Source: Trypanosoma brucei | Lineage: Eukaryota | Length of the DNA stretch: 64,000 nucleotides | Direction: 5' to 3' | Assembly: GCA_000002445.1 (NCBI GenBank) | Contig: CM000208.1 | Location: forward strand, 2,368,001 to 2,432,000 | Shown here: piece after piece, positions 1 to 64,000 of the stretch | How positions within the stretch are numbered: position 1 is the first letter of the stretch | How the letters are laid out: each line of letters begins with the position of its first letter | Translations under genes and position numbers: made by a program | The notes under the pieces: model-generated | What the model was told of the DNA's origin: nothing | Database searches by the model: none | What the model saw: the letters and a program-made list of their open reading frames with translations, nothing else

Positions 1-925
1 ACATCCCACTTATCAACCTGTAAGTCAATCAGAGAAGGCTGCCGAAAGTGCCGGCGGGTGGATGCACCGGAGGGTTGTGGGGAGGAAAAACGGCAGCGCA
101 CAACCGATTCAGTGCGAATGTAGGGAGGCCAAATCTCTTTTTTTTTTTTTTTGTTAGGATTATGGGCGCTGTACTGTTAGTATAAGAAACAGGGATGAGA
201 AAGGAAGAACACTATAAAGGGTGCTGTTGAGAAAATATCAGTTTAAATTCAGTTTTCAGTGTATGTGCGCGGTTTATCCGCGGGTGATCTTTCTTACTGA
301 AGGCTCTCACTGCTTTTCCAATCTAGCTATTATTGCGCGTTCTTTTGTTTAGTTTTGCTAATGGATGTGTCCCTGGGGTTATCTGTACTAGTGAAGTTAT
401 TCCACTTCGGGAGGCATAGCAGGTGGCGCTGCTTTTCCCCATCTTTTTTTGTACCGTTCCCTCCCCATGTGTTGGCGGCGAATGTGATGGTGTGTCAATT
501 GTGCGCGGCTCACTTCTCCGCATCCCGCTTTCTTCACACGCATTCCATGTCACTGTACTTGTATTTACCTCTCGTTGTACTTCACTCTTTCTCAGTTTCG
601 GACGGCAGTGTTGTGCAGTGCTCCCTCCTTGGTGAACCACTGGCTTTGCGCACGTCGAGGCCACGACCGTGTTAATTCTAGTGTCTCTTATCTTCTTTCG
701 ATCCATTTCCGTCTATTCACTTTTTATTTCCGCATGACTAAAGAAGAAAACTTAGCCGATAATCAAGGGAGAGCCAACCGCAAAAAGGCAAGCAGGCATA
801 CAACCGTTGTATTTTGTACCGGTAAATAACGGAGGGAAAAAGAAAGGAAATATAGGGAGGTTCAACCGAGAGAAACGAAGGAGAGAAAGAGGGGAAGTGA
901 AGGAACAGTCTCGTGAATAAACAAC

Positions 926-2152
926 ATGGCAACCAAGATGGTGACACCTACGGCAACGGCTAGCGACACAGATAATCCTGTGAGCACATACTTTCTGCAA
1001 AAGATTCAGGAGCTACGGGCTCAGGAAAAACGATTGCAGGATAATTATATGCGGCTGGAGGCTCAACGAAATGAACTTAACAGGCGTGTACGACATCTGA
1101 AGGAAGAAGTGCAACTTCTGCAGGAAAGTGGATCTATAGTTGCCGATGTCGTGCGAGTGATGAGCAAAGGCAAAGTGTTGGTGAACGTCAGCTCCAGTCA
1201 AGGGAAGCTAGTCGTTGATGTGGAGAAAACCGTTAATATCGATGACCTCTCGCGCAATGTTCGCGTGGCGCTTCGAAGTGGCACGTTTGCAATTCACTAC
1301 ATTCTTCCCACCAAGGTGGATCCACTTGTTTCCCTTATGAAGGTTGAAAACGCTGGTAGCGAGTCAACTTACGATGAGATTGGCGGCCTCTCTCGCCAGG
1401 TGAAGGAGATCAAAGAAGTGATTGAGTTGTCCGTTAAGCATCCTGAGCTTTTTGAAGCGTTAGGTATTGCCCAACCAAAGGGTGTGCTATTGTATGGGCC
1501 TCCAGGCACTGGAAAAACATTATTGGCACGAGCAGTGGCACACCACACCGACTGCACCTTCATTCGCGTGAGTGGCGCTGAGTTGGTGCAAAAGTACATT
1601 GGGGAAGGTGCTAGGCTCGTTCGTGAATTGTTCGTTATGGCCCGCGAGCACAGCCCATCTATAATCTTTATGGATGAAATCGATTCTATCGGTTCAACCC
1701 GTTTGGAAAATACGGGTCGTGGAGGTGACAGCGAGGTGCAGCGCACCATGTTAGAGTTACTCAATCAGCTCGATGGATTTGAGTCTACCCAGTCTATCAA
1801 GGTGATTATGGCCACGAACCGTGTGGATATACTAGACGAGGCGCTGCTTCGCCCGGGTCGAATTGACCGAAAGATTGAGTTTCCTGCACCCGACGAGCCG
1901 GCAAGGTTTGAGATTTTAAAGATTCATTCGAGGAAAATGAACCTGACACGTGGGATCAATCTCAGGACCGTAGCCGAGAAAACAAACCAATGTTCCGGTG
2001 CGGAGCTAAAGGCAGTGTGTACAGAGGCAGGAATGTTTGCTCTCCGCGAGCGCCGTGTGCACATTACTCAAGAAGACTTTGAACTTGCAGTCGCCAAAAT
2101 CATGCATAAGGACCAAGACAAGAGCGTCTCACTCAAGAAGATGTGGAAATAG
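926..2152 (+). CDS. RPT6: 26S proteasome regulatory ATPase subunit RPT6 (PSMC5/Sug1 orthologue), AAA+ ATPase
   Basis: Near-collinear match to PSMC5 across the whole 408 aa, including LSKIEELQ-like N-terminal coiled coil and Walker [28 protein letters not shown]. Also [14 protein letters not shown] (Walker B/DEID), [31 protein letters not shown] and a C-terminal HxTxEDFExAVAK motif. Confidence 0.95.
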
Positions 2153-2660
2153 CATTGTTTGCGTAAGGAAAGGAATATTTTTTCAAAGAGTAAAAACAAA
2201 TGCAACAGAAAAGGAACTTGTCGAGGAGGAGGTGGGCCCCGAGCAGAACACCTTTTTTCTCCACTTTTTTTCCTTCTATGGGGGTGGAGTTCGTTAGTTT
2301 GCCACCTTCAACATTCTTTTTGCTGTTTTCCTTCACTCTGTATCCCCTCACGTCTCAGTTTTTGCGGAGGATCACTACTGCCTGTCTACCGAGAAGGAGG
2401 GGCACCAGTATGTTGGTATATGTGCAGTTGCATGGAGGGGAGGAAGTTAATGGTGGGCGCTACAAGGGTGAGAGGGTAAATTCTTTTTGCACTGCAGCGT
2501 CGGAGCGCCAAATTTCGGTACCGAGTAGAGAGGACAGCGAAATGCAACCGGAGTCGAGTCGCATCAATGTGCATCCACTCTTTATGCTTTTTCGATAGCC
2601 TGCGGGTTCATATGTCTCACAGCTTTTTGTTTCGTGAATTTTCGAGGATTGGTTTGCCAC

Positions 2661-2700
2661 TTCTATGCCATTTTTTTTTTTTCGTTTAGCCTACTTCGCA
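2661..2700 (+). promoter_or_regulatory. Polypyrimidine tract / probable trans-splicing (spliced-leader) acceptor signal upstream of the HECT ligase gene
   Basis: T-rich run (ccatttttttttttttcgtttagcctacttcgc) followed by AG dinucleotides within about 350 nt of the ATG at 3052. In kinetoplastids, polyY tracts direct SL addition and upstream polyadenylation. Confidence 0.5.
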
Positions 2701-3051
2701 TATAAGTGTGCATACGGAATGAGGTAATCATTCCTCTGTGTCGATGACAGACAACGCGGTCAGTGGTGTTGATATCTGTACAGGAACTGATGTTAGTGGT
2801 TTATCACACATGGGGTGACATACCTGTGATGTGCTCACTTAAGTATGTGCGTTTTCTTTTTCTCTTTTCCCTTTCATATTTGCACTTTCTTTTTGTATAT
2901 TGACGGCTGTGACGACCTCACACATTTTGGAGTGTACGGGTCAGCCTAGTGGAGCGTGGCGCTGGGCCAGGTAACGGAAGGAACGCGGGAAGGCATTCGA
3001 ACCCCATAAAACGCGACTGGTAGCGGCACTTAGTGGTTTTAGCTTAACACC

Positions 3052-6000
3052 ATGGACGAAGAAACCACATTTCCACCTCAACAACAAGGGAAAGCGCTGA
3101 TCTCAGAGCTACGGAGTGTAGTTAATGACTACAGAAATAGGAAAACCGTGGAGGCTCGCGAAAAAATTATAGCAGCGATGGACAACACTTGTGCCTCTCT
3201 CTGCTTTGGTGATGAGGGGTTCATCCGCAACTTGAACCCTTGCAGTTTGGCGTCTGCTTTAGTTGCTGTCCTAACAAGTACTCTCGCAACTGATTACCCG
3301 GAGGTCCAATGCCTCGCGGTGCAGGCGCTGGCACTTGTGGCAGATCTTGTGCCACGAGGTGGTTTTGCTGTTGTAGCTGCAAGGGGTGTACAACCACTCC
3401 TGCTCCTCCTAAAGGAGCTGGATGCGTCAGAAAGCACGACACTGGAGGAGTTGTTGAGGTGTTTGACAAATCTCGCTTTTGAGGCTCACGAGCAGTTAAT
3501 GCAACACCAGGCATTTTCTGTTATTGTTTCCATTGAAAGGCGATTGGAAACTCATCGACTGCGTATGATGTGCCTCAAGTGTCTGTCACATCTTCTCACA
3601 TTGACCTCACCGGAAGAATGGAACATATATCTGTCCAAACCGTGTAGCTCGTTGATGGCAACATTTCATGAGGCGGTGACAAGACTTATGAAAGATGATT
3701 GTGCAGGTGATCGTCTGTCAAAAGACGACGAGGCTTATCTGCTGCGACTCCTCGAGTGTGTTGCATTAACGTTTGATAGGGTGCTGTGTTCGGCGAAAAT
3801 GATCGACAGGAACAGCAGGATGGTAGAGCAGCTTGTTTCGTCTCTCGTAGTGGTTATTAATGGAGCTGCTTCCATGGGTTCGCGCGGCACCGCCCTGCGT
3901 AATGCTGCGTGTTCGCCCCTTCTTACCCTTCTGTTCACAGACCCGGCTGTTACAGTGAGGATATTTCTTAAATGCCACGTGTTAGATTCTATATACAGTA
4001 ACATTTCTGGGCTACTCGAAAAGAGGCCGAAACAGGCTTCTTACAATGGCGCAGCCGTGATCTCTGCTCTCATGGAAGAGGATCTGACGGCCGTGCCGAG
4101 CGTAGCTGAGGAACAAAAGGTCATTCCCCTGCTAGAGTTTCTTCTAGTAGTTATGCCACCCTCATGCACTGCAAGTGATTGCGATTATTACACCACCTTA
4201 CCACACTATATTTGGCAGTGGGAAGATGACTTTCATAACTGGTGTGACTGCACCGAAGACTTAAGCAAACGACTAGAGGGGGAGTACATAAAACAGCGGC
4301 GACTCTCAGGATACACAGTTTTTGAAGTTTCTAATGCAACATCTACACTGAAGATTAACTTTTCTACCATGCGATACAGAAGCAGCGAAAGCCTGCACTA
4401 CCCTCACAACATTAGCCGTCGTCCATCTATTGCCGGATATATTTACCGGCGACCCATACGATGCCAGTGCGACGTTAAAGTTACACCGAACTCTTCATTG
4501 CCCGTCGAGGTGGCGTTGGGCAGGTTGGTTTCTCTCGGGGCAGGCACCACGACGGTTCTCGACGGTGAACCCGCCGTGGTGTCGGCCGGGGTACCGACGG
4601 GAAATGCGCATAGCAACGAACAATCTTATTGTGAAAGTGCATCATATAGTTTTGGCAACATCGCTGCTCCCTCGTCTTCGAACCAACCTTCAAGGGGTCA
4701 CGGGGCACATAATGGTGGTGTTGTGGAGGAGCGTGGGAGCCATTGCTGTTGTGTCAGCGTTTTGAGGTCACTGTTTCGTAAGTTGAAGGGTTCAGGACGT
4801 TCAACCGCAGTTCCCGAGGCCGGAAAATATGGTGCAGGGTCAGCGCTTACATCCTACGAAGTACTCGACGATGTTAGAGTGGAGCTTCTGCGCTGTGCTG
4901 CAACTCGTTCCAATTTCTTGCAGGAGCGGATGATCTACAGAATAATCCAACAGTATCTTCCAATTCTTATGCGTGTTGTGGATAGCACAGCCAATCTTAT
5001 CATCGTACGCCACTGTTCAGTACTGATTTTGCGCTGCGTTGACTTGGTGATAGGTTACTTTCGCTCAGGTGGGAGGGACCAGGGTCAACCTACCAGGACT
5101 CTCTGGGGCTTGTTTTGTGCCTTGGGCCCAAGTCTTGCGACGTCATTGTCCTATCTGACAACTTCCAGCACGACTCACGGATCGCTGACGCTATCGGCAG
5201 CACCCTTCAGGGAATTCCGGTGCGGTAGTGCGTTTGTGCTCGCGTTGTCAGCTTTAGACGTGACAGTTGGAACCCGGTTACCAGCAATGAATCTTGCTTG
5301 TGAAACTCAGCTGACCTCATTGAGTGCCCTGATGATGCTTTGCAGTCTCTGCCCCATAGGCGTGAAGGCGCTGACGAAGCAGCAGTCGCTCGCGTTATTG
5401 TGGAAACTGGAAAGGATTACTGGTCCCGCTGAACGCAGTTCACAAGGTGGCGTCCACCTGTTGCTTGAAGGACATAGAGTCCCGCCGTGTCCCTTTCACA
5501 CGAAGGCACTGCAAATTGAGGAACTGCGCAGAACGCTGGTTCAGCAGCTTTGTTCGTTACTGTGGACAAATGCAAGGGCGGTAGATCAAATGTTGCCCTT
5601 CAAAAAATGTTGTTTGGACATATCTGGAGACGATCAACAGGATAGTCAGCTTGGGGATTCCGTCGCCATGGGTTCACCTGAGGGGAGTGTGTCACCGAGT
5701 GCCAGTTGCACGAGCCTCACGTATATTTCTTCCAGTGGCGATCTGGACGGTGACACACCGCGTTCTCGCAGCACTCAGGTGATTAAACGATTAACACGGA
5801 TCAATGAGTACATGAAAGAGCACAGTAATGATCTCCCCGTGTTCTTGTATGATCAGCCGGAGCTGCTGAAGGATCTCGCTAGTGCTTTGCGCAGTGCTGA
5901 TGTAAGGGAGGTGATTGGTTCAAAGATGAATGAGGTCTTTTCCCAACTGATAAAGAGTTTGCTCCGCACCATCTGCAAGTACACGGGAATTGGCAGACTA

Positions 6001-8658
6001 GAGGAACCCCGCGCCGTAGAGCGTCAGTATTCGCGGTTTCAACGCCGTACCCGACGCAACAGGACTATGTTGATGGTGGTTGACTACCTGTGGACGCCTC
6101 TTCGGGTGAATCTTGTTAATACCCCTGTTCAAGCAGGTAAGAAGAGGAGTTTGTCTAAATTCTTTCGCTTGCAGAAAGACTCCACCAATGCGGCTGATGC
6201 GGGCTCACCAAATGCTCAGGTGAGGGAATCAGTGTTAAGCGTACTCCCAACGACTCCATTGAGTTACATTGCAAAGTATATTATAATGCGGTTAAATGAA
6301 GCTTGCAACAACACGTGTGACCCCAAATCAGAGGACGCGGAGCAGCAGCGGCAGCAAGAATTAGCTGAGGAAAGTAATTTCGGGGCGACGTTAGCCCACC
6401 AGGAGGCAGCCGACACTCCAGTTGGTGTCAATGGCGGCGTTGGTGAAGAAACTGCACTGGGAGGCAACGTGATAAACTTTTTAAACCGCAGAGAGTCTAG
6501 GTTGTCGGATGCTTCGGATGCCGACGACGAGGAAAGCGTGACTTCTGGTGATGCATCTGAGTTTTCGGAAGGCCGCGACGGGGATTACTTAAGTGAACAT
6601 GTTCTCAGCACTGTGTCGGCAACCGTTTCTATGGTGCCTCAAGCGCCCTCAAATATTTGCAGTGGGCCTTTAGGTGGACTGAGGGCCTCACAAGTTGAAG
6701 GTAGCACTTCCACCACAATTACCATCGACAATGTTGTCTTCTTCTGCGGGGGCAAGCCCGTAACAGACTTAAGCATATCCGTTTTAGACCTTTGTGGGAG
6801 TTCCTATTGTCAAGCTTCTGGTTGGTCCGATCTCCACCAGAGTGATTCCGACGAGAATTGCGGTGATAATGCACCTGTACGACACACTAGTGGTGAACGA
6901 CTTCACTACTTGATGAAAAATGTGCTTTCACTGTGGTCATCTGTACATACAATTAACTATTCCATTGTAGGAATGCGTGCCAATGAAGAGCGACGCGGTA
7001 CAGATGGCGAAGAGGTGTTGGATATGAATGAAAATTCCCCGGTCGAAGTTTTTTCTCGTTTGTCGTACTCCCCCAGAGGAACCCCATTTTTGTGGGCTGC
7101 GGCGGACCTTCTGAATGAAATGGGCCAGTTAGTGCGCGCTGCAGGTGGTGCTCTCTCCATGGATGATCCACTGGTGTCGAGCGCTTTGTTCCATGAATTC
7201 TACAATCACTTTGGTGTGTTGATGTTGCCCGCACTCGCGTATGGTATTATCCACGCCTACCTGGCGGATCAGCAGGACCGTTATCTCATTAGCTCCGTCC
7301 TTTGGAAGTACCCACAAACTTTCAGCTACGAAATTAGGCGGACACTGCTGCATTTGCTACTTTCAGTCCGACGTATACACACGCCAGCAATAGTTAAGTT
7401 GAAAGAATGGGCGTCAGGCTCAAGTCCCATACCTCCTGTCCAGGGTTTAGAATGGCTACGGCCCGATTTGAACATGCGTGGAACTTACAGGGTTCGAGTG
7501 CAGAGGTTTAACATTTTTGAGAGCGGCGCACGTGTGCTTCGTCGTCATGCAATGTGTCCACTTACGCTAAGTGTGGAGTTTGAGAATGAGCTTGGTGTTG
7601 GGGCGGGACCTGCAGTGGAGTTCTATAATTTATTGGCGAGGAAATTTCAAGACGTGCAACTTCACATGTGGCGCACAGAGGAATTCACCGATGAATCTGC
7701 TAAAACCGCGCGGCGCGTTCAACTCCCGCTGTTCCCTTCACTATTTCAGGATGACGAATCGCTTTCCAATTTTGAGCTCCTCGGGATGTTAGTGGGACGG
7801 GTGCTAATGGAGGAACGTGTGGTGGACCTTCCGCTGAGTGAGTGCTTTCTTCGTGGCATTCTAGGAGACTTGGATGACACTAACCGGCTGCCATATATCG
7901 ATCCCCAACTCGATAAGCAGCTGGATTCATTGCTTAAACTCACGGCCAATGAACTAGAGGAATGCGAACTAATGTTCGTAATTCAGCACGGGGACGCGGA
8001 GCACAACGGGGGTATTGTAGAACTCTGCCCTAACGGGGCCACAACTCAGGTTTCTGCTATGAATGTCAATGAGTATGTTCAGGAGGTGCGGCGGTACTAT
8101 TCGAAGACGGCCCTCGCACGGCCCGTCTCGCATTTCATCCAGGGACTCCGGTATACACTTATTCCTTACCATCTGCGACTCTTTGATGCCAGAGAGCTCC
8201 AGCTTGTCATATCGGGACCCGAAGGGAAGATATGGGAAAGTGCAGGAGACCTTCTGACCGTCATTACAACTAACCACGGTTATGACAAAAACTCCCTGGT
8301 TGTGGCTTATTTTGTGGAAGTGGTTAGCAGCTGGGATGTTTCTCTACAGCGGTCCTTCCTGCGCTTTGTGACGGGCTCCACTCGCATTCCCATAGGAGGA
8401 CTGCGACCCCCCATAACAGTGGTACGTCGTTCGGTGGAGGTGGCTCCCGGAGAGGCCACAAACCAGTTGGATACTACAAACAACTTTCTGATGGACGATC
8501 GAGCTGAGGTGTTACAAAACCTAATGGACGCCTCACTTCCTACCGTGAACACATGTGCGCACTACCTTAAACTTCCAAACTATAGTTCAAAGAAAATACT
8601 GGAGGAGAGGCTGAAATTGGCCATAACAGAGGGACAGGGTACATTCTCGCTAACGTAG
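3052..8658 (+). CDS. HECT-type E3 ubiquitin ligase, TRIP12/UFD4-like, with N-terminal ARM/HEAT-like repeats, a WWE domain and a C-terminal HECT domain
   Basis: The C-terminus ...NTCAHYLKLPNYSSKKILEERLKLAITEGQGTFSLT is the canonical HECT tail with catalytic Cys, about 4 residues from the end (HECT domain about nt 7579-8658). YIWQWEDDFHNWCDCTEDLSKRLEGEYIKQRRLSGYTVFEV... (about nt 4201-4432) fits the WWE-domain pattern (W..W..E, R..Y). The 1868-aa length and helical-repeat N-terminus fit TRIP12/UFD4 architecture. Confidence 0.8.
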   Translation: MDEETTFPPQQQGKALISELRSVVNDYRNRKTVEAREKIIAAMDNTCASLCFGDEGFIRNLNPCSLASALVAVLTSTLATDYPEVQCLAVQALALVADLVPRGGFAVVAARGVQPLLLLLKELDASESTTLEELLRCLTNLAFEAHEQLMQHQAFSVIVSIERRLETHRLRMMCLKCLSHLLTLTSPEEWNIYLSKPCSSLMATFHEAVTRLMKDDCAGDRLSKDDEAYLLRLLECVALTFDRVLCSAKMIDRNSRMVEQLVSSLVVVINGAASMGSRGTALRNAACSPLLTLLFTDPAVTVRIFLKCHVLDSIYSNISGLLEKRPKQASYNGAAVISALMEEDLTAVPSVAEEQKVIPLLEFLLVVMPPSCTASDCDYYTTLPHYIWQWEDDFHNWCDCTEDLSKRLEGEYIKQRRLSGYTVFEVSNATSTLKINFSTMRYRSSESLHYPHNISRRPSIAGYIYRRPIRCQCDVKVTPNSSLPVEVALGRLVSLGAGTTTVLDGEPAVVSAGVPTGNAHSNEQSYCESASYSFGNIAAPSSSNQPSRGHGAHNGGVVEERGSHCCCVSVLRSLFRKLKGSGRSTAVPEAGKYGAGSALTSYEVLDDVRVELLRCAATRSNFLQERMIYRIIQQYLPILMRVVDSTANLIIVRHCSVLILRCVDLVIGYFRSGGRDQGQPTRTLWGLFCALGPSLATSLSYLTTSSTTHGSLTLSAAPFREFRCGSAFVLALSALDVTVGTRLPAMNLACETQLTSLSALMMLCSLCPIGVKALTKQQSLALLWKLERITGPAERSSQGGVHLLLEGHRVPPCPFHTKALQIEELRRTLVQQLCSLLWTNARAVDQMLPFKKCCLDISGDDQQDSQLGDSVAMGSPEGSVSPSASCTSLTYISSSGDLDGDTPRSRSTQVIKRLTRINEYMKEHSNDLPVFLYDQPELLKDLASALRSADVREVIGSKMNEVFSQLIKSLLRTICKYTGIGRLEEPRAVERQYSRFQRRTRRNRTMLMVVDYLWTPLRVNLVNTPVQAGKKRSLSKFFRLQKDSTNAADAGSPNAQVRESVLSVLPTTPLSYIAKYIIMRLNEACNNTCDPKSEDAEQQRQQELAEESNFGATLAHQEAADTPVGVNGGVGEETALGGNVINFLNRRESRLSDASDADDEESVTSGDASEFSEGRDGDYLSEHVLSTVSATVSMVPQAPSNICSGPLGGLRASQVEGSTSTTITIDNVVFFCGGKPVTDLSISVLDLCGSSYCQASGWSDLHQSDSDENCGDNAPVRHTSGERLHYLMKNVLSLWSSVHTINYSIVGMRANEERRGTDGEEVLDMNENSPVEVFSRLSYSPRGTPFLWAAADLLNEMGQLVRAAGGALSMDDPLVSSALFHEFYNHFGVLMLPALAYGIIHAYLADQQDRYLISSVLWKYPQTFSYEIRRTLLHLLLSVRRIHTPAIVKLKEWASGSSPIPPVQGLEWLRPDLNMRGTYRVRVQRFNIFESGARVLRRHAMCPLTLSVEFENELGVGAGPAVEFYNLLARKFQDVQLHMWRTEEFTDESAKTARRVQLPLFPSLFQDDESLSNFELLGMLVGRVLMEERVVDLPLSECFLRGILGDLDDTNRLPYIDPQLDKQLDSLLKLTANELEECELMFVIQHGDAEHNGGIVELCPNGATTQVSAMNVNEYVQEVRRYYSKTALARPVSHFIQGLRYTLIPYHLRLFDARELQLVISGPEGKIWESAGDLLTVITTNHGYDKNSLVVAYFVEVVSSWDVSLQRSFLRFVTGSTRIPIGGLRPPITVVRRSVEVAPGEATNQLDTTNNFLMDDRAEVLQNLMDASLPTVNTCAHYLKLPNYSSKKILEERLKLAITEGQGTFSLT

Positions 8659-9999
8659 CAGGTATATGTATATGTGTGCGTGTAGTCGTCCACGAGGACA
8701 AACTACAGAAAGTTGGTATGGTGCATTATAGCTAATGTGGGGTGGAGTGAGTGCGAGTGCGATCAGCTGGAGGGACAGGAAAAGTAAGAATGAGGAAGAA
8801 TACAAGTATGGGAGCATGTGTATCAACTTATTGGGGTGATGTGTTGTTGTCATAGTGCCGTTATTTTGCTTGTTCTGGTTTCGATTGGGATATGTAAGTG
8901 ACACATCATTTGGGAAACCGCACGTGAAACTGTGATTTCATCTCCAATTTTTTTTTCTGGACATCACTATTCAGCGCGTGAGCGTCATCCCGCTCCCGCC
9001 ACAGTCCTTTCTCTCTCCCTCTTTGTTTCTTCACAGCCGTTTCTGTCAATTAGCTCCCAGCGGTACGTCGATGGTGTGTTATTTACTCTCCATGGCTTCC
9101 TTTGTGATTAACACAATCACCAGAAATGCTTTGTTTTTGTCTTTGGTCCGACGTTGGTGGGAAATGGAAGGGAACGTTGGCGCCATGACCTCTGCTACTT
9201 AAATAGTATTGTTTTCCTTTTTTTTTTCCTCCTTTTGTGTGTGTGTGTGCATGTATGTATGTGTTTTCTTTGCCAGATTGTATTATTCATGTGTAGGAGT
9301 GAAGATAATGCGGGTATTGTGTTATACCAGCTATCCGCTACAGGATGTGCGAAAAGTAAGTGAATGGAGCGAGTAGCGGTGAGGATTGTTGTGCCGAGTT
9401 TGAGCTTTTTATTATTGTTATTATTATTGTTATTAACTCTGTGAGAACTCACCCCTTTTCCTCCCTCGGGTTAACGTAAAGAGGAGAGAAGCAACCAGCA
9501 ACCCACAGTGTCGTGGGATGTGAAGTTCGAGAAGTGAATTGAAGGGGAAAGATACAAGGCCCTCAACTCCCGTTCACTGAGCAGAACAAAGCAGGGAAGA
9601 TACAACACCTCCATAAGGTTATTTTGATGCTAAACCTATTGTTCCTGTTGTGTTGGATTTGAAGTTTAGCAACTTTGAGTAGTACCAATGAATGAGTTCA
9701 GACTTTTCATCTTGTAATTGTTGTCGCTCGTTTTAATGATGTTGTTTAGTGCAACTCTTCACAAGGTGGTGGAGGTTGAAAGGTGAGCGTGTAAAAATGG
9801 TAACAGTGCCCAAATTCTCAATTGTGTATGAATGTAGGTTGTGTTCTGTCGATGTGAATCAGCTGCCAGCAAACGGAAACGTGGTGTATTCCAAGGGTTA
9901 GAGCAGCCTGGAAAAAAAAAATTCAAAAAAAAAAAAGAAGAACGTTGGTGTGTCTTCAACTATATGTAAATAAATAAATATAAATAAATTAATTAATAA

Positions 10000-10026
10000 A
10001 TATATATATATATATATATATATATG
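10000..10026. repeat. (TA)n dinucleotide microsatellite
   Basis: atatatatatatatatatatatatat read directly. Preceded by an (AAATA)-like AT-rich stretch from about 9965. Confidence 0.9.
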
Positions 10027-10459
10027 CATGTGTGTTTATGTGCAAACTTGTACCTACAGGTGCATGCACACACAAACATATGTGCGACATTTGCACATTG
10101 TTTAGCGGTAGAGGGGATGGAGAAAAGAAGAAATGCAAGAAAAGAAAAAGAGAAAAAGAGAAAAGCACAAATGGAAACAAGTAATTAATAAAAAGAAAAT
10201 GACGATACTACACTTTGTGCCCATTCACTGTTGTTGGATTTGCTTTGAAGTGACGAAGGCAATTGGTGCGTGAAGTCCCCTTTGGTCTTGAGGTGACTGC
10301 TCTCACCCACAAGATCTGTTTTTTTTTTTTCTTCTGACTCTCTCCTTCTTATTTCCCTTTTTTCTCTTTGCTTTCTTCGGGTAATCTCGTTTTTTTCCTT
10401 TTTTTTTCTTCTTTGTTGGAAACAACAAATCACGGAAACGAAGTCAACGGCATTAATAA

Positions 10460-10487
10460 TAATAAGTATAATAATTATTATTATTAA

Positions 10488-10533
<46 letters not shown>

Positions 10534-10540
10534 TATATAC
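10460..10540. repeat. (ATT)n trinucleotide microsatellite, about 20 units, followed by a short (TA)n
   Basis: attattattattaatattattattattattattattattattattattattatatatatatatatac read directly. Confidence 0.9.
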
Positions 10541-11515
10541 ATAAAAAAAAATCACCTGGTGTAGTATTTCCATCCCCTTTTTCTTATTTTACGAAATATT
10601 TGGTGGGTTCTGAGTTTGGAAGGAAGTGATATCAGTGACTGGTTTGTTCCCTTCTGTCCTTTTTTTTATTTTCTGTCTTTTGTTTTTTTTTTCCTTCGTC
10701 GACTATTATGTTGTCTGGAAAAGGAGTGACGAAGCGCGGAAGCATGCGATAGGACGAGGGACTTTCGGTAATCTGTTTTTTTTTTCAATCACCTGCTGTT
10801 GCTCCCTGTTATTCGACGATGGAGCAGGGAAAGTTGCGTGTGTTTGTGTCTGTAAGGAAAAAAAAGCTGTGGTAAATTCGGTTGATAAATTTCTCCTCCA
10901 TTCCGCGCGGCAGTTAACAACAATAAAAAAAAATTTTCTGCTCCTTGGGCTTTGACGCCTCAATGCTTGCGCTTCTATCTTGTATAACCACCTGTTCGCG
11001 CTGTTCAATTAAAGAAAAAAAAATGGTGGTGGTGGTATTTGTTTCTCTTTCTCTTTCTTTTTCCCCCTCCACTCCCTCCCTCTTTTCAGCCGCTGCACCA
11101 TCTATTGGAGTATAATAAAAGGTGAGAGTAAACACCTTCCCTTGTTTTTTTTTCTGAGCATTCCGCGTGTTCCTACATTTGTGGTTGTATATATGTACAT
11201 GCACAATGATGGTAAGATGGTTGTGCTGTTCCTTAAAGAAGGGAGGTGTCTCCACACGAATTGCTTCTTATGTAATGTTTTTAGCTGTTATTCCCCTTGT
11301 TGATGTGCTACGCATTCTGGAGTCTTTATATATCTTCGTGTTTTGTGCTATTTGCCAATGTGTAACATCTGTGTTTGCTACATCTTCTTCTTTATAAATA
11401 GTCTGGTTTCATTAGTCACAGTTTCCTCATTGAAGGGAGAGAGAGGCACTTGCAGGAGGAAGAGATAGTGACTCAGGGATTGTGTTTTTTGAAGGTGGAA
11501 TAAAGTGCTAGGAAG

Positions 11516-12571
11516 ATGCTGCTCACAAAACTTGCGCCCATGAGGTCTGCAGCACGTCACATGCCGTTACTGTGCATCCCACTTCATACCGCTCGTCACA
11601 CTGCCACTGTGGGTGCGAGCGGCGCCTCTGGGCGTGTAGGGGAGGACCACCGCCACAGTTCATTGGAAGAGACTTTACTTCATCCTCCTTTCATTGGTTC
11701 GTCTTCACGCTTCACGTATGCCTTACCTGCTTTAGACTCCGATGATATAGCGGCTTTGGAGAGGGAAACACTTAACCATCACGAACCAAACTGCTGGAAC
11801 GACTACTGCTGTGTCTCCCTTGTGAAACTGCTCCGCTGGTGTGCCGATAAGTTATTCCGTGAGCGTTACATTCACAGGGCTACAATGTTGAAAGCGATTG
11901 CGCCTGCACCGGCGATGGCTGGGGCCATCGTTGCCAACCTGCGGATGTATTTGAGGAAAAAGGACGCGACATATTTGCCAAGTGACGGCAACTTTTCGTC
12001 AGAGGTTCGAGTGCTAATGGCGCAGATGGAGTCCCACGCCGCACATGTCAATATCCTCTTGTCAATGTGCGAGATAACGACCGTTGAGCGCGTCGCCGCC
12101 GTTCTTCTTTATGGGCTTCATTATTTCATATTTACCCTTCTATTCCTCCTGTATCCGCGAATGGCGTTTCGGCTTATGGGTTACCTTAACGAGGAATCCG
12201 TAGTTATTTGGACGCACATGATAAACGACGTAGAGTTGGGGAAGATTGTTGAGCGACCAATACCTCGTGCGGCGCTTCAGTACTGGGGACTTCATCGTTT
12301 CCACCACCGCCAGAAACAACAATCTCATACAAAGAGCTATGTCACAGAAAAAGAGGAAGAGGGTAGGAGGGTCATGCATAACAATGAAGCCTCTTCTGCC
12401 AACCCCAGTGGTGACGGTGCCGCAGAGAATGGAGGGGAGGATGGAGATGTGTCGAAGCGTGGACTTACGCTGCGTTATATGCTGCTGTTATTGCGCTCGG
12501 ATGAGATGGTCTGGCGCGACTCATGCCACGCGGCTGCGGACGCTATAGACGAAATGCACGAGGTGCAATAA
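11516..12571 (+). CDS. Alternative oxidase (AOX/ubiquinol oxidase) fold protein with apparently degenerate diiron ligands (AOX-like)
   Basis: Four-helix-bundle AOX motifs align with trypanosome alternative oxidase: TMLKAIAPAPAMAGAIVANL vs FLETVAGVPGMVGGMLRHL; LMAQMESHAAH vs LVEAENERMH; GYLNEESVVIWTH...YWGL vs GYLEEEAVITYT...YWNL; LRSDEMVWRDSCH vs IRADEAEHRVVNH. Predicted mitochondrial presequence (MLLTKLAPMRSAARHMPLL). Confidence 0.65.
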   Translation: MLLTKLAPMRSAARHMPLLCIPLHTARHTATVGASGASGRVGEDHRHSSLEETLLHPPFIGSSSRFTYALPALDSDDIAALERETLNHHEPNCWNDYCCVSLVKLLRWCADKLFRERYIHRATMLKAIAPAPAMAGAIVANLRMYLRKKDATYLPSDGNFSSEVRVLMAQMESHAAHVNILLSMCEITTVERVAAVLLYGLHYFIFTLLFLLYPRMAFRLMGYLNEESVVIWTHMINDVELGKIVERPIPRAALQYWGLHRFHHRQKQQSHTKSYVTEKEEEGRRVMHNNEASSANPSGDGAAENGGEDGDVSKRGLTLRYMLLLLRSDEMVWRDSCHAAADAIDEMHEVQ

Positions 12572-13104
12572 AACTTTGTTAACGCTTGTTCCTTCGTTTT
12601 CTTATCTTGGCTCTCGCGGGACGTTAGGCGATACATCCACCAACGGGGCAGGGGAGGGGGACATTTGCCCTGCTGTCGAGTTGCTTGGAGGAATTATGGT
12701 GTGACATAGTCTGTCGTTTTTGTTATTCACACAACTACCGCCCCGTTTTAACGAAGCACACAAACTGCGACCCGAATGCTATGAAGGTCAGAGAAGGAAA
12801 AGAAATAGTTGATGGGAGACGTATTATTTCTCAATAGTTTGTCTCTAGTGCAAATTTTCTCTCACATTTCTTTACACCGTGTAATATATACGTATACATG
12901 TGCGTATGTCATCTTTTATTAGACCGCCACCCCCCCCCCCATGCTGGTGGTTTGCCTTCTGGGGGTACTGTGTTCAAGTGTCACCTTCCGCATCCCACAT
13001 TATTGTGTAGCCACTCTCTTCGGGGCATCTTCTCCGTTAAATTTTGCAGTGACGAAAAAGGGTTTAACGTTGGGTCGTAGCTTACAGGTGGTGTTAGGGC
13101 TACC

Positions 13105-15459
13105 ATGACGACCCACTTGTGGGCAAATTTTGTTACATCCCTGGAGTCCCGTGGCATCTCATTTCAGCACGTGCAACACGCATCTGACCGGAGTGCCGTA
13201 ATTTCAGCGGCAGGCTTTGGGGACCCCATTAGCGTTGCTATTTTGGAGACGGAATGGATGAAGCGTTGTGCACCCACCAGCACCCAACATGCTTCACCCG
13301 TGGGCGTATCCGACAAGGGCGCATTTGCCCCTCCACCTCCTCTCCAAGCGCCACAGACTGCTGCGGCAACCGTGAGCAGTCCCACAAGGCTCGCCCCCCA
13401 GTTTTCTGACCACACGAAACTGGAAGACGTTCCCGAGGAAATTCAAGATCGTGTCATCACAGCGGAGGTACTAGCCGCAGCCGTCGGCAACGGTGGCTCG
13501 CTTTTGCAGGCATCACGGGACGGTTTCGTGGTATCGAGATATGTGCCCGTTTCGATGCGCGGCCTCTGCAAGACCATAGTTCCCATCGCAGACTCTTTCG
13601 TAGCGCTACGGAAAGTTGAACGTGCAGAGTATATGGGAAAGAGCCTTGTTGCTATGGCTCTGGGTGAAGCGGTATCAGAAATTTGCACCAGTTACGCACA
13701 CGAGATTGCAAACCTGCAGAGGTGGTCCCAAAAGAAAGCAATGCCGCTGATGGGGGTCGTCTCAGAAGTTCTTCGTGCCGGCCACCACATCGTGCGGTTG
13801 CGGCAGGTACTGCCCACAGATTCAATTCTGGAGGAAGAAGGAACACTCTCCATGGCTGGGTGGCGGTTGCTCAACCACATCCATGAACAGGCTGAAAAAC
13901 ATTCGGGAAGCAGGGAGGACGATGAATTGCTGAACTTGTTACTTAGACGAGCATCAGTACCATACCTGCGGGTGTTGCACAGGTGGGTGCACGAGGGAGT
14001 AGTTGAGGACCCGTACGGAGAGTTTTTCATATCAGACGCATCCCTCCCCACTGGAGCAGCATCCACTACCACCGCAGCACCAGTTTCTGCTGTGGCAGGT
14101 ATGAAAAAGAGTGCAGTGAGGCGCATATTTCCCCCGTGTGGCGGAGGAGGCGACGATTACGGCGAGACAGGAATGGATGATGCGCATGCCTTTGAACGGC
14201 GCTTCTCGATGAATAAGAACATGGTTCCTAATTTTATTCTCACAAACACAAAGATGGCGAAGATAGTGTTCTATACCGGCAAATACTGCTGCCTGCTGCG
14301 GGAGTACAACGGCGCTCTCCCATCGTTCGGGGAATTATCGAACCAAATACTTATATGGTCTGGTGTTGACGAGTTGCATCGGCGTATAGAGGAGTCATAT
14401 GAAATTGCGAGTGGAGAGGTGTTACAGTTGTTTCTGGGACCGCAGGTCGATCTTTTGGGGCACCTTACATCGTTGAAGAGTTATTTCTTGCACCAACGTA
14501 GCGACTGGCTGATCGATTTTTTAGACAGTGCTGAGGAACTTCTCCTGAAGTCACCTTTTCAGGTGAAGGCGCATTCCGTTCGCGTGTTACTCCAAGCAGC
14601 AATCGCTAGGTGCTGTGGGAAAGACTTGTACCATACTCTCATTGGATGCAGCTTCTCGGGCACAACTGTTGCACAAGACATTATCAACTCACACGAACGG
14701 CAGAACGACGAGTCCCCTCAACGCGCATCCACAAACGGCAGGAGGAGCGCCACGCGTATTGAGACACGTTGTTGTATAGAGCTGCTTCAACTTGAGGCTG
14801 ACCTAAAATGGCCACTCACAATGGTCATTGACCCCCCTGTTCTTGAGCAGTTCAACATCGTCTTCCGTCTTTTCACGTGGCTGAAAACCTGTGAACGGGA
14901 CGTTACCACGTCGTGGACGGGGGATACCGATTTGGATCCTCACTACCAGCGTGCATATATCATTAAGCATCAACTCATTCAGTTCATCAGGCAATTTCAG
15001 TTCTATGCAGCACATTTCGTTGTGGAGCCGCTTTGGGGTCGGATGATGAATCGGATATGCCAGGCTGATAGCATTTTCGCCGTAAATAGTGCATTGAAAG
15101 ATTTCTTCAAGGGTATCGAGCTTGGTCTGGTGCTTTCTAGCGCCACTCGTTTCCGTAGTCTCGCACGTATTCTGGAGATAGCCTCCGTTTTCAGTGAAAC
15201 AGGGAGACCAGGTGCGGCCCAGGGGCTTAGCGAGCAACGGCTGCAGGAAATATTACAGGATGTGGAAACGCAGTTTCTTAAAGCTCTTTCCGAGCTCGCT
15301 TCCCCTGTGGGAGCCGACTATCCACAACTTGTGCCGCTTTTGACGTGGATTGACTTCAGCGGCTATTACGACCGCAACGGAGTATACCGCGTGCTGTACT
15401 CCGCAAGTGCCGCTACCGAACCGGTGTCTTCCTCAGCCACGGACAGGCGAAAGCGTTGA
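13105..15459 (+). CDS. Gamma-tubulin complex component (GCP2/GCP3, Spc97/Spc98 family)
   Basis: GRIP-motif region LQLFLGPQVDLLGHLTSLKSYFLHQRSDWLIDFLDSAEELLLKSP matches GCP2 ...[30 protein letters not shown]. N-terminal FILTNTKMAKIVFYTGKYCCLLREY matches GCP PSFL..A.KIL.TGKYLNVIR. A C-terminal GRIP2-like helical region is present. 784 aa. Confidence 0.65.
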   Translation: MTTHLWANFVTSLESRGISFQHVQHASDRSAVISAAGFGDPISVAILETEWMKRCAPTSTQHASPVGVSDKGAFAPPPPLQAPQTAAATVSSPTRLAPQFSDHTKLEDVPEEIQDRVITAEVLAAAVGNGGSLLQASRDGFVVSRYVPVSMRGLCKTIVPIADSFVALRKVERAEYMGKSLVAMALGEAVSEICTSYAHEIANLQRWSQKKAMPLMGVVSEVLRAGHHIVRLRQVLPTDSILEEEGTLSMAGWRLLNHIHEQAEKHSGSREDDELLNLLLRRASVPYLRVLHRWVHEGVVEDPYGEFFISDASLPTGAASTTTAAPVSAVAGMKKSAVRRIFPPCGGGGDDYGETGMDDAHAFERRFSMNKNMVPNFILTNTKMAKIVFYTGKYCCLLREYNGALPSFGELSNQILIWSGVDELHRRIEESYEIASGEVLQLFLGPQVDLLGHLTSLKSYFLHQRSDWLIDFLDSAEELLLKSPFQVKAHSVRVLLQAAIARCCGKDLYHTLIGCSFSGTTVAQDIINSHERQNDESPQRASTNGRRSATRIETRCCIELLQLEADLKWPLTMVIDPPVLEQFNIVFRLFTWLKTCERDVTTSWTGDTDLDPHYQRAYIIKHQLIQFIRQFQFYAAHFVVEPLWGRMMNRICQADSIFAVNSALKDFFKGIELGLVLSSATRFRSLARILEIASVFSETGRPGAAQGLSEQRLQEILQDVETQFLKALSELASPVGADYPQLVPLLTWIDFSGYYDRNGVYRVLYSASAATEPVSSSATDRRKR

Positions 15460-16390
15460 ATGTGACGCTATGACTTTCAGCTAAGGGAGAACGCAAAAAG
15501 AAAAAAATGTGTGAAAATATGGGGCAGTAGACGTGATGTGATGGCGTATCAGCCCCTTTCTGTATTTGCAGTGTCGTTATTCAACACACATAGGCGTTTA
15601 CACGCAAATACTCTTTTTCTCCCTTCCTGTCTTTGTTTTACTTGTAGGGCACAACTTTGTGGTTTGAGGAAAAATACGCATATTCGTGCCACCATGGGGG
15701 AGAAGGGGGCGGGTGTGGAGGTAATTGGCGAAACGTGACGGACGGGTATGAGACAAACAGATTTTGAATCAATTCGCTATGCTCCACTGTGTGCGAACCC
15801 ATGTTAACGCAAACCCATGCCATCAAAACGACGAAGAATAAATTCTGCGGTACAGAGCGCAGCACCCACACTCCCTTACCGTTCTGGGATCCGCAAGAGG
15901 GTTGTAGTTGGTGTGTTGTGGCTGCTTAGCTCAAGATTCGCATAAAATACGGAATAAGTTTTGTCATCGGGCGGACAGGCCGCAACGCACATAACCGTTC
16001 ACCCACCAACATCGGTGCCACCTTTTCGCACTGCAAGTCCAACTCGGAAGGTGTCCATGTGCGAAAAGGAGGGGTACCAATCATTCAACTCAACTCTCAA
16101 CTAATGCCGGAAATGTTCAGCGGTGTTCTCTCGTGGCATTTGTTGTTGTTCTTACCGGTGGGAGGGGGGTGCTGTGCTAAGGAAGAAAAGTTAGATGGCA
16201 TCAGTGTCGTGTGTACACATCATTTGCAATCATAACCGCTTAGTTGCTTGTATCCGTGGTTGAAGCATTGGGAGAGTGTAGAATAATTTCTACCATTTTG
16301 TCTTGAACCCGCTACGGCTCCGAAGTATGCCCTCCACCCTTGAAAAAGAAAAAGGGACCTCTAGAGCCCGCATTACCCCTCCTTGATACT

Positions 16391-16470
16391 ATTCTTCTTT
16401 CAAACTCTCCGCACTTTCCACTCGTTTCGTTCTTCTTTCTTCTTTATTTATTTGCGCGCTCTCGCTTAAC
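16391..16470 (+). promoter_or_regulatory. Polypyrimidine tract / probable SL trans-splicing signal upstream of the DEAD-box helicase gene
   Basis: Continuous CT-rich stretch (ttcttctttcaaactctccgcactttccactcgtttcgttcttctttcttctttatttatttgcgcgctctcgc) ending about 20 nt before the ATG at 16491. Confidence 0.5.
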
Positions 16471-16490
16471 GATGTTGAAGGACGGCAAAC

Positions 16491-19127
16491 ATGTCACTGA
16501 AGAAGAAGACGCTAAAGCAGCGTCTTCGTAAGAATGAAATGAGGCAACGGCAGAAGGTCTCCAAAGATGTTCGGAAGCGCGTGCGTACCGGTCGCCGTCA
16601 ATGCAATCGCTTCGACGACATTGAAAGCGGGTCACGGCCCCTTCAAGAGTTAGTCGAGGAAATAGCAGCAGGTTCGGCCGCCCCTACGCGTGAAGTGGCC
16701 TTAGACCCACGAAGCCTTACCGATCTACTCCTTCAAACTTCAGCTTCTCTCAGTAACACCAACAGTGGTGGTAAAACAGCAGCAAAACCTAATGTTGGCA
16801 GGGGCAACAGTGAGTCTGATGGTAAACCAAGATTAGTCCTTCCGGAGGCACCGCTTCCAGAGGACCATCCCCTCGCTCTGCCAGAGGTTCAACTCGGTGA
16901 AGACGAGCTGGGCGGTGGGAAGGACACTAACTCAGTTCCAGGGGGAAAAAATCAGTATCGGCACCACGGTGATCCGTACGTCTTCTGGGAGCGTGTTGGG
17001 CTTCATCCACTCCTTCTTAAAGCCTTGAGAACTATGCGTTTCACCCATCCGACTCCCGTTCAGGAAGAGGTGCTTCCAAGTGTTCTCTCACAAAACGTTG
17101 ATGGTCGTGCAGTTGGAGGGAAAGAAAAGATTACCCCTGGAAAGGGCAAGTCTGGAGGACGTGGTTGGGAAAAAGATGTTATCATCTCTGCGGAGACTGG
17201 AAGTGGAAAGACTTTGGCCTTCGCAATCCCTATTCTGCAACATGTTTTGACCAACGTGCTGGTGAATGAAGTAACGCAAGGTCCGGACGGGAAAATTGGA
17301 AACGAGGAGACGGCGAATGCAGCAAAGGGAAAGGAGGGTAAGGGGAAAAAAACAAAAGGTGGAGGAAAATCTACTGAAAGGGGGAAAAGTGAAAGCTTTA
17401 AAAAAAGTCGAAAGCGGCTGCGCGAAGGAGAGGAGGAAGGGGAACAGCTCACTACAGCACCTCCCACAACTACCTTCAAACTTCAAGGTCGGCTCATGCA
17501 AGCGCTGATTGTTTCACCAACTCGTGAGTTGGCACTCCAAATTAGCGAGGCGATGCAGCAGCTTGTACAACACGCTCCTCAGGTTATCGTTGGTTGTGTT
17601 GTTGGTGGCATGGCACCAGAAAAGCAACAACGTGTGCTCAACCGCCACCCGCATGTTCTCATATGCACACCAGGTCGCCTCTGGGAACTGATGCAAAAGA
17701 ACGAGGGATGCTATTTGGGTCACAGCCTCAGCCGACGCCTTTCTTATGTAGTTCTTGATGAAGCCGATAAGCTCCTGCAGTCCGGTCGTTTCGAGGAGCT
17801 GAAAAATTTGCTGGAGCGTATCCACTGCGAAATATTACCCGCCGGTTACGTGCAGGAGCGGGAGGAAGGGGCGGAGGCGGGAGATGCAGAGCTTGAGGCC
17901 GGTTTTTGGGATGCGGAAAAGCAGAAGTTTGTGCCTTTTCCAAAGGATTCTCCCACTGGCGACGACGATAAGAAGGAAACGCCTCAGCTAAGGACTTCCA
18001 GGAAGGATGAGCCCCGCCTCATTCCAATGCCGCCAGATCCACCGGAAGGTCATCGCGTCACAACGTTTGTTACTAGTGCAACACTTTCGCTTCAAACAAA
18101 CTATGTGCGGAGAGACATGCGCGCCAAGAAAACTGTGATCCGTACCTCCAATGAAGACACAATGGGGAAAGTGTTACAGCAGTTGGAAATAAAGCCTTCA
18201 AACGCCCACGTCTTCACTATTTCACCCAAAGTTGATGTTGCCGCCAAAATACATGAGACGTACCTTCGTTGTCCCGGGGACAGTAAAGACCTTTATTTGT
18301 ATTATTTCCTCAAGATGTACCGTGAGAGGTCGATTGTGTTTGTTAATGCCATATCTATGCTTCGTCGCCTTGTAAAGTTGTTAGAAGTGTTGGGCATACC
18401 TGTGGCTGGTCTGCACGCTTCACTTCAGCAACGGCAGCGGCTAAAGTTCATTGACAAGTTTAGAAAGGGCGAGAAGCGTGTTCTGGTGGCTACCGACATC
18501 GCCTCTCGCGGGTTGGACGTGGAAGGAGTTCGGTACGTGGTTCACTTTCAGGTTCCGCGTTCTACCGATGCTTACATCCACCGCTGCGGTCGCACAGCAC
18601 GGTGTGGAGGGACTGGTCTTTCTCTTCTTATGGTAAATGCGCAAGAACATGTCTCATTTACAAAGCTAATGGGCTCTCTCGGGCGCAGCACTGGCGATTT
18701 GGAAGTGTTTGCACTTCAACCAACCATCGTTCATCAACTGCATGCACATCTAAAAGTAGCTTTGCAGATTGATAAGCTGCAAAAAGAGATTGACAAATCA
18801 AGGGCAAATAATAATTGGGCGCGCCGCATGAGCCGTGAGGCCGATGTGGATGTCGACGATTTGATCGACGATGACGCAGACACTGAAAATAAGGCGAAGG
18901 AAAAAGCAATCAAGATACTACGTAGACGTCTGATGCTTCTAGGAGAAAAAGATATGGGGACGTCAGGTGGAAAAGGAAGTTTCCGCAGCAGCGCCCAGGC
19001 GATAGGCGCAAAGCAGGCCGAATCCAAGCTTGTTGAACGTGCTCAACTGCAGGTTACTCAGAAGCCTAAGAAAGGGTCCAAGGTTGTGAAGAAAGCTGGA
19101 GCCCGAAAAAATACAGAGAAGGAGTAG
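16491..19127 (+). CDS. DEAD-box ATP-dependent RNA helicase, DDX24/MAK5-like (nucleolar type) with large charged insertions
   Basis: Contains Q-motif region (FTHPTPVQ), motif I AETGSGKT, Ia SPTRELALQ, Ib TPGRL, II VLDEADKLL (DEAD), III SAT, V/VI VATDIASRGLDV and HRCGRTAR. Basic K/R-rich N-terminus and K/E-rich C-terminus are typical of nucleolar helicases. Long inserts between motifs I-Ia and II-III match the DDX24/MAK5 pattern. Confidence 0.8.
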   Translation: MSLKKKTLKQRLRKNEMRQRQKVSKDVRKRVRTGRRQCNRFDDIESGSRPLQELVEEIAAGSAAPTREVALDPRSLTDLLLQTSASLSNTNSGGKTAAKPNVGRGNSESDGKPRLVLPEAPLPEDHPLALPEVQLGEDELGGGKDTNSVPGGKNQYRHHGDPYVFWERVGLHPLLLKALRTMRFTHPTPVQEEVLPSVLSQNVDGRAVGGKEKITPGKGKSGGRGWEKDVIISAETGSGKTLAFAIPILQHVLTNVLVNEVTQGPDGKIGNEETANAAKGKEGKGKKTKGGGKSTERGKSESFKKSRKRLREGEEEGEQLTTAPPTTTFKLQGRLMQALIVSPTRELALQISEAMQQLVQHAPQVIVGCVVGGMAPEKQQRVLNRHPHVLICTPGRLWELMQKNEGCYLGHSLSRRLSYVVLDEADKLLQSGRFEELKNLLERIHCEILPAGYVQEREEGAEAGDAELEAGFWDAEKQKFVPFPKDSPTGDDDKKETPQLRTSRKDEPRLIPMPPDPPEGHRVTTFVTSATLSLQTNYVRRDMRAKKTVIRTSNEDTMGKVLQQLEIKPSNAHVFTISPKVDVAAKIHETYLRCPGDSKDLYLYYFLKMYRERSIVFVNAISMLRRLVKLLEVLGIPVAGLHASLQQRQRLKFIDKFRKGEKRVLVATDIASRGLDVEGVRYVVHFQVPRSTDAYIHRCGRTARCGGTGLSLLMVNAQEHVSFTKLMGSLGRSTGDLEVFALQPTIVHQLHAHLKVALQIDKLQKEIDKSRANNNWARRMSREADVDVDDLIDDDADTENKAKEKAIKILRRRLMLLGEKDMGTSGGKGSFRSSAQAIGAKQAESKLVERAQLQVTQKPKKGSKVVKKAGARKNTEKE

Positions 19128-19439
19128 GCACAAACGACGAATTGTTATCGGTTGTGAGGTAACCGCAGGGGTTATGCTCAGAAAGCGCAGCCCGTTGGAT
19201 ATACGTATGTTTGTATCCTTTAAATAAAATGGGCAACTCACGCATGGGTTTCGAGTAAATTAAGTGTAACAACGATAAGATGTCTCACAAACAAGTCTAT
19301 CTCTTCCTGCTTCCTCTGCTCCACCTTTCGTCCGTAGTGACACATGACAAGGTGGAGTAAATTCGCTGTGTAATCTTTTCTCACTCTCATATTTTTCTAA
19401 TCGAGGCGTAGATCGTGGAAAGGCCTCGGAAAGCAGGTA

Positions 19440-19985
19440 ATGAGACTTATTTCTTTAGCAACGAGAACTGTGTTTCACAGAATGAAGTGCTTCGTGACGC
19501 TTCACACGGTTCCTCTGATTGAGCAACACAGGTTGTATTGCTCTACACATGTTTTGCAGTTTGATATGAAACAATACGAAATGGAAAAGCGTCGGAAGCG
19601 GGAAATGGAGCGGGCGGGGGTTAGCGATGATGAAGACGACGCGCCGTGGATTGCTCCAGAGGAACAACAGCGGATTGACGAAGAGCAACAACAGCGTGAC
19701 AAAGAGGAGGCAGAACGTGTTCGTGAGATGCTCGAACGCCGGGAGCAAGAGGACATTATTAAGCGCAAGAAGTTCAAGGAATTCCGCGCAAAGCAACTAG
19801 CAATGAGCAAGAACCGCAAAGAAGCTGCCGCAGCCGCTAAGCAACAGCAGAGAGGTGGCAGTCGAGTAGTGGAGGAACTCGTGGACGACACGTCTAATAC
19901 AACCGGGGCACCACCACTATCCACTGCTGGATCTGCTGAAAACGACGCGACTCATGGGGCACCACACGAGAGTGGCGTGCGATAA
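19440..19985 (+). CDS. Hypothetical highly charged (K/E/R/Q-rich) coiled-coil protein; conserved start more likely the Met at nt 19566 (MKQYEMEKRRK...)
   Basis: Intact ORF in the + strand gene array, preceded by a polypyrimidine tract (19290-19330). Composition resembles small nuclear/spliceosome-associated charged proteins, but no diagnostic motif was recognised. Confidence 0.4.
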   Translation: MRLISLATRTVFHRMKCFVTLHTVPLIEQHRLYCSTHVLQFDMKQYEMEKRRKREMERAGVSDDEDDAPWIAPEEQQRIDEEQQQRDKEEAERVREMLERREQEDIIKRKKFKEFRAKQLAMSKNRKEAAAAAKQQQRGGSRVVEELVDDTSNTTGAPPLSTAGSAENDATHGAPHESGVR

Positions 19986-20149
19986 GAGGCTGCTTGGTGG
20001 AATTGGTGTTAATTTTAACACCGTGTTATCCGGTTCGTTACAGAGCGTGCGTGAAGTGTCCGTGGGCTTGTTTTGTTCTTATCGTGTTGACTTTGATGTA
20101 TCTGTTTGCTTCTTTCGTGTATTGCAGTAAACCCTGCTATTCAGCATGC

Positions 20150-20208
20150 CTTTCATTGCCGTCTTCTTCGTCCCCTTCTTTTTCCTGTGTTTTCACCTAA
20201 CAGGGAAG
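20150..20208 (+). promoter_or_regulatory. Polypyrimidine tract upstream of RPL22
   Basis: gcctttcattgccgtcttcttcgtccccttctttttcctgtgttttcacc, about 75 nt upstream of the ATG at 20282. Confidence 0.5.
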
Positions 20209-20281
20209 GAGAGAAGCTCCGGGGTTCACTTTTCCTTTCATTAGTTTTTGCACCGCGCTAGTTTGGTAATATTAGCCGCTG

Positions 20282-20674
20282 ATGGTTGCTGTTCGCGCAA
20301 AGGTCGGCTCCCGCGGCTTCACTCGCCAGAGGCAGCTTGCGAAAGGAAAGAAGGTGTTCAAGATTGACTGCAGCATCCCCGCCAGCGACGGTATCTTCAG
20401 TGATGATATCCTCAGCAACTTCCAGCAGTACTTCCAGGATAATGTGAAGCTAAACGGCCGCAAGGGAAAGCTCACCTCGAAGGTACGCGTCAACATGCGT
20501 GAAAACATTCTGTCCATCACGACGACTATGGCTTACCGCAAGAAGTACTTCAAATACCTGACGAAGAAGTTCCTCAAGAAGAAGGACCTCCGTGATTGGA
20601 TCCGTATTCTCGCCAAGGGGAAAGACACATACCAGTTGAAGTACTTCAACATCCAGGATCAGGAAGAAGCGTAA
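20282..20674 (+). CDS. RPL22: 60S ribosomal protein L22e
   Basis: KFKIDCSIPASDGIF...FQQYFQDNVKLNGRKGKL...ITTTMAYRKKYFKYLTKKFLKKKDLRDWIRILAKGKDTYQLKYFNI matches the eL22 consensus (..F.LDCT.PV.D.I.D...FE.FL...IKVNGK.GNLG...[33 protein letters not shown].I). Confidence 0.9.
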   Translation: MVAVRAKVGSRGFTRQRQLAKGKKVFKIDCSIPASDGIFSDDILSNFQQYFQDNVKLNGRKGKLTSKVRVNMRENILSITTTMAYRKKYFKYLTKKFLKKKDLRDWIRILAKGKDTYQLKYFNIQDQEEA

Positions 20675-21753
20675 ATCTTTTGCGGTTGCACGAGTAGGAG
20701 TGCCCCGAACATGTTGGTTTGCCCCTGCCTTTTTGCACTATTTTGTTCGTCATTTTGGGGTATGTGAAGTCTGTCCCGGCTCATTTCCTGTTTTCTTTTC
20801 TTTAATGATTTTGTTACTTCGTTTACCTCCTCTGCCTTCGGTTTATTCTCCCCCCATTCGTCTCCCGAACTTCTTTATAAGGGATGATGGGTGTGAAGGA
20901 TGAGGAAAGCACTCGAGTAGGCGTTGCAATTACTGTTTTGGTATACTGGTTCCACAGCAGAGGCACTTATCTTTTCCGGCCTTCATGTTTTCATTTGAAG
21001 GATTAACTTTCCCCTGATGTTTCTTTGGTTTTTTTTCTATTTGCCTGCATTTGTTCTTTACCAGCTAATGTAGTTGCACATGACCAAGCTGCTCAGACAT
21101 ATGCGTAGGTACAACTGCATACTCTTAGGCTGTGGCATGAAAACACCTCCCAAGTGCCAATGAAGGAAAGGGAGCGAAAGTTTTTTATTCCAGTCTTCCG
21201 TTGGGGCGGTGCGCTTCACACTAAAAGTTGTTGCGTAAACACCTCCGAACAACAGTTTCTTTGAGGAGTGGGGCGCCACACAGACATGAGAACGCAAGGA
21301 ATAGTAATCAAGGACACTTACGGTTTATCGTGCAATCGTGTATTGCTCGCTTAGGATTTGAAAGCGCATTGAAGGTTTGGTATTATTCCATGGGGAGCGT
21401 TGTTAGCCAGTCGGGGTGTAAAATACCATTGGTTCAGCCACCATTACAAAAGTAAAACACACATATCATGTTCGTTTTTGTTTGCTAGTTGTGACACTTT
21501 GCAACACCCTTCTGTGGGCGTCTGTTTTTATTTTTTGCTTCCCGCGCTGCCAACACTCCGTTGCGACTCTTATGAACATCTGTTTTGCTGTTGTGTTTTG
21601 AAAGGACAACATTATATACCTCCTTGGTGAGTGGGGGTTGTGCGTGAGACTGTCTCGTCCACTGATACACTTTTAAGTGTCGGTGAGACGTCGCATAAAG
21701 GAAAGGTTTTTACATTAGGAAGTGATTAAGAATACATAGGCGAGCGAACGAAC

Positions 21754-22692
21754 GTGATAAAAGTATATTATTTATATATCGACAAAATGGGCAGTAGTAG
21801 CAGCAGTGCTAATGATTCGAGTAGCGCCAATATGGACGCTGCATCTGGGAAGGGAATCATTAACTCGCCACCACCGGGTGAATCACCCGATGACAACTCT
21901 GAGACTACCGCAAAGTGCTCTAATGCGAGTGATCTCAACAGCTACCGTGAGTTCCGCGATCAGTTACTTAGCTTTTCCCTCGGGGAAAGTGCCTATGATT
22001 ACGCTGAAACGCTGTTTGCGAAGAACCCCTCCAGTCCTGAGGTGATGGCGCTTCTTGCAGAAACTACCGTACTGTACGACAAAACTAAGAACAAGTACGC
22101 CAGGGATCACTGGTGTGATCGCCTCGATCTGCTGCAGCGTGGGGTGGACGTCAGTCGCAAATGTATAAATGAGAACCCGGAATATGGCCCGTGTTACCGA
22201 ACCTACGTGTTGTCTGCTACACGTGAGGCAGAAGCCCTGTATTACATGAAAAGTTTGATGGGCTTTGGGCTCTTAGAGAACTATAACGCCATTATGCGTC
22301 GGGGGGAGAAGGGGATGGAACTGCTTCCCACTGATGCGGATATCCCTAACGCGCTTGGAGCTCTCAGTGCTCGTTGCGCTTATGTCTGGTATAACCCAAC
22401 CCGCCTATACGCACGTTGGTGCGGGGTTCCTGGCTGGAAGGAACTATGGGCAAAGAGTGTGCAGCTGCACAAACGCGCAGTGGAAAATGACCCTGCAAAC
22501 CTTGAGTTTGCTTGCAGGCTTGCGCAGGCTTACTTTCACAGCGGAGACTATCAAAACGCGCGGCGGTGGTATGGAAAGGTACGAGATGAAATGCCACCAC
22601 AAGACCTGAAAGATGAGCGGTGGCAAGCGATCGCACACACACACCTTTCCACAGCATTCGTAAAGACCAGTTGGAATGTTCCTTTCGCGTAG
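21754..22692 (+). CDS. Hypothetical TPR-like helical protein; probable true start at nt 21787 (MGSSSSSAN..., N-myristoylation consensus)
   Basis: Intact 312-codon ORF with a Ser-rich N-terminus followed by alpha-helical TPR-like segments (...ANLEFACRLAQAYFHSGDYQNARRWYGKVRDEM...). The internal Met at codon 12 gives MGSSSS (M-G-x-x-x-S), the N-myristoyltransferase substrate consensus. No confident family assignment. Confidence 0.45.
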   Translation: MIKVYYLYIDKMGSSSSSANDSSSANMDAASGKGIINSPPPGESPDDNSETTAKCSNASDLNSYREFRDQLLSFSLGESAYDYAETLFAKNPSSPEVMALLAETTVLYDKTKNKYARDHWCDRLDLLQRGVDVSRKCINENPEYGPCYRTYVLSATREAEALYYMKSLMGFGLLENYNAIMRRGEKGMELLPTDADIPNALGALSARCAYVWYNPTRLYARWCGVPGWKELWAKSVQLHKRAVENDPANLEFACRLAQAYFHSGDYQNARRWYGKVRDEMPPQDLKDERWQAIAHTHLSTAFVKTSWNVPFA

Positions 22693-23019
22693 GGACCCCT
22701 GTGGATGGTCAGCGACGAAAGGGATGAGAACCAGAAAATGTCTTTACAGCTATCGCTGCGTTATGAGATATTCGGTTGTTGTTGTTGTTTTTACGTTGTC
22801 GTATTTGTGTATCTTCGCTTGGCAGTTCGTCATGCTGTGTCGTGTAACCCCGCCTTCGCCTTCTTTCCCCCCTTGTGGCTCGCTGTGTTTAACAATGATA
22901 ATAATCGTACTTATTGCAACGGCGCAATCATCGCTTCAGTAGTATATTGAATAGCAACAAGGTGACGGCGGGAAATTTTTAAAGAAATAGGGTAGAAACA
23001 TAGGTGCGTAAAAAAAAAA

Positions 23020-25047
23020 ATGTTGCGGCGTGTCACCCCCTTCACACTGTGTGCTTCAGGCTTCACTGCCTGCCGTTGGGCCGGACGAGTGCGTCATGGT
23101 GCGACGATTTGTTCAGCTGTCAGTGATGCAACCGCTGGGAAGCAAAAAAGCGCTTGTGTCACCGACGTGGAGGAAATACCCACACTTTCTTTCCTTTCGT
23201 CAAAGTCCATATTGTCGGAGACAGTTGATCGAACCATTGAGGTGTGTGACGCACTTCTAAACGAAATTCCAAAGGCCAAGAGCATAAAAGAAAAACACGA
23301 CCTTATTGACTCAACTAGTAACGTTCTATGTCTTCTTCTTGACCCCTGTGAGTTTGTGCGCCAGGTTCACCCTGATGCGGAGTACAAGCAGCATGCCTCG
23401 TACGCATTTCAAAAGGGATATGAGTACATGAGTAAAGTCAACTCCCGAAGGGATTTGTACGATGTTGTCCTTCAGCTTGACAGCACTGAGGGACACAAGG
23501 AACTCAGTAGTGAAGAAATTAAAAACGTGGCCCAACTTAGGCGGGACATGGAAAGTAACGGCATCCATCTCCCCGACAAACTACGTGAGAAGGTAACTGA
23601 AATGAACATTGAAAAGGAGGAACTCGCCATGCGCTTCCTGACGGAGCAGGGTTCGAAGAATCCCTTTGCAACACTCCGTTATCTTCTTCAGTGCCGTTAC
23701 GAACTCTCGCAACTGCTGGGGTTTGAGAGCTTCGCAGAACAACAACTTCGAGGGACAATGCTGGAAAATCAGCAGCGTGTTTGGCATTTCTTGTGTGGAA
23801 TTGCCCATAAGTACCGGAGAGAGGCCGAGAAGGAGATGGATATCATACGGAGCAACGTTGGAGAAGTACGTAATCGACAAAACATTACAGACGATGTCCG
23901 AGCTCGAGTGGCTCATTCACTAAGACGTGATGCGGAGCCGGAAACAGCGGCTGAGTATTTCTCCGTTGCAAACTGCATACGCGGTATTCAGTGCCTCTGT
24001 TTGGAGGTTTTTGGCGTGCGGTTGGAGGAAGTGCAGTTCGACAAAGATGAGATCTTCAACAACGACGCCAAAAAGTATCACGTGTATGACGAGAATAAGG
24101 CGTTTCTTGGAGTTATCGTACTCGATTTGTACGCGAGTGAAATGAAATATTGCCAAGCTGGCCACCTTACGTTGCAGCTTGGTTGTATACCCCACCAAGA
24201 GGCCTTGGCAAAGGTGGGGCTAAAGTTACCGAAACGCCAGTATCCCGTTGTTGTTTTAACGTGCAATGTTGGAGCCTGCTCGCCCGTGCAGCGACTCCCT
24301 AATGGTAGGTTTGACGATGAGTCTACGCTTATGCACCCCAATGAAGTGACAACAGTTTTTCACGAGTTTGGTCATGCGATGCACACCATTTTTGGCCAGA
24401 CGAAGGTACAGAACCTCGCTGGAACACGTGCTAGTATCGATTTTGTAGAGACATTCTCGCAGCTCTTTGAGCAATTCCTCACCTCCCATGAGTTTCTGCA
24501 GTTGTGGGCACACCGTATCAGCACGCGGGAACCCATCTCATTTGACATGGTCATGAAACGGAACGCAGCTGCTGACATGTTCAAGCACCTTGACATGATG
24601 GATCAAGTAGTTCTTTCGGCGGTAGATCAGACCCTTCATGGTCCTCAGCCATACACTGTGTACTTTCCTCGTGGAGACCAGGGGAACCTTGGGAAACGTA
24701 CACTTGGAGATATCGGCGACTACGGACGCGGTACGTACAACTTAGCAAAGGTCCTTATCGACATATGTACTCCTCTTTCTATTGTGACACCGACGGAAAC
24801 AGGCGTTTTGGGTACTCTTTCGTTTGAACACCTCTCCGGTTACCCAGCAGGTTACTACGGTTACCTTTACAGTCTTTCCATTGCTCGTCGCATATGGGCG
24901 AAGAAGTTTATGAAGGACCCGCTTAACCGTGACGCAGGGAGGGAGCTGGTGCAAAAAGTAATGCGCCACGGGGCTGCATGTAACCCTGTTGATGTCATTG
25001 AGAACTATCTGGAGGACAAACTCGATGAAATCGACATATGGGTGTGA
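23020..25047 (+). CDS. Mitochondrial intermediate peptidase / M3A-family zinc oligopeptidase (thimet/MIP-like)
   Basis: HEXXH zinc motif in M3 context (TTVFHEFGHAMHTIFGQT), downstream Glu ligand region, and length (675 aa) typical of M3A. N-terminal MLRRVTPFTLCASGFTACRWAGRVRHG looks like a mitochondrial presequence. Confidence 0.75.
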   Translation: MLRRVTPFTLCASGFTACRWAGRVRHGATICSAVSDATAGKQKSACVTDVEEIPTLSFLSSKSILSETVDRTIEVCDALLNEIPKAKSIKEKHDLIDSTSNVLCLLLDPCEFVRQVHPDAEYKQHASYAFQKGYEYMSKVNSRRDLYDVVLQLDSTEGHKELSSEEIKNVAQLRRDMESNGIHLPDKLREKVTEMNIEKEELAMRFLTEQGSKNPFATLRYLLQCRYELSQLLGFESFAEQQLRGTMLENQQRVWHFLCGIAHKYRREAEKEMDIIRSNVGEVRNRQNITDDVRARVAHSLRRDAEPETAAEYFSVANCIRGIQCLCLEVFGVRLEEVQFDKDEIFNNDAKKYHVYDENKAFLGVIVLDLYASEMKYCQAGHLTLQLGCIPHQEALAKVGLKLPKRQYPVVVLTCNVGACSPVQRLPNGRFDDESTLMHPNEVTTVFHEFGHAMHTIFGQTKVQNLAGTRASIDFVETFSQLFEQFLTSHEFLQLWAHRISTREPISFDMVMKRNAAADMFKHLDMMDQVVLSAVDQTLHGPQPYTVYFPRGDQGNLGKRTLGDIGDYGRGTYNLAKVLIDICTPLSIVTPTETGVLGTLSFEHLSGYPAGYYGYLYSLSIARRIWAKKFMKDPLNRDAGRELVQKVMRHGAACNPVDVIENYLEDKLDEIDIWV

Positions 25048-25532
25048 AAACGCTCTTTACTCTTCTGCACTACACATACATGCTCACGGCCTTCACCGTG
25101 CTAGGTGCGGCGAGAAGCAACACATCAGGATGTGGCAGCTCAGTCGAATCCTTCGGTCTTTAACGTTCTACTAAATAAATGAAGTAGGGGTGCAGTGCCA
25201 TTTTTCTTTTTTAAAAAGTTTTTCTACCATGGTGCCGCGCGCGTGCGAAATTAAAGCAGTGCTACATGTGGCATTTTACCACCAGTCGCTGAGCGTCTGC
25301 AAACATAGGCCGCACTTTACCATTTATTTTTTTGTCGTTCTTTTCCGCCTATGGAGACAGGAAGCGACTGCACAACATAATTTGTGCTTGGTGCCGCTTC
25401 CCCTCCTTCCACTGTTTAGGTACGAATATCTACTCATTTTTGTAATTTTTTTTTTAAAGATAACAAATCGTGAGGTTTTCCCCCTAGGTACTTTAGTTGA
25501 CCATAGGTTCAAATAATACTTTGCGAGCGTGA

Positions 25533-26018
25533 GTGCAAACCATAATGCGCCGCACCTTCATTTCCTTTTCTGCTGCATCGGCAGCTGCCGCCGCACCTGT
25601 GACAAGTACTAAAATGCAGACACTTCATAAACTTCTTACGGGAGAGGTGAGCTTCAAGAACAAGGCACCAGTAAAGGACTGCAACATTGTCCATCAGTTT
25701 GGGGAAAATTGGGCAACGGAGCTATCTGCTTACGCCAAGACTCTACCGGCGGAGCAGCAGAAAATTATTGTACGACAAATTGCACGTGTTAAGTTAACAC
25801 GTTATACCGTGGCTGAGCTTGCGGCATACTGTGGCGATGGACCTGCACTCTTGGATGAAACGGCACGGGCAGCCAATATAGAGCAGGGTGTTGCTTTTGT
25901 AAAGGCAAAAGGGGTTGAGGCATTTGAGAAATATGTTGCAGAGGAATCGACGAACGCAAATTGGAAGCCAGAGGAGGCAAAGAAATTTATCGAAGATGTG
26001 AAAGCAAAGGCTAAGTAG
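25533..26018 (+). CDS. Hypothetical small protein with predicted mitochondrial presequence and K/A/E-rich C-terminus
   Basis: Intact 161-codon ORF in the + array preceded by a polypyrimidine tract (about 25430-25460). N-terminus MRRTFISFSAASAAAAAP is presequence-like. No recognisable domain. Confidence 0.4.
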   Translation: MQTIMRRTFISFSAASAAAAAPVTSTKMQTLHKLLTGEVSFKNKAPVKDCNIVHQFGENWATELSAYAKTLPAEQQKIIVRQIARVKLTRYTVAELAAYCGDGPALLDETARAANIEQGVAFVKAKGVEAFEKYVAEESTNANWKPEEAKKFIEDVKAKAK

Positions 26019-26803
26019 ACTCTGATGTGCGAGTATGTGTCTCTGTGATGAAGTGGTGCCCAAACTTTGAAGCAGCGGAAGACAAATGAGTTAAGAGGGT
26101 TGGAAAGGAGGAAATGAATAAAGAAGGTGCGGATCCAAGGAATGGTGGAATGAGTGTGAAGAAACACCGGGATCTGAGGGTTAGGAATAATCACTCCTCG
26201 TGCCGGCTGTTGTGAAGAGGATGCGGGGTGGGGGGGAACCATTTACATATTTACATTTATATTTATATATGTGTAAGTGTTTGTGTGTATGGCTCGATGA
26301 ACGATTACTTTGCTCTCTCCTCCCCCCTTACATGCACATGTGTTTATGCTTGTTGCGTTGTGAGATTAGTTGTAGGAAGTCATACTCGTAGTGGGCGTGC
26401 CATCCGTGTGGGGCGGGGTGTAAGATGTTTTATTCCACTTTTCCCCACCTTAGTAATCCTTCGACTTTCCTTTAGCTTACATCTGTTGGGTACTGTAGGA
26501 GGTGTTAGGGAGGAATTGCCTTTTCACTTGGAATATGGTAATAACGTAGTTGGACACGAATTTACGCGGTGCATTTAAACAGTTGCGCGTACCAGTGACG
26601 TGATGAAAGTGTGTACACACAAATAAAATAGGAAGAAGCGTGCATGTACACTAACTTGTACCGATGACGCACTGGTTGTCATTATGTGGCCGTTCGTGCG
26701 CATATTTTTTTTTCTTTTTTTCTTTTCCCATCTTCACCGGATGGTCGCGTTAGACACCTAGGTTGATTCAAATTGTGTCAAGGGTGGAGGCTGTGAAGAG
26801 GAC

Positions 26804-27730
26804 TTGCAACGAAAATTCAAAGAAAAAAAAGAAGAAAGGGAGAGTTTCCGGCCTGCAATAAACACCAGAGCGGAAAGCGAAGTAGTGGAAGCGTCGCATC
26901 GACAAACAACAAAAGAAAAATACAACGCTAACAAACAAGTTATGGTCTCCAAGAAATCACTGTATGATGTACTCGGCCTGTCACGAGATGCTACGGCTGC
27001 TGACATCACGCGTGTCTACAGACGTTTAGCACTGCAGTATCATCCCGACCGCAACCCCGAGGGCGCAGCAAAGTTTAAAGAAATTTCCAACGCATACAGT
27101 GTGCTCTCTGACGAAAAGGACCGTCGTACTTACGATGCGACTGGAATAGTGCCGGGCGCAGCGAGTGGGAGAGGCGATGAAATGTCGGAATCACAGCGAT
27201 CTGCTGAAATGCAACAACGTGTACATCAATTTTACGCCACATACGCGGGATCACATGAGGAGGAGGAAGATGTTATTGAACGATTCAAAAAGTGTAAGGG
27301 TAACTTTGGTCGAATGATACGAGAGGAGTTATTGTTTGACAACGGTAAAGTCGAGGAGGTTAAGCGACTACAAGACCTTGTGCGCTCCCTTGTGAAAAGG
27401 GGGAGCTTGGAATCTACGGAGGCGTGGGAGATTACATCCACAGAAGCGGCACGAAAGCGCATTGAGCGGGCCATGGCGAAAGAACGGAAAAGGGCTGTTG
27501 AAACACTCGACGCAATGGGGTTGAGCACCAAGAAGAGTGGAGCAGGGAGCATGCAAGAGCTTCAGGCCATTATCTCACGTAACCAAGAGAAGCAGTGGGC
27601 TGATATGCTTGGTAATCTGGAGGAAAAGTACGTTAAGCGAAAGAATGTAGCTGAGGAACACGCCGGGAAGAAAAAGAAGCGGGAACAGCAGGAAAGTGCA
27701 TCGGCACCTCGAAAAAAGACAAAGAAATAA
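26804..27730 (+). CDS. J-domain (DnaJ) protein, DNAJC9-like; probable start at nt 26942 (MVSKKSLYDVLGL...)
   Basis: Canonical J domain SLYDVLGLSRDATAADITRVYRRLALQYHPDRNPEGAAKFKEISNAYSVLSDEKDRRTYD with HPD tripeptide. Charged helical C-terminus (LQAIISRNQEKQWADMLGNLEEKY) resembles DNAJC9 ([27 protein letters not shown]). Sequence upstream of Met47 is K/E low-complexity, likely 5' UTR. Confidence 0.75.
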   Translation: MQRKFKEKKEERESFRPAINTRAESEVVEASHRQTTKEKYNANKQVMVSKKSLYDVLGLSRDATAADITRVYRRLALQYHPDRNPEGAAKFKEISNAYSVLSDEKDRRTYDATGIVPGAASGRGDEMSESQRSAEMQQRVHQFYATYAGSHEEEEDVIERFKKCKGNFGRMIREELLFDNGKVEEVKRLQDLVRSLVKRGSLESTEAWEITSTEAARKRIERAMAKERKRAVETLDAMGLSTKKSGAGSMQELQAIISRNQEKQWADMLGNLEEKYVKRKNVAEEHAGKKKKREQQESASAPRKKTKK

Positions 27731-28309
27731 GTCTACGCATTATTCTCAGCTAGCCGTGTGCATGCCACAACTACATCCGAAAGCGGTGTATCGATGACCA
27801 TAGATTCTGGAGACTAACTTAGCTGTGTTGGTTTGGGAACTTCGCACTGCGTGAACACTAATGCATTCAGTTTGGTCGAAACATTGTGACGGCACGCTAG
27901 TGACAACTACCTCAACATCACACTTCCAATAGAGTTAGTTTTTTTTTTCACTTTCTGACTTTTTTTTTATGTTGAGCCATCCCACAAGTGCACGCGTATT
28001 CGCGTATAGACGCTCTCATGAAAGCACAAAGGCAGAGAGCGCGCTGCTGCAAGTGTCTACCGCTGTTTTTCTACTTTTCAAAAATCCTTCGTTTCTTGTC
28101 TCGACGCATATTTATTCATTGATTCATTAAATCACTAAGGTAAAACAGCTGTGTCTCCGCGCCGCGGTGTTTGTTTGTTTGTTTCTTTCTTTCTTTGACC
28201 AAGGAGAGAAACGAAGGATTTGGGAATAGGAAGAACACTTTTATTTGCTAAGGTGCTAAGTTGCTAAACACCCTAGGTCGCTACTACCCTTTTTAGTGTT
28301 GGTGTCCCA

Positions 28310-29998
28310 ATGCATTCAGTCCACGAATCGCTCTTAGGGGATGACGCTGCCGCGCGCAATACTGGTCGCCAGTCAACCATCAACCGAATTTCAATGCTAG
28401 TTGCTCAAAGACTTTCTGTTGTTGGAATGGAGGAGGAGGTTCGACATGGATCGGTCGCTGGCGCCTCTGTCAACACATTATGTAATGTTATTGGGGCAGG
28501 TGTGCTCTCTCTACCACTAGCAATGCATGAGGCATCTATTGTCGGTGGATTTACGCTGATGTTGTTTATGGCGCTGCTGGGAGGTCTTGCAGCGTTTATG
28601 GTCATTATGGGATGTGAAGCAACGCAGCGGTTTTCCTTTGCTGAAGTAGTAGCGCACGCCCTGTTCCCATCTTACACATTCGAGGATTTTTGTACGAAGG
28701 TGGGTAAACTGGCACTTCATGACCTTGGTTGTGTGGGGGGTGGCGCAATGGAAACGGAGGAACTGCATCGCAAACACAAGGAGAGGGAGGCGGTAAGCAG
28801 ACGTAAACGTCGGGCTGTGATTGTTCTTCTTGAGCTATTGGTGTTTATTAACAACTATGGAACGCTTATCATATATTCTCGGGTCATTGGTGACTCCATA
28901 CCTCCGGTCGTGAGCAGCCTCCTGCACACCTCTGGCATTATTGTTACCAGAACCTTTTGGCTGGTTACGTCCGGGGTCATTTTCTTCTTGCTCAGCTGCG
29001 TCCGGCATATGGACGAACTCAAGTGGACGTCTTTTCTGGGATTTATCACTATATTGTACATAGTCGTCATCGTTGTCGTACGTTATGTCACCAGTCTACA
29101 AAATCCCCCATACCCCGATGTGGACCCTGCCGCGCTCGAGGGAATCAACTGGTGTAAAATTAGTGTGAACATACTTCGCAGCGTATCAACATACAGCATT
29201 GCCTTTTCCTATCATAGCAACATTCCCTACTTTTATCGGGAGCTAAGGGACCGCAAACCCTACACGATGCTCAAAAGCGTCTATATTGCGTTTCCCATTG
29301 TTACAGTGTGCTACGCTACGACAGGTTTCTTTGGCTACTTGACATTTGGTACGTTAGTCGCCAGTCCCGCTGCCGGTGGTGACATTGTGCGAAATTACCC
29401 AGCGGACGATTTATTGGTTAATATCGGGCGTTTTGGACTCTTTCTACATTTTGCCTGTGTCTATCCCATTCTTTCGGTGTGCGCAAGGCGCGGTCTTCAC
29501 CGAGTTATTATGCATGCACTAACTTGGAACCGTCTGAGCACCCCAGACGAGGAGGACGAAACCCCACCAGCGAATGAAACTACCAAGTACTACTCCACAG
29601 ACCACAGGTATAAAATGTCGGGAGGCAGTGATGAATTGCCTTTGAGCGATGACGCTGACAGAGATGTTGGCTCTCCGGAAGACACCACCACTCTAGCTAT
29701 TGTTTTGGAGGCGCTCTTCATTGTGTGCACATCTGTGGTGCTCGCCGCTTACATCTCCGGTATATCCGTTGTGATTGACTTCCTTGGAACACTCCTCGGG
29801 ACGGTTATGATGTTTACCGTCCCTGGCTTCACAGGTTGGTGTATCTTATCACGTGCGTCGCCGCTTGGTGGTTCTACTGTGGTTTCGCACACCCGCCTCT
29901 TCATGGTTCTTACCTTCCTACTCGTGGTGATGGGAATTGCTTGCACATCGCTGGGTTTGCTGTTTCTTATCAAACAGTACGTCCTTCCTGCTTTGTAA
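28310..29998 (+). CDS. Amino acid transporter, AAAP/SLC38-like (Aa_trans family), multi-pass membrane protein
   Basis: N-terminal signature SVAGASVNTLCNVIGAGVLSLPLAMHEASIVGGFTLML is typical of eukaryotic Aa_trans permeases. About 10-11 hydrophobic helices; 562 aa with a hydrophilic loop insertion. Confidence 0.8.
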   Translation: MHSVHESLLGDDAAARNTGRQSTINRISMLVAQRLSVVGMEEEVRHGSVAGASVNTLCNVIGAGVLSLPLAMHEASIVGGFTLMLFMALLGGLAAFMVIMGCEATQRFSFAEVVAHALFPSYTFEDFCTKVGKLALHDLGCVGGGAMETEELHRKHKEREAVSRRKRRAVIVLLELLVFINNYGTLIIYSRVIGDSIPPVVSSLLHTSGIIVTRTFWLVTSGVIFFLLSCVRHMDELKWTSFLGFITILYIVVIVVVRYVTSLQNPPYPDVDPAALEGINWCKISVNILRSVSTYSIAFSYHSNIPYFYRELRDRKPYTMLKSVYIAFPIVTVCYATTGFFGYLTFGTLVASPAAGGDIVRNYPADDLLVNIGRFGLFLHFACVYPILSVCARRGLHRVIMHALTWNRLSTPDEEDETPPANETTKYYSTDHRYKMSGGSDELPLSDDADRDVGSPEDTTTLAIVLEALFIVCTSVVLAAYISGISVVIDFLGTLLGTVMMFTVPGFTGWCILSRASPLGGSTVVSHTRLFMVLTFLLVVMGIACTSLGLLFLIKQYVLPAL

Positions 29999-30637
29999 CT
30001 CCTTCAATGCCAAGCGCGCCTTTTACTTTTAGCCGCTGCTATTCAGAAAGCCGACTCTTGACTCCCTTCTTTCATTTGGTATTCGGTGTGTGAAACCGAT
30101 GAAGGTTGTTCAAGCCACCCCTCCTCGTACAAGGGAGATTCCTTACGGAATGGGAGAGAAGAGCAGAGAGAGTGTGTGTGGGTTTCAACATTCTAATTGA
30201 CGATTTGTGTGCCCCCATTTTTTTTTTTTCGTTGCCACTCACCCCACGTTTGGACGGTTCCGCTCGATTAGGTGTCTATTTGACTTACTTTTACGCTATA
30301 AAGGTTTTGTAGCTGCATCCACCGGCTGCTAACGTGTACCCATGTTGTTTTTCCTTTGATGTCATGCCTTGTTCATACCCAATTTTGCGGTCGATGAAAA
30401 CTGACACCTTACTTTTTTTTTTACGTATATTTGCGCACTTAACTTTCTCTATGGCAATTAAAACCCGACAACCAACCATAAATTACTTATTCTATGGATT
30501 TACTAGACGCTTACGAGAACATTGGTATAGAACTACCCGTCGTTTTCGGTGCTTGTCTGATTTGCCGGTACTCAATTATCGCTCTCGCATCAGAGGCGAC
30601 GAATTCCGTCAGGTGTGGCACAGAAGCCTGGAGCTGA

Positions 30638-31918
30638 GTGACATATTTTGAATATATGCGTCGATGGCTGCGTAACGTTCGTGGGGGATTACTTCATCCT
30701 CGGGCAGCACGGCTTATGGTTTCCTGTGGGAAGACTCATGGCCTGCACATGGTCTCTACTGTTAGTAGAAACACTGAAACTGAAGATGAAGAAATTAGGG
30801 ACAACGAATCGTTTCCACATCAAGATGATGATGACGAGTCCGTGACGGAAATAAGCGAGGAGATGATGCGATCTCTTCCGAAAGCTCCTCCGAAACTGAG
30901 GTCAGCGGGGTCACTACTCTCCACCGAAGAGCAGGAGCAACTTACAAGGATGATTTTCAAGGCGCACTATGCGGGGGAAGGGATGGGGGAAAACGATCGA
31001 GCGATGTGGTACCAAAGTGCACTGGAGATCCATTGGCTGGAGGAATGGGCGTACGAGGAATTTGACGGGCAAACACAAAGGGATGTGGCACGTCGTGCCG
31101 TGAAGAAGGCAGTTCTTCAGCGTGTGGATCTACACAAACCGCTTGCTTATATTATTGGGCACCAGCCATTTTACGGTTGTGATATTCGTTGTTCCCCACC
31201 TCTCCTTTGTCCGCGACCGGAAACAGAGATGTGGACCCATTGGCTCGTTCGCACATGGCTTTCGAAAATACCTGAAACGACCCAACCCTTGCGTGTTTTG
31301 GATATGTGCTGCGGGACCGGCTGCGTTGGTATTGCCATCGCCAAGCATGTGCCCTCCGCACAAGTTACTGCCGTGGATATCCTGGATGAGGCGATTGGGG
31401 CATCAGAGGAAAATGCAAAACTGAATGGGCTTGAAGCGAGTCGCTTTTGCACTTTAAAGAGCGACATGTTCGAATCCTTTCTTGTCTCGAATAGCGGGAG
31501 TCTCACCGGAGAGGACACAAAGTTAGACCTCAAGAAGAAAGAACCAGCAGCAGAGCATGCTGGTTCTTTTGACATCATAGTGTCCAATCCGCCCTACGTG
31601 TTGCCGGATCAGTACACTGATTTACCACCTGGTATTAAGTTGTGGGAGTCCAAGTTGGCCTTGGTGGGCGACGAGAAGCGCGAACAGCAGCAGTATCTTT
31701 ACTTCCAAGAGCTGTCCGAATTTGGTTCTTTGTTACTGAAGCCCAAAGCGATGCGAAACCCTGCGCTTTGCGCAGCGCCAAACATTGTTATTGAGGTAGG
31801 TCTACAGGCAGAACAGGTTGCGTCCGTCATGGAGAAGAGTAAACTATGGGAAAATGTGGAGATTCACTTGGATTACGCGCAGCAGATGCGATGGATTACC
31901 GCCTCTTCCTCCCACTAA
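30638..31918 (+). CDS. HemK/PrmC-family protein-(glutamine-N5) methyltransferase (MTQ1-like, release-factor specific), probably mitochondrial
   Basis: SAM-binding motif LDMCCGTGCVGIAIA, catalytic IVSNPPY (NPPY) motif and upstream PLAYIIGHQPFYGCDIRCSPPLLCPRPETE matching HemK PLQYILG...F.G..F.V.P.VLIPRPETE. Acidic low-complexity N-terminal insertion. Confidence 0.75.
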   Translation: MTYFEYMRRWLRNVRGGLLHPRAARLMVSCGKTHGLHMVSTVSRNTETEDEEIRDNESFPHQDDDDESVTEISEEMMRSLPKAPPKLRSAGSLLSTEEQEQLTRMIFKAHYAGEGMGENDRAMWYQSALEIHWLEEWAYEEFDGQTQRDVARRAVKKAVLQRVDLHKPLAYIIGHQPFYGCDIRCSPPLLCPRPETEMWTHWLVRTWLSKIPETTQPLRVLDMCCGTGCVGIAIAKHVPSAQVTAVDILDEAIGASEENAKLNGLEASRFCTLKSDMFESFLVSNSGSLTGEDTKLDLKKKEPAAEHAGSFDIIVSNPPYVLPDQYTDLPPGIKLWESKLALVGDEKREQQQYLYFQELSEFGSLLLKPKAMRNPALCAAPNIVIEVGLQAEQVASVMEKSKLWENVEIHLDYAQQMRWITASSSH

Positions 31919-32448
31919 TCTCTCGGAACGGTATCCACGCGCTAAACACCGCAACGGTCGCTCACTGGCGCAAGTTTTTCGAAACTCATGCTGCTGTGGA
32001 CGACCGTTGCCATTGCGAGCCGTGCTCACCAGGATGTTTCCTTGGAAACGGTGTGGGTCCCATGATCCCTTTCATCCACGAATGGAGTGTTGTGGTACTG
32101 ACTTGCACTGATTCACTAGTTTTCTTGTAAATTACTGCTACCATTACTAGTATCGCCGTTAGTGCCGCAGATGCACTTGTGTTGTGATGATATATTTAGT
32201 TTTCAACGTCACCGCTGAATGAATACCACTACGGTAAGGGAAGCCCGTCGCAAAGAGGTACGCAAAGGGAGCTGTGAGCGCCCCTTCCTTCTTGTGCTTT
32301 GCTGACGCTCGGAAGACCCCACCTATAAATGGCTAGTATTACAGTTATTATTTTAGTGTCATTTGTTACGAGTTTTGTAAAGAATCTGCATGTTTCTGCA
32401 TCTGAGTTTTATTCTTAGAAAGAAAGTGGAAACAGGAAAGAGGCGACG

Positions 32449-33246
32449 ATGGTTCTTATTGAGTGCAAGCGTTTACCAAAGGATGAGTATAGTAAGGACT
32501 ATGACGTATTTCTAGTGTCCATGCCTGGAAGTACAAACATTGGTGAAGCGACGGATGCACTTCAAAAAATGCGCAACACTCGGGTGCGTATAAAATGGAT
32601 GTGTGCGGCAGCGAAGCAGCTTGCAAAAGATTTCTGCTCGGATGAGCAAAAGCACCACCTGTTGGGGGCTGTAGAGGATGCAGAGCGCTACATGGCCATT
32701 GAGCGAGCAGAAAATCGTCAGTTGTGCTCTCAGGAAGACCTAGACGCCCATATTGCAGCCTTCAAGGGAAGTGCGATGATTTTGTTCCCGGCGGAATGCA
32801 GTGGCACCGACGCCGTGAAACGGCTGGCCCTCGTTCTTGATGATGAAAACACAACTGATTTGGAGCGCTCGAAGGCGCACCGCCTTTTGAGTATCATCGA
32901 CGATGGTGCCGCTACTGAGGATATTCTCCAAGGACCAGCGGTAATGTGGTGGAGTGGTAAGCCACTTGATAGAAATGCAGATTTTACCAAGTATGTCGGA
33001 AAGAATGAAAAAACAAAAATAACGATGAAGCTGGCGGCCAAGGATGCACCTCCGCCACCACGCGAACCGGCTGTGGACGCCAAAACACAGTCAGAGATGA
33101 TGGCTTTCTACTTTAAAAAGCAGGAAGAAATGAAGAAACTCATTGAAGACGAGGACCTCACCTATGGTAACAGTGCTTGGGCGGATCCCCGTGGGCTGAG
33201 GTCACAGTTGCACGGTTTCGATGGAGTTAAGTACAAACCTGGGTAA
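32449..33246 (+). CDS. CFAP298: CFAP298 (C21orf59/Kurly/FBB18) homologue, cilia- and flagella-associated protein
   Basis: Recalled human CFAP298 matches across the protein: MVLIECKRLPKDEY...LVSMPGSTNIGE vs MVLLHVKRGDESQFLLQAPGSTELEE; exact YVGKNEKTKI; APPPPREP vs GAPAREP; AWADPRGLRSQLHGFDGVKYKPG vs PWADNTALKRHFHGVKDIKWRPR. Length is comparable (265 vs 290 aa). Confidence 0.8.
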   Translation: MVLIECKRLPKDEYSKDYDVFLVSMPGSTNIGEATDALQKMRNTRVRIKWMCAAAKQLAKDFCSDEQKHHLLGAVEDAERYMAIERAENRQLCSQEDLDAHIAAFKGSAMILFPAECSGTDAVKRLALVLDDENTTDLERSKAHRLLSIIDDGAATEDILQGPAVMWWSGKPLDRNADFTKYVGKNEKTKITMKLAAKDAPPPPREPAVDAKTQSEMMAFYFKKQEEMKKLIEDEDLTYGNSAWADPRGLRSQLHGFDGVKYKPG

Positions 33247-33861
33247 AATGTGAAGCAAGTACGTTTTTCTCCCCACGGGCACCTCGTATATTATTTCCAT
33301 TATTATTATTATTGTTCCCAATGGTCTGCTCTTTCTTTTTTTTTTTTGTCCCCTACACTGCGAGGTAGTGTGCTCGCATCTACGTATGCCTCCTCGTGAA
33401 TGCAACGAAACAACATGAGAATGAACGAGGAGAGTGATAAACTTCATGTTAGATTGTTATAGAAACTTCTCAAGTGCGTGCGTGGGGAGTACGTGTTGTA
33501 CCTTGTCTATGCGCCACTGCTGTTGCGTTTTGTTCTCAGATCCCTTATCCCAATATTTTCGCTGTTTGCACCCGCCGGTTTACATCGATGGGTCCGAGCA
33601 CTGTGTTTGTCGGTGCTCACCGCATGTGAAATACTTTCTCCTGCAGAGCGGATGCAACGCGTACTCACACGCACAGGGTTATACATATATACACATATGC
33701 ATATTTCCGTAGTGATAATAGCAAACATAAATTCTTTGACATACCCCTTTGCTTGTCCCTGGAGACCTCGATGTTCCTCAATGCACAACAATCGTACGGC
33801 TTTCACTTCTCTTACCCTTTCTTTTAAAAATACACCTAACCACCTCGTATCACTATAAAAA

Positions 33862-33884
33862 AATATATATATATATATATATAG
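33862..33884. repeat. (AT)n microsatellite upstream of RPL18
   Basis: atatatatatatatatatatat read directly. Confidence 0.9.
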
Positions 33885-33936
33885 TATATAATAAATCATA
33901 GGTTTCAACTCTTTTTCTCTTACCTTCCCGGTAATA

Positions 33937-34518
33937 ATGGGCGTAGACCTCACCGGAGTGCAGAAGAAGAAGCGGGTGGTACGCCACCACACCTACTCGA
34001 CGAACCCGTACATAAAGCTTCTCATCAAGCTGTACAAGTTCCTTGGGAAACGTACCAATTCCCCATTCAATAAGCTCATTCACAAGCGTCTGCTCAAGAG
34101 CCGTAACAACCGTGCGCCCATCTCACTCAGCCGCATTGCTGTCTGCATGAGGCGCCGCACCGTATGGCTTAAGAAGGGGAAGAAGTCACCAATTGCCGTC
34201 ATTGTTGGTGACGTGCTCGATGATGTTCGCATGACCCGCATTCCAGCCCTCCGTATCTGCGCCCTCCGCTTCTCGAAGAGCGCCCGCGAGCGCATTACTG
34301 GTGCTGGTGGCGAGTGCTTAACCTTTGATCAGCTTGCGATGATGGCACCGACGGGGAAAAACACGATGTTGCTCCGTGGCCGTAAGTCTGGACGCGAATC
34401 AGTGAAACACTTTGGCGCTGCAGGTGTTCCTGGAAGCCACGCGAAACCGCATGTGTCGTCACGTGGAAAGGAAAGGCAGCGCTCGAGCAAACGGCGTCAC
34501 GCCTTCCGTCACAAGTAG
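33937..34518 (+). CDS. RPL18: 60S ribosomal protein L18e
   Basis: MGVDLTGVQKKKRVVRHHTYSTNPYIKLLIKLYKFLGKRTNSPFNKLIHKRLLKSRNNRAPISLSRI matches eL18 (MGVDI.H...YL.LLVKLYRFLARRTNS.FN..VLKRLFMSR.NRPPLSLSRM). C-terminal basic tail. Confidence 0.9.
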   Translation: MGVDLTGVQKKKRVVRHHTYSTNPYIKLLIKLYKFLGKRTNSPFNKLIHKRLLKSRNNRAPISLSRIAVCMRRRTVWLKKGKKSPIAVIVGDVLDDVRMTRIPALRICALRFSKSARERITGAGGECLTFDQLAMMAPTGKNTMLLRGRKSGRESVKHFGAAGVPGSHAKPHVSSRGKERQRSSKRRHAFRHK

Positions 34519-35605
34519 GTGGGGAAATGAAAGAGAGTTTGATTCATCTTTTGTGTTTATTTCCTTCTTTAGTAATTGGTTTTTGACCACGTTTACACCC
34601 CAAACATTCTCTTGTTTTGTTCTGTGATGGAGGAGAGGTTGCGCTGGAGCCCTCTCCCCAGATTTGATTCACGTGAATGTGGCGCTTCTTTGCTATACTG
34701 AAAAACAAAGGTTGTGCTTCCTTTTCTTTGATTCTTTCCGTGCAGCGTTAGTTATGCCAGTGTTATTGGCGCCTTCATGTTACGGTGCGTGTTAGGCCTA
34801 TCTCAACTTTCGGAACCAAACAAGGAAGTTATGGCACCTCCTAATATTTGGTGAATAAGCGTGAACGGTCGGAAGTAACAAAGGAACAGTCCACGTAGCA
34901 AGGGACAATTTCAAACGTCGGCAACACAAAAGGGGCTGGCGGGGGGCCGTGCGTGAGGGAAATCAGGGGTTAAGACAGCGGCCGCGTTGCTGTGCTCTTT
35001 CCTGCAAATTTAGGTCGTCTCGGCTTACTCGTTCGCGAGGTCCCACCTGGGCACCAACGGAGAATTTAGTTTTTTCTTATTCCTCCAGTTGTATCATTTG
35101 TATTCAATGATGATTGGAGAGCGAAACTAACGCCGGAGGTGATCCTATTGGGCGTGATTGCGAGCTACGTGATTCTATTCGCGCTTGCTTCTGTGCTTCA
35201 CGAAGTAGGTGTCCGGCACACCAGCATTGTTCAAATGACACTCATAACTCCACTTCATTGGGTGATCGTGTGAGTTTATTACCTCGGTATGCCACTGCTG
35301 CCTTCTGGCCCCTGAAAACCTCCATTTTTTTAGCTCTTTTTTTTCGCCCTCACTGCAACTATACATTTGGTAGTAACGTGAGACTTTGGGTGCATCCCGT
35401 GTGAGAGATGGTAGTCGTGCGATTGTAGTGCTGGAGTCATTTTCTCCAGGTACCTCCATAACTCAAGGAGCACGTCTCTACCCATGTATGTTTATTGTTG
35501 CGTTATTTCGAATACCTTCTTCCCATTTGTTGTCCATGATGATCCTTAAAAAACGCTCACGTTATTTCAGAAGCCATAATAAGAGCATAGCAGTGTCAAC
35601 AGGAA

Positions 35606-38371
35606 GTGAAGTTGGAAAACGGGAAAACGCAGGCAGCGTTAGTACGTAAGGAAAAAGAGGTGGCATATACGGAGGAAGAGAGTCAGGAAAGAAAGTGCAG
35701 GTGGGAAAGAAGTGGAGGTGAGCCAATATCCGGTTGCCTTCCGTTAAAGTCCAGTATGAGCGTCTCCTTTTTTGTTCAGGAGGTGCGTTCAAACCCCGCT
35801 GTCGATGCTGAAACAGCAGCTGTGACAAGTCTCAACACGCTCTTTCATAAGTCAGGGCTGTACCTTTCTACGGCCTCCACGCAGCTTCACGTGACGCCAG
35901 AAGCGGTTTGTGTCATTGACGCCCAGGACCTCTACGCAATCGCACGATATGCCCACATTCTTGTCACCAACAGAGATGTGCAGTGTGACTTTAGTGCTCT
36001 TTCCAGTGTGTTGTGGAACCAGGTGAAGAATGTCGGTGACAGGATTGATGTGTATCTTCATTTACTGGAGAGCGCGGGTCACGCACGACAGTCAAGAGCT
36101 GCGTTGGACTTGCAGCCGTTACATCTTACGCTGCTGACCCACGCGCTCTACATTTTACGGCAAATTGAGGAGCCTCACGCAAGGCAGGAAGTACGAGATG
36201 CAGTCAGCATCGTGCAAAAGGATGTTGAAATGGTGGTGCGACTCGGAAAGAAACTTTTGCACGTCCTTGGTGACGCTTTGGACAAAAGTGGCGTTGCTGA
36301 CAACCGTTTTCTGCTAGCAGCGGAGATGGCTTTGTGCGCAGCGGAGATGTTTGCTGCTTCCATCGCGTCACGGAGTGCCATTGATGTGAGCCCTCTAATC
36401 ACTTTTTTCAATTCAGAGGCCTCGTGGCGGCTCAGTGGGATAAGTATCGAGGCGACGGGAAGTTACTGTGGTGCACTACATCGACTTATTCGTACCCTCT
36501 TCGCTAGACAAAACGACTTCGATGGTGTGGAACGCGTGACGGCGAAGCTGCTTGTGAACCGGCTGACGACGAGACCACCATTTGACTGGGAAATGTTCAA
36601 GAGAATACACCCGCCGCACAAGGGGACCGTAACACCGCAGTACATCGTCCTTTGCAACATGAGTACCGTGCAACTCTGCATTCGGAAGCTGCTGCTACAG
36701 AATCATTCCTATGTAAGTGCCTTGAAGAAAAACTGTATACGTCTCTTACAGGAAATGAGTTCTCGAAAAGAGATGCTTTCCTTCTACCAGGTCCCGCTGC
36801 TTGCCGCGCTTCAAGGAATGCCAGAGTTTGATCTCTCTGACGATGCGCAGCTGCAGCTACGAGCGGTGGAAACTCACCTAGGAAATAATGAACAGATAAT
36901 GCAACCCAACTTTCTTCGGATTCTGATGGCGTATGGATACACCGTCCCACATGAGCAACACAATCCACTAACCCGTGGGTCTGTTCTCTCTCTATTTAGG
37001 GCTGTGACTGAGCAACTTTTCCAACTCCCCATGATTCAATCTGGTAATGTGAACAAAATGACCCACACCCTTTTGCAGCCACCTGTCCCGACACTGTCGT
37101 TTATTCGCCTAGTGGTCGAGGCATCATCCAATGATGTGGAAACGGCTTCTGAGGTTCTTGCCGAGATGATGAAGGTTCTCACAACGATGTATGAGGCGAG
37201 CGTAGCGCAATGTGAGCTCTACCAAACTCCGGTGCGGGTATCCAAACCGCTGCGGCGAGTCCTTGCACTTACGATGACGTTATTGTTCGAGTTTTTTAGA
37301 TTCCCATCGTTCGTAAAGGCTGTCAACCACATCACCGCATTGGAGGCGCTTGCGAGGATCTACGCCATAGCGCGATTGTACGTAACTGCCGAAAGCAATG
37401 CAACTGAGACTGAGAGGAAAAGCGCTATGAGATTACTCGTGAGGATGGCCGCGAAACTTGTTGTGGTATCCGAAAGCATGAAGGTGCCGGAGGTGAACAC
37501 ATTTTTCGTGGATTCCCTTTTGCCACTCAGCTCGATGGAGTCGCTGACACACCGTAACCACCAACAGTATGCACTGCTTGAGGCATACCTAAGAGCATTT
37601 GCCTCCGGCGCCGTTGTGACGGTGATGGAGGAGGAAACACTGCTGAAACATTGGGTTGATGTCTCACTGCGTTGCATTACAAATCGCCTTAGTGGCGCGT
37701 TAGCCGTGGCGGGATTAACGTTTCTTTCCGCCGTTTTCCTGTCGAAACGGGCTGTCGCCCCTCTTTTTGTACCAACGTACGTGGAGTTGATGGTCCCCAC
37801 TTCGCAGCCTTCGCGTTATGGGGAGCCGCCCCTATATTTGACGCGACGCTTCGCTAAAACTGTGCGCGCGTGTTGTCAGGCGCTCGAGGGTTGCGATGAG
37901 CGTGCGCTGGAAGAAATTATCCATGATCAAAACTCATCTGTTGCCAAAGTTGTAAGGGATATGTTTGGAAACGACAAGAATCTATCGTTGCTTGAAAATA
38001 TCCGGCCTATAAGTAGTATACTTTTAGTTGTTTCATCACTGTTTGACAAAGTGTGTGCTCTCTTAGGGAATACGGCCGGACCCGCCCTTGCCACCACTCA
38101 AGACCGATTGGCCAGGTTTCAGGTATATTACTCAGCGCTAATTAACCTTCTACAGTGCCGCAGTACTGCTGTACTACATCGAGTGTGTGCTTCCGTAGAA
38201 GCCGTAATGTTGGAGCAGCTTCGTGGTGTACCAAGTGTGCAGGCACAATGGATTAAGCACATTGGAAACATTGTTGATTCACTTCAGGGAATAGGAAAGA
38301 CAGCTGTTGCAGAGTGGTTTCTCGTTCTGAGTGAGAGGACAAAGAAAATGATTCCGCACGCGAGGCTGTAA
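35606..38371 (+). CDS. Hypothetical large alpha-helical protein (about 870-920 aa); conserved start possibly Met at nt 35756 (MSVSFFVQEV...)
   Basis: Long intact ORF in the + array with predominantly helical, Leu/Ala-rich HEAT/ARM-like composition. No diagnostic motif recognised. Confidence 0.5.
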   Translation: MKLENGKTQAALVRKEKEVAYTEEESQERKCRWERSGGEPISGCLPLKSSMSVSFFVQEVRSNPAVDAETAAVTSLNTLFHKSGLYLSTASTQLHVTPEAVCVIDAQDLYAIARYAHILVTNRDVQCDFSALSSVLWNQVKNVGDRIDVYLHLLESAGHARQSRAALDLQPLHLTLLTHALYILRQIEEPHARQEVRDAVSIVQKDVEMVVRLGKKLLHVLGDALDKSGVADNRFLLAAEMALCAAEMFAASIASRSAIDVSPLITFFNSEASWRLSGISIEATGSYCGALHRLIRTLFARQNDFDGVERVTAKLLVNRLTTRPPFDWEMFKRIHPPHKGTVTPQYIVLCNMSTVQLCIRKLLLQNHSYVSALKKNCIRLLQEMSSRKEMLSFYQVPLLAALQGMPEFDLSDDAQLQLRAVETHLGNNEQIMQPNFLRILMAYGYTVPHEQHNPLTRGSVLSLFRAVTEQLFQLPMIQSGNVNKMTHTLLQPPVPTLSFIRLVVEASSNDVETASEVLAEMMKVLTTMYEASVAQCELYQTPVRVSKPLRRVLALTMTLLFEFFRFPSFVKAVNHITALEALARIYAIARLYVTAESNATETERKSAMRLLVRMAAKLVVVSESMKVPEVNTFFVDSLLPLSSMESLTHRNHQQYALLEAYLRAFASGAVVTVMEEETLLKHWVDVSLRCITNRLSGALAVAGLTFLSAVFLSKRAVAPLFVPTYVELMVPTSQPSRYGEPPLYLTRRFAKTVRACCQALEGCDERALEEIIHDQNSSVAKVVRDMFGNDKNLSLLENIRPISSILLVVSSLFDKVCALLGNTAGPALATTQDRLARFQVYYSALINLLQCRSTAVLHRVCASVEAVMLEQLRGVPSVQAQWIKHIGNIVDSLQGIGKTAVAEWFLVLSERTKKMIPHARL

Positions 38372-38456
38372 TCCTTCTTTTCGCCCCTTTTTTGGGATGA
38401 GGTGGGTGTAGATAAACAACAGCAAAAAAAAAGGAAATGTGTGGAGGGAGCCCAAG

Positions 38457-38500
38457 CTCTTTCTTTCTTTTTTTTTTTTACTTGCCTACCTTTCTTGCGT
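38457..38500 (+). promoter_or_regulatory. Polypyrimidine tract upstream of the COQ8/ABC1 kinase gene
   Basis: ctctttctttctttttttttttttacttgcctacctttcttgcg, about 400 nt upstream of the ORF and about 550 nt upstream of the conserved Met. Confidence 0.4.
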
Positions 38501-38901
38501 TGAGTGGGGTCTGGTTAATCCGTAGGGGAGCTTACGACTAATGGCAGCAGCCTGTCTGGAGCACAGATCGCCTTGTGACATGGTTGATTGAGAGTTGGGC
38601 ACCAAACTAAAAGGGAAATCTGTTTCCAAAGATGTGCAAAGCGGTGGAGAGGGAACGGACTGAGGGTTTGCGTTGGTTGAACCGTAATGCTTAAAAGGCA
38701 ATATTCTACGTAAACGAAGAGAGTTACATGAGTATTTGGACCAAAGCGCCCTCTTAGTCCTTTTTTCTTATCCGCGAATATGGCGAGGATGCGAGGATCC
38801 ACGTCCTTCACAGCGTACCTCAAAGGGGGGTTTGGGTGCATGTCTACGGTGGGAATTATAAATTCAGAAGCAATTTGTAAACGTCACATCAGCTTAAATA
38901 G

Positions 38902-40596
38902 ATGCGAGATTCAAAAAGTAAAGAGGTAGGATTACATCCCCAGCTATTTACGGTGCTGCAAACCGATCATCTTTTTTCTTATCAGTTTATTTCAGAGAGT
39001 TCGTTGTTCTTCCCGTGTCTGTGGTTAGGTGCGCCAACACTGAATGAAATGACAGTAAACGCAATTACAGGTTCTATTGGTAATGTGGCGCGTGGTGTTG
39101 CAAAGGTGGTGAGCGCTGTGACTGGAGCTAGCTGTTCAGGTGGGGTATCCTCAAATGTCAATGCTTTCGCATCGGCGGTACAGCGGAGAACTCCTACAGC
39201 CAAAAAACCATCACCATTGCCAAGGGAGCTACAGACACACCTCAATGGTTCCAACAGGGCGAAAATGAGGACCGCCGTGTATCGAACAGTACCCTCAACA
39301 CGGGCCGCCAGGGCGGCTGGGTTTGGCACCCTTTTCCTAAGGCTTGGTTGGGATAAACTTGTGGGCTCCGAGGCGGGAGATAAAATGCTCCCTGTTAACA
39401 GCCACATGCGCATTGTAGAGACCCTTTGCCGGATGCGTGGGGCGGTTATGAAACTCGGACAGATGCTCAGCATTCAAGATGATAATACGATTCCGTCCAA
39501 CATCACCAGTTTATTTGAGCGCGTGCGGGATAGTGCTTATGCCATGCCACCTAAGCAGCTAGAGCAGACGCTGGCGAAGGAGTACAACGACAAAAATTGG
39601 AGGCAGGAACTTTTCAAGGAGTTCATCACGGAGCCCATTGCGGCAGCTAGCATTGGGCAGGTGCACCGAGCTGCCGTTAGCGACCAAGACACGGGTGAAA
39701 AGGTAGCCGTAGCCGTGAAGGTACAATACCCCGGTGTGGCCCAGAGCATTGACTCGGACGTGGCGAACTTACGTATGCTTATGTCGTTGAACATTCTGCC
39801 CCCGGGAATGTTTGTCGACAACATCCTGGACGAATTGCAACAAGAATTGAAGACGGAGTGTTCCTATAGTAAAGAAGCAGAGAAGCAACTGCGGTATGCC
39901 GAATTGTTGCAGCAAAGCCCGGAGCTTAAGGAAGTTTTCGTCGTCCCGAAGGTATATAAGTCCCTTTCAACGGACCGTGTGCTTGTCACGCAGATGCTAT
40001 CGGGTGTGTCGATTGACAAACTTGCCTCGTTGGTGGGGATGCAGGACGTGAAGGATTACGTTGCACGCTCTATGTTGCACCTGACACTTACCGAACTCTT
40101 CCAATGGCGTTTCATGCAGACCGATCCCAACTATTCAAACTTCCTATTTTGTCCCCAAACAAACAAAATTGGTCTTATCGACTTCGGAGCGGCCCGTGAG
40201 TACAACCAAGAGTTTGTGAAGGATTACCTTGATGTTGTTGCCGCGGCCGCACGCCGAGACCGCCAGACAGTTATTGAAAAAAGCATTAAACTGGGGTTTC
40301 TGAAAGGTAACGAGATGAAGGAGATGCTGAACGCCCACGCGGAAAGTGTGTTGCTTTTGGGTTTGCCCTTCAACAACCGGGACGTACCATTCGATTTCTC
40401 AAAGGAGAACTTGCCTTCGCGCATTCAGGGTTACGTGCCAACGATAGTCAGATTGCGGCTTTGTCCGCCTCCTACGCCCATCTACTCACTGCACCGTAGA
40501 CTCAGCGGTGCCATTCTGCTTTCGACAAAACTGAAGGCAACTGTTCCGTCGGGTGAACTCTTTTGGAATATATACGATGAATTAACGAGCGTGTGA
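38902..40596 (+). CDS. ABC1/UbiB-family atypical kinase, COQ8/ADCK3-like (ubiquinone biosynthesis); probable start at nt 39049
   Basis: KxGQ motif (RGAVMKLGQMLSIQDD), ABC1 signature FITEPIAAASIGQVHRA and VAVKVQYPGV, catalytic-loop region QTDPNYSNFLF and DFG-like IDFGAAREY. Architecture matches COQ8/ADCK3. Confidence 0.8.
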   Translation: MRDSKSKEVGLHPQLFTVLQTDHLFSYQFISESSLFFPCLWLGAPTLNEMTVNAITGSIGNVARGVAKVVSAVTGASCSGGVSSNVNAFASAVQRRTPTAKKPSPLPRELQTHLNGSNRAKMRTAVYRTVPSTRAARAAGFGTLFLRLGWDKLVGSEAGDKMLPVNSHMRIVETLCRMRGAVMKLGQMLSIQDDNTIPSNITSLFERVRDSAYAMPPKQLEQTLAKEYNDKNWRQELFKEFITEPIAAASIGQVHRAAVSDQDTGEKVAVAVKVQYPGVAQSIDSDVANLRMLMSLNILPPGMFVDNILDELQQELKTECSYSKEAEKQLRYAELLQQSPELKEVFVVPKVYKSLSTDRVLVTQMLSGVSIDKLASLVGMQDVKDYVARSMLHLTLTELFQWRFMQTDPNYSNFLFCPQTNKIGLIDFGAAREYNQEFVKDYLDVVAAAARRDRQTVIEKSIKLGFLKGNEMKEMLNAHAESVLLLGLPFNNRDVPFDFSKENLPSRIQGYVPTIVRLRLCPPPTPIYSLHRRLSGAILLSTKLKATVPSGELFWNIYDELTSV

Positions 40597-41416
40597 TCTC
40601 CTACTCACAGGGTGTTGGGCTGCGTACACTCTTTTTTGTGGTCATCATCATTTTATTCTGGTGAGTTTTATGCTCTATGCGGCATTATATAAACACATCC
40701 ACGGGGTGCAGATATGCATTCTTCTGTTCATCCTTGTTCTTTGTGTATGCGTTTATCAATTAACAAGCAACCGTCGGTTTACACCTCTGAAAGTACGTAG
40801 AGCCCGCGTGGCTCTTTGTATTCCCTCCGTGTTACGTATAGTGCAGCTTCATCAGCGGTAACGAGAACATCACCACATCCCTTCCACCTTCTTGCTACTT
40901 CTAACGAATCTATCTTTGGAATAGTCTTGTTAGAGAAGACGTAGAGTTGCTTTTCGCATTGGTTTTAAAGGACAACAACCGTCACCTAGAAGTAGAGAGT
41001 ACGAGTTCCCCCTGCTGCGCAACCAGAGGGTTTGTCCGTCCCTTTCTTCGCAGGGTTGACATCACAATAAGGAGAGAGAAAAGACAAACGCAAAAGCGAC
41101 GTAATAGAACATTTATACACTGATTCGAGAGAAAGCTCAAAATTTAAGGGGCAAGTGAGTGTCTTCTTTGTGCGAAAACGTTTCATATTAGTGAACCATC
41201 GAGAACAAATTTCTTACGCACACAAAAAAGGGGGAATTAACGTGGTTGATACGGTGGAACCGAGGCGAGGCGACTCCACAAAACAAAAAGCGCGGCAGCA
41301 AGAACGAACAACGAAAAGGCTTATATTACGAGAAAGCTTAACTGAGTCAACGTAGCACCTGGCTGAAGGTGAAGGGGAACAGTAATAAACAAGAGGGGAA
41401 ATCGCAACAGTGAATA

Positions 41417-42766
41417 ATGCAGCATCAACTTAGAGAAGAGCAGATGCGAGCGACATTGAAACAGCTTCAGACGGATGTAAATGAATTACTTGACGATCAG
41501 GAACAATACATACGGTTTGTATACGGCAAGATTAGGGGACAGCTAGAGAGGATGCACCACATGATAGCCTCGGGCGGCGATGCCGCGACTGCACTTGGAA
41601 ATTGCTCAAGCTACCTCGGAAGCATGGACCATCTCACGCAGGCATATACTGGTTGCATGACAGATGGTCAGCGTAGTGGTGCGGCTGGGGGTTGCTCGCT
41701 TCCGGCTGCCTCCACTCCGTTAAGTGAACGTATACAAGGAATGCTGCCCCCGCTACGTAACCTCATGATGGAGGGCCTTACGCAGACAGACTGTACACAA
41801 TGGGCTGCGTTAACAACGGCCCCAGGCCACGAAGATTCACCAACGAAGTCCCCACAAAAACAATGGGGTGATGAGGGTCAGGTTTGTAGTGCTGTTAATG
41901 CTGCGGTGGACTACACATGCTTTGATCCCATCGGTAGTGTAGGTGGTGATGATGATTTGCAGCAGAGTGCAGAAGGAAGCCTACTTTCACCGTATGCATG
42001 TGGCGATGACCTCAGGCACGAGCAGCTGCATCAGGGGGATCTGATTGGTCAGGGCACCAAAGCAGACGTTATTCACATCGGCACAATCAACTCGTTATCA
42101 AATCAGCATGTCACAACAAGCGTAAGGGTGGAGTATGTAAATGGACGGCCCAAAGCTGTGTCTATCCCCGATGGGGCGCCGGAAGATCCAGAAAGGTTAG
42201 GCATTGATGTCCATTCACCGTGCAAGGTAATGGTGGAATTTAAGAGAAAGCGTGTGCTCCAGTTTGAGTCGAAGGAGTATGTTCCTCCAGGAAGTTGTGT
42301 GGTTGTTGGTGGTGACCGCGGGGAGGATATTGGCCTCGTAACGTACACTTGGTGTGAAACAACACGACCATTAAGTGGGGGAGTTGACACCTCTTGCGCC
42401 TCTGACACCACTAATGGAAGCGTAGGGAGCAAAGGAGTTGTTGTTGGTGTTGGTCTCGCTGGCAGTGCCTTCACGCGTAACATTGGCCTTGGGTCGGGAA
42501 CTGTGCTTCGTCTTGCTGATGAATCGGACGTTACGCAGTTGCACACGGTACAGGTGGAGTTGGAGCGTCGTGCGATTGATGTCTGTTCGCAACGCGTACT
42601 CGAGCGTGGGTTACCCATGACTATCGTTGATGCAGAATATCAATTTGACAAGAACAAGCTTACATTCTTCTACGAGGCACAACAACGCATGGACTTCAGG
42701 GAGTTGGTTCGCGACCTTTACAAAACCTTTCGAGCAAGAATATGGATGGAGGCAGTGGAGAACTAA
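41417..42766 (+). CDS. PSP1 C-terminal domain protein
   Basis: C-terminal ERGLPMTIVDAEYQFDKNKLTFFYEAQQRMDFRELVRDLYKTFRARIWM matches the PSP1-C consensus (...LPMKLVDAEYQFDRSKL.FYYTAE.RVDFRELVKDL...FKTRIWM). Ser/Gly/Thr-rich low-complexity N-terminal half. Confidence 0.75.
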   Translation: MQHQLREEQMRATLKQLQTDVNELLDDQEQYIRFVYGKIRGQLERMHHMIASGGDAATALGNCSSYLGSMDHLTQAYTGCMTDGQRSGAAGGCSLPAASTPLSERIQGMLPPLRNLMMEGLTQTDCTQWAALTTAPGHEDSPTKSPQKQWGDEGQVCSAVNAAVDYTCFDPIGSVGGDDDLQQSAEGSLLSPYACGDDLRHEQLHQGDLIGQGTKADVIHIGTINSLSNQHVTTSVRVEYVNGRPKAVSIPDGAPEDPERLGIDVHSPCKVMVEFKRKRVLQFESKEYVPPGSCVVVGGDRGEDIGLVTYTWCETTRPLSGGVDTSCASDTTNGSVGSKGVVVGVGLAGSAFTRNIGLGSGTVLRLADESDVTQLHTVQVELERRAIDVCSQRVLERGLPMTIVDAEYQFDKNKLTFFYEAQQRMDFRELVRDLYKTFRARIWMEAVEN

Positions 42767-44096
42767 ATTGTATCCCCTACCCATAATTCATTTTCCACTA
42801 CCTTTTTCATAAAATGTGGCGTCCTTTCACATGTAGATCCGGGGCACATTTACGTCACTTTTTTCTATTTTTTTTAAATCCGATTTCGCACATGAACTCT
42901 TTGTTAGTTCTTTGTTCCTGCTATCCGCAACCATTTTCTCCGTTTTTATGGTTGTACAACATTACTTGAACGTTTTCCTAGTGGTTTGTGGTTGTTTTGC
43001 TTTACTTTCCCCTCTGAGTGTGTGGAAATACTGTAGGCGCGGTTGGTTGCGGAGCGACTACATCATTTCCACCATAACACTTTTCTTTCCTCTCCACGGG
43101 GTTTGCTTTATTTTCTTTTTAATATCTGGACGGCGGAGCATATTAAACTCCTCTGGCTCATCACAATTGTTGCGTTCACTGACTGAATTGGATTTGAGAT
43201 CCGGGAAATCCAACATAAGAGGCGCTGAATACAATAAGATAAGGGGAGAACGAGCTGAACTGCCCTTCACTGTGTGCTCCTTTTCCACATCCCCCTCAAC
43301 ACATAACCTTCAGCCGTATACGTGATATGAAGTGAAGTGGAAGAAGAAGGAGGAAGAGGAAGAGGAAAAGGAGGGGAATTTGTACAAGGAAATAACAATG
43401 TGCGTGCGGATATGCTCGCAGAGGGGAATTTTTTTGAGTAGACGAAAGCGAAAAGAAAAGAAAAGGAAGTAGAATGCTATGAGAGATTAAAGCTCACGTG
43501 TGATGATGGTGGTGAAGGGCCCTACATGTCGTAGAATTAGTTTTGACCGAAAATGGCAACAACAGCAACAACAAGGATGGTGGATGATTACTTTTGTTGT
43601 CTGGAGAAGGAGGGGAGAGGTCGATGAGAAACAAAGAAACGAATAAACGAGTTGTTTGGGTTGATATATATATATTAAACTACATTTATCTGATTACCAA
43701 GCGAACAGGAAGGATATTTATGACTTCATGGGGAACTGCAGGTGGCGCACCGCGGAGAATGATACATCTGCTGCGCTGTGCTTATTTCATTTGGTCGCCA
43801 GTGGTGGGGCGAAAAAATGAAGCGGATAGGCGTTTAGCAAAGGAATTATACGGTGGGTGTTGGGGGTTATCGTTCCCGTACCGTGAGCTGACAATATCAT
43901 ATTAATTAATTATATATATAGTATCTTTTTATTAGTTTTGTTTCAATAGGGGGGGTTGGGGACGCAACAGCGGCACTTGACAGCAGTGCAGCTTACATGA
44001 GTGTGTTATAAGTAGTCGGAAGGTATCTCAATGACGTCCGTTGCCGTGTGCCTTCACATGGCAACACTAATATGGTTGAAGGGGAGAAGCGAAGGG

Positions 44097-44097
44097 A

Positions 44098-44128
<31 letters not shown>

Positions 44129-44140
44129 AATGTGTGTTTG
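44097..44140. repeat. Compound (TA)n(TG)n microsatellite
   Basis: atatatatatatatgtgtgtgtgtgtgtgaatgtgtgtttg read directly. A second (TA)n lies at about 44823-44841. Confidence 0.9.
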
Positions 44141-44886
44141 CGGAAAGTTACTAACAGGGAGGGAAAGGGAGTAATGAAACTGCATACGCGTGTGTAAGAT
44201 CATTGCTATGCAGGAGTGGTAATGTTCCCTTTCATGTTGTAGTCCCCTTTTCCCTGACCCTTCCACACCCCGAGACCCTTGTTATGAGGTTTTTTTTTCA
44301 ATAATAAATGGAGTGGAATATTCATATGGGTCATTAGTCGCACCGCCTTTTTATTTTTTCTCTACCTTCTTAGTACTACGACTGCCACCGAACTGTGATT
44401 TTTTTTTCCTCCTCTTCAGTATATGCGTGTGTGTTAACCTACACATTGAAAACATACTTACAAACTGCGCGCCGCTGATTAAATAAGAGCATGTCAGGCC
44501 GTGCACATTTTTAATTCCTGAGCATCAATATCAGCATTGCACTTGTTTTTTTTTTTGACCTTTTGTTTGCTTCGCCGCACTCTTGCCTCATTACCTCCCC
44601 ACCTTCATCTCGTTACTCCATATTTACTTTTTTCTCTTGTGTGTACGTGTGGACGATATATGAAAAAATAAAAAAAAATCTGTATTCAGTTGTTCACAGT
44701 ATAAAGTCGTTGGGTGCCGTAGCCCTACCGTTGTTGTTTATTATTAGGGCTTCGACGCATTGTAGAAAAAACAAAAGGTTGTAATTTATCAACGGTTGTT
44801 TGAATAAGAAGCGGGCAAATACATATATATATATATATATTGTAGCCTCGGTCTAAACAACGCGGCACGATTTTCGTTCCAGCCGA

Positions 44887-46119
44887 ATGTCCTCACGAGC
44901 ATGGGTTGACGAGGCGGACATCACCATCGAAAAGAATTTGCCCGAATTTATTAAACAGAGCCAAAAACTCCCCGCGTGGGCAAGGAACAATGCAGGAAGC
45001 GGTACTAAAGGGGGTTTAGGTGGAGAATCCTCCTCTCCATTTCCCAACTTAAGTGCGCAACTGGCGGGACAAAAGCGTTTCCGCGATCGTGACCTCGATG
45101 CACTTCTGGCACGTACCGAGCCGTTACTGACATCGAAGCATGAGCGCCGTAGCACAACCGTACCGCCGGTACTATCTGTACTACCGCTACCTTCTGACGC
45201 AGCGCGTACTGTCCATTGGCATCGCAACGGCCAACTGGCCATCGTTGGGGGAAATAATCATGTGTACCTTTTCCATGCCGCTGGTCGTTTTGTTGAGGAA
45301 ATATCAAAGACTCACGTTGGAAAACGCATCAAGCAAACAACACTAACCGCCACAGGAGAGGACCTAATTATTGTTGGTAACGGAATATACACCCCTAATC
45401 TCCTGCACCTCGCTACAGAAAAATTAATCCCTCTAAACTTCCTGTGCACTCGGGAGCTCGCTCCACACCGAAATGGGCGGCGTGACAACAGCAAATATGA
45501 TTTCCACATAAGTAAAGTCGCCACTCCAGAAGGAGGAGCCGGAGAGAATATTGTAGGTATGGCCCATGGAGCCACCATTACGGTTGCTTCCATCGCTTCA
45601 GCTAGTATAATGCATCGCATTGATCTGAGTGACCCCGTGGTAGATATGGCCTTCACTAGTAGTGCTCAGGAACTTACCGTTGCCACACGCAATAAGTTGA
45701 CTGTCTACGATCTTCGCAAGAGTTCACAGTTTCTTCGTGAGCTGCACGACAAGGGTATGGTTGGTATTACAACATTTGCATGCAGCAACTCGATGGTTGC
45801 CGTTGGTTCCACTAGTGGCATCGTGGGACTCTACAGTGGGAGCTCCTTGGCGACGCCGGTCAAGACATTAAAAAATTTAACAACAAGTATCGATTGCGTG
45901 GCTTTTGGTGAGCGGAGTAATGGAGACTCAGTACTAGCATTTTGTTCTGGCAGTCAAAAGGCAGGGTTTAGGTTAGCCTCACTTCCAGATTGCCGTGTTG
46001 TGCCATCGTTTCCTACTGTGAGTGTGCGACATGACTTCGTACAAAGTATGACAATGGCCCCAACGGTGCCAATTTTGTCTGTCGGAGAGAAGACGCGAGT
46101 GACAAACTATGCGCTCTAA
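44887..46119 (+). CDS. WD40-repeat protein, possibly the U3 snoRNP/SSU-processome component UTP18 homologue
   Basis: C-terminal two-thirds shows WD-like beta-strand repeats (LAIVGGNNHVYLF..., LIIVGNGIYT..., ITVASIASASIMHRIDL..., LTVATRNKLTVYDL..., MVAVGSTSGIVGLYS...). The N-terminal basic region with LPAW is reminiscent of UTP18. Assignment is tentative. Confidence 0.4.
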   Translation: MSSRAWVDEADITIEKNLPEFIKQSQKLPAWARNNAGSGTKGGLGGESSSPFPNLSAQLAGQKRFRDRDLDALLARTEPLLTSKHERRSTTVPPVLSVLPLPSDAARTVHWHRNGQLAIVGGNNHVYLFHAAGRFVEEISKTHVGKRIKQTTLTATGEDLIIVGNGIYTPNLLHLATEKLIPLNFLCTRELAPHRNGRRDNSKYDFHISKVATPEGGAGENIVGMAHGATITVASIASASIMHRIDLSDPVVDMAFTSSAQELTVATRNKLTVYDLRKSSQFLRELHDKGMVGITTFACSNSMVAVGSTSGIVGLYSGSSLATPVKTLKNLTTSIDCVAFGERSNGDSVLAFCSGSQKAGFRLASLPDCRVVPSFPTVSVRHDFVQSMTMAPTVPILSVGEKTRVTNYAL

Positions 46120-47156
46120 AAGTTACGCCAATGTGCGCGCAGCGGGTCAGAGTGGTGTTTTCTTTTTGTTTTTTCCCCCTCTCCCTCGCTGACTCTGCGC
46201 ACTTGGAACTTTTTTGGTGATTCACGTTCCCACTCTGCACCTTGTTGCTATTGCTGTATTATTGGTACTGAGCACCATTGGCATCATTCGCCAGATTCTT
46301 TCCTATGATTGATCGTGGCGTCGCTGCGTACCGCATTGTTGTAGGGGGTGAAAACGGAATTTTGGACCAACGCTGGTGGGAAGAGAGAAGCAAAAGAGAG
46401 AAGTGGCCGGTATTCAAGGAGTGAATCAACGAAACAAGGTGAAGTTCGTAGTTAACCGTCGCTTCACGAATAGGATAACAAAAACTGGAGGGTAAGTTAC
46501 GATTAAAATGCCATTTAAGTGACAGCGGAATATCCCCCTTCCTCGCCTCTCCATGCAAACTTACGCTGGGGAGGCGAGAGTTTGTGTATATGTGCTAAAG
46601 AGGAACTACGCGCGGGCAAAAAAGAGGAAGCTTCCCCCCCCCCTTTATTTTACCTGCGTGTCGGTATCAATAGCACTTTTTCTAATATGATACGGATTAA
46701 AATATGATTTGAATCGCACCTCTTTTTAAGGTGGGATGTTCAACACGATCACCCCATGATATTGTTGAATATTTACTGACCGCGACGGTCTTTCACACTG
46801 CTTCTGCAGTCGTGCCTTTTATACAGTAACTGTTCCGTGGTATATTCTTTTTTGTTGATTCTTCGCTTCCTCCTAACGGTATATTAAGGTTGGAAGGAAG
46901 GGTGGGAACACTTCTGTGCCCATATAGACGAATTGGATGGGTGCGGCGTCGTTAGCCACTGAGAAGGTAATATAGTGATAGCAATAATAACACGAGGAGA
47001 CAATTTTCTCTTTTAAAAAACTTTGGGTAAAGAGAAATAAATTAAAATAAACGCGTATCAAACATATTAAGATATAAAATAAGTACCGTTTGCAGGGCAG
47101 GAAAAGAAAAAGAAGCAAACCATAGAAGACAGGTGAGACAGTGCTAGAGTCCATTC

Positions 47157-48929
47157 ATGCGTATTGTAATCGATGTCGATGCGGTTTTACCCATCAGATA
47201 TGCCGATGACGAGAATAATGTGGACAGCAACTGCAAGCCATTTAATATCATTGAGGACAACTCCCAGTCTGACAATGATGAAGAATCGATTACCAAACGA
47301 GGTACGGAGAAGAAACCCGCAGCTCCCGTAGTGCGAAAGAGGTCAAGGCCTCCCTCTTCTCATTCCTCAAGTGCCCTGTATTCAGCTCTTCAACCCCGAA
47401 AGAACTGGGCCAAGAATATGTTTCGTGGGGATACACCGTATAGTCTGCTGAAGCGGGAGGATCTCTTTGAGCGATGTAACTACATCATGGACCATGACGA
47501 TTTCGTATGGTGCAGTGAGAATAACGTACCGCACACGCTCTTTGCCGACGCCGTTACGCAGCTTGAGAGGAGGTACGCCACGTGCTTGCTGGAGACCGTC
47601 AAAAATAGAACTGCAGCAGGCGGAGCGAGTAGCGAGGAGAATGTTTCCAATTGGAGCGAACAAACCATGGGTCTCGGTGATGGCCGGGGCTACGGTTTGG
47701 CCGGAGGGATAGCATGCGGTGTATGCTCACAGAAAGAGCGTAGTGAGCGAGCGGGTGATCGCTTTCTTCGTTGCAGGCGCTGTGGTGTTCAGGCTCACCT
47801 TAGCTGTTGGTACCTCAATCAACTTCCCCTCGACGTGGAAGACTGGTCATGTCCAGCTTGTCATGTTGCCCGCCGTGAGAAAGGCTTAGGTCATTGTTGT
47901 GTTTGTCGCCGAAAGGGTGGTGTGATGCTACCGTACATGTCGGGTGTGGAGTGGCGAAGGTATGAACAGTTAGCCAGTCACGAAATACCTAAAGAAGATT
48001 CTCCAGCAGCAGCTTTTTGTCATGTTGTGTGCGCCCTTGCATTCTCTGAGTTGTTGATTGATGAGCAACGAAGGGTTGTGCATCCCGCAAAACGAGCTAA
48101 GAGGGTTGGCGTTATTGCATTATGTGTCTTCTGCCGTAGCAACAGTGGTGAGGGTCTAACAATGTGTCACCACAAGCGGTGCTTCACCTCCATGCATCCC
48201 GCATGCGCACAGATTGCTGGTACTATTGAATGTTACCGCGCAGAGAGCGTGCCAGCGGGCTCAGCGTGGGGTGGTTGCAATGTGTATTGTAGCGATCACT
48301 TCAGAGAAGCGCTGAGTGTTGCTGCACATTCAGAGGTGACTAGTGTAAACGCGGAGTCAGCGGCTCTTAAACATGTAACGCCCAGCGGACTGGTGACCCT
48401 CGAGAATGATAACCACGTAGAGGGTTCGAATTTGGCTGGTGTTGTTTCTAATTCTGCTGTAGCTCCCTCTCTGGATGCAGTCAAGTTGCGTTGGGTGGAG
48501 AAGCGGGCACAGCGACTACGTGAAAGTGCACAGATGGTGGAGGAGATTAGAAAGGGAAAGCGTGACATTTTGTCGGTGCTTTTTCGTCCCGAGGTAGTAA
48601 AAGTCTCAGCAACGGAAGTTCAGCTCTCCCGTTTCGTTTTCCTTATACCTGAGCTGCAGCAACATATTAATTCCGCCGTCGAGGGTATATTACCCGTTGT
48701 AGATGACGAGTATGAAGATGTGCAGCGATACAGGAAGGTGCAATCACGTACCCGTCACGCTGGAAACACCGTGCAACTTTACCAAAAGATGCAGCAGGTC
48801 GTTTCGCACGTTGATGTGTTTTGTGAACTAAGTAATGTTATCCGTAAGCGGGCTGCTCTTCGGCGTGAGTGGGTGGAAACTGAACTTAAAATTTTACATC
48901 AGCGCTGTGGTATCGCCGACGACAATTAG
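47157..48929 (+). CDS. PHD finger + extended PHD (ePHD) zinc-finger protein, BRPF/JADE/AF10-like chromatin reader
   Basis: Canonical PHD CGVCSQ...RFLRCRRCGVQAHLSCWYLNQLPLDVEDWSCPACH (C4HC3). Then ePHD CCVCRRKGGVMLPY...AFCHVVCALAF...CVFCRSNSGEGLTMCHHKRCFTSMHPACAQIAG...CSDH. An acidic N-terminal region and a C-terminal helical region are present. Confidence 0.7.
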   Translation: MRIVIDVDAVLPIRYADDENNVDSNCKPFNIIEDNSQSDNDEESITKRGTEKKPAAPVVRKRSRPPSSHSSSALYSALQPRKNWAKNMFRGDTPYSLLKREDLFERCNYIMDHDDFVWCSENNVPHTLFADAVTQLERRYATCLLETVKNRTAAGGASSEENVSNWSEQTMGLGDGRGYGLAGGIACGVCSQKERSERAGDRFLRCRRCGVQAHLSCWYLNQLPLDVEDWSCPACHVARREKGLGHCCVCRRKGGVMLPYMSGVEWRRYEQLASHEIPKEDSPAAAFCHVVCALAFSELLIDEQRRVVHPAKRAKRVGVIALCVFCRSNSGEGLTMCHHKRCFTSMHPACAQIAGTIECYRAESVPAGSAWGGCNVYCSDHFREALSVAAHSEVTSVNAESAALKHVTPSGLVTLENDNHVEGSNLAGVVSNSAVAPSLDAVKLRWVEKRAQRLRESAQMVEEIRKGKRDILSVLFRPEVVKVSATEVQLSRFVFLIPELQQHINSAVEGILPVVDDEYEDVQRYRKVQSRTRHAGNTVQLYQKMQQVVSHVDVFCELSNVIRKRAALRREWVETELKILHQRCGIADDN

Positions 48930-49279
48930 CCGCGGCAGTAGTGTTGTGAACACATTCCCCCTCCCCTCCGCTGTGTAGACCATGTACCTTCCGGAATTTA
49001 AGTATTTGCAATAGCGCCATGTGTACACCAAGCACAGGGGGCACGGTATGAAGGCGCAAAACAGAAGTAGAGGACCCATTTTCCCACGGGTCTTCGTGGG
49101 GTAATATGAATACGCTCTGTATGGCTTATTGTCATAGTGGAACTTTCGCTCCTCTCCCTTTTTTCCTTCTATCCGTTATTTGTTTTGTTGGTGACCTTCG
49201 TGTGGAATGTTAAGAGGGGGATCCCTTGCAACCCACCAGTTGCTTACCGCGTTTTGTGGTGCGTTCCTCGTTTTTTTAG

Positions 49280-49765
49280 ATGCGGGTACTCACGCACCAC
49301 CGACATGCCGTCAATAGGGGAAGTGCGACCCTCGGTGGTCTGACTATGGTGAACACCGCGTATTCCTTCCTCTTTGCATTCCCTGTTGCTGTGGTTTCGC
49401 TAGTCGTGCGGTGGCACAAAAAACTCACTTTGAATCAGCGAGCGCTTTGCGTAACTTGCCTGGTCGTGTGGACGCTCGTGGACGTGCTGCGTCTACACTT
49501 GGGATATAGCGGTAACCGAAAACAGTACGTGCCCTCTCTAATCGGCTTTTTTGTGATGACCCTTCTGCCGCAGCTTCCCCTCGCCATAGCTTATAACTTA
49601 GCTTGGCCACATCTTAGCTCTCTCGACTACGCCACGAGTACAGTGATGATAATGTTGCTCGTAGCGGAGATCGTGTTTAGTCTCCGGGTGATCGTTCGAC
49701 TTATTCGCAATAATCGCATAGACTACTATGTGTATGGGCCATACCATGTCCGGGATCTCTACTAG
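49280..49765 (+). CDS. Small 4-helix transmembrane protein (hypothetical); probable start at nt 49346 (MVNTAYSF...)
   Basis: Four hydrophobic segments of about 20 residues (AYSFLFAFPVAVVSLVV; ALCVTCLVVWTLVDVL; LIGFFVMTLLPQLPLAIAY; TVMIMLLVAEIVFSLRVIV). Size and topology recall ciliary transition-zone tetraspans (TMEM17/80/216), but no motif-level support. Confidence 0.35.
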   Translation: MRVLTHHRHAVNRGSATLGGLTMVNTAYSFLFAFPVAVVSLVVRWHKKLTLNQRALCVTCLVVWTLVDVLRLHLGYSGNRKQYVPSLIGFFVMTLLPQLPLAIAYNLAWPHLSSLDYATSTVMIMLLVAEIVFSLRVIVRLIRNNRIDYYVYGPYHVRDLY

Positions 49766-50208
49766 CTGTCATAAGCTTAATGTTACTCATATTGTAACGA
49801 CTTCCACAAACGCTCACGTGCTTCATTCGACGACAATATGGTGTTGCTTGTGGCGTTCAGAATATTTTTTACCATCATTGAGTGTACAGTATACTACTGC
49901 TTAAAGTGTGTCATTTGTTTCTCCACGATTGTTAGTAGTGCGACCTGGCGCGTGAGCCAGTGACACACCTGATTTTGTGGGCACGTGGTGGAGGTGTTCA
50001 CAATGTTTTTCATTCAAATGTCTCTCCTTATTTTCGACGTTGTGGGTTGCTTTGTTTTGTGGGTGCATATGTATATATATATGCAATGAACTGCAGGAAC
50101 GGTTAGGGACGGTGAGGGACTAAAGCACCGCGAACCTTCGGACTCTGCCACCTTTCCATTGCAGCAGCAACAACTGCACCAGGAAAGCATTAGCCATCGT
50201 AAAGGATT

Positions 50209-51393
50209 ATGACGGAGCGTACCGACACTATTCGCGAGTTGTTCCACAAAAGCAGCCCCTATCGCCCCGGTGGCGATGACTTCGCTGAGCTCACTGCTCT
50301 GAAATCTCACACATTTTACGAAACCTTTCAGGTCGTCACATCCACAGCAAAGGTCGCGGTGCGAAACACGCGTGCTAGCATCAAAGCAGCTCTCCGCGCC
50401 ATGGAACAATTTAGCCCCGCAGTTTCAGATCAAGAGAGTGCCTTACTGTTACAGGAGGCGGAGTTACTCGCGGCTTCCGACGCCATAAAGGAACTCATTG
50501 CATCGCTGAAGAACGCGTGTGTGCAGTCGGAGAAGTCTGGAAGCCGGTGGGGTGCTGCTGTGTCAAGGAAAGGGGATGAGGCACAGGACGCTAAGACTGG
50601 GAAGCCGTCAAACCAAATGCTTTTGCATCTCGAGACAGCCCTCGAGGTTGTCGGGCTATGCACCGGTCGATGGAGGCTTTTGCTGGCCCTATGCAAAGAG
50701 GAGCTCATCTTGTATAAGCAGGAGATGTTCTCTTTTGGGCGTATTGGAGTACTTTCTTGTCAAGATCCAGTGAAAGAAAAGTGTGGGGACGCTGAGAGTT
50801 CAATCAGCAGGCGCGAACCGGACGTAGAAAGACCACAAGAACTGGACCTGCCAATTGGCTGTAGTGTAGAGAAGCCAAAAGATGCAACCCAAGCGGTTAT
50901 GTCGGTGGTAGACCGTGTCATGAAGGAGGCAGCGAGGAGGGTGACGGTGGCACCGCTTCCTCTCAATAGCGGTGTATGGTCAAAAATACGGGGAAACAAA
51001 AGCAATTGCAGGAACGTCTGGAACGCGGATATCTCTGAAGTTCCCGTTCCTCAATTCGAGTACAGTTTAGAGGAGCAGCAGCAACTAAGGGTTGAAAATG
51101 CGATGCTGGAAAAGCATCAAAGACTAGTCTCCGCCGAAGATGCGAAGGCTGTTGAAGTCTCTGTTCGTGAATTGTCGCAGTTGACCTCCCTCATCAGCGA
51201 ACGAGTCATTCAGCAGAACGAACAGTTCTCCATTCTTTTGAAAAATACTGAAGCGGCGCAGAACAACATGCAGCGAGGAATAGGCGAAGTTAAGCAAACT
51301 CTTACGCATTTTTGGAACCCAACCCGACAGCTGATAGCAGTTCTGTGGACCAGCATCATCGTGCTTCTGTTAGCCAACTGGATCATTCGCTAA
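50209..51393 (+). CDS. Qa-SNARE (syntaxin-like, possibly syntaxin-18/Ufe1-type) with C-terminal transmembrane anchor
   Basis: C-terminal SNARE heptad region LSQLTSLISERVIQQNEQFSILLKNTEAAQNNMQRGIGEVKQ with a central Gln. A hydrophobic tail anchor WTSIIVLLLANWIIR follows directly. Long helical N-terminal domain. Confidence 0.5.
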   Translation: MTERTDTIRELFHKSSPYRPGGDDFAELTALKSHTFYETFQVVTSTAKVAVRNTRASIKAALRAMEQFSPAVSDQESALLLQEAELLAASDAIKELIASLKNACVQSEKSGSRWGAAVSRKGDEAQDAKTGKPSNQMLLHLETALEVVGLCTGRWRLLLALCKEELILYKQEMFSFGRIGVLSCQDPVKEKCGDAESSISRREPDVERPQELDLPIGCSVEKPKDATQAVMSVVDRVMKEAARRVTVAPLPLNSGVWSKIRGNKSNCRNVWNADISEVPVPQFEYSLEEQQQLRVENAMLEKHQRLVSAEDAKAVEVSVRELSQLTSLISERVIQQNEQFSILLKNTEAAQNNMQRGIGEVKQTLTHFWNPTRQLIAVLWTSIIVLLLANWIIR

Positions 51394-51769
51394 GCTATAT
51401 CTGCGTCTAATGCAGACGTGGTGGTTGGAAATGACACAACCGAGGGGGTGAGAAAACCTCGTGTGGAGTCGTCGCGTAATGGTTAATTAAGTGCATGTAC
51501 AAAAGACCGCGTGATGTTGCACGCGTATACTTATCCATACTCACTGCTCGAGTTGTTAGTATCTCCTACTTTTTTCGGTGTTATTCCCTTTTTTTCCTTC
51601 CACGCCTTTGGTTACTGTGAATAGCACTGGTGCTGCCCGCGTGCGGTGCTAGCCTACAGAAGCGACAATATCGATAAGAATCTATTTTTTCGTTTACATA
51701 ACGGCGCAGACATTTTGACCTACTCCCGCTCCTTGCTCACATACAACAAGGAAGCTGGCTCGAGCTGCG

Positions 51770-53149
51770 ATGACGGCGGGACTCGTTTCATCTTTCGGAA
51801 GGTGTGGCGGGGCTGCAGCTGCGCTTTCTACGGTGCTACACACTCGTCAGCCACTTCCATTTGTTTTTTTCACCAAGTGGGCGATGCACGACTTTCATAC
51901 CTCCCGTTGGTCCCGCGCCAGGTCCGATTCACAGCTTCGCCGTACACATCTTGGTAGGAAGTGTACTGAAACACCCATGATGGAAATGGTTTCGGTAAAC
52001 CGTTACGGCGGAAATGCAAAACGTGAGGCGTTGGCACTGGCTTTTCGTACGTACCGTAGTGTGTGTCAATCATCCGAGACCCTGCAAGCTGGACGAGAAG
52101 CCGTGTCTCAAGTTCAACTGGATGACTTTGCATTTGGAGACGACGAAATGGAAGAGGTTGCGACCGATTTCGCATGTCTTTACCTTAATGCCACTGTGCT
52201 TTTTGTGTCTCCACCCTCGGAGGAGATGATGGTGGGACTGCTCTCTTGTCTATCAAAGGTGCTGCACAACTCATTCCACTGGGAATGTGTCCTCTCTGTG
52301 CTTGTTGCATTACTGCATCCAGAGGCAACATCTGCCAGGGTATTTGTCACAGCTTTTACCATGATGCTACGTGAATCACTGGGCGAAAGCGTACCAAAAA
52401 CCTTCTCACGTGACGGTGTAGTGTTGTTGCTGCTTTCCGTAGCACGAGCCACTGCTATATTACGTGAAAATGAAGCGTCGAGTAAAGATATGGTCTACCT
52501 CCTTGCTCTCCAACAGAATGCCTTGGTGGAACTGTGTTGTACACCGGGAGCGGCCCCTTTACCACGGGAGGAGCTACTTGTTCTAACGGACGCCATCTGT
52601 TGGCGGTTTGCAGCCACCGGAGGGTGCTTACACTTGCGTGAGCCGTCACTTGACAGCGTGGTGAAGCAGCTGCAACTATCGAGTAAGGCAGTACTTGATG
52701 TGCTGGTGGTGTCGGAGTGCACAAAACTTTTCTGCGCTTCGTGTTTAGCTTTGGTCCCGCCTAGTTCAGAGGGGAATCCGCGGCCCCAGTGCCAGCACCA
52801 GTGGCAGACGACGCTCGATCCCCTCGTTTCTCATCTGGACCGTTTAGTCCGCGTACACTCCATTGTAGATGCTCTCTGTGTGTTCGTTGGGCTTTCGGTA
52901 AATGGCGATGCGAGAGCCCGGTATCGTAAATATCCATTGGCACTCCTGGAGCATCTACAGGAAGAACAAGACGTGGGAAATATATTTACTGAGTTGTTGA
53001 GGAGCGGCGGCAGCGATGTCTTCGCTGCCCTGACTAGTACCTTAACTGAGTTACGCAACAGCGGAGAGGATGACTTAGCAGATGCAGTAAGCCCCCTGTT
53101 AAACGCACTCTCTACAGAGGTACCGCGTGCGGCAGCGTCGTCCTCGTGA
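51770..53149 (+). CDS. Hypothetical helical protein; alternative starts at nt 51884 or further downstream (MMEMVSVNRYG)
   Basis: Intact 459-codon ORF in the + array. Leu/Ala/Val-rich helical composition. No recognisable domain. Confidence 0.4.
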   Translation: MTAGLVSSFGRCGGAAAALSTVLHTRQPLPFVFFTKWAMHDFHTSRWSRARSDSQLRRTHLGRKCTETPMMEMVSVNRYGGNAKREALALAFRTYRSVCQSSETLQAGREAVSQVQLDDFAFGDDEMEEVATDFACLYLNATVLFVSPPSEEMMVGLLSCLSKVLHNSFHWECVLSVLVALLHPEATSARVFVTAFTMMLRESLGESVPKTFSRDGVVLLLLSVARATAILRENEASSKDMVYLLALQQNALVELCCTPGAAPLPREELLVLTDAICWRFAATGGCLHLREPSLDSVVKQLQLSSKAVLDVLVVSECTKLFCASCLALVPPSSEGNPRPQCQHQWQTTLDPLVSHLDRLVRVHSIVDALCVFVGLSVNGDARARYRKYPLALLEHLQEEQDVGNIFTELLRSGGSDVFAALTSTLTELRNSGEDDLADAVSPLLNALSTEVPRAAASSS

Positions 53150-53424
53150 CACACGTGGAATTATACGTGCATACCCTTGCTCACTCATCACACACGGAAA
53201 ACCAGCTATTGTTTGCCGTGTGCAATCTGTAGAGAATATTCCGTGCACAGTTGCACCTTCTTCATCTGTTAAATGCTGGGTCTTCCGCTCTTCCTCATAT
53301 GGCACACCAACACATGCGTCCCTTTTGTTTACAAAACCATAGAAAGTATTCAATACACCGTGGGCAGGCTGAGCACATCTGCGAAACGAGTTAAGGCAGA
53401 GTTCTCCACACGTCGTAGGGAACA

Positions 53425-56400
53425 ATGATGGCCAACAAGCGGTTGGGCCGACACGCCTCGTCGCTTCTCTCTCCTTACACGATGGTCCCAACGCCTATTG
53501 CGGCAACAGGGTCTTCATGTCTTTCACAGAGAACATCAGTGCCCTGCTCCCGCGCGGCACTCTTACAGGCCAAATGCTTTTCTTCTGAGAGACTCGCACG
53601 CCTGTTCGCGTTGGAGCTCAACAGAGCTCGAGCCGAGTACCGTCGCACTCCCACAAAGGCTCAGCAAGAGGCCTGCTTACGTACCATTGCAAGCGTGCCC
53701 CTTCAGCAGGTTCGTGGTCTTGATGGCAAGACGGTGGCACAGTGCTTAACCACCCTCGTGACGCTTGACGCACCAGCCGATATGCCAATTATTCATGATT
53801 GTGCGGTTTGGATTTCCGTACACCCTGACGCGTTGTCACCCCATTCACTCGCACAGTCACTTTACTCACTTGTGTGTCTAGAATACAGTGACTCGGCAAG
53901 TGTTGTGTGCGCTGTAAGGCAACAGCTGTTGAGTGCTATGGAGGATATGGCTGCCAGCAGCATTTGCATGGTGCTTGCTGCGGTGCTAACATCGTATGCC
54001 ACTCCAGCGCGGGGACAACTGGCAGCCGGCGCTGGGAAAGGGAGCGAAGAGGGAGTCAGCGGCACGTTACAACTCCCCATGGATATGTCTCAACTTGCAG
54101 AACGTGCACTGCCGTTCATGGACGAAAGCCTGGGCTTGACTGAGAAGGCGATGGTTGCTGTGGCACTTGGGAAGTACCTTTCTCAGACAGCTACAGCAAC
54201 CTGGACGGAGGGGCTTATTGCTGACCGTATAATGGCTCAGTTATCAGCGGTTGTATGGGGTTGTATCCCTGGTGCTGAACTCTCTGTTCTATCGATGGCT
54301 GATATTGTTGGTATCGTTTCTGTCTTGCATGTCGTGCCGTTACCAATCCGTGATTCAGTTGCAACTGCAGCTCTACAGGAACTGAAGACTCGTGTGTGTA
54401 ATCAGTCACTAGAGTCGTCACGAAGCGTTGTGCAAGTGGCCCGCGTCCTCAGTTGCCTCTGTAATGTTAATAGAGAGAGTGTGTACTACAGTGCCTCGCA
54501 GGATGTCTTGGAGAAGGTGGTTTCTGCACTAGAAGCATATGTTGCTAGTGATGCCATTACACTAGATGCCGCGGCGAAACTTCTGGAGGAGTTTTCCAAA
54601 ATCACCGGAAGTTCGATTGCAACGCCCCCTGCATTAACAAGGTACCTAGTACGCGCAATCAATGGCTCTAAGGAGAAATGGGATGCACAGTCGGTTCGTA
54701 CTGTTCTCAGTGTCTTTAGCAAAGATAGTAGTTTACAGGCAGATGCGCAAGCCCTTGCGACACGTCGTGTGGAGCTCATCAAATCGAAATGTACCGCAGG
54801 AGCGTCAGTGGACGCAAGCGATGTTGCTGCTTTGCTAGTGGAGGGTATTGTCGATCCGCATGCAGAGTTGCTTGCAGAGACAGTTACAAATAATATCAGC
54901 CGATGGAGTGTATCACAAGTTATGACATTCCTCCAGGCAGCTGCGCGTGTCAACGGTAAACCTACAAATGCTATTATGCGTGATGTGGCGTCGAAGCTGG
55001 TACCATGCATGGAAAAGGCCACAGCAGCGCAAGTTGCGGCAGTAATGTCATCTTACGGCCGTGCCCGTGTGAGGAATGATGCTTTCTGTGCTGCGGTCAC
55101 CAGTCGCGCTGCTCTATTAGGCCCAGAGCTGACCCTACAGCAAATAAGCACGATACTGGGAGGTCTTGCTGCCGTCGAGTATCGTGATACGAAGCTGTTT
55201 CTTGATGTGGCACCCACAGTTATCGCTCAATCTGCTACAGCTGACGCGACACAAACTGCCAATTTGTTAGCAGCATATGCCAAGATGCTTGTATGGAACT
55301 TCAAAGTGATTTGGTCACTCGCTGAGCGCGCATCGGTTATCCACGAACAGTTCACGTTAACACAGGTGTTTGCTGTGGTGACATCACTTAATCGCATGGA
55401 CGTACAGCACGACGTTTTGGTGCAAGCGTTGCTTCGGAAGGCGATCCGATGCGCCTCGGACGATCCCAACTTACCGCTTCCCGATGTGGTTATGATACTG
55501 AGTGCTTTCTCTCGCAGCGGTGTATGGGATGCTACCCTTTTCGCGGACCTAGGAAAGCGTGTGGTGCAGCAACAACAATCTCTAACACCGGAAGAGCTGG
55601 CAGAAACTTTGATGGCCTTTGCACGTGTCGGTCTCACCCAGTATAACATCTTTGACGAGCTGACACTTCGTGCTCTTGCCGTGGCCCCTACATGCTCACT
55701 TATGGCACTGGCGAACGTGTCAGTGGCGTACGCCACTATTGGGTGCAAGCATGAGGAGCTTTTTTCGATTATTGCAGATCGCTTCGTGAATCAAAAACTC
55801 GACGTTCCGGCTGTGACAATTGCCTCGGTTCTAAGCGCCTTCGCAGCGATTGGCATTCGGAACGATCGGCTCTTCATTGAGGCCATTCCACGCGTGCGCC
55901 ATGTCGGGCAATACGGGACGCCGAAGGATATAACAAATGTGGTGTACGCATATTCTCAAGTTGGCCTATGGCACTACAAATTGTTTGTAAGGCTTGCTGA
56001 CCGAGCGGTCCAGCTCCGTGGCGAGTTCCGTTGCGACCAGCTTGCGCGGCTGTTGGAGGCTTATGCCCGTGTTGACATGAGGTATGAAAAACTCTTTGTG
56101 GAATTCTCTCCACGTGTTCAAACAGTGGCCCATCTTCTTACAGCGGGCGAGATATCGACAGTTGTGAACGCCTACGCAAAGGTGCGTGTACTTGACACTG
56201 CAGTGTTTAAGGCTTGCGTTGACCGAGCGCAGGAGGTACTGAACTCATTCGAGCAGAGTGAAGCCGCACTGTTGGTGGGCGCGCTGCGAAAAGCAAAGTT
56301 CGATCATGAGGGTCTCGCAGTATCACTGGGAAAGATGTTCCCCGGTATGATGGCTTCACTCCAGCAAGTGGAGGACGAAGAAAGGGAAGTGGGCACAACT

Positions 56401-56499
56401 CCGGCGGGCGGCAACGAGGGTGACGAAACAATTTTGGTAAACTCGAACGATTTGGGGTCATCAGTGGTTGAGGCAGCCGATGGGGGAGCATCAGCGTGA
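53425..56499 (+). CDS. Heptatricopeptide-like (37-aa) helical repeat protein, FASTK/HPR-like; probable organellar RNA-binding protein
   Basis: A-[FY]-[AS]-x-[VI]-G registers recur at residues 694, 731, 768, 805, 842, 879 and 916, exactly 37 residues apart (AFSRSG, AFARVG, AYATIG, AFAAIG, AYSQVG, AYARVD, AYAKVR). Each is followed by a ...LF..L hydrophobic pattern. Looser copies extend back to about residue 430. N-terminus is presequence-like (MMANKRLGRHASSLLSPYTM). Confidence 0.6.
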   Translation: MMANKRLGRHASSLLSPYTMVPTPIAATGSSCLSQRTSVPCSRAALLQAKCFSSERLARLFALELNRARAEYRRTPTKAQQEACLRTIASVPLQQVRGLDGKTVAQCLTTLVTLDAPADMPIIHDCAVWISVHPDALSPHSLAQSLYSLVCLEYSDSASVVCAVRQQLLSAMEDMAASSICMVLAAVLTSYATPARGQLAAGAGKGSEEGVSGTLQLPMDMSQLAERALPFMDESLGLTEKAMVAVALGKYLSQTATATWTEGLIADRIMAQLSAVVWGCIPGAELSVLSMADIVGIVSVLHVVPLPIRDSVATAALQELKTRVCNQSLESSRSVVQVARVLSCLCNVNRESVYYSASQDVLEKVVSALEAYVASDAITLDAAAKLLEEFSKITGSSIATPPALTRYLVRAINGSKEKWDAQSVRTVLSVFSKDSSLQADAQALATRRVELIKSKCTAGASVDASDVAALLVEGIVDPHAELLAETVTNNISRWSVSQVMTFLQAAARVNGKPTNAIMRDVASKLVPCMEKATAAQVAAVMSSYGRARVRNDAFCAAVTSRAALLGPELTLQQISTILGGLAAVEYRDTKLFLDVAPTVIAQSATADATQTANLLAAYAKMLVWNFKVIWSLAERASVIHEQFTLTQVFAVVTSLNRMDVQHDVLVQALLRKAIRCASDDPNLPLPDVVMILSAFSRSGVWDATLFADLGKRVVQQQQSLTPEELAETLMAFARVGLTQYNIFDELTLRALAVAPTCSLMALANVSVAYATIGCKHEELFSIIADRFVNQKLDVPAVTIASVLSAFAAIGIRNDRLFIEAIPRVRHVGQYGTPKDITNVVYAYSQVGLWHYKLFVRLADRAVQLRGEFRCDQLARLLEAYARVDMRYEKLFVEFSPRVQTVAHLLTAGEISTVVNAYAKVRVLDTAVFKACVDRAQEVLNSFEQSEAALLVGALRKAKFDHEGLAVSLGKMFPGMMASLQQVEDEEREVGTTPAGGNEGDETILVNSNDLGSSVVEAADGGASA

Positions 56500-57065
56500 A
56501 AATCTTCAAATGAGTAAGATGAAAAATAGGGAAACATATTGCTTTCTATTTGGATGCAATATCCAACGCCCTTTTGCATACACACCGACTTTTCATCGTC
56601 GTTATACCTACAGGAACTCCTTTCACCTCCCCCATGAGCAAATGGTTCCGTGTTTGTTGCAAGAACTTTACTTATAAGATGTAAGTGTTGTAACTAGTGG
56701 TGTTCTTTATGTTGTTGTTCGCGGACCACATGGCGGATGAAGCTGTCTAAATTGCCCAACTACGGGGGAGTTGAATTGAAAGGTTCTAACTAACTCCGGT
56801 GCCGAAATCGGCTCACCCAGCACATATGCATGTGTGCATATTGCTGCTTGTCTTACCTTTTTTTATGTGCGTGGGTTTTCTCTTCGCGACCATTTGTTCG
56901 GCATTTCTGCGCGGCCCATCGTGCGGCAGACGTTTACCCATTCTGGTACGCACTTTACTTTTTTCAACATCGGTTTCACCTTTGTTCAAGGTTTTTTCTA
57001 CGCTTTCCGAAACTCTTTTTACCTGTATTCCAGGGCCGAAGCTTATCCAGATAATAAATAGGGCG

Positions 57066-58091
57066 ATGAGCTCAAGGAACTGCAGCCTTTCGCAAGGTAG
57101 GTTACTCTCCCGGCAGAAGCGCCCACTAGTTGTGGCACAGTTTCTCAACAAAGTTCCAATAGAAGACCGTCATGCGGCTACAAATGCGCTGCTTTGCCTG
57201 GGACTCCGCGCATACAAGATGGTCCACGCCACCACCCCTCCAGATATGCAAACACTACGGTCTGCGGTTTCTGCGGAGATCTCCGCGGTAGCCAGCGGAT
57301 CTGAGGGCTTAAATGACCAAAAGATAGATGAAGGTACAGCAAGCGGGCGCCAGCGGGGGGCTGTAGATGACGTTGATGCGTTTCTGTTTGCACGCCGCGA
57401 ACGCGGACAGGCGCCTTCATCCTCGCCCCCTGTGGATAGGCGTTTGGAGGGAAATACGGAAGAGGAGGAGTTTTACACGCGTATCGAGAGTGTAAGAAAT
57501 GTTGGCGAACCCTCATACCACGATAGAATGCCCCAGTTGATGGAGGATGTTGATGTATATTCTTCAAGTAAGAGCGGTGCGGACACCAGGGCGCTGAATC
57601 GATTGGCTGGCGACGGAGGTGAAAGCGACAGAGCTGCGGGCAAATCGGGGTGCTTCACTGATGTGCTTGATTTTGTTACGAACTGTGCCGTAGGAAGTTT
57701 GTCATTGTGCACTCCGACGCGCTGTCGAGAAGCAGCGAATGTCAGCTCCTCCCCACCCGCTAACTGTTACAACGCTCCAGGTTCCGAACAACCCAACATG
57801 GGACACGCTTCACCACTACGTGCGAGTGGAAGCCAAGACCTCCCTCTCGGTGGAATGAAAGAGTTTAACATGAACACAGTGGTGCCGTTGCTGGACGATA
57901 ATGGTGTTGTTTATCCTGTTGAATTCATTCACCATCTAATGGCCCGCATCAAAAGCACACGCGGCGTGCGGGAAAACCCCATTCTTGTTGCGGCCTACAT
58001 GCCACAGTCGTTGGCTGTCTACACATTGCAGGGAAGCTTTGGGGATCTTTACAGAAGCCTTTTGGTTTCCTACCATGTTTCCATGTGGTGA
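57066..58091 (+). CDS. Hypothetical protein (ORF-track frame 56799..58091; start taken as the first Met after the pyrimidine-rich leader)
   Basis: The first 89 codons of the track ORF are translated from a polypyrimidine-rich stretch and are probably UTR. The remainder is a Ser/Ala/Gly-rich protein with no recognisable domain. Low confidence that it is a real gene. Confidence 0.3.
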   Translation: MSSRNCSLSQGRLLSRQKRPLVVAQFLNKVPIEDRHAATNALLCLGLRAYKMVHATTPPDMQTLRSAVSAEISAVASGSEGLNDQKIDEGTASGRQRGAVDDVDAFLFARRERGQAPSSSPPVDRRLEGNTEEEEFYTRIESVRNVGEPSYHDRMPQLMEDVDVYSSSKSGADTRALNRLAGDGGESDRAAGKSGCFTDVLDFVTNCAVGSLSLCTPTRCREAANVSSSPPANCYNAPGSEQPNMGHASPLRASGSQDLPLGGMKEFNMNTVVPLLDDNGVVYPVEFIHHLMARIKSTRGVRENPILVAAYMPQSLAVYTLQGSFGDLYRSLLVSYHVSMW

Positions 58092-58356
58092 GAACGAGAT
58101 GTTCCTTAGTCTAGTCGGGGATGCGCTCCAATTTCCTCATGTATTGTTTCGGATGTTTTTTGCTCAAAGGATGCTGTTTCCACTTGCATGTCCCCCACCT
58201 AAGTCCGTTATAAAGTTTTGTGTTTTTCTCACAGTTCATCGTTTCTTTTCTACCCCTTCAACATTGATAACAAAAGTGTGCTCGGCTGTTCGCATTATCA
58301 GTGGCGGCGAGGGAGGTGCAGAGAACGGAGACTACTTCCGTAAGTCTTTGAATATA

Positions 58357-58962
58357 ATGACTGACGCCAGTAAAACAACCAAATCTGTTGAGAACGCTAA
58401 TATCCCCACGTTGACATTTGTCACGGGGAATGCCGGTAAGCTTCGCGAGGTGCAGGCCTGCCTTGGCGGCTACGTCACGACCGAATCGGTGAAATTGGAC
58501 CTTCCAGAAATACAGGCCTCATCGGTTTCACGAGTGAGTCGAGAGAAGGCTCTCCTTGCGTACGAACGGCTAAAGAAGCCGGTGCTCGTAGAGGACACTG
58601 GGCTGTCTTTTGAGGCTCTGGGAGGAATGCCCGGTCCATATGTCCGTTGGTTCCTCGACGCTGTTGGACCTATTGGACTCGCCAAAATGCTCAACGGCTT
58701 CGAGTCCCGCAGCGCTCAGGTGGACTGCGTCTTCACCTACTGCGCCTCACCGGGAGAAGTGCTTCAGTTCATCGGGAGCAGTCGCGGCAGTATTTCAATG
58801 GTACCACGTGGCGAAGGTGGTTTTGGGTTCGACACCATTTTTATGCCAGACGATGGCAATGGGCAAACATTTGCAGAGATGTCGGCAAGCACAAAAAACA
58901 CAATATCACATCGGGCCAGAGCACTGGTGGAAGTAAGGAAGCATTTTGAAAATAGCAAATAG
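58357..58962 (+). CDS. Inosine triphosphate pyrophosphatase (ITPase, Ham1/Maf family)
   Basis: LTFVTGNAGKLREVQ (N-terminal Ham1 motif), KPVLVEDTGLSFEALGGMPGPYVRWF (substrate-binding loop) and RGSISMVPRGEGGFGFDTIFMPDDGNGQTFAEM (C-terminal Ham1 motif). The ORF-track entry 57985..58962 carries a 124-codon upstream extension with no similarity, so the start is placed at MTDASK. Confidence 0.8.
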   Translation: MTDASKTTKSVENANIPTLTFVTGNAGKLREVQACLGGYVTTESVKLDLPEIQASSVSRVSREKALLAYERLKKPVLVEDTGLSFEALGGMPGPYVRWFLDAVGPIGLAKMLNGFESRSAQVDCVFTYCASPGEVLQFIGSSRGSISMVPRGEGGFGFDTIFMPDDGNGQTFAEMSASTKNTISHRARALVEVRKHFENSK

Positions 58963-59754
58963 GGTGCTGTTGTTGGTGTGGTGATCGACATGGGAAACGA
59001 CACACTGAGGGAAGTTGATGCGGTTGTGGTATCGTTGCGCCTCGTATGTGTGACTTTGGTGCGGACTCATTGGTTCTACAGTCGGCCACGATCATACCAG
59101 GACTCCATGGTTCGATTTGAGTTTGGTGGAAAAGTGTACTGCTCCCCGTCATTTGAGGGGCAGTGAAAAGCAGGGAATGGGATGTTCACCCGTAGAAAAG
59201 ACAAATGCGGAAACTGCAGCTTTAAACAAGATTCTGAGGTTCTTTAAGTTTTTTTTTGTGTGTGTGCACGACAGCGTCATGCAAGGAAGCGATGACTCCA
59301 ATCGACTTCACACGCGTGCACCGTGTTGCGTCGGAAGCAAGCCACACAGCTACTCTTACCCTCCGTCGATAGGCCGTGTCCGAGGCATGTGGGAAGGTTA
59401 CCGCACGTTGGATTGTTGATATGATCTTGTGGTTTGGTGCTCGTACTTATTGGAGTGGAGCACTTCTCGCGGCTGCGGCAACGGATTGCTCCTCATACAA
59501 CCCATCTAACTGACTCTCTTTTACCTATCGCACATTTTCCCACATGTATACCTTAACTTCATCTCCTGTCCTTAGGATCAACTAAAGGGGGAACTAAAAA
59601 AGGAGTGCAAAGAAACTTCCCGGGTGTATCGCGGAAGAAAACAAGGCGAAAAGCAAGTGAAGTATTGTTGGAAAGATCATACCCACACGTTCCTGTAGTA
59701 GGTAACCATCTGACATTTTGGAATTGCAATTTTTCCCATTCCTCGGCCGATATA

Positions 59755-60978
59755 ATGCAACGCTGCACACCAGTTTTGCTTTTGCTGCTGTGCTCTCTCT
59801 TAACCCTTCCCAATGATACGGTTGCACGGCCCAAGATGAGTCGAAGAGAACTGAGAAGATATCTCCCTCGGGAACCACCAGCAGAGCCCTCATTTCATCA
59901 CCTTCGAAGCGTAGTCTTGCTTCAACGCACCGGAAGTGAGAAGGATTCAGTATCAGAGTGTAATGGAGAAACTCCATTTCCCACGGGAGAACCGGTTTTG
60001 GTCAACACAACACTGGCCGACGGCACCAAACGTCGGTTCGTCATCTACGTTCCTAGTTCATATGCCGAGCGGAAAGAAAAGGTTAGCCTGAAACTTCTAT
60101 TTCATGGCCTTGCGGGTGATTGTGCCACCTTTCTTAACACTACAGGTTTCATTCCGCATGCAGAAAAGGATGGCTACATCTTAGCGAGTGCTTGTGGAAC
60201 TTCCAGTTTGATGGGTGCTGGATGGAACGCCGGTGAGTGTTGCCTTTTCTTTAATGGCGCCGCCCCTAATGACACTGAGTTCGCGAAACACATCATCGAT
60301 GTTGTATCATCCAAGGCGTGCGTGGACCGGAATAAGATAATGTCGGTCGGTTACAGCAATGGGGCAATGCTGTCCGAATTGCTTGCTTGTCAGAACCCTC
60401 CTATTGTGCGAGCCGTCGCTTCTGTTGCCGGCACTCTGGCAATGTCTCCGGGTGGCGAAGGCGGTATCGCAGCGTGTGCAAAGATGTTGCGGGGTGGTGA
60501 AAGCGGCTGCAGGACTAGCATATTGAAGATTAATGGCATGCGCGATGGGTACGTCCCATTTCGTGGGAGTTCTTTTCTCAATTTACCGGCCATTTCTGAA
60601 AATGTCAAGGGTTGGGTCAGTGCCAACGGCTGCCGCGGACGCGGAGTCACAACAATTAGCAATAGCAAGTTTCGGAACAAGGTGTACAATGATTGCAGTA
60701 GCGAAAACGGTGTGCTTTATCGGTTCTGGTGCTTCATACACCGACTGGCACATTTTCCTACTGGATTAGGGAGCAAAAAGAGTACCGATGTGAATACTAG
60801 TGATGCCAATGAAAAAGATGCAACTGGTGAAGATGCTCCAGCAACCGAGACTTGTAAAAAAACTGTTGTCGAGTCGGTTTATGCGTTGGAGGGTACTCAC
60901 GAGTGGCCCAATAAAGAAAATTTCTCGGCAACGGCCTATATATATGAATTCGGAAAGCGTGTACTCGGCAGTTATTGA
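59755..60978 (+). CDS. Secreted alpha/beta-hydrolase esterase of the PHB-depolymerase / LpqC (esterase_phb, CE1-like) family
   Basis: Signal-peptide-like N-terminus MQRCTPVLLLLLCSLLTLPNDTVARP. Family pattern RRFVIYVPSSY...LLFHGLAGD...DGYILASACG...AGWNAGECC...DRNKIMSVGYSNGAMLSELLACQ with the nucleophile elbow G-Y-S-N-G. The ORF-track entry 59605..60978 has a 50-codon upstream extension before this Met. Confidence 0.6.
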   Translation: MQRCTPVLLLLLCSLLTLPNDTVARPKMSRRELRRYLPREPPAEPSFHHLRSVVLLQRTGSEKDSVSECNGETPFPTGEPVLVNTTLADGTKRRFVIYVPSSYAERKEKVSLKLLFHGLAGDCATFLNTTGFIPHAEKDGYILASACGTSSLMGAGWNAGECCLFFNGAAPNDTEFAKHIIDVVSSKACVDRNKIMSVGYSNGAMLSELLACQNPPIVRAVASVAGTLAMSPGGEGGIAACAKMLRGGESGCRTSILKINGMRDGYVPFRGSSFLNLPAISENVKGWVSANGCRGRGVTTISNSKFRNKVYNDCSSENGVLYRFWCFIHRLAHFPTGLGSKKSTDVNTSDANEKDATGEDAPATETCKKTVVESVYALEGTHEWPNKENFSATAYIYEFGKRVLGSY

Positions 60979-61110
60979 GATGCTGCTTGTGTTAGTGGAA
61001 AAGTTCGAACGTAAAACCCACCGTTTTATCCGTCTTCTTCCTTTTATTTTAAATTCGAATTGAACTAGAAGGAAGGAGCTCAAGAAAGAAAAATGGTAAT
61101 TTGTTATAGT

Positions 61111-61135
61111 TTGTGTTTGTGTGTGTGTGTGTGTT
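61111..61135. repeat. (TG)n microsatellite
   Basis: gtgtttgtgtgtgtgtgtgtgtttatt read directly. Confidence 0.85.
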
Positions 61136-61749
61136 TATTCTCATGTTAATGTTCATTCTTGTTTTAACCTGTTAACAACAACTGTAATTAGTACTGTTGT
61201 GACAAGTATTTTATTATTTTTTTTCGGTGTGGCGGTAGCGAGAATAACAAATTTTCCTCTCCCTTTCCTCCCTCAGTTTGTCCCCCTTTTTTTAATTTCA
61301 CCCGTTAAGTTAGACGTAGCAAATGTGTAGGGCATGTTGTAAAATCATTATTATACGAGCGGGTTTTAAGACATGTGGTCGTTGTATTAACCTACGGTTT
61401 CGTTCCCTTGATTGAGAATGAAGCTGTAGAGATGGGAGTTAATGTTAATGAAAACGTCAGAACGGGAGTAACCTCACGGTAACACAAATCACGTTGCGAG
61501 TGGGCTGCCGGAAAGAAAAAAGGAAAAGTATAAAATAAAACAATACAAAACGAAAAAAAGAAACGGGGATGGGAGCTGAGGAAACGCGCTAATCTTCCTT
61601 CCTGCCTGCGGGAGGGGTGTTGGTAATCATGATGATAATAGTAATAACCGTGAAGATTGTAATGGTAGAGCTTGGGGACGCGTAACGAGCGGTATTGGTT
61701 TCCCCTTTTGTTGTTTTTGTTATTACTACTTATTTGTTGGAGTACCTAC

Positions 61750-61820
61750 CGTGGTTGTGTTTTTTTTTGTTATTTCTTCGGTTGTGTTTTCTCCACTTAG
61801 GTCGCTTCTTTACTTCGCGT
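61750..61820 (+). promoter_or_regulatory. Polypyrimidine tract upstream of MRT4
   Basis: tgtgtttttttttgttatttcttcggttgtgttttctccacttaggtcgcttctttacttcg, about 280 nt upstream of the ATG at 62095. Confidence 0.4.
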
Positions 61821-62094
61821 GCCAAGGAACAACTGAGAGACTTGCCACCACTTTCGCCACGAGTGAATATGGTGTTCATGATCGAATGAAGGGAAGCATG
61901 TGAGATTGTAAGGAAGCGATCAAAGCAAACGTGGGGTAATCTTATCTGTTTTCATTAACCGCGCTATTATAAATATGAAGTTCATTTTTCTTTAAATATC
62001 TGCGATCGCTAATGCTAAACATCATATTATCACTGCTGTTATTATTTTATTCAAAGTGAGCTGACGGCACTAGCGGTGGCAGTAGGAGGGAAAC

Positions 62095-62775
62095 ATGCCA
62101 AAATCGAAGCGAGCTACGATTGTCCCACTTACGAAGACGCGTTCGAAAACGCGTGAGGAGAAGGATGAACTTATCAACAAAATTCGCGATGCACTCGACG
62201 ACTACACGGATGTTTATACATTCGAGCTCTCTAACATTCGCACGAACATCCTCCAGCAAATACGCGAGGAAAGGCGCAATGACAGCCGCCTCTTTCTCGG
62301 AAACAACAAGCTCCTTATGATCGCTCTTGGCCGAGACGACTCCAGTTCGCAGAGACCTAACCTACATAAGCTCAGTAAGTACCTTACCGGTTCATGCGGA
62401 CTGCTCTTTACCAACCTCCCTCATCAAGATGTGAAGGAGTACTTCAAGGGTGTCAGTGCGGACGTGTTTGCTCGGACTGGGCAAGTTGCAACTTGTCCCT
62501 TGCTTTTGCGTACGGGGCCTCTCGCACAGTTTCCACACAGCATGTTTGATCACCTCTCACGTCTCGGGCTTCCCATCAAACTGGACAAGGGGGTCATTGT
62601 TCTGCTGCGCGACACGACAGTGTGTGAAGTGGGCGACACTCTTACGGCGGAGGCTGCTCAACTTTTGAAGTTGTTTGGCATTCAGTCAGCGGAGTTTAAA
62701 CTAGAGCTAACAGCCCATTGGGCGAAGGGTGTCGTCAAACGAATGTCAAAGAAAAAGAAGGAGGAAGAAAATTAA
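62095..62775 (+). CDS. MRT4: mRNA turnover protein 4 / ribosome assembly factor MRT4 (uL10/P0-like)
   Basis: MPKSKRATIVPLTKTRSKTREEKDELINKIRDALDDYTDVYTFELSNIRTNILQQIREERRNDSRLFLGNNKLLMIALG matches the MRT4 N-terminus (MPKSKR.K.VSLTKT.KKG.E.K..L...IR..VD.Y...FVF...NMRN..LKD.R.E.K.SR.FFGKNKVM..ALG). Basic K/E tail. Confidence 0.8.
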   Translation: MPKSKRATIVPLTKTRSKTREEKDELINKIRDALDDYTDVYTFELSNIRTNILQQIREERRNDSRLFLGNNKLLMIALGRDDSSSQRPNLHKLSKYLTGSCGLLFTNLPHQDVKEYFKGVSADVFARTGQVATCPLLLRTGPLAQFPHSMFDHLSRLGLPIKLDKGVIVLLRDTTVCEVGDTLTAEAAQLLKLFGIQSAEFKLELTAHWAKGVVKRMSKKKKEEEN

Positions 62776-63392
62776 AGAGTGTCAGTGGGTGCAGCTACAA
62801 GAACAGGCAAAGAAAAATGGGTTCGCACAGTAGGGGTCTGAGAGCAGCGAGGAAACAGGGGAACAGCGGGGAATGCTGCGCGTCATTCTTGGGGTGAGGT
62901 TCGGTCCTGGGAATTGCCGGTTTTCACTACCTGTTGTCTTTAAAACTATAACGAGTAAATTAGTAAAGAGAAAACGAAAGGGGGTAAGAAAGACCACCAC
63001 CCTGTTCTTCTTAAACTCCGCTTTCGCAGCGCCATAAACCCCAGTAATATCAACTCTTTCATCATTCACATTTCTTATTATTGTGTATATGCTCACCTTA
63101 CACGTGAGAAGAACCGTAGGATATAAAAACCCGGCCAAACAGGTAACAAGGAAAGAGCTGTTTCGTCAAGATAGTACGGGTCGACGTTTTGTAAATTTGG
63201 AGTCCCATTCTCTGTGTTAGGATCAGAGGAAGCGACAAGCACATAACAACGGCAGACCCTCGATAAGACTAAACGTTAACTTCTCCGTCTCTGTTCTTAC
63301 GCAACCACGACGCCATCGACGACGTGGCCTCAGCGGTTGGGAGCATCATATACACCAAACGTAACGCCGGAGCGTGAGGTTTGGAAGATATC

Positions 63393-64000
63393 ATGAATTC
63401 TGCTGCGAGTGAAGAGCAAACTAATGTGTTTCTGATGGCCATTCGGCCCGGAGGAATTCTGTATCCTCAACTTCAGTGTGCACCGATGGAGGTTTTGTGT
63501 TGCCCGCGGCAGTCGTCCCTTGTAGAAACCGGGTTTGCACCTTATCTCTCGCTTCCTGCGCCTGTTGAGAATTCGGTTGTTACGCTTTCTATCAACGAAA
63601 CGACATTTCACTTGACATCAACACAACAGGAAAAGGTGTCGCAGGTCCTTCGTGAGGAATTTCTCGTGTATCACACACTGCGTTTTGCGAGTGTTGCCTC
63701 GTCTTCGTTTGTTACTGGACGTGGACACAAAGGTGAGTTTTCTTCTGATCTGAAGAGCATAGCACGCTTTGGCCGTATCGGTGCCTGCGCGGTGATTGGT
63801 GACTCGATTACCGTTCAGCTGCAACAGCGAGAGGAAAGGACGCTCCCCGATGGAGGCGTCAATGTGTTCATTTTGGAAGAACCCTTTATGGATGCAAGCG
63901 AGAGGCAGAACTCTATCGCGGCGCTAAAGCGTGCAGTTGGTTGCTCAGATGATGGCTCTCCACAAAACGCTTTGGGGAGTAGTGGTGGGGCGTCTCCTTC
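63393..64000 (+). CDS. Hypothetical protein, 5' portion only (ORF runs off the 3' end of the window)
   Basis: ATG at about 63393 followed by an open frame of more than 200 codons to the window end, with no stop. Preceded by a long non-coding gap after MRT4. No domain recognised in the visible portion. Confidence 0.4.
   Translation, partial: MNSAASEEQTNVFLMAIRPGGILYPQLQCAPMEVLCCPRQSSLVETGFAPYLSLPAPVENSVVTLSINETTFHLTSTQQEKVSQVLREEFLVYHTLRFASVASSSFVTGRGHKGEFSSDLKSIARFGRIGACAVIGDSITVQLQQREERTLPDGGVNVFILEEPFMDASERQNSIAALKRAVGCSDDGSPQNALGSSGGASP

What the first reader, a model, noticed from the sequence alone, without database searches (positions are those of the whole stretch)
11516..12571. Alternative-oxidase-fold gene with substituted diiron ligands: candidate AOX pseudoenzyme
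The protein aligns helix by helix with trypanosome alternative oxidase. In TAO numbering, iron-ligand positions E123, E162 and H269 appear replaced. Helix 1 reads LKAIAP where TAO has LETVAG (E to K). The helix-2 ExxH register is shifted (MESHAAH vs ENERMH). Helix 4 reads DEMVWR vs DEAEHR (H to W). E213 (LNEES vs LEEEA) and E266 are retained. A carboxylate-bridged diiron centre is unlikely to assemble with a Lys and a Trp at ligand positions, so this looks like a catalytically dead AOX paralogue rather than a terminal oxidase. It keeps a mitochondrial presequence and the membrane-facing YW motif.
Basis: partly seen in the sequence, partly recalled or inferred. Interest (0 to 1): 0.55.

Follow-up and report, generated by a model that had tools for sequence, protein, structure and literature searches.

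The report
Known inactive alternative-oxidase-like protein (AOX-L)
This trypanosome gene encodes a protein with the alternative oxidase shape that has lost most of the residues holding the two catalytic iron atoms; it is real and conserved, but it is the "AOX-like" protein already described in kinetoplastid parasites, and its function is still unknown.

Summary
The ORF at 11516-12571 (+, 351 aa) is real. It is an unambiguous AOX-family protein: Pfam PF01786 E=7.6e-56, and the AF2 model superposes on trypanosome alternative oxidase (TAO) with TM 0.70.

A 163-sequence alignment fixes the ligand map. E123->K126, E162->H174, H165 kept (H177), E213->N225, Y220->W232, E266 kept (E330), H269->W333. 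Only 2 of 6 iron ligands survive, and the catalytic Tyr is gone.

- E213 is not retained.
- There is no helix-2 register shift.
- The Pfam accession is PF01786, not PF01083.

The gene is not decaying. Orthologues are intact from Trypanosoma to Leishmania, with dN/dS 0.18. The gene order (proteasome ATPase, HECT ligase, AOX-L, GCP) holds even in two distant environmental kinetoplastid-like contigs.

It matches the kinetoplastid AOX-L (also called AOX2 or TAO-like; Tb927.10.9760), described as catalytically inactive in bioRxiv 10.64898/2026.09.27.754813.

Most likely it is a mitochondrial, membrane-bound, non-enzymatic AOX-fold protein that acts independently of AOX. Its exact role is unknown.

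Verdict: already known; modest interest.

The parts
11516..12571 (+). AOX-L coding sequence (351 aa plus stop). An AOX-fold protein, orthologue of Tb927.10.9760.
   Evidence: ORF; Pfam PF01786 E=7.6e-56; orthologues in Trypanosoma and Leishmania; fold match to TAO.
11516..11704 (+). N-terminal region, aa 1-63. A basic, hydroxyl-rich stretch with no acidic residue before position 43, taken as a putative mitochondrial presequence, followed by poorly conserved linker.
   Evidence: Composition count; pLDDT below 50 for residues 1-63; variable among orthologues. Targeting is inferred and was not run through a predictor.
11891..11893 (+). Codon K126, at the position of iron ligand E123 of TAO. Variable in AOX-L: K, V, T or L.
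12035..12046 (+). H174-A-A-H177, the former ExxH motif. E162->H174; H165 kept as H177.
   Evidence: Both His are invariant in the 16 named orthologues. In the syntenic environmental orthologue P0052 they are R and Q.
12188..12190 (+). Codon N225, at the position of iron ligand E213. It is N, G or A in trypanosomatid orthologues.
12209..12211 (+). Codon W232, at the position of catalytic Y220. W is invariant in trypanosomatid AOX-L.
12299..12460 (+). Acidic, low-complexity loop (aa 262-315) inserted between the last two long helices. Canonical AOX has no equivalent.
   Evidence: pLDDT below 50 for residues 288-314, and block means below 60 from about residue 261. HMMER splits the TAO match into two domains around this loop. 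Its length varies among orthologues. The AOX-L preprint also reports it.
12500..12514 (+). D329-E330-M-V-W333, the former second ExxH motif. E266 kept as E330; H269->W333 (W, Y or F in orthologues).

Best explanation
The gene encodes the kinetoplastid AOX-like protein (AOX-L, also called AOX2 or TAO-like; the Tb927.10.9760 orthologue). It is a nuclear-encoded protein, probably imported into mitochondria, that keeps the alternative oxidase architecture, including the long hydrophobic helices that anchor TAO in one leaflet of the inner membrane.

Three of the four iron-binding glutamates, one of the two histidines and the catalytic tyrosine are replaced by K, H, N, W and W. It therefore cannot build the carboxylate-bridged diiron centre and is not a ubiquinol:O2 oxidoreductase.

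It is held under purifying selection as an autonomous, non-enzymatic membrane protein, with a binding, scaffolding or regulatory role. Its function does not depend on canonical AOX, because it persists in lineages reported to lack AOX.

Shown here: family membership, fold, the ligand replacements, their conservation, orthology by synteny, and purifying selection. Inferred: mitochondrial import, membrane attachment and absence of catalysis. Unknown: the actual cellular role.
For: - Family and fold: PF01786 E=7.6e-56. TAO is the only PDB family hit. The AF2 core has pLDDT 80-95, and Foldseek gives TAO at TM 0.70 and rmsd 2.9 A.
- Ligand map: in a 163-sequence MAFFT alignment, the canonical AOXs among the hits carry E/E/H/E/Y/E/H almost without exception. 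The window protein has K126/H174/H177/N225/W232/E330/W333 at those columns. The TAO numbering was verified independently.
- Ancient loss: no AOX-L or AOX-L-like sequence examined has Glu at positions 123, 162 or 213.
- More decay: other canonical near-invariant residues are also lost.
- Not a pseudogene: 16 intact orthologues share 62 invariant columns from Trypanosoma to Leishmania. dN/dS is 0.18 between T. cruzi and T. c. marinkellei.
- Orthology: the order proteasome-ATPase, HECT, AOX-L, GCP is conserved in the window and in two distant environmental contigs. T. cruzi has HECT, AOX-L and GCP, and T. c. marinkellei has AOX-L and GCP. In T. brucei the next gene identifiers, Tb927.10.9770 (GCP2) and Tb927.10.9780 (p97), match the window's downstream GCP and 878-aa helicase.
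- Literature: AOX-L lacks E123, E162, E213, Y220 and H269. It keeps the fold and hydrophobic membrane surfaces and is enriched in the integral-membrane proteome fraction. It is predicted to form a homodimer but not a heterodimer with AOX, and it occurs in most kinetoplastids, including those without AOX (10.64898/2026.09.27.754813).
Against: - No activity, metal-content or knockout data exist for this protein, in what I could search or in the preprint. 'Inactive' rests on sequence and structure logic alone.
- Three potential metal ligands at former site positions (H174, H177, E330) are invariant across the named trypanosomatid orthologues. The segments around them (AQxESHAxH, LLLRSDEMxxRD) are among the most conserved. 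That is more constraint than a pure scaffold obviously needs.
- Several residues I recall as lining the TAO quinol/inhibitor pocket are retained: R96, D100, R118, L122, A126, L212 and E215 map to R107, D111, R121, L125, A129, L224 and E227 (the residue list itself is from memory).
- Mitochondrial targeting was not tested with a predictor here.
Confidence: 0.82

Rival explanations
1. Repurposed metal site. In trypanosomatids the surviving H174, H177 and E330 (positions 162, 165 and 266) would form a 2-His-1-carboxylate-type mononuclear metal site, binding Fe, Zn or another metal. AOX-L would then be a new enzyme or a metal, redox or O2 sensor rather than an inert protein.
For: - H174, H177 and E330 are invariant in all complete named orthologues from Trypanosoma to Leishmania, and the flanking motifs are strongly conserved.
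- They occupy homologous inward-facing positions of the four-helix bundle. This follows from the ungapped alignment to TAO and the fold match.
- Some deeper relatives also keep H269, which gives H/H/E/H: P0023, P0025 and P0027.
Against: - The site is not conserved across the orthologue family. The syntenic orthologue P0052 has R/Q/E at these positions. Others have Q/H/D, Q/Q/D or R/H/E, and one trypanosomatid-like sequence (P0020) has A at position 174.
- The neighbouring positions are filled by bulky or uncharged residues (W232, W333, N/G/A225) and, in trypanosomes, by a Lys that could simply pair with E330.
- No coordinates were available to measure the geometry.
- The preprint's structural analysis reports a constricted substrate channel.
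Confidence: 0.1
2. Prozyme-like regulator. The dead AOX copy would modulate canonical AOX, for example by heterodimerising with it, as the AdoMetDC prozyme does in T. brucei.
For: Trypanosomes have precedent for dead-paralogue regulators. The preprint raises the idea in its discussion. T. brucei encodes both AOX and AOX-L.
Against: - Orthologues are retained under constraint in T. cruzi, T. rangeli, T. theileri, T. grayi and Leishmania spp.. These lineages are reported to lack canonical AOX.
- Predicted AOX/AOX-L heterodimers have ipTM 0.12-0.13, against 0.63-0.84 for homodimers.
- AOX-L is not a recent duplicate of TAO: 68 bits for TAO against 124-149 bits for other AOXs with the same profile.
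Confidence: 0.03
3. Still a terminal quinol oxidase. Non-canonical ligands (His for Glu, and so on) would build a different dimetal centre.
For: The overall fold, the hydrophobic membrane helices and several pocket residues are retained. Databases annotate orthologues as 'alternative oxidase'.
Against: - Only 2 of 6 ligands survive and Y220 is lost.
- Positions 123 and 213 vary among close orthologues between non-ligand residues: K/V/T/L and N/G/A.
- Position 269 is W, Y or F.
- Leishmania, which carries AOX-L, is reported to have no AOX.
Confidence: 0.03
4. A decaying pseudogene or an annotation artefact.
For: The only support is the loss of catalytic residues.
Against: The ORF is intact in all species. 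There are 62 invariant columns across the Trypanosoma-Leishmania divergence, dN/dS is 0.18, and synteny is conserved. Transcripts at 20-31 TPM and proteomic detection are reported in the preprint.
Confidence: 0.01

Closest known systems
Kinetoplastid AOX-like protein (AOX-L; also AOX2 or TAO-like; T. brucei Tb927.10.9760), as described in bioRxiv 10.64898/2026.09.27.754813
   Same: It shows the same replacement pattern that the preprint reports: loss of E123, E162, E213, Y220 and H269, with H165 and E266 kept. It has the same AOX fold and the same unstructured loop before the last long helix. It is orthologous to the Trypanosoma and Leishmania proteins and has the same chromosomal neighbours (GCP2 downstream).
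   Different: There is nothing substantive; this is that protein. The analysis here adds three small points. Two environmental, syntenic orthologues carry different residues at the former ligand positions. dN/dS was measured at 0.18. TAO is one of the more distant AOXs relative to AOX-L.
Trypanosome alternative oxidase (TAO/AOX, Tb927.10.7090; PDB 3VV9)
   Same: Same Pfam family (PF01786) and fold, with TM 0.70. Also conserved: the hydrophobic helix equivalent to TAO's membrane helix, the YW motif (Y246/W247), the RADE-like helix (RSDEM), and E160, H165, E214, E215, D265, E266, R270 and H274.
   Different: Only about 20% identity. Five of the seven diiron-site residues are replaced. It carries an insertion of about 55 residues before the last helix. 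It lacks canonical invariant residues: Y198, the His at F218, a Gly and a Pro. It is not a close paralogue. No oxidase activity is expected.
Plastid terminal oxidase (PTOX) and other membrane diiron carboxylate proteins (for example COQ7)
   Same: They share the ferritin-like four-helix-bundle ancestry. There is a weak Foldseek hit to COQ7 (E=0.77).
   Different: Those proteins retain the full set of E/H ligands and are active enzymes. The window protein matches the AOX Pfam model specifically and lacks the ligands.
Trypanosomatid pseudoenzyme regulators (AdoMetDC prozyme)
   Same: A catalytically dead member of an enzyme family, retained under selection in trypanosomatids.
   Different: The prozyme is a recent paralogue that heterodimerises with its active partner. 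AOX-L is an ancient separate lineage and is retained where no active AOX exists. It is predicted not to heterodimerise with AOX.

Membership tests
Alternative oxidase family (Pfam PF01786), structural membership | A significant match to the AOX profile across its full length, and an AOX fold | tested here: met
   189.6 bits against a cutoff of 22.7, covering profile positions 4-216 of 216. Foldseek's top 14 PDB hits are all TAO.
Functional alternative oxidase (ubiquinol:O2 oxidoreductase) | Six diiron ligands: E123, E162, H165, E213, E266 and H269 (two ExxH motifs plus two Glu) | tested here: not met
   The window protein has K126, H174, H177, N225, E330 and W333, so 2 of 6 are kept. The canonical AOXs among the hits carry E/E/H/E/E/H at these columns almost without exception.
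Functional alternative oxidase (ubiquinol:O2 oxidoreductase) | Catalytic tyrosine Y220 | tested here: not met
   W232 sits at this column. It is invariant W in trypanosomatid AOX-L, whereas 88 full-length canonical sequences all have Y.
Functional alternative oxidase (ubiquinol:O2 oxidoreductase) | Cyanide-insensitive, SHAM-sensitive ubiquinol oxidase activity | not testable with these tools
   This needs a biochemical assay. The preprint assumes inactivity and did not assay AOX-L itself.
Kinetoplastid AOX-L (AOX2 / TAO-like) | An AOX fold lacking E123, E162, E213, Y220 and H269 | tested here: met
   Exactly these five are replaced. This matches the list in 10.64898/2026.09.27.754813.
Kinetoplastid AOX-L (AOX2 / TAO-like) | Orthology to Tb927.10.9760 and to the Trypanosoma and Leishmania AOX-L proteins | tested here: met
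   Best hits are AOX-L proteins of T. congolense (59% identity), T. cruzi, T. rangeli, T. theileri, T. grayi and Leishmania spp.. The HECT-AOX-L-GCP gene order is shared with T. cruzi, with the DEAD helicase following after an Arf-like GTPase gene there. The GCP2 and p97 neighbours match Tb927.10.9770 and Tb927.10.9780.
Kinetoplastid AOX-L (AOX2 / TAO-like) | An extended unstructured loop between the last two long helices | tested here: met
   Residues of about 262-315 have low pLDDT and are absent from TAO.
Kinetoplastid AOX-L (AOX2 / TAO-like) | Mitochondrial inner-membrane association and homodimerisation | not testable with these tools
   Only indirect evidence: a basic N-terminus and a hydrophobic helix at 189-212 equivalent to TAO's membrane helix. 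The proteomic and AF3 evidence comes from the preprint.
Recent paralogue of TAO (duplication-derived pseudoenzyme) | Closer to the same lineage's canonical AOX than to other AOXs | tested here: not met
   With the same AOX-L profile, TAO scores 68 bits. Fungal, algal, amoebozoan and bacterial AOXs score 124-149 bits. The published phylogeny agrees.

The most novel reading that the evidence does not exclude
In trypanosomatids, the three invariant residues left at the old diiron site (H174, H177, E330) form a mononuclear 2-His-1-carboxylate-type metal site. AOX-L would then be a repurposed metalloprotein, either a new enzyme or a metal, redox or O2 sensor at the inner membrane, rather than an inert pseudoenzyme. 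The environmental orthologues, some H/H/E/H and some fully degenerate, would record stepwise remodelling of a diiron site.
Probability: 0.1. Interest if true: 0.6.

Novelty: already known. Interest (0 to 1): 0.25.

Why it matters
AOX is a validated drug target in African trypanosomes, and many genome annotations label AOX-L simply 'alternative oxidase'. Knowing that this gene product cannot be a diiron oxidase prevents wrong metabolic reconstructions, such as crediting Leishmania or T. cruzi with an AOX pathway.

AOX-L is a well-conserved mitochondrial pseudoenzyme of unknown role across Kinetoplastea, so a functional study would be worthwhile. The observation itself is already published.

Tried and rejected
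- Register-shift idea: I checked whether E172 could stand in for E162. Ungapped HMMER and MAFFT alignments put E172 at TAO E160, which canonical AOXs also conserve, and it lies two residues from the ligand column. Rejected.
- Pseudogene: rejected by conservation and dN/dS 0.18. The window against T. cruzi comparison is saturated at synonymous sites (pS 0.76) and so is uninformative. The window against the 99%-identical Logan contig has only 8 nucleotide differences, too few to interpret.
- Family-wide residual metal site: weakened by the syntenic orthologues P0023 and P0052, which differ at those columns.
- Coordinate-level inspection of the model was not possible, because the tool returns no coordinates.
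- A Foldseek search against AFDB50, meant to name the exact UniProt entry and organism, was unavailable.
- A word-index search with the profile of deep relatives returned only 5 proteins. It did not name the environmental lineages.
- The preprint's supplementary tables are not held.
- Literature searches for functional data on Tb927.10.9760 gave only table mentions: about 2-fold mRNA increase after heat shock, and co-listing with AOX. PMC9501172 was irrelevant.
- Rfam and tRNA scans of the window found nothing.
- The 2.9-kb gap upstream of the gene holds no ORF of 250 aa or more.

Full report
**What is there**

The window carries an ATG-initiated ORF of 351 codons at 11516-12571 on the + strand. 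All 22 ORFs of 250 aa or more lie on the + strand. The neighbours are functionally unrelated housekeeping genes:
- a proteasome-type AAA ATPase (926-2152);
- a HECT ubiquitin ligase (3052-8658);
- a gamma-tubulin complex protein (13105-15459);
- a DEAD-box helicase (16491-19127);
- a TPR protein and an M3 peptidase.

This is the layout of a trypanosomatid polycistronic unit. No Rfam family or tRNA occurs anywhere in the window.

Yes. The only solved structures it matches by sequence are those of trypanosome alternative oxidase (TAO): E about 1e-11 alone and 9e-18 with a profile of orthologues.

An AlphaFold2 model built on 16 orthologues has a confident helical core, with block pLDDT of 80-95 over most of residues 80-260 and 320-345. 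The N-terminus (1-63) and an internal loop are disordered. The 14 significant Foldseek PDB hits are all TAO chains, at TM about 0.70 on target length and rmsd about 2.9 A.

**The ligand map**

I reconstructed TAO numbering from the HMMER alignments. It puts E, E, H, E, Y, E, H at the published positions 123, 162, 165, 213, 220, 266 and 269.

I then aligned the window protein with 162 relatives from an exhaustive profile search of 1.84 billion representative proteins. The canonical AOXs among them show E/E/H/E/Y/E/H at those columns almost without exception. The window protein shows K126 / H174 / H177 / N225 / W232 / E330 / W333.

| TAO residue | Window residue | Status |
|---|---|---|
| E123 | K126 | replaced |
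| E162 | H174 | replaced |
| H165 | H177 | kept |
| E213 | N225 | replaced |
| Y220 | W232 | replaced |
| E266 | E330 | kept |
| H269 | W333 | replaced |

Two details were wrong:
- There is no register shift in helix 2. H174 sits exactly on E162, and the Glu in 'MES' is TAO E160, which canonical AOXs also keep.
- E213 is not retained. It is N225, and the two following glutamates are E214 and E215.

Several other residues that are near-invariant in canonical AOX are lost too: Y198->F210, a universally conserved His->F218, Gly->A133 and Pro->I187. The YW motif (Y256/W257, equal to TAO Y246/W247) is indeed conserved.

**Orthologues**

Sixteen close homologues were found, in T. congolense (59% identity), T. 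cruzi, T. c. marinkellei, T. rangeli, T. theileri, T. melophagium, T. conorhini, T. grayi and five Leishmania species (32-35% identity). All are intact and share 62 invariant columns.

At the former ligand positions:
- position 123 is K, V or T (L in Angomonas);
- position 162 is H;
- position 165 is H;
- position 213 is N, G or A;
- position 220 is W;
- position 266 is E;
- position 269 is W, Y or F.

dN/dS between T. cruzi and T. c. marinkellei is 0.18 (dS 0.19, dN 0.035). The gene is therefore under purifying selection and is not a decaying pseudogene.

**Synteny and deeper relatives**

Between the trypanosomatid AOX-L proteins and canonical AOXs, the profile search recovered about fifteen unnamed sequences from Logan, ENA and JGI assemblies (P0022-P0035, P0052, P0063). 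They have eukaryote-like N-termini.

Two of them sit on long contigs. In both, the AOX-L-like gene follows a proteasome AAA ATPase (77-79% identical to the window's) and a HECT ligase. In one it is followed by the GCP gene. T. cruzi and T. c. marinkellei share the same order. These are therefore positional orthologues from distant, presumably kinetoplastid, organisms.

Their former ligand columns differ. P0023 has I/H/H/S/L/E/H. P0052 has S/R/Q/A/F/E/S. Other relatives show Q/H..D, Q/Q..D or R/H..E. None of the AOX-L-type sequences has Glu at 123, 162 or 213.

My reading is that the three glutamates were lost at the base of the AOX-L lineage. The remaining site residues have since drifted in a lineage-specific way. 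That fits a site that no longer binds a dimetal cofactor.

**Relationship to TAO**

AOX-L is not a recent duplicate of TAO. With one and the same AOX-L profile, TAO scores 68 bits. The best canonical AOXs score 124-149 bits. They come from a scattered set of organisms: zygomycete and other early-diverging fungi, a Pseudomonadota MAG, Galdieria, Chara, Cavenderia and Cyanophora.

**What is already known**

This is the protein that the trypanosomatid literature calls AOX2, TAO-like or AOX-L. A 2026 preprint (10.64898/2026.09.27.754813) reports the following:
- Most kinetoplastids encode AOX-L, and many have it without canonical AOX.
- AOX-L lacks E123, E162, E213, Y220 and H269, plus about half of the quinone-pocket residues.
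- It keeps the AOX fold and hydrophobic membrane surfaces, and is enriched in the integral-membrane proteome fraction.
- It is predicted to homodimerise but not to heterodimerise with AOX (ipTM 0.12-0.13).
- It forms a lineage separate from kinetoplastid AOX.
- Its function is unknown.

T. brucei papers list Tb927.10.9760 as a second 'alternative oxidase' beside Tb927.10.7090. The next identifiers, Tb927.10.9770 (GCP2) and Tb927.10.9780 (p97), match the window's downstream GCP (784 aa) and 878-aa helicase. I infer that the window is from T. brucei or a very close relative. A 99%-identical copy exists in a Logan assembly, and the next closest named orthologue is T. congolense.

**How it most likely works**

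Shown:
- AOX fold;
- loss of 4 of 6 ligands and of the catalytic Tyr;
- ancient, conserved loss of the three glutamates;
- purifying selection;
- orthology by synteny.

Inferred:
- Import into mitochondria, from the basic, acid-free N-terminal 42 residues.
- Monotopic membrane attachment, through the hydrophobic helix 189-212 that aligns with TAO's membrane helix.
- Inability to assemble the diiron centre, and hence no ubiquinol oxidase activity.

AOX-L is retained in AOX-less lineages, and heterodimers are not predicted. A prozyme-like role as an AOX regulator is therefore unlikely. The best-supported statement is an autonomous, non-enzymatic membrane protein with a binding, scaffolding or regulatory role. 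It is not a subunit of any solved kinetoplastid complex, since only TAO was found in the PDB at E<=1.

The main residual alternative (about 10%) is that the invariant H174/H177/E330 trio forms a mononuclear metal site in trypanosomatids. The non-conservation of these residues in syntenic environmental orthologues argues against it as a family property. It does not exclude it for trypanosomatids.

**Verdict**

The feature is already described, so novelty is 'already known' and interest is modest (0.25).

The small additions here are:
- the corrected ligand map;
- the dN/dS estimate;
- the demonstration that environmental positional orthologues carry different, further degenerated site residues;
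- the observation that many database orthologues are mis-named.

Noticed in passing
Orthologues P0003, P0005, P0006, P0007, P0010: NCBI names the AOX-L orthologues of T. cruzi marinkellei, T. rangeli, T. theileri, T. conorhini and T. grayi 'GTPase activating protein of Rab-like GTPase'. Their only Pfam domain is PF01786 (AOX). This looks like a propagated misannotation. Others are named plain 'alternative oxidase', which overstates their function.
   Followed up: partly
L001 710-8948; L002 777-12372; window 926-15459: Two environmental contigs conserve the gene order proteasome AAA ATPase, HECT ligase, AOX-L, and in L002 also GCP. They are ENA ERZ23486787 scaffold_4469 (GC 0.55) and JGI 3300062241 Ga0606263_077 (GC 0.62). 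Intergenic spacers are only about 130-350 bp, against 0.5-2.9 kb in the window. L002 has two extra genes (a 205-aa ORF and a Pet191_N protein) between AOX-L and GCP that the window lacks. The source organisms are unidentified, presumably free-living or otherwise distant kinetoplastids.
   Followed up: partly
window 8659-11515: An unusually long gap of 2.9 kb separates the HECT gene from AOX-L. It is AT-rich (GC about 0.41 for 10001-12000), with no ORF of 250 aa or more, no Rfam hit and no tRNA. It is presumably long UTRs and trans-splicing or polyadenylation signals.
   Followed up: partly
P0008 (alignment columns 400-564): One close homologue (324 aa, MetaClust only, 61% identical) ends inside the acidic loop. 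It lacks the whole last helix, including the DEM(V)W motif. This could be a truncated gene model, an assembly gap, or a real C-terminal truncation in that species.
   Followed up: no
P0012-P0017 (alignment columns 201-260): Leishmania orthologues carry an insertion of about 60 residues between two bundle helices, and a much longer acidic loop before the last helix, giving 476-486 aa against 351. The AOX-L preprint also notes this.
   Followed up: no
P0018 and P0020: The Angomonas deanei AOX-L is modelled with an N-terminal extension of about 200 aa (569 aa). An unnamed Logan protein (703 aa) has a 295-aa extension and Ala at the otherwise invariant H174 position. These may be wrong start codons, gene fusions, or real variants.
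   Followed up: no
L003 (Logan ERR7929156_6383) against window 11412-12858: A 1447-bp Logan contig covers just the AOX-L gene, from 104 nt upstream of the ATG to 287 nt past the stop. It shows 8 nucleotide and 5 amino-acid differences in the CDS: E52G, M134L, D157H, L211F and S294Y. Its extent resembles an mRNA-derived contig, but no spliced-leader sequence is present at its 5' end.
   Followed up: partly
window 12929-12942: A homopolymer run of 14 C lies in the AOX-L / GCP intergenic region.
   Followed up: no
PMC8312217 against 10.64898/2026.09.27.754813: A 2021 proteomics paper reports orthologues of both Tb927.10.7090 and Tb927.10.9760 in the Phytomonas serpens NADH-dehydrogenase gel band. 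The 2026 preprint states that Phytomonas encodes only AOX and no AOX-L. The discrepancy is unresolved; it may reflect two canonical AOX copies assigned by best hit.
   Followed up: no

What the first reader, a model, noticed from the sequence alone, without database searches (positions are those of the whole stretch)
54712..56260. Strictly phased 37-residue (111-nt) tandem helical repeat: HPR/FASTK-like probable organellar RNA-binding protein
At least seven consecutive units (nt 55480-56260) keep an exact 37-aa period: the A-[FY]-x-x-[VI]-G register falls at residues 694, 731, 768, 805, 842, 879 and 916. Looser copies extend upstream to about residue 430. A 37-aa helical repeat defines heptatricopeptide repeats (HPR, related to FASTK/RAP, PPR and OPR proteins), which bind organellar RNA. 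The N-terminus looks like a mitochondrial presequence. A C-terminal RAP domain is not evident. Kinetoplastid mitochondrial RNA metabolism is mostly attributed to PPR proteins, so an HPR-type array is worth noting.
Basis: seen in the sequence. Interest (0 to 1): 0.55.

Follow-up and report, generated by a model that had tools for sequence, protein, structure and literature searches.

The report
RESC6-like mitochondrial 37-residue helical-repeat protein
The repeat is real: this Trypanosoma brucei gene (Tb927.10.9970) encodes an uncharacterised mitochondrial protein whose tail is a strictly phased array of 37-residue helical hairpins, a longer relative of the RNA-editing scaffold RESC6 and a distant, nuclease-less relative of FASTK/RAP proteins, so it is a new member of a known kind.

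Summary
ORF 53425-56499 (+) is identical to T. b. brucei TREU927 Tb927.10.9970 (Q389X9, 1024 aa). Residues 683-941 are seven 37-aa units with no indel. BLOSUM autocorrelation gives z about 11-12 at lag 37, against a maximum of 4.7 for any lag in shuffles, and no signal at 34/35/36/38/39/42. Four looser units (532-682) are found by profile. AlphaFold2 adds hairpins at 495 and 942 and shows an all-alpha solenoid over residues 56-983.

The units match the HPR/FAST_1 motif. Of the 63 nearest non-orthologous relatives scanned, 55 match Pfam FAST_1 and 31 carry RAP. The protein itself and all 31 kinetoplastid orthologues lack Pfam FAST_1, FAST_2 and RAP, so it is not a FASTK-family member.

Published proteomics place it in the mitochondrion, but not in RESC or mitoribosome structures.

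Most likely it is a non-catalytic RNA-binding scaffold in mitochondrial RNA metabolism. That part is inferred, and the target RNA is unknown.

It is a new member of a known kind, of modest interest.

The parts
53425..56499 (+). Complete coding sequence of Tb927.10.9970 (1024 aa plus stop). Identical to T. b. brucei TREU927 XP_823219.1 / Q389X9.
   Evidence: ORF listing. Exact identity to P0011. Q389X9 = Tb927.10.9970, 110 kDa. Downstream ITPA = Tb927.10.9990 and MRT4 = Tb927.10.10010 fix the gene order.
53425..53586 (+). Residues 1-54: probable mitochondrial presequence and a disordered leader. Six R/K, and no acidic residue before position 55.
   Evidence: Composition. pLDDT < 50. MitoFates-positive and listed in the mitochondrial reference set.
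53590..54906 (+). Residues 56-494: less conserved N-terminal alpha-solenoid. Its first part (residues about 97-300) is homologous to RESC6 residues 102-290.
   Evidence: AF2 helices. N-terminal profile against PDB hits RESC6 at E = 2.7e-11. Conservation is 0.25-0.42, against 0.70 in the C-terminal core.
54907..55470 (+). Residues 495-682: five looser HPR-type hairpins starting at 495, 532, 569, 606 and 643. The last is 40 aa, which shifts the phase by 3.
   Evidence: Repeat profile hits at 532, 569, 606 and 643. A foreign HPR profile places units 532, 569 and 643 in the same register. The hairpin at 495 is seen only in the AF2 model.
55471..56247 (+). Residues 683-941: seven strictly phased 37-aa HPR units starting at 683, 720, 757, 794, 831, 868 and 905.
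   Evidence: Ungapped 247-residue alignment to RESC6 224-470.
55693..56136 (+). Residues 757-904: the most conserved core (units 757, 794, 831, 868). It carries invariant or near-invariant Arg at unit position 30 (R786, R823, R860, R897) plus R825, K852, R856 and R865. This is the proposed ligand-binding surface.
   Evidence: Conservation over 31 kinetoplastid orthologues. Position 30 is also R in the foreign HPR consensus.
56248..56373 (+). Residues 942-983: a degenerate capping hairpin and a terminal helix.
   Evidence: AF2 helices 944-956, 962-971 and 973-989. Only 2-7 of 37 residues are identical to other units.
56374..56496 (+). Residues 984-1024: acidic disordered tail (10 D/E, 1 R/K). 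There is no RAP domain.
   Evidence: pLDDT < 50. No Pfam RAP.

Best explanation
The gene is Tb927.10.9970. It encodes a nuclear-encoded protein that is imported into the mitochondrion and conserved across Kinetoplastea.

After a presequence the whole protein is one alpha-solenoid. Its C-terminal half is an array of 11-13 heptatricopeptide-type (37-aa, two-helix) units. It is a long paralogue of RESC6, homologous at both ends with roughly 500 extra residues of repeats in between. More distantly it belongs to the pan-eukaryotic HPR/FAST_1 repeat lineage, but without the FAST_2 and RAP nuclease-like module.

Shown here: the repeat, the fold, the homology, the mitochondrial location (from published proteomics), and the absence of RAP.

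Inferred: it acts as a non-catalytic RNA-binding scaffold in mitochondrial RNA metabolism. In this reading it holds a single-stranded stretch or a 3' end of an RNA along the conserved Arg-rich face of units 757-904. The poorly conserved N-terminal solenoid would dock protein partners.

The target RNA (gRNA, mRNA or rRNA) and the partners are unknown.

Fold:
- AF2 mean pLDDT is 75.9, and about 84 across the solenoid. The model is all helix-turn-helix.

RESC6 paralogy:
- phmmer E = 3.6e-31, with an ungapped match of residues 688-934 to RESC6 224-470.
- Orthologue profile E = 9.7e-45.
- N-terminal profile E = 2.7e-11 to RESC6 102-290.
- The precomputed Pfam annotation (PF26188 + PF26172) is shared by all nine hits, and the UniProt name is 'RESC6 protein domain-containing'.

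HPR/FAST_1 link:
- 1030 library proteins match the orthologue profile at E <= 1e-3.
- Of the 63 next-best non-orthologues scanned, 55 match Pfam FAST_1 and 31 match RAP.
- Of five segments that align to this array and were scanned alone, four score 33.6-54.3 bits on FAST_1 (cut-off 27.4). The fifth scores 54.6 bits on DUF1601, a 37-position model.
- A profile of 188 foreign units scores 59.8 bits on this protein, against a maximum of 3.9 bits in 200 shuffles, and in the same register.

Mitochondrial location:
-.

RNA-related function, by analogy:
- Most of the best structural neighbours belong to mitochondrial RNA complexes: RESC3/4/6/8/9, the helical-repeat proteins of the Toxoplasma, Chlamydomonas and Polytomella mitoribosomes, and mt-SAF3. 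The ATP-synthase subunit ASA2 is an exception.
- Conservation peaks at 0.70 in residues 800-900, with a ladder of conserved arginines.

Orthologues:
- Found in Trypanosoma, Phytomonas, Angomonas and free-living Bodo saltans.
Against: - No experiment links this protein to RNA.
- It is absent from every solved RESC, mitoribosome and assembly-intermediate structure. The best PDB sequence match is only RESC6.
- It is not in the older MRB1, RNA-editing or mitoribosome lists.
- In the RESC TurboID tables it appears with only 1-2 in the count columns of a few samples, listed next to proteins such as a dynein heavy chain and a Golgi glycoprotein, which looks like background.
- Some equally close structural neighbours (Polytomella ASA2/ASA3) are protein-only scaffolds of ATP synthase.
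- The response to ATOM40 knock-down is modest (ratios 0.74-0.79).
Confidence: 0.6

Rival explanations
1. [quoted passage not shown] A RESC6-like module would replace or supplement RESC6 in a RESC/GRBC variant and hold the gRNA 3' end during U-insertion/deletion editing.
For: RESC6 is the closest relative at both ends. KRGG1, another RESC6 homologue, associates with RESC and is needed for editing of specific mRNAs (PMC9891254). RESC variants lacking RESC6 have been described (PMC12936278). Orthologues were found only in kinetoplastids, the lineage with this editing.
Against: It is not modelled in RESC-A, -B or -C. It is not in the MRB1 lists. In the RESC TurboID tables it appears with only 1-2 in a few count columns. 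It is not among the 21 RESC proteins listed by Carnes et al..
Confidence: 0.15
2. It is a mitoribosome biogenesis factor, or a loosely bound mitoribosomal protein, that binds 9S/12S rRNA. This would resemble the HPR/RAP proteins on the Toxoplasma mitoribosome and the helical-repeat proteins that decorate green-algal mitoribosomes.
Against: It is absent from all T. brucei mitoribosome and assemblosome structures in the PDB and from the Zikova 2008 mitoribosome list. Sequence similarity to these proteins is much weaker than to RESC6.
Confidence: 0.12
3. It is a protein-only scaffold or assembly chaperone (used like a HEAT repeat) with no direct RNA contact.
Confidence: 0.1
4. It is a bona fide FASTK-family member, meaning an HPR tract that feeds RNA to a C-terminal PD-(D/E)XK (RAP) nuclease-like domain.
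For: The repeats are homologous to FAST_1-type repeats. There is a weak hit to human FASTKD4.
Against: No FAST_1, FAST_2 or RAP Pfam match in the protein, in its parts or in any of 31 orthologues. Only 41 disordered acidic residues follow the solenoid. The downstream ORF has no domain hit.
Confidence: 0.02
5. The periodicity is a chance or compositional artefact of an Ala/Leu-rich helical protein.
For: The sequence is Ala/Leu/Val-rich, and the units share only 19-32% identity.
Against: z = 11-14 at lags 37, 74 and 111 only, against a shuffle maximum of 4.65. The same register is recovered by an independent foreign profile. The units are conserved in 31 orthologues. Structure prediction agrees.
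Confidence: 0.01

Closest known systems
RESC6 (MRB3010/GRBC6, Tb927.5.3010), core subunit of the T. brucei RNA-editing substrate-binding complex (PDB 8FN4 chain 6)
   Different: This protein is twice as long (1024 against 516 aa), with about 500 extra residues of repeats. It is not seen in RESC structures and appears only at a low level in the RESC proximity data. It has its own orthologue set from Bodo to Trypanosoma, separated from the RESC6 orthologues by a gap from E = 1e-71 to 1e-34. No function has been reported.
Heptatricopeptide repeat (HPR) proteins of Apicomplexa and other eukaryotes (Hillebrand et al. 2018, PMC6212722)
   Same: Tandem 37-aa two-helix units. The shared motif is F-x-x-Q-x-L-x-N-x-x-W-A-F-A-x-x-G-x(5)-L-F-x(5)-R. 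There is no PPPEW. The proteins are organellar, and many HPR proteins also lack RAP.
   Different: The kinetoplastid units are too diverged to reach Pfam FAST_1 or DUF1601 on their own. The W, Q and N positions are mostly replaced. Euglenozoa were not sampled in the defining study. The original MEME/MAST motif was not available to me.
FASTK family (human FASTK, FASTKD1-5; Pfam FAST_1, FAST_2, RAP)
   Different: It lacks the family-defining C-terminal FAST_2 and RAP (PD-(D/E)XK-like) module and has no direct FAST_1 hit. It therefore cannot act as a FASTK-type nuclease or pseudo-nuclease.
KRGG1 (Tb927.6.2230) and the other RESC helical-repeat proteins (RESC3, 4, 8, 9, 10, 11, 12, 16)
   Same: The same 'ARM/HEAT-like' right-handed solenoid family in the same organelle. 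The orthologue profile reaches RESC8 (2e-13), RESC4 (3e-10), RESC3 (7e-7), RESC9 (3e-6) and RESC11 (7e-3). Carnes et al. showed that KRGG1 is a RESC6 homologue.
   Different: Those proteins have experimental links to RESC and to editing, and this one has none. It has no RGG domain.
Helical-repeat proteins of the Chlamydomonas/Polytomella mitoribosome (mL113-mL118, mL123) and Polytomella ATP-synthase ASA2
   Different: They come from a different lineage, share only 9-15% identity, and are integral subunits of known machines.

Membership tests
HPR (heptatricopeptide repeat) proteins | At least two tandem repeats with a 37-residue period | tested here: met
   Seven units with no indel, and 11 by profile. 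z = 11-12 at lag 37 only.
HPR (heptatricopeptide repeat) proteins | Each unit forms two alpha-helices, giving a solenoid | tested here: met
   The AF2 model has 13 consecutive helix pairs over residues 495-971.
HPR (heptatricopeptide repeat) proteins | Match to the HPR sequence motif | tested here: met
   A surrogate profile from 188 units of FAST_1/RAP proteins scores 59.8 bits, against at most 3.9 bits in shuffles, in the same register. The aligned foreign segments pass Pfam FAST_1 or DUF1601. The original MEME motif of Hillebrand et al. was not available.
HPR (heptatricopeptide repeat) proteins | [quoted passage not shown] | tested here: met
   No PPPEW-like string is present.
HPR (heptatricopeptide repeat) proteins | Organellar location | tested here: met
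   From the literature: mitochondrial proteome, MitoFates-positive, reduced on ATOM40 RNAi.
HPR (heptatricopeptide repeat) proteins | Binds organellar RNA | not testable with these tools
   No CLIP or RIP data were found.
FASTK family | Pfam FAST_1 (PF06743) match | tested here: not met
   No hit at E <= 10 for the whole protein, its thirds or the array alone, and none in 31 orthologues. Homology to FAST_1 repeats is only transitive.
FASTK family | Pfam FAST_2 (PF08368) match | tested here: not met
   No hit.
FASTK family | C-terminal RAP / PD-(D/E)XK-like domain (PF08373) | tested here: not met
   No hit in the protein or in 31 orthologues. The C-terminus is a 41-residue acidic disordered tail.
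RESC6-like helical-repeat family (Pfam PF26188 / PF26172, 'RESC6 protein domain') | Significant sequence match to RESC6 | tested here: met
   E = 3.6e-31 for the single sequence and 9.7e-45 for the profile. The N-terminal part alone gives 2.7e-11. The precomputed Pfam labels and the UniProt name agree. The local Pfam copy lacks these two models, so I could not rerun them.
RESC6-like helical-repeat family (Pfam PF26188 / PF26172, 'RESC6 protein domain') | RESC6-type right-handed alpha-solenoid fold | tested here: met
RESC (the complex itself) | Physical association with RESC subunits and gRNA | tested here: inconclusive
   It is absent from the RESC-A/B/C structures and from the MRB1 lists. It appears with only 1-2 in a few count columns of the RESC TurboID tables. 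No reciprocal purification is available.
Canonical HEAT / ARM repeats | Match to HEAT/ARM profiles, or closest fold neighbours being HEAT/ARM proteins | tested here: not met
PPR / OPR / TPR | Period of 35, 38-40 or 34 residues, with the family motif | tested here: not met
   z <= 0.4 at lags 34, 35, 36, 38 and 39. In residues 495-978 the value z = 3.2 at lag 40 reflects the single 40-aa unit. No Pfam PPR or TPR hit and no PPPEW.

The most novel reading that the evidence does not exclude
The kinetoplastid 'ARM/HEAT-like' RESC6-type proteins, including Tb927.10.9970, may be RAP-less descendants of the ancient eukaryotic HPR/FAST_1 repeat family. In that case Tb927.10.9970 could be a RESC-independent, end-specific or sequence-specific RNA binder that controls a step of kinetoplastid mitochondrial RNA processing not yet assigned to any factor. 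Examples would be protecting or handing over U-tailed gRNA or rRNA 3' ends.
Probability: 0.2. Interest if true: 0.55.

Novelty: new member of a known kind. Interest (0 to 1): 0.3.

Why it matters
This would add one more conserved, abundant and uncharacterised helical-repeat protein to the trypanosome mitochondrial RNA machinery. It is detected with up to 30 peptides in whole-cell proteomics.

It also gives sequence-level evidence that the RESC6-type solenoids belong with HPR/FAST_1 repeats. The kinetoplastid literature describes those solenoids as 'ARM/HEAT-like' and lacking primary-sequence motifs.

The strictly phased seven-unit array, with a conserved arginine at a fixed position, is a convenient test case. 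It could show whether HPR tracts read RNA modularly, which is still unknown for FASTK and HPR proteins.

It does not open a new category.

Tried and rejected
- The local Pfam copy has no PF26188 or PF26172, so the RESC6-domain assignment rests on precomputed labels and on PDB searches.
- Tandem Repeats Finder found no repeat in the DNA, so a recent duplication is rejected.
- A second word-index homologue search, with the 31-sequence profile, returned only the same nine Trypanosoma proteins. I therefore could not establish whether orthologues exist in diplonemids or euglenids.
- The afdb50 fold library was unavailable.
- Full-text searches for Tb927.10.9970, Q389X9, Tb10.6k15.0310 and TcIL3000_10_8390 found no paper that discusses the gene. 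One search also included two IDs I guessed for other species, which count for nothing.
- The TrypTag supplements held as text do not contain the ID.
- The RIT-seq paper, the sub-mitochondrial map, the RESC cryo-EM paper and the 2014 RESC pull-down paper are not held.
- The complexome paper and the p32 preprint have no supplements held.
- No other ORF in the window carries the repeat.
- Considered and rejected: FASTK membership, canonical HEAT/ARM, PPR/OPR/TPR, and chance periodicity (see the membership tests).
Full report
**What is there.** The finding lies inside one long ORF, window 53425-56499 on the + strand, 1024 aa. Its product is identical to T. brucei brucei TREU927 XP_823219.1 / UniProt Q389X9. 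The ImportOmics tables equate Q389X9 with Tb927.10.9970, old ID Tb10.6k15.0310, 110 kDa. The flanking genes agree. ITPA (Tb927.10.9990) and MRT4 (Tb927.10.10010) follow in order on the same strand. Every ORF of at least 250 aa in positions 1-44000, and of at least 180 aa in the rest of the window, is on the + strand, and GC skew is positive almost throughout. This is what one polycistronic unit of a trypanosome chromosome looks like.

**Check of the observation.** Written in rows of 37, the C-terminal part lines up without a single indel.
- A-[FY] falls at 694, 731, 768, 805, 842, 879 and 916, followed about 11 residues later by L/I/V-F and then by D/P-R.
- The complete A-[FY]-x-x-[VI]-G motif holds in four of the seven units. 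The other three deviate at one position.
- BLOSUM62 autocorrelation of residues 680-960 gives z = 11.8, 13.6 and 10.6 at lags 37, 74 and 111. The largest z at any lag in 1000 shuffles is 4.65.
- Lags 30, 34, 35, 36, 38, 39, 42 and 47 are at background.
- A profile made from the seven units finds further units at 532, 569 and 606 in its first pass, and at 643 after iteration. These four are 37 apart, with one 40-residue unit before 683.
- The AlphaFold2 model (mean pLDDT 75.9, about 84 in the folded part) shows 13 consecutive helix pairs from 495 to 971, inside an all-alpha solenoid that spans residues 56-983.
- Upstream of 532 no unit can be recognised by sequence.
- There is no repeat at DNA level. 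Units share 7-12 of 37 residues, so the array is old.
- Units two apart are slightly more alike than neighbours (10.6 against 8.0 identities). This explains the stronger lag-74 signal and recalls the 72-position Pfam FAST_1 model.

**What family it belongs to.** Single-sequence Pfam scans find nothing: no FAST_1, FAST_2, RAP, PPR, TPR, HEAT or ARM. The large protein collection carries precomputed PF26188 + PF26172 for this protein and its Trypanosoma orthologues, and UniProt calls them 'RNA-editing substrate-binding complex 6 protein domain-containing'. Those two models are not in the local Pfam copy.

Against PDB sequences the best match is RESC6.
- E = 3.6e-31, with residues 688-934 aligned to RESC6 224-470 without a gap. 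RESC6 therefore has the same phasing.
- A profile of 31 orthologues gives RESC6 9.7e-45, RESC8 2e-13, RESC4 3e-10, RESC3 7e-7 and RESC9 3e-6.
- The same profile reaches several Toxoplasma mitoribosomal 'RAP domain-containing' proteins, green-algal mitoribosomal helical-repeat proteins, and human FASTKD4 at 1.5e-3.
- A profile of the N-terminal 460 residues alone hits RESC6 102-290 at 2.7e-11. The protein is therefore collinear with RESC6 at both ends, with about 500 additional residues of repeats between.

Structure comparison agrees.
- The first 38 hits are all mitochondrial proteins.

**Link to HPR/FASTK.** I scored the orthologue profile against 1.84 billion representative proteins. It found 1030 at E <= 1e-3.
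- About 29 orthologue representatives score down to E = 3.6e-71. The sampled ones that carry a name are from Bodo saltans, Phytomonas and Angomonas.
- Then there is a gap to 1e-34.
- Of the 63 next proteins scanned, 55 match Pfam FAST_1, 31 match RAP and 20 match DUF1601, a 37-position model.
- One of them is a Plasmodiophora 'RAP domain-containing protein'. A Leptomonas RESC6 orthologue lies in the same score range.
- Their consensus is F-x-x-Q-x-L-x-N-x-x-W-A-F-A-x-x-G-x5-L-F-x3-A, repeated every 37 residues and followed by a RAP-like D...E-x-D-G-P-x-H motif.
- I scanned five of the segments that align to this array on their own. Four pass the FAST_1 threshold (33.6-54.3 bits against 27.4) and the fifth passes DUF1601.
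- A profile built only from 188 foreign units has the consensus FNPQELANTAWAFATLGIKDPALFDALAARALERIDE. It scores 59.8 bits on this protein, against at most 3.9 bits in 200 shuffles, and places the units at 532, 569, 643 and 683-905 in the same register.
- This test is partly circular, because the foreign proteins were selected by this protein's own profile. Their FAST_1/RAP content and the register are independent of that selection.

The array is therefore of the HPR/FAST_1 type. The protein and all 31 orthologues nevertheless lack FAST_2 and RAP. Only a 41-residue acidic disordered tail follows the solenoid. It is an HPR-type protein, not a FASTK-family member.

**Location and expression.**
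- Tb927.10.9970 is in the mitochondrial reference set of Peikert et al., through the Panigrahi/Mach mitochondrial proteome. It is MitoFates-positive. It is not in their mitoribosome, RNA-editing or MRB1 columns.
- After ATOM40 knock-down it falls to 0.79 in whole cells (30 peptides, p = 0.004) and to 0.74 in organelle-enriched fractions.
- The first 54 residues carry six R/K, have no acidic residue and are predicted disordered.
- In the RESC TurboID tables of Wackowski et al. it appears with only 1-2 in a few count columns, listed next to proteins such as a dynein heavy chain and a Golgi glycoprotein. I read this as background.
- No PDB chain is identical to it, so it is in none of the solved RESC, mitoribosome or assembly-intermediate structures.
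- No held paper discusses the gene.

**How it most likely works (inferred).** Conservation across kinetoplastids is low in the N-terminal solenoid (0.25-0.42). It peaks at 0.70 in residues 800-900. There, Arg at unit position 30 (R786, R823, R860, R897), together with R825, K852, R856 and R865, is invariant or nearly so. Position 30 is also Arg in the foreign HPR consensus.

Most of the closest relatives work in RNA complexes.
- In RESC-A the gRNA 3' end sits in the RESC5/RESC6 crevice (PMC12936278).
- HPR and RAP proteins decorate the Toxoplasma mitoribosome (PMC11652630).
- PbHPR1 binds RNA in vitro (PMC6212722).

I therefore think the protein is a non-catalytic RNA-binding scaffold. The conserved C-terminal units would hold a single-stranded RNA stretch or a 3' end, and the variable N-terminal solenoid would dock partners. 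My confidence is about 0.9 that it is a mitochondrial RESC6-paralogous HPR-type solenoid. It is about 0.55-0.6 that it binds RNA directly, and low for any particular RNA.

The rivals are an accessory RESC subunit, a mitoribosome biogenesis factor, and a protein-only scaffold like ASA2. None is excluded. FASTK-type nuclease activity and chance periodicity are excluded.

**Comparison with what is known, and novelty.**
- Carnes et al. 2023 showed that KRGG1 is a RESC6 homologue. [quoted passage not shown]
- The 2026 review repeats 'reminiscent of HEAT repeats'.
- A 2025 FASTK review notes that FASTK N-terminal domains superpose on RESC6 and RESC8.
- The HPR-defining paper did not sample Euglenozoa.
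- The ten held papers that mention both 'heptatricopeptide' and Trypanosoma are, by title, about other organisms or are general reviews.

The family and the fold are known, and this protein is already labelled with the RESC6 domain in databases. Two things are new here. The first is a careful description of an uncharacterised member. The second is a sequence-level bridge from the RESC6-type repeats to FAST_1/HPR repeats. I rate it a new member of a known kind, with interest about 0.3.

Noticed in passing
window 51770-53149 (+): The ORF immediately upstream (459 aa) is Tb927.10.9960 (Q389Y0, 50 kDa). It is strongly depleted after ATOM40 knock-down (ratio 0.249 in purified mitochondria) and is listed as a new mitochondrial candidate. 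It has no Pfam domain. Two adjacent genes therefore encode uncharacterised mitochondrial proteins.
   Followed up: partly
window 55471-56247 (+), residues 683-941: The lag-74 autocorrelation (z = 13.6) exceeds lag 37 (z = 11.8), and units two apart share more residues (10.6 against 8.0 of 37). This suggests a two-unit super-repeat, about the length of the 72-position Pfam FAST_1 model.
   Followed up: partly
window about 53713-54324 (+), residues about 97-300: The N-terminal part is also homologous to RESC6 (residues 102-290, E = 2.7e-11). The protein therefore looks like a RESC6 expanded by about 500 residues of internal repeats, rather than a fusion with an unrelated domain.
   Followed up: yes
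PDB entries 8FN4 chain 6 and 8FNC chain 10 (not in the window): The PDB names RESC6 and RESC10 'RAP domain-containing protein'. A RESC6 orthologue (P0058, Leptomonas) nevertheless has no Pfam RAP or FAST_1 hit, and only 46 residues of RESC6 follow the aligned repeat region. The name may be a database artefact, or may come from a signature I could not check.
   Followed up: partly
window 54486-55022 (-) and 55227-55748 (-): Two antisense ORFs (178 and 173 aa, with GTG and TTG starts) lie inside the gene. They are Ala/Ser-rich mirror images of the coding strand and are most likely spurious.
   Followed up: no
window 56799-58091 (+) and 57985-58962 (+): The 430-aa GTG-start ORF (presumably Tb927.10.9980, no Pfam hit) overlaps the upstream extension of the ITPA reading frame. 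The real ITPA (201 aa, MTDASK...) starts well inside the 325-aa TTG ORF. The mechanical ORF boundaries here are not gene models.
   Followed up: partly
window 1-64000: Every ORF of at least 250 aa in positions 1-44000, and of at least 180 aa in 44000-64000, is on the + strand. Cumulative GC skew rises almost monotonically, which fits a single polycistronic transcription unit. Neighbours identified by Pfam are a WD40 protein (44887-46119), a PHD-finger protein (47157-48929), a weak alpha/beta-hydrolase match (59605-60978) and MRT4 (62095-62775). A 1868-aa ORF at 3052-8658 was not examined.
   Followed up: partly
P0027 (library protein, 3892 aa, EukProt 'gene11003-7646_t'): One orthologue-level hit (E = 1.9e-140) is embedded at residues 1391-2013 of a 3892-aa predicted protein of unknown organism. 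This may be a gene-model fusion or a much larger relative.
   Followed up: no
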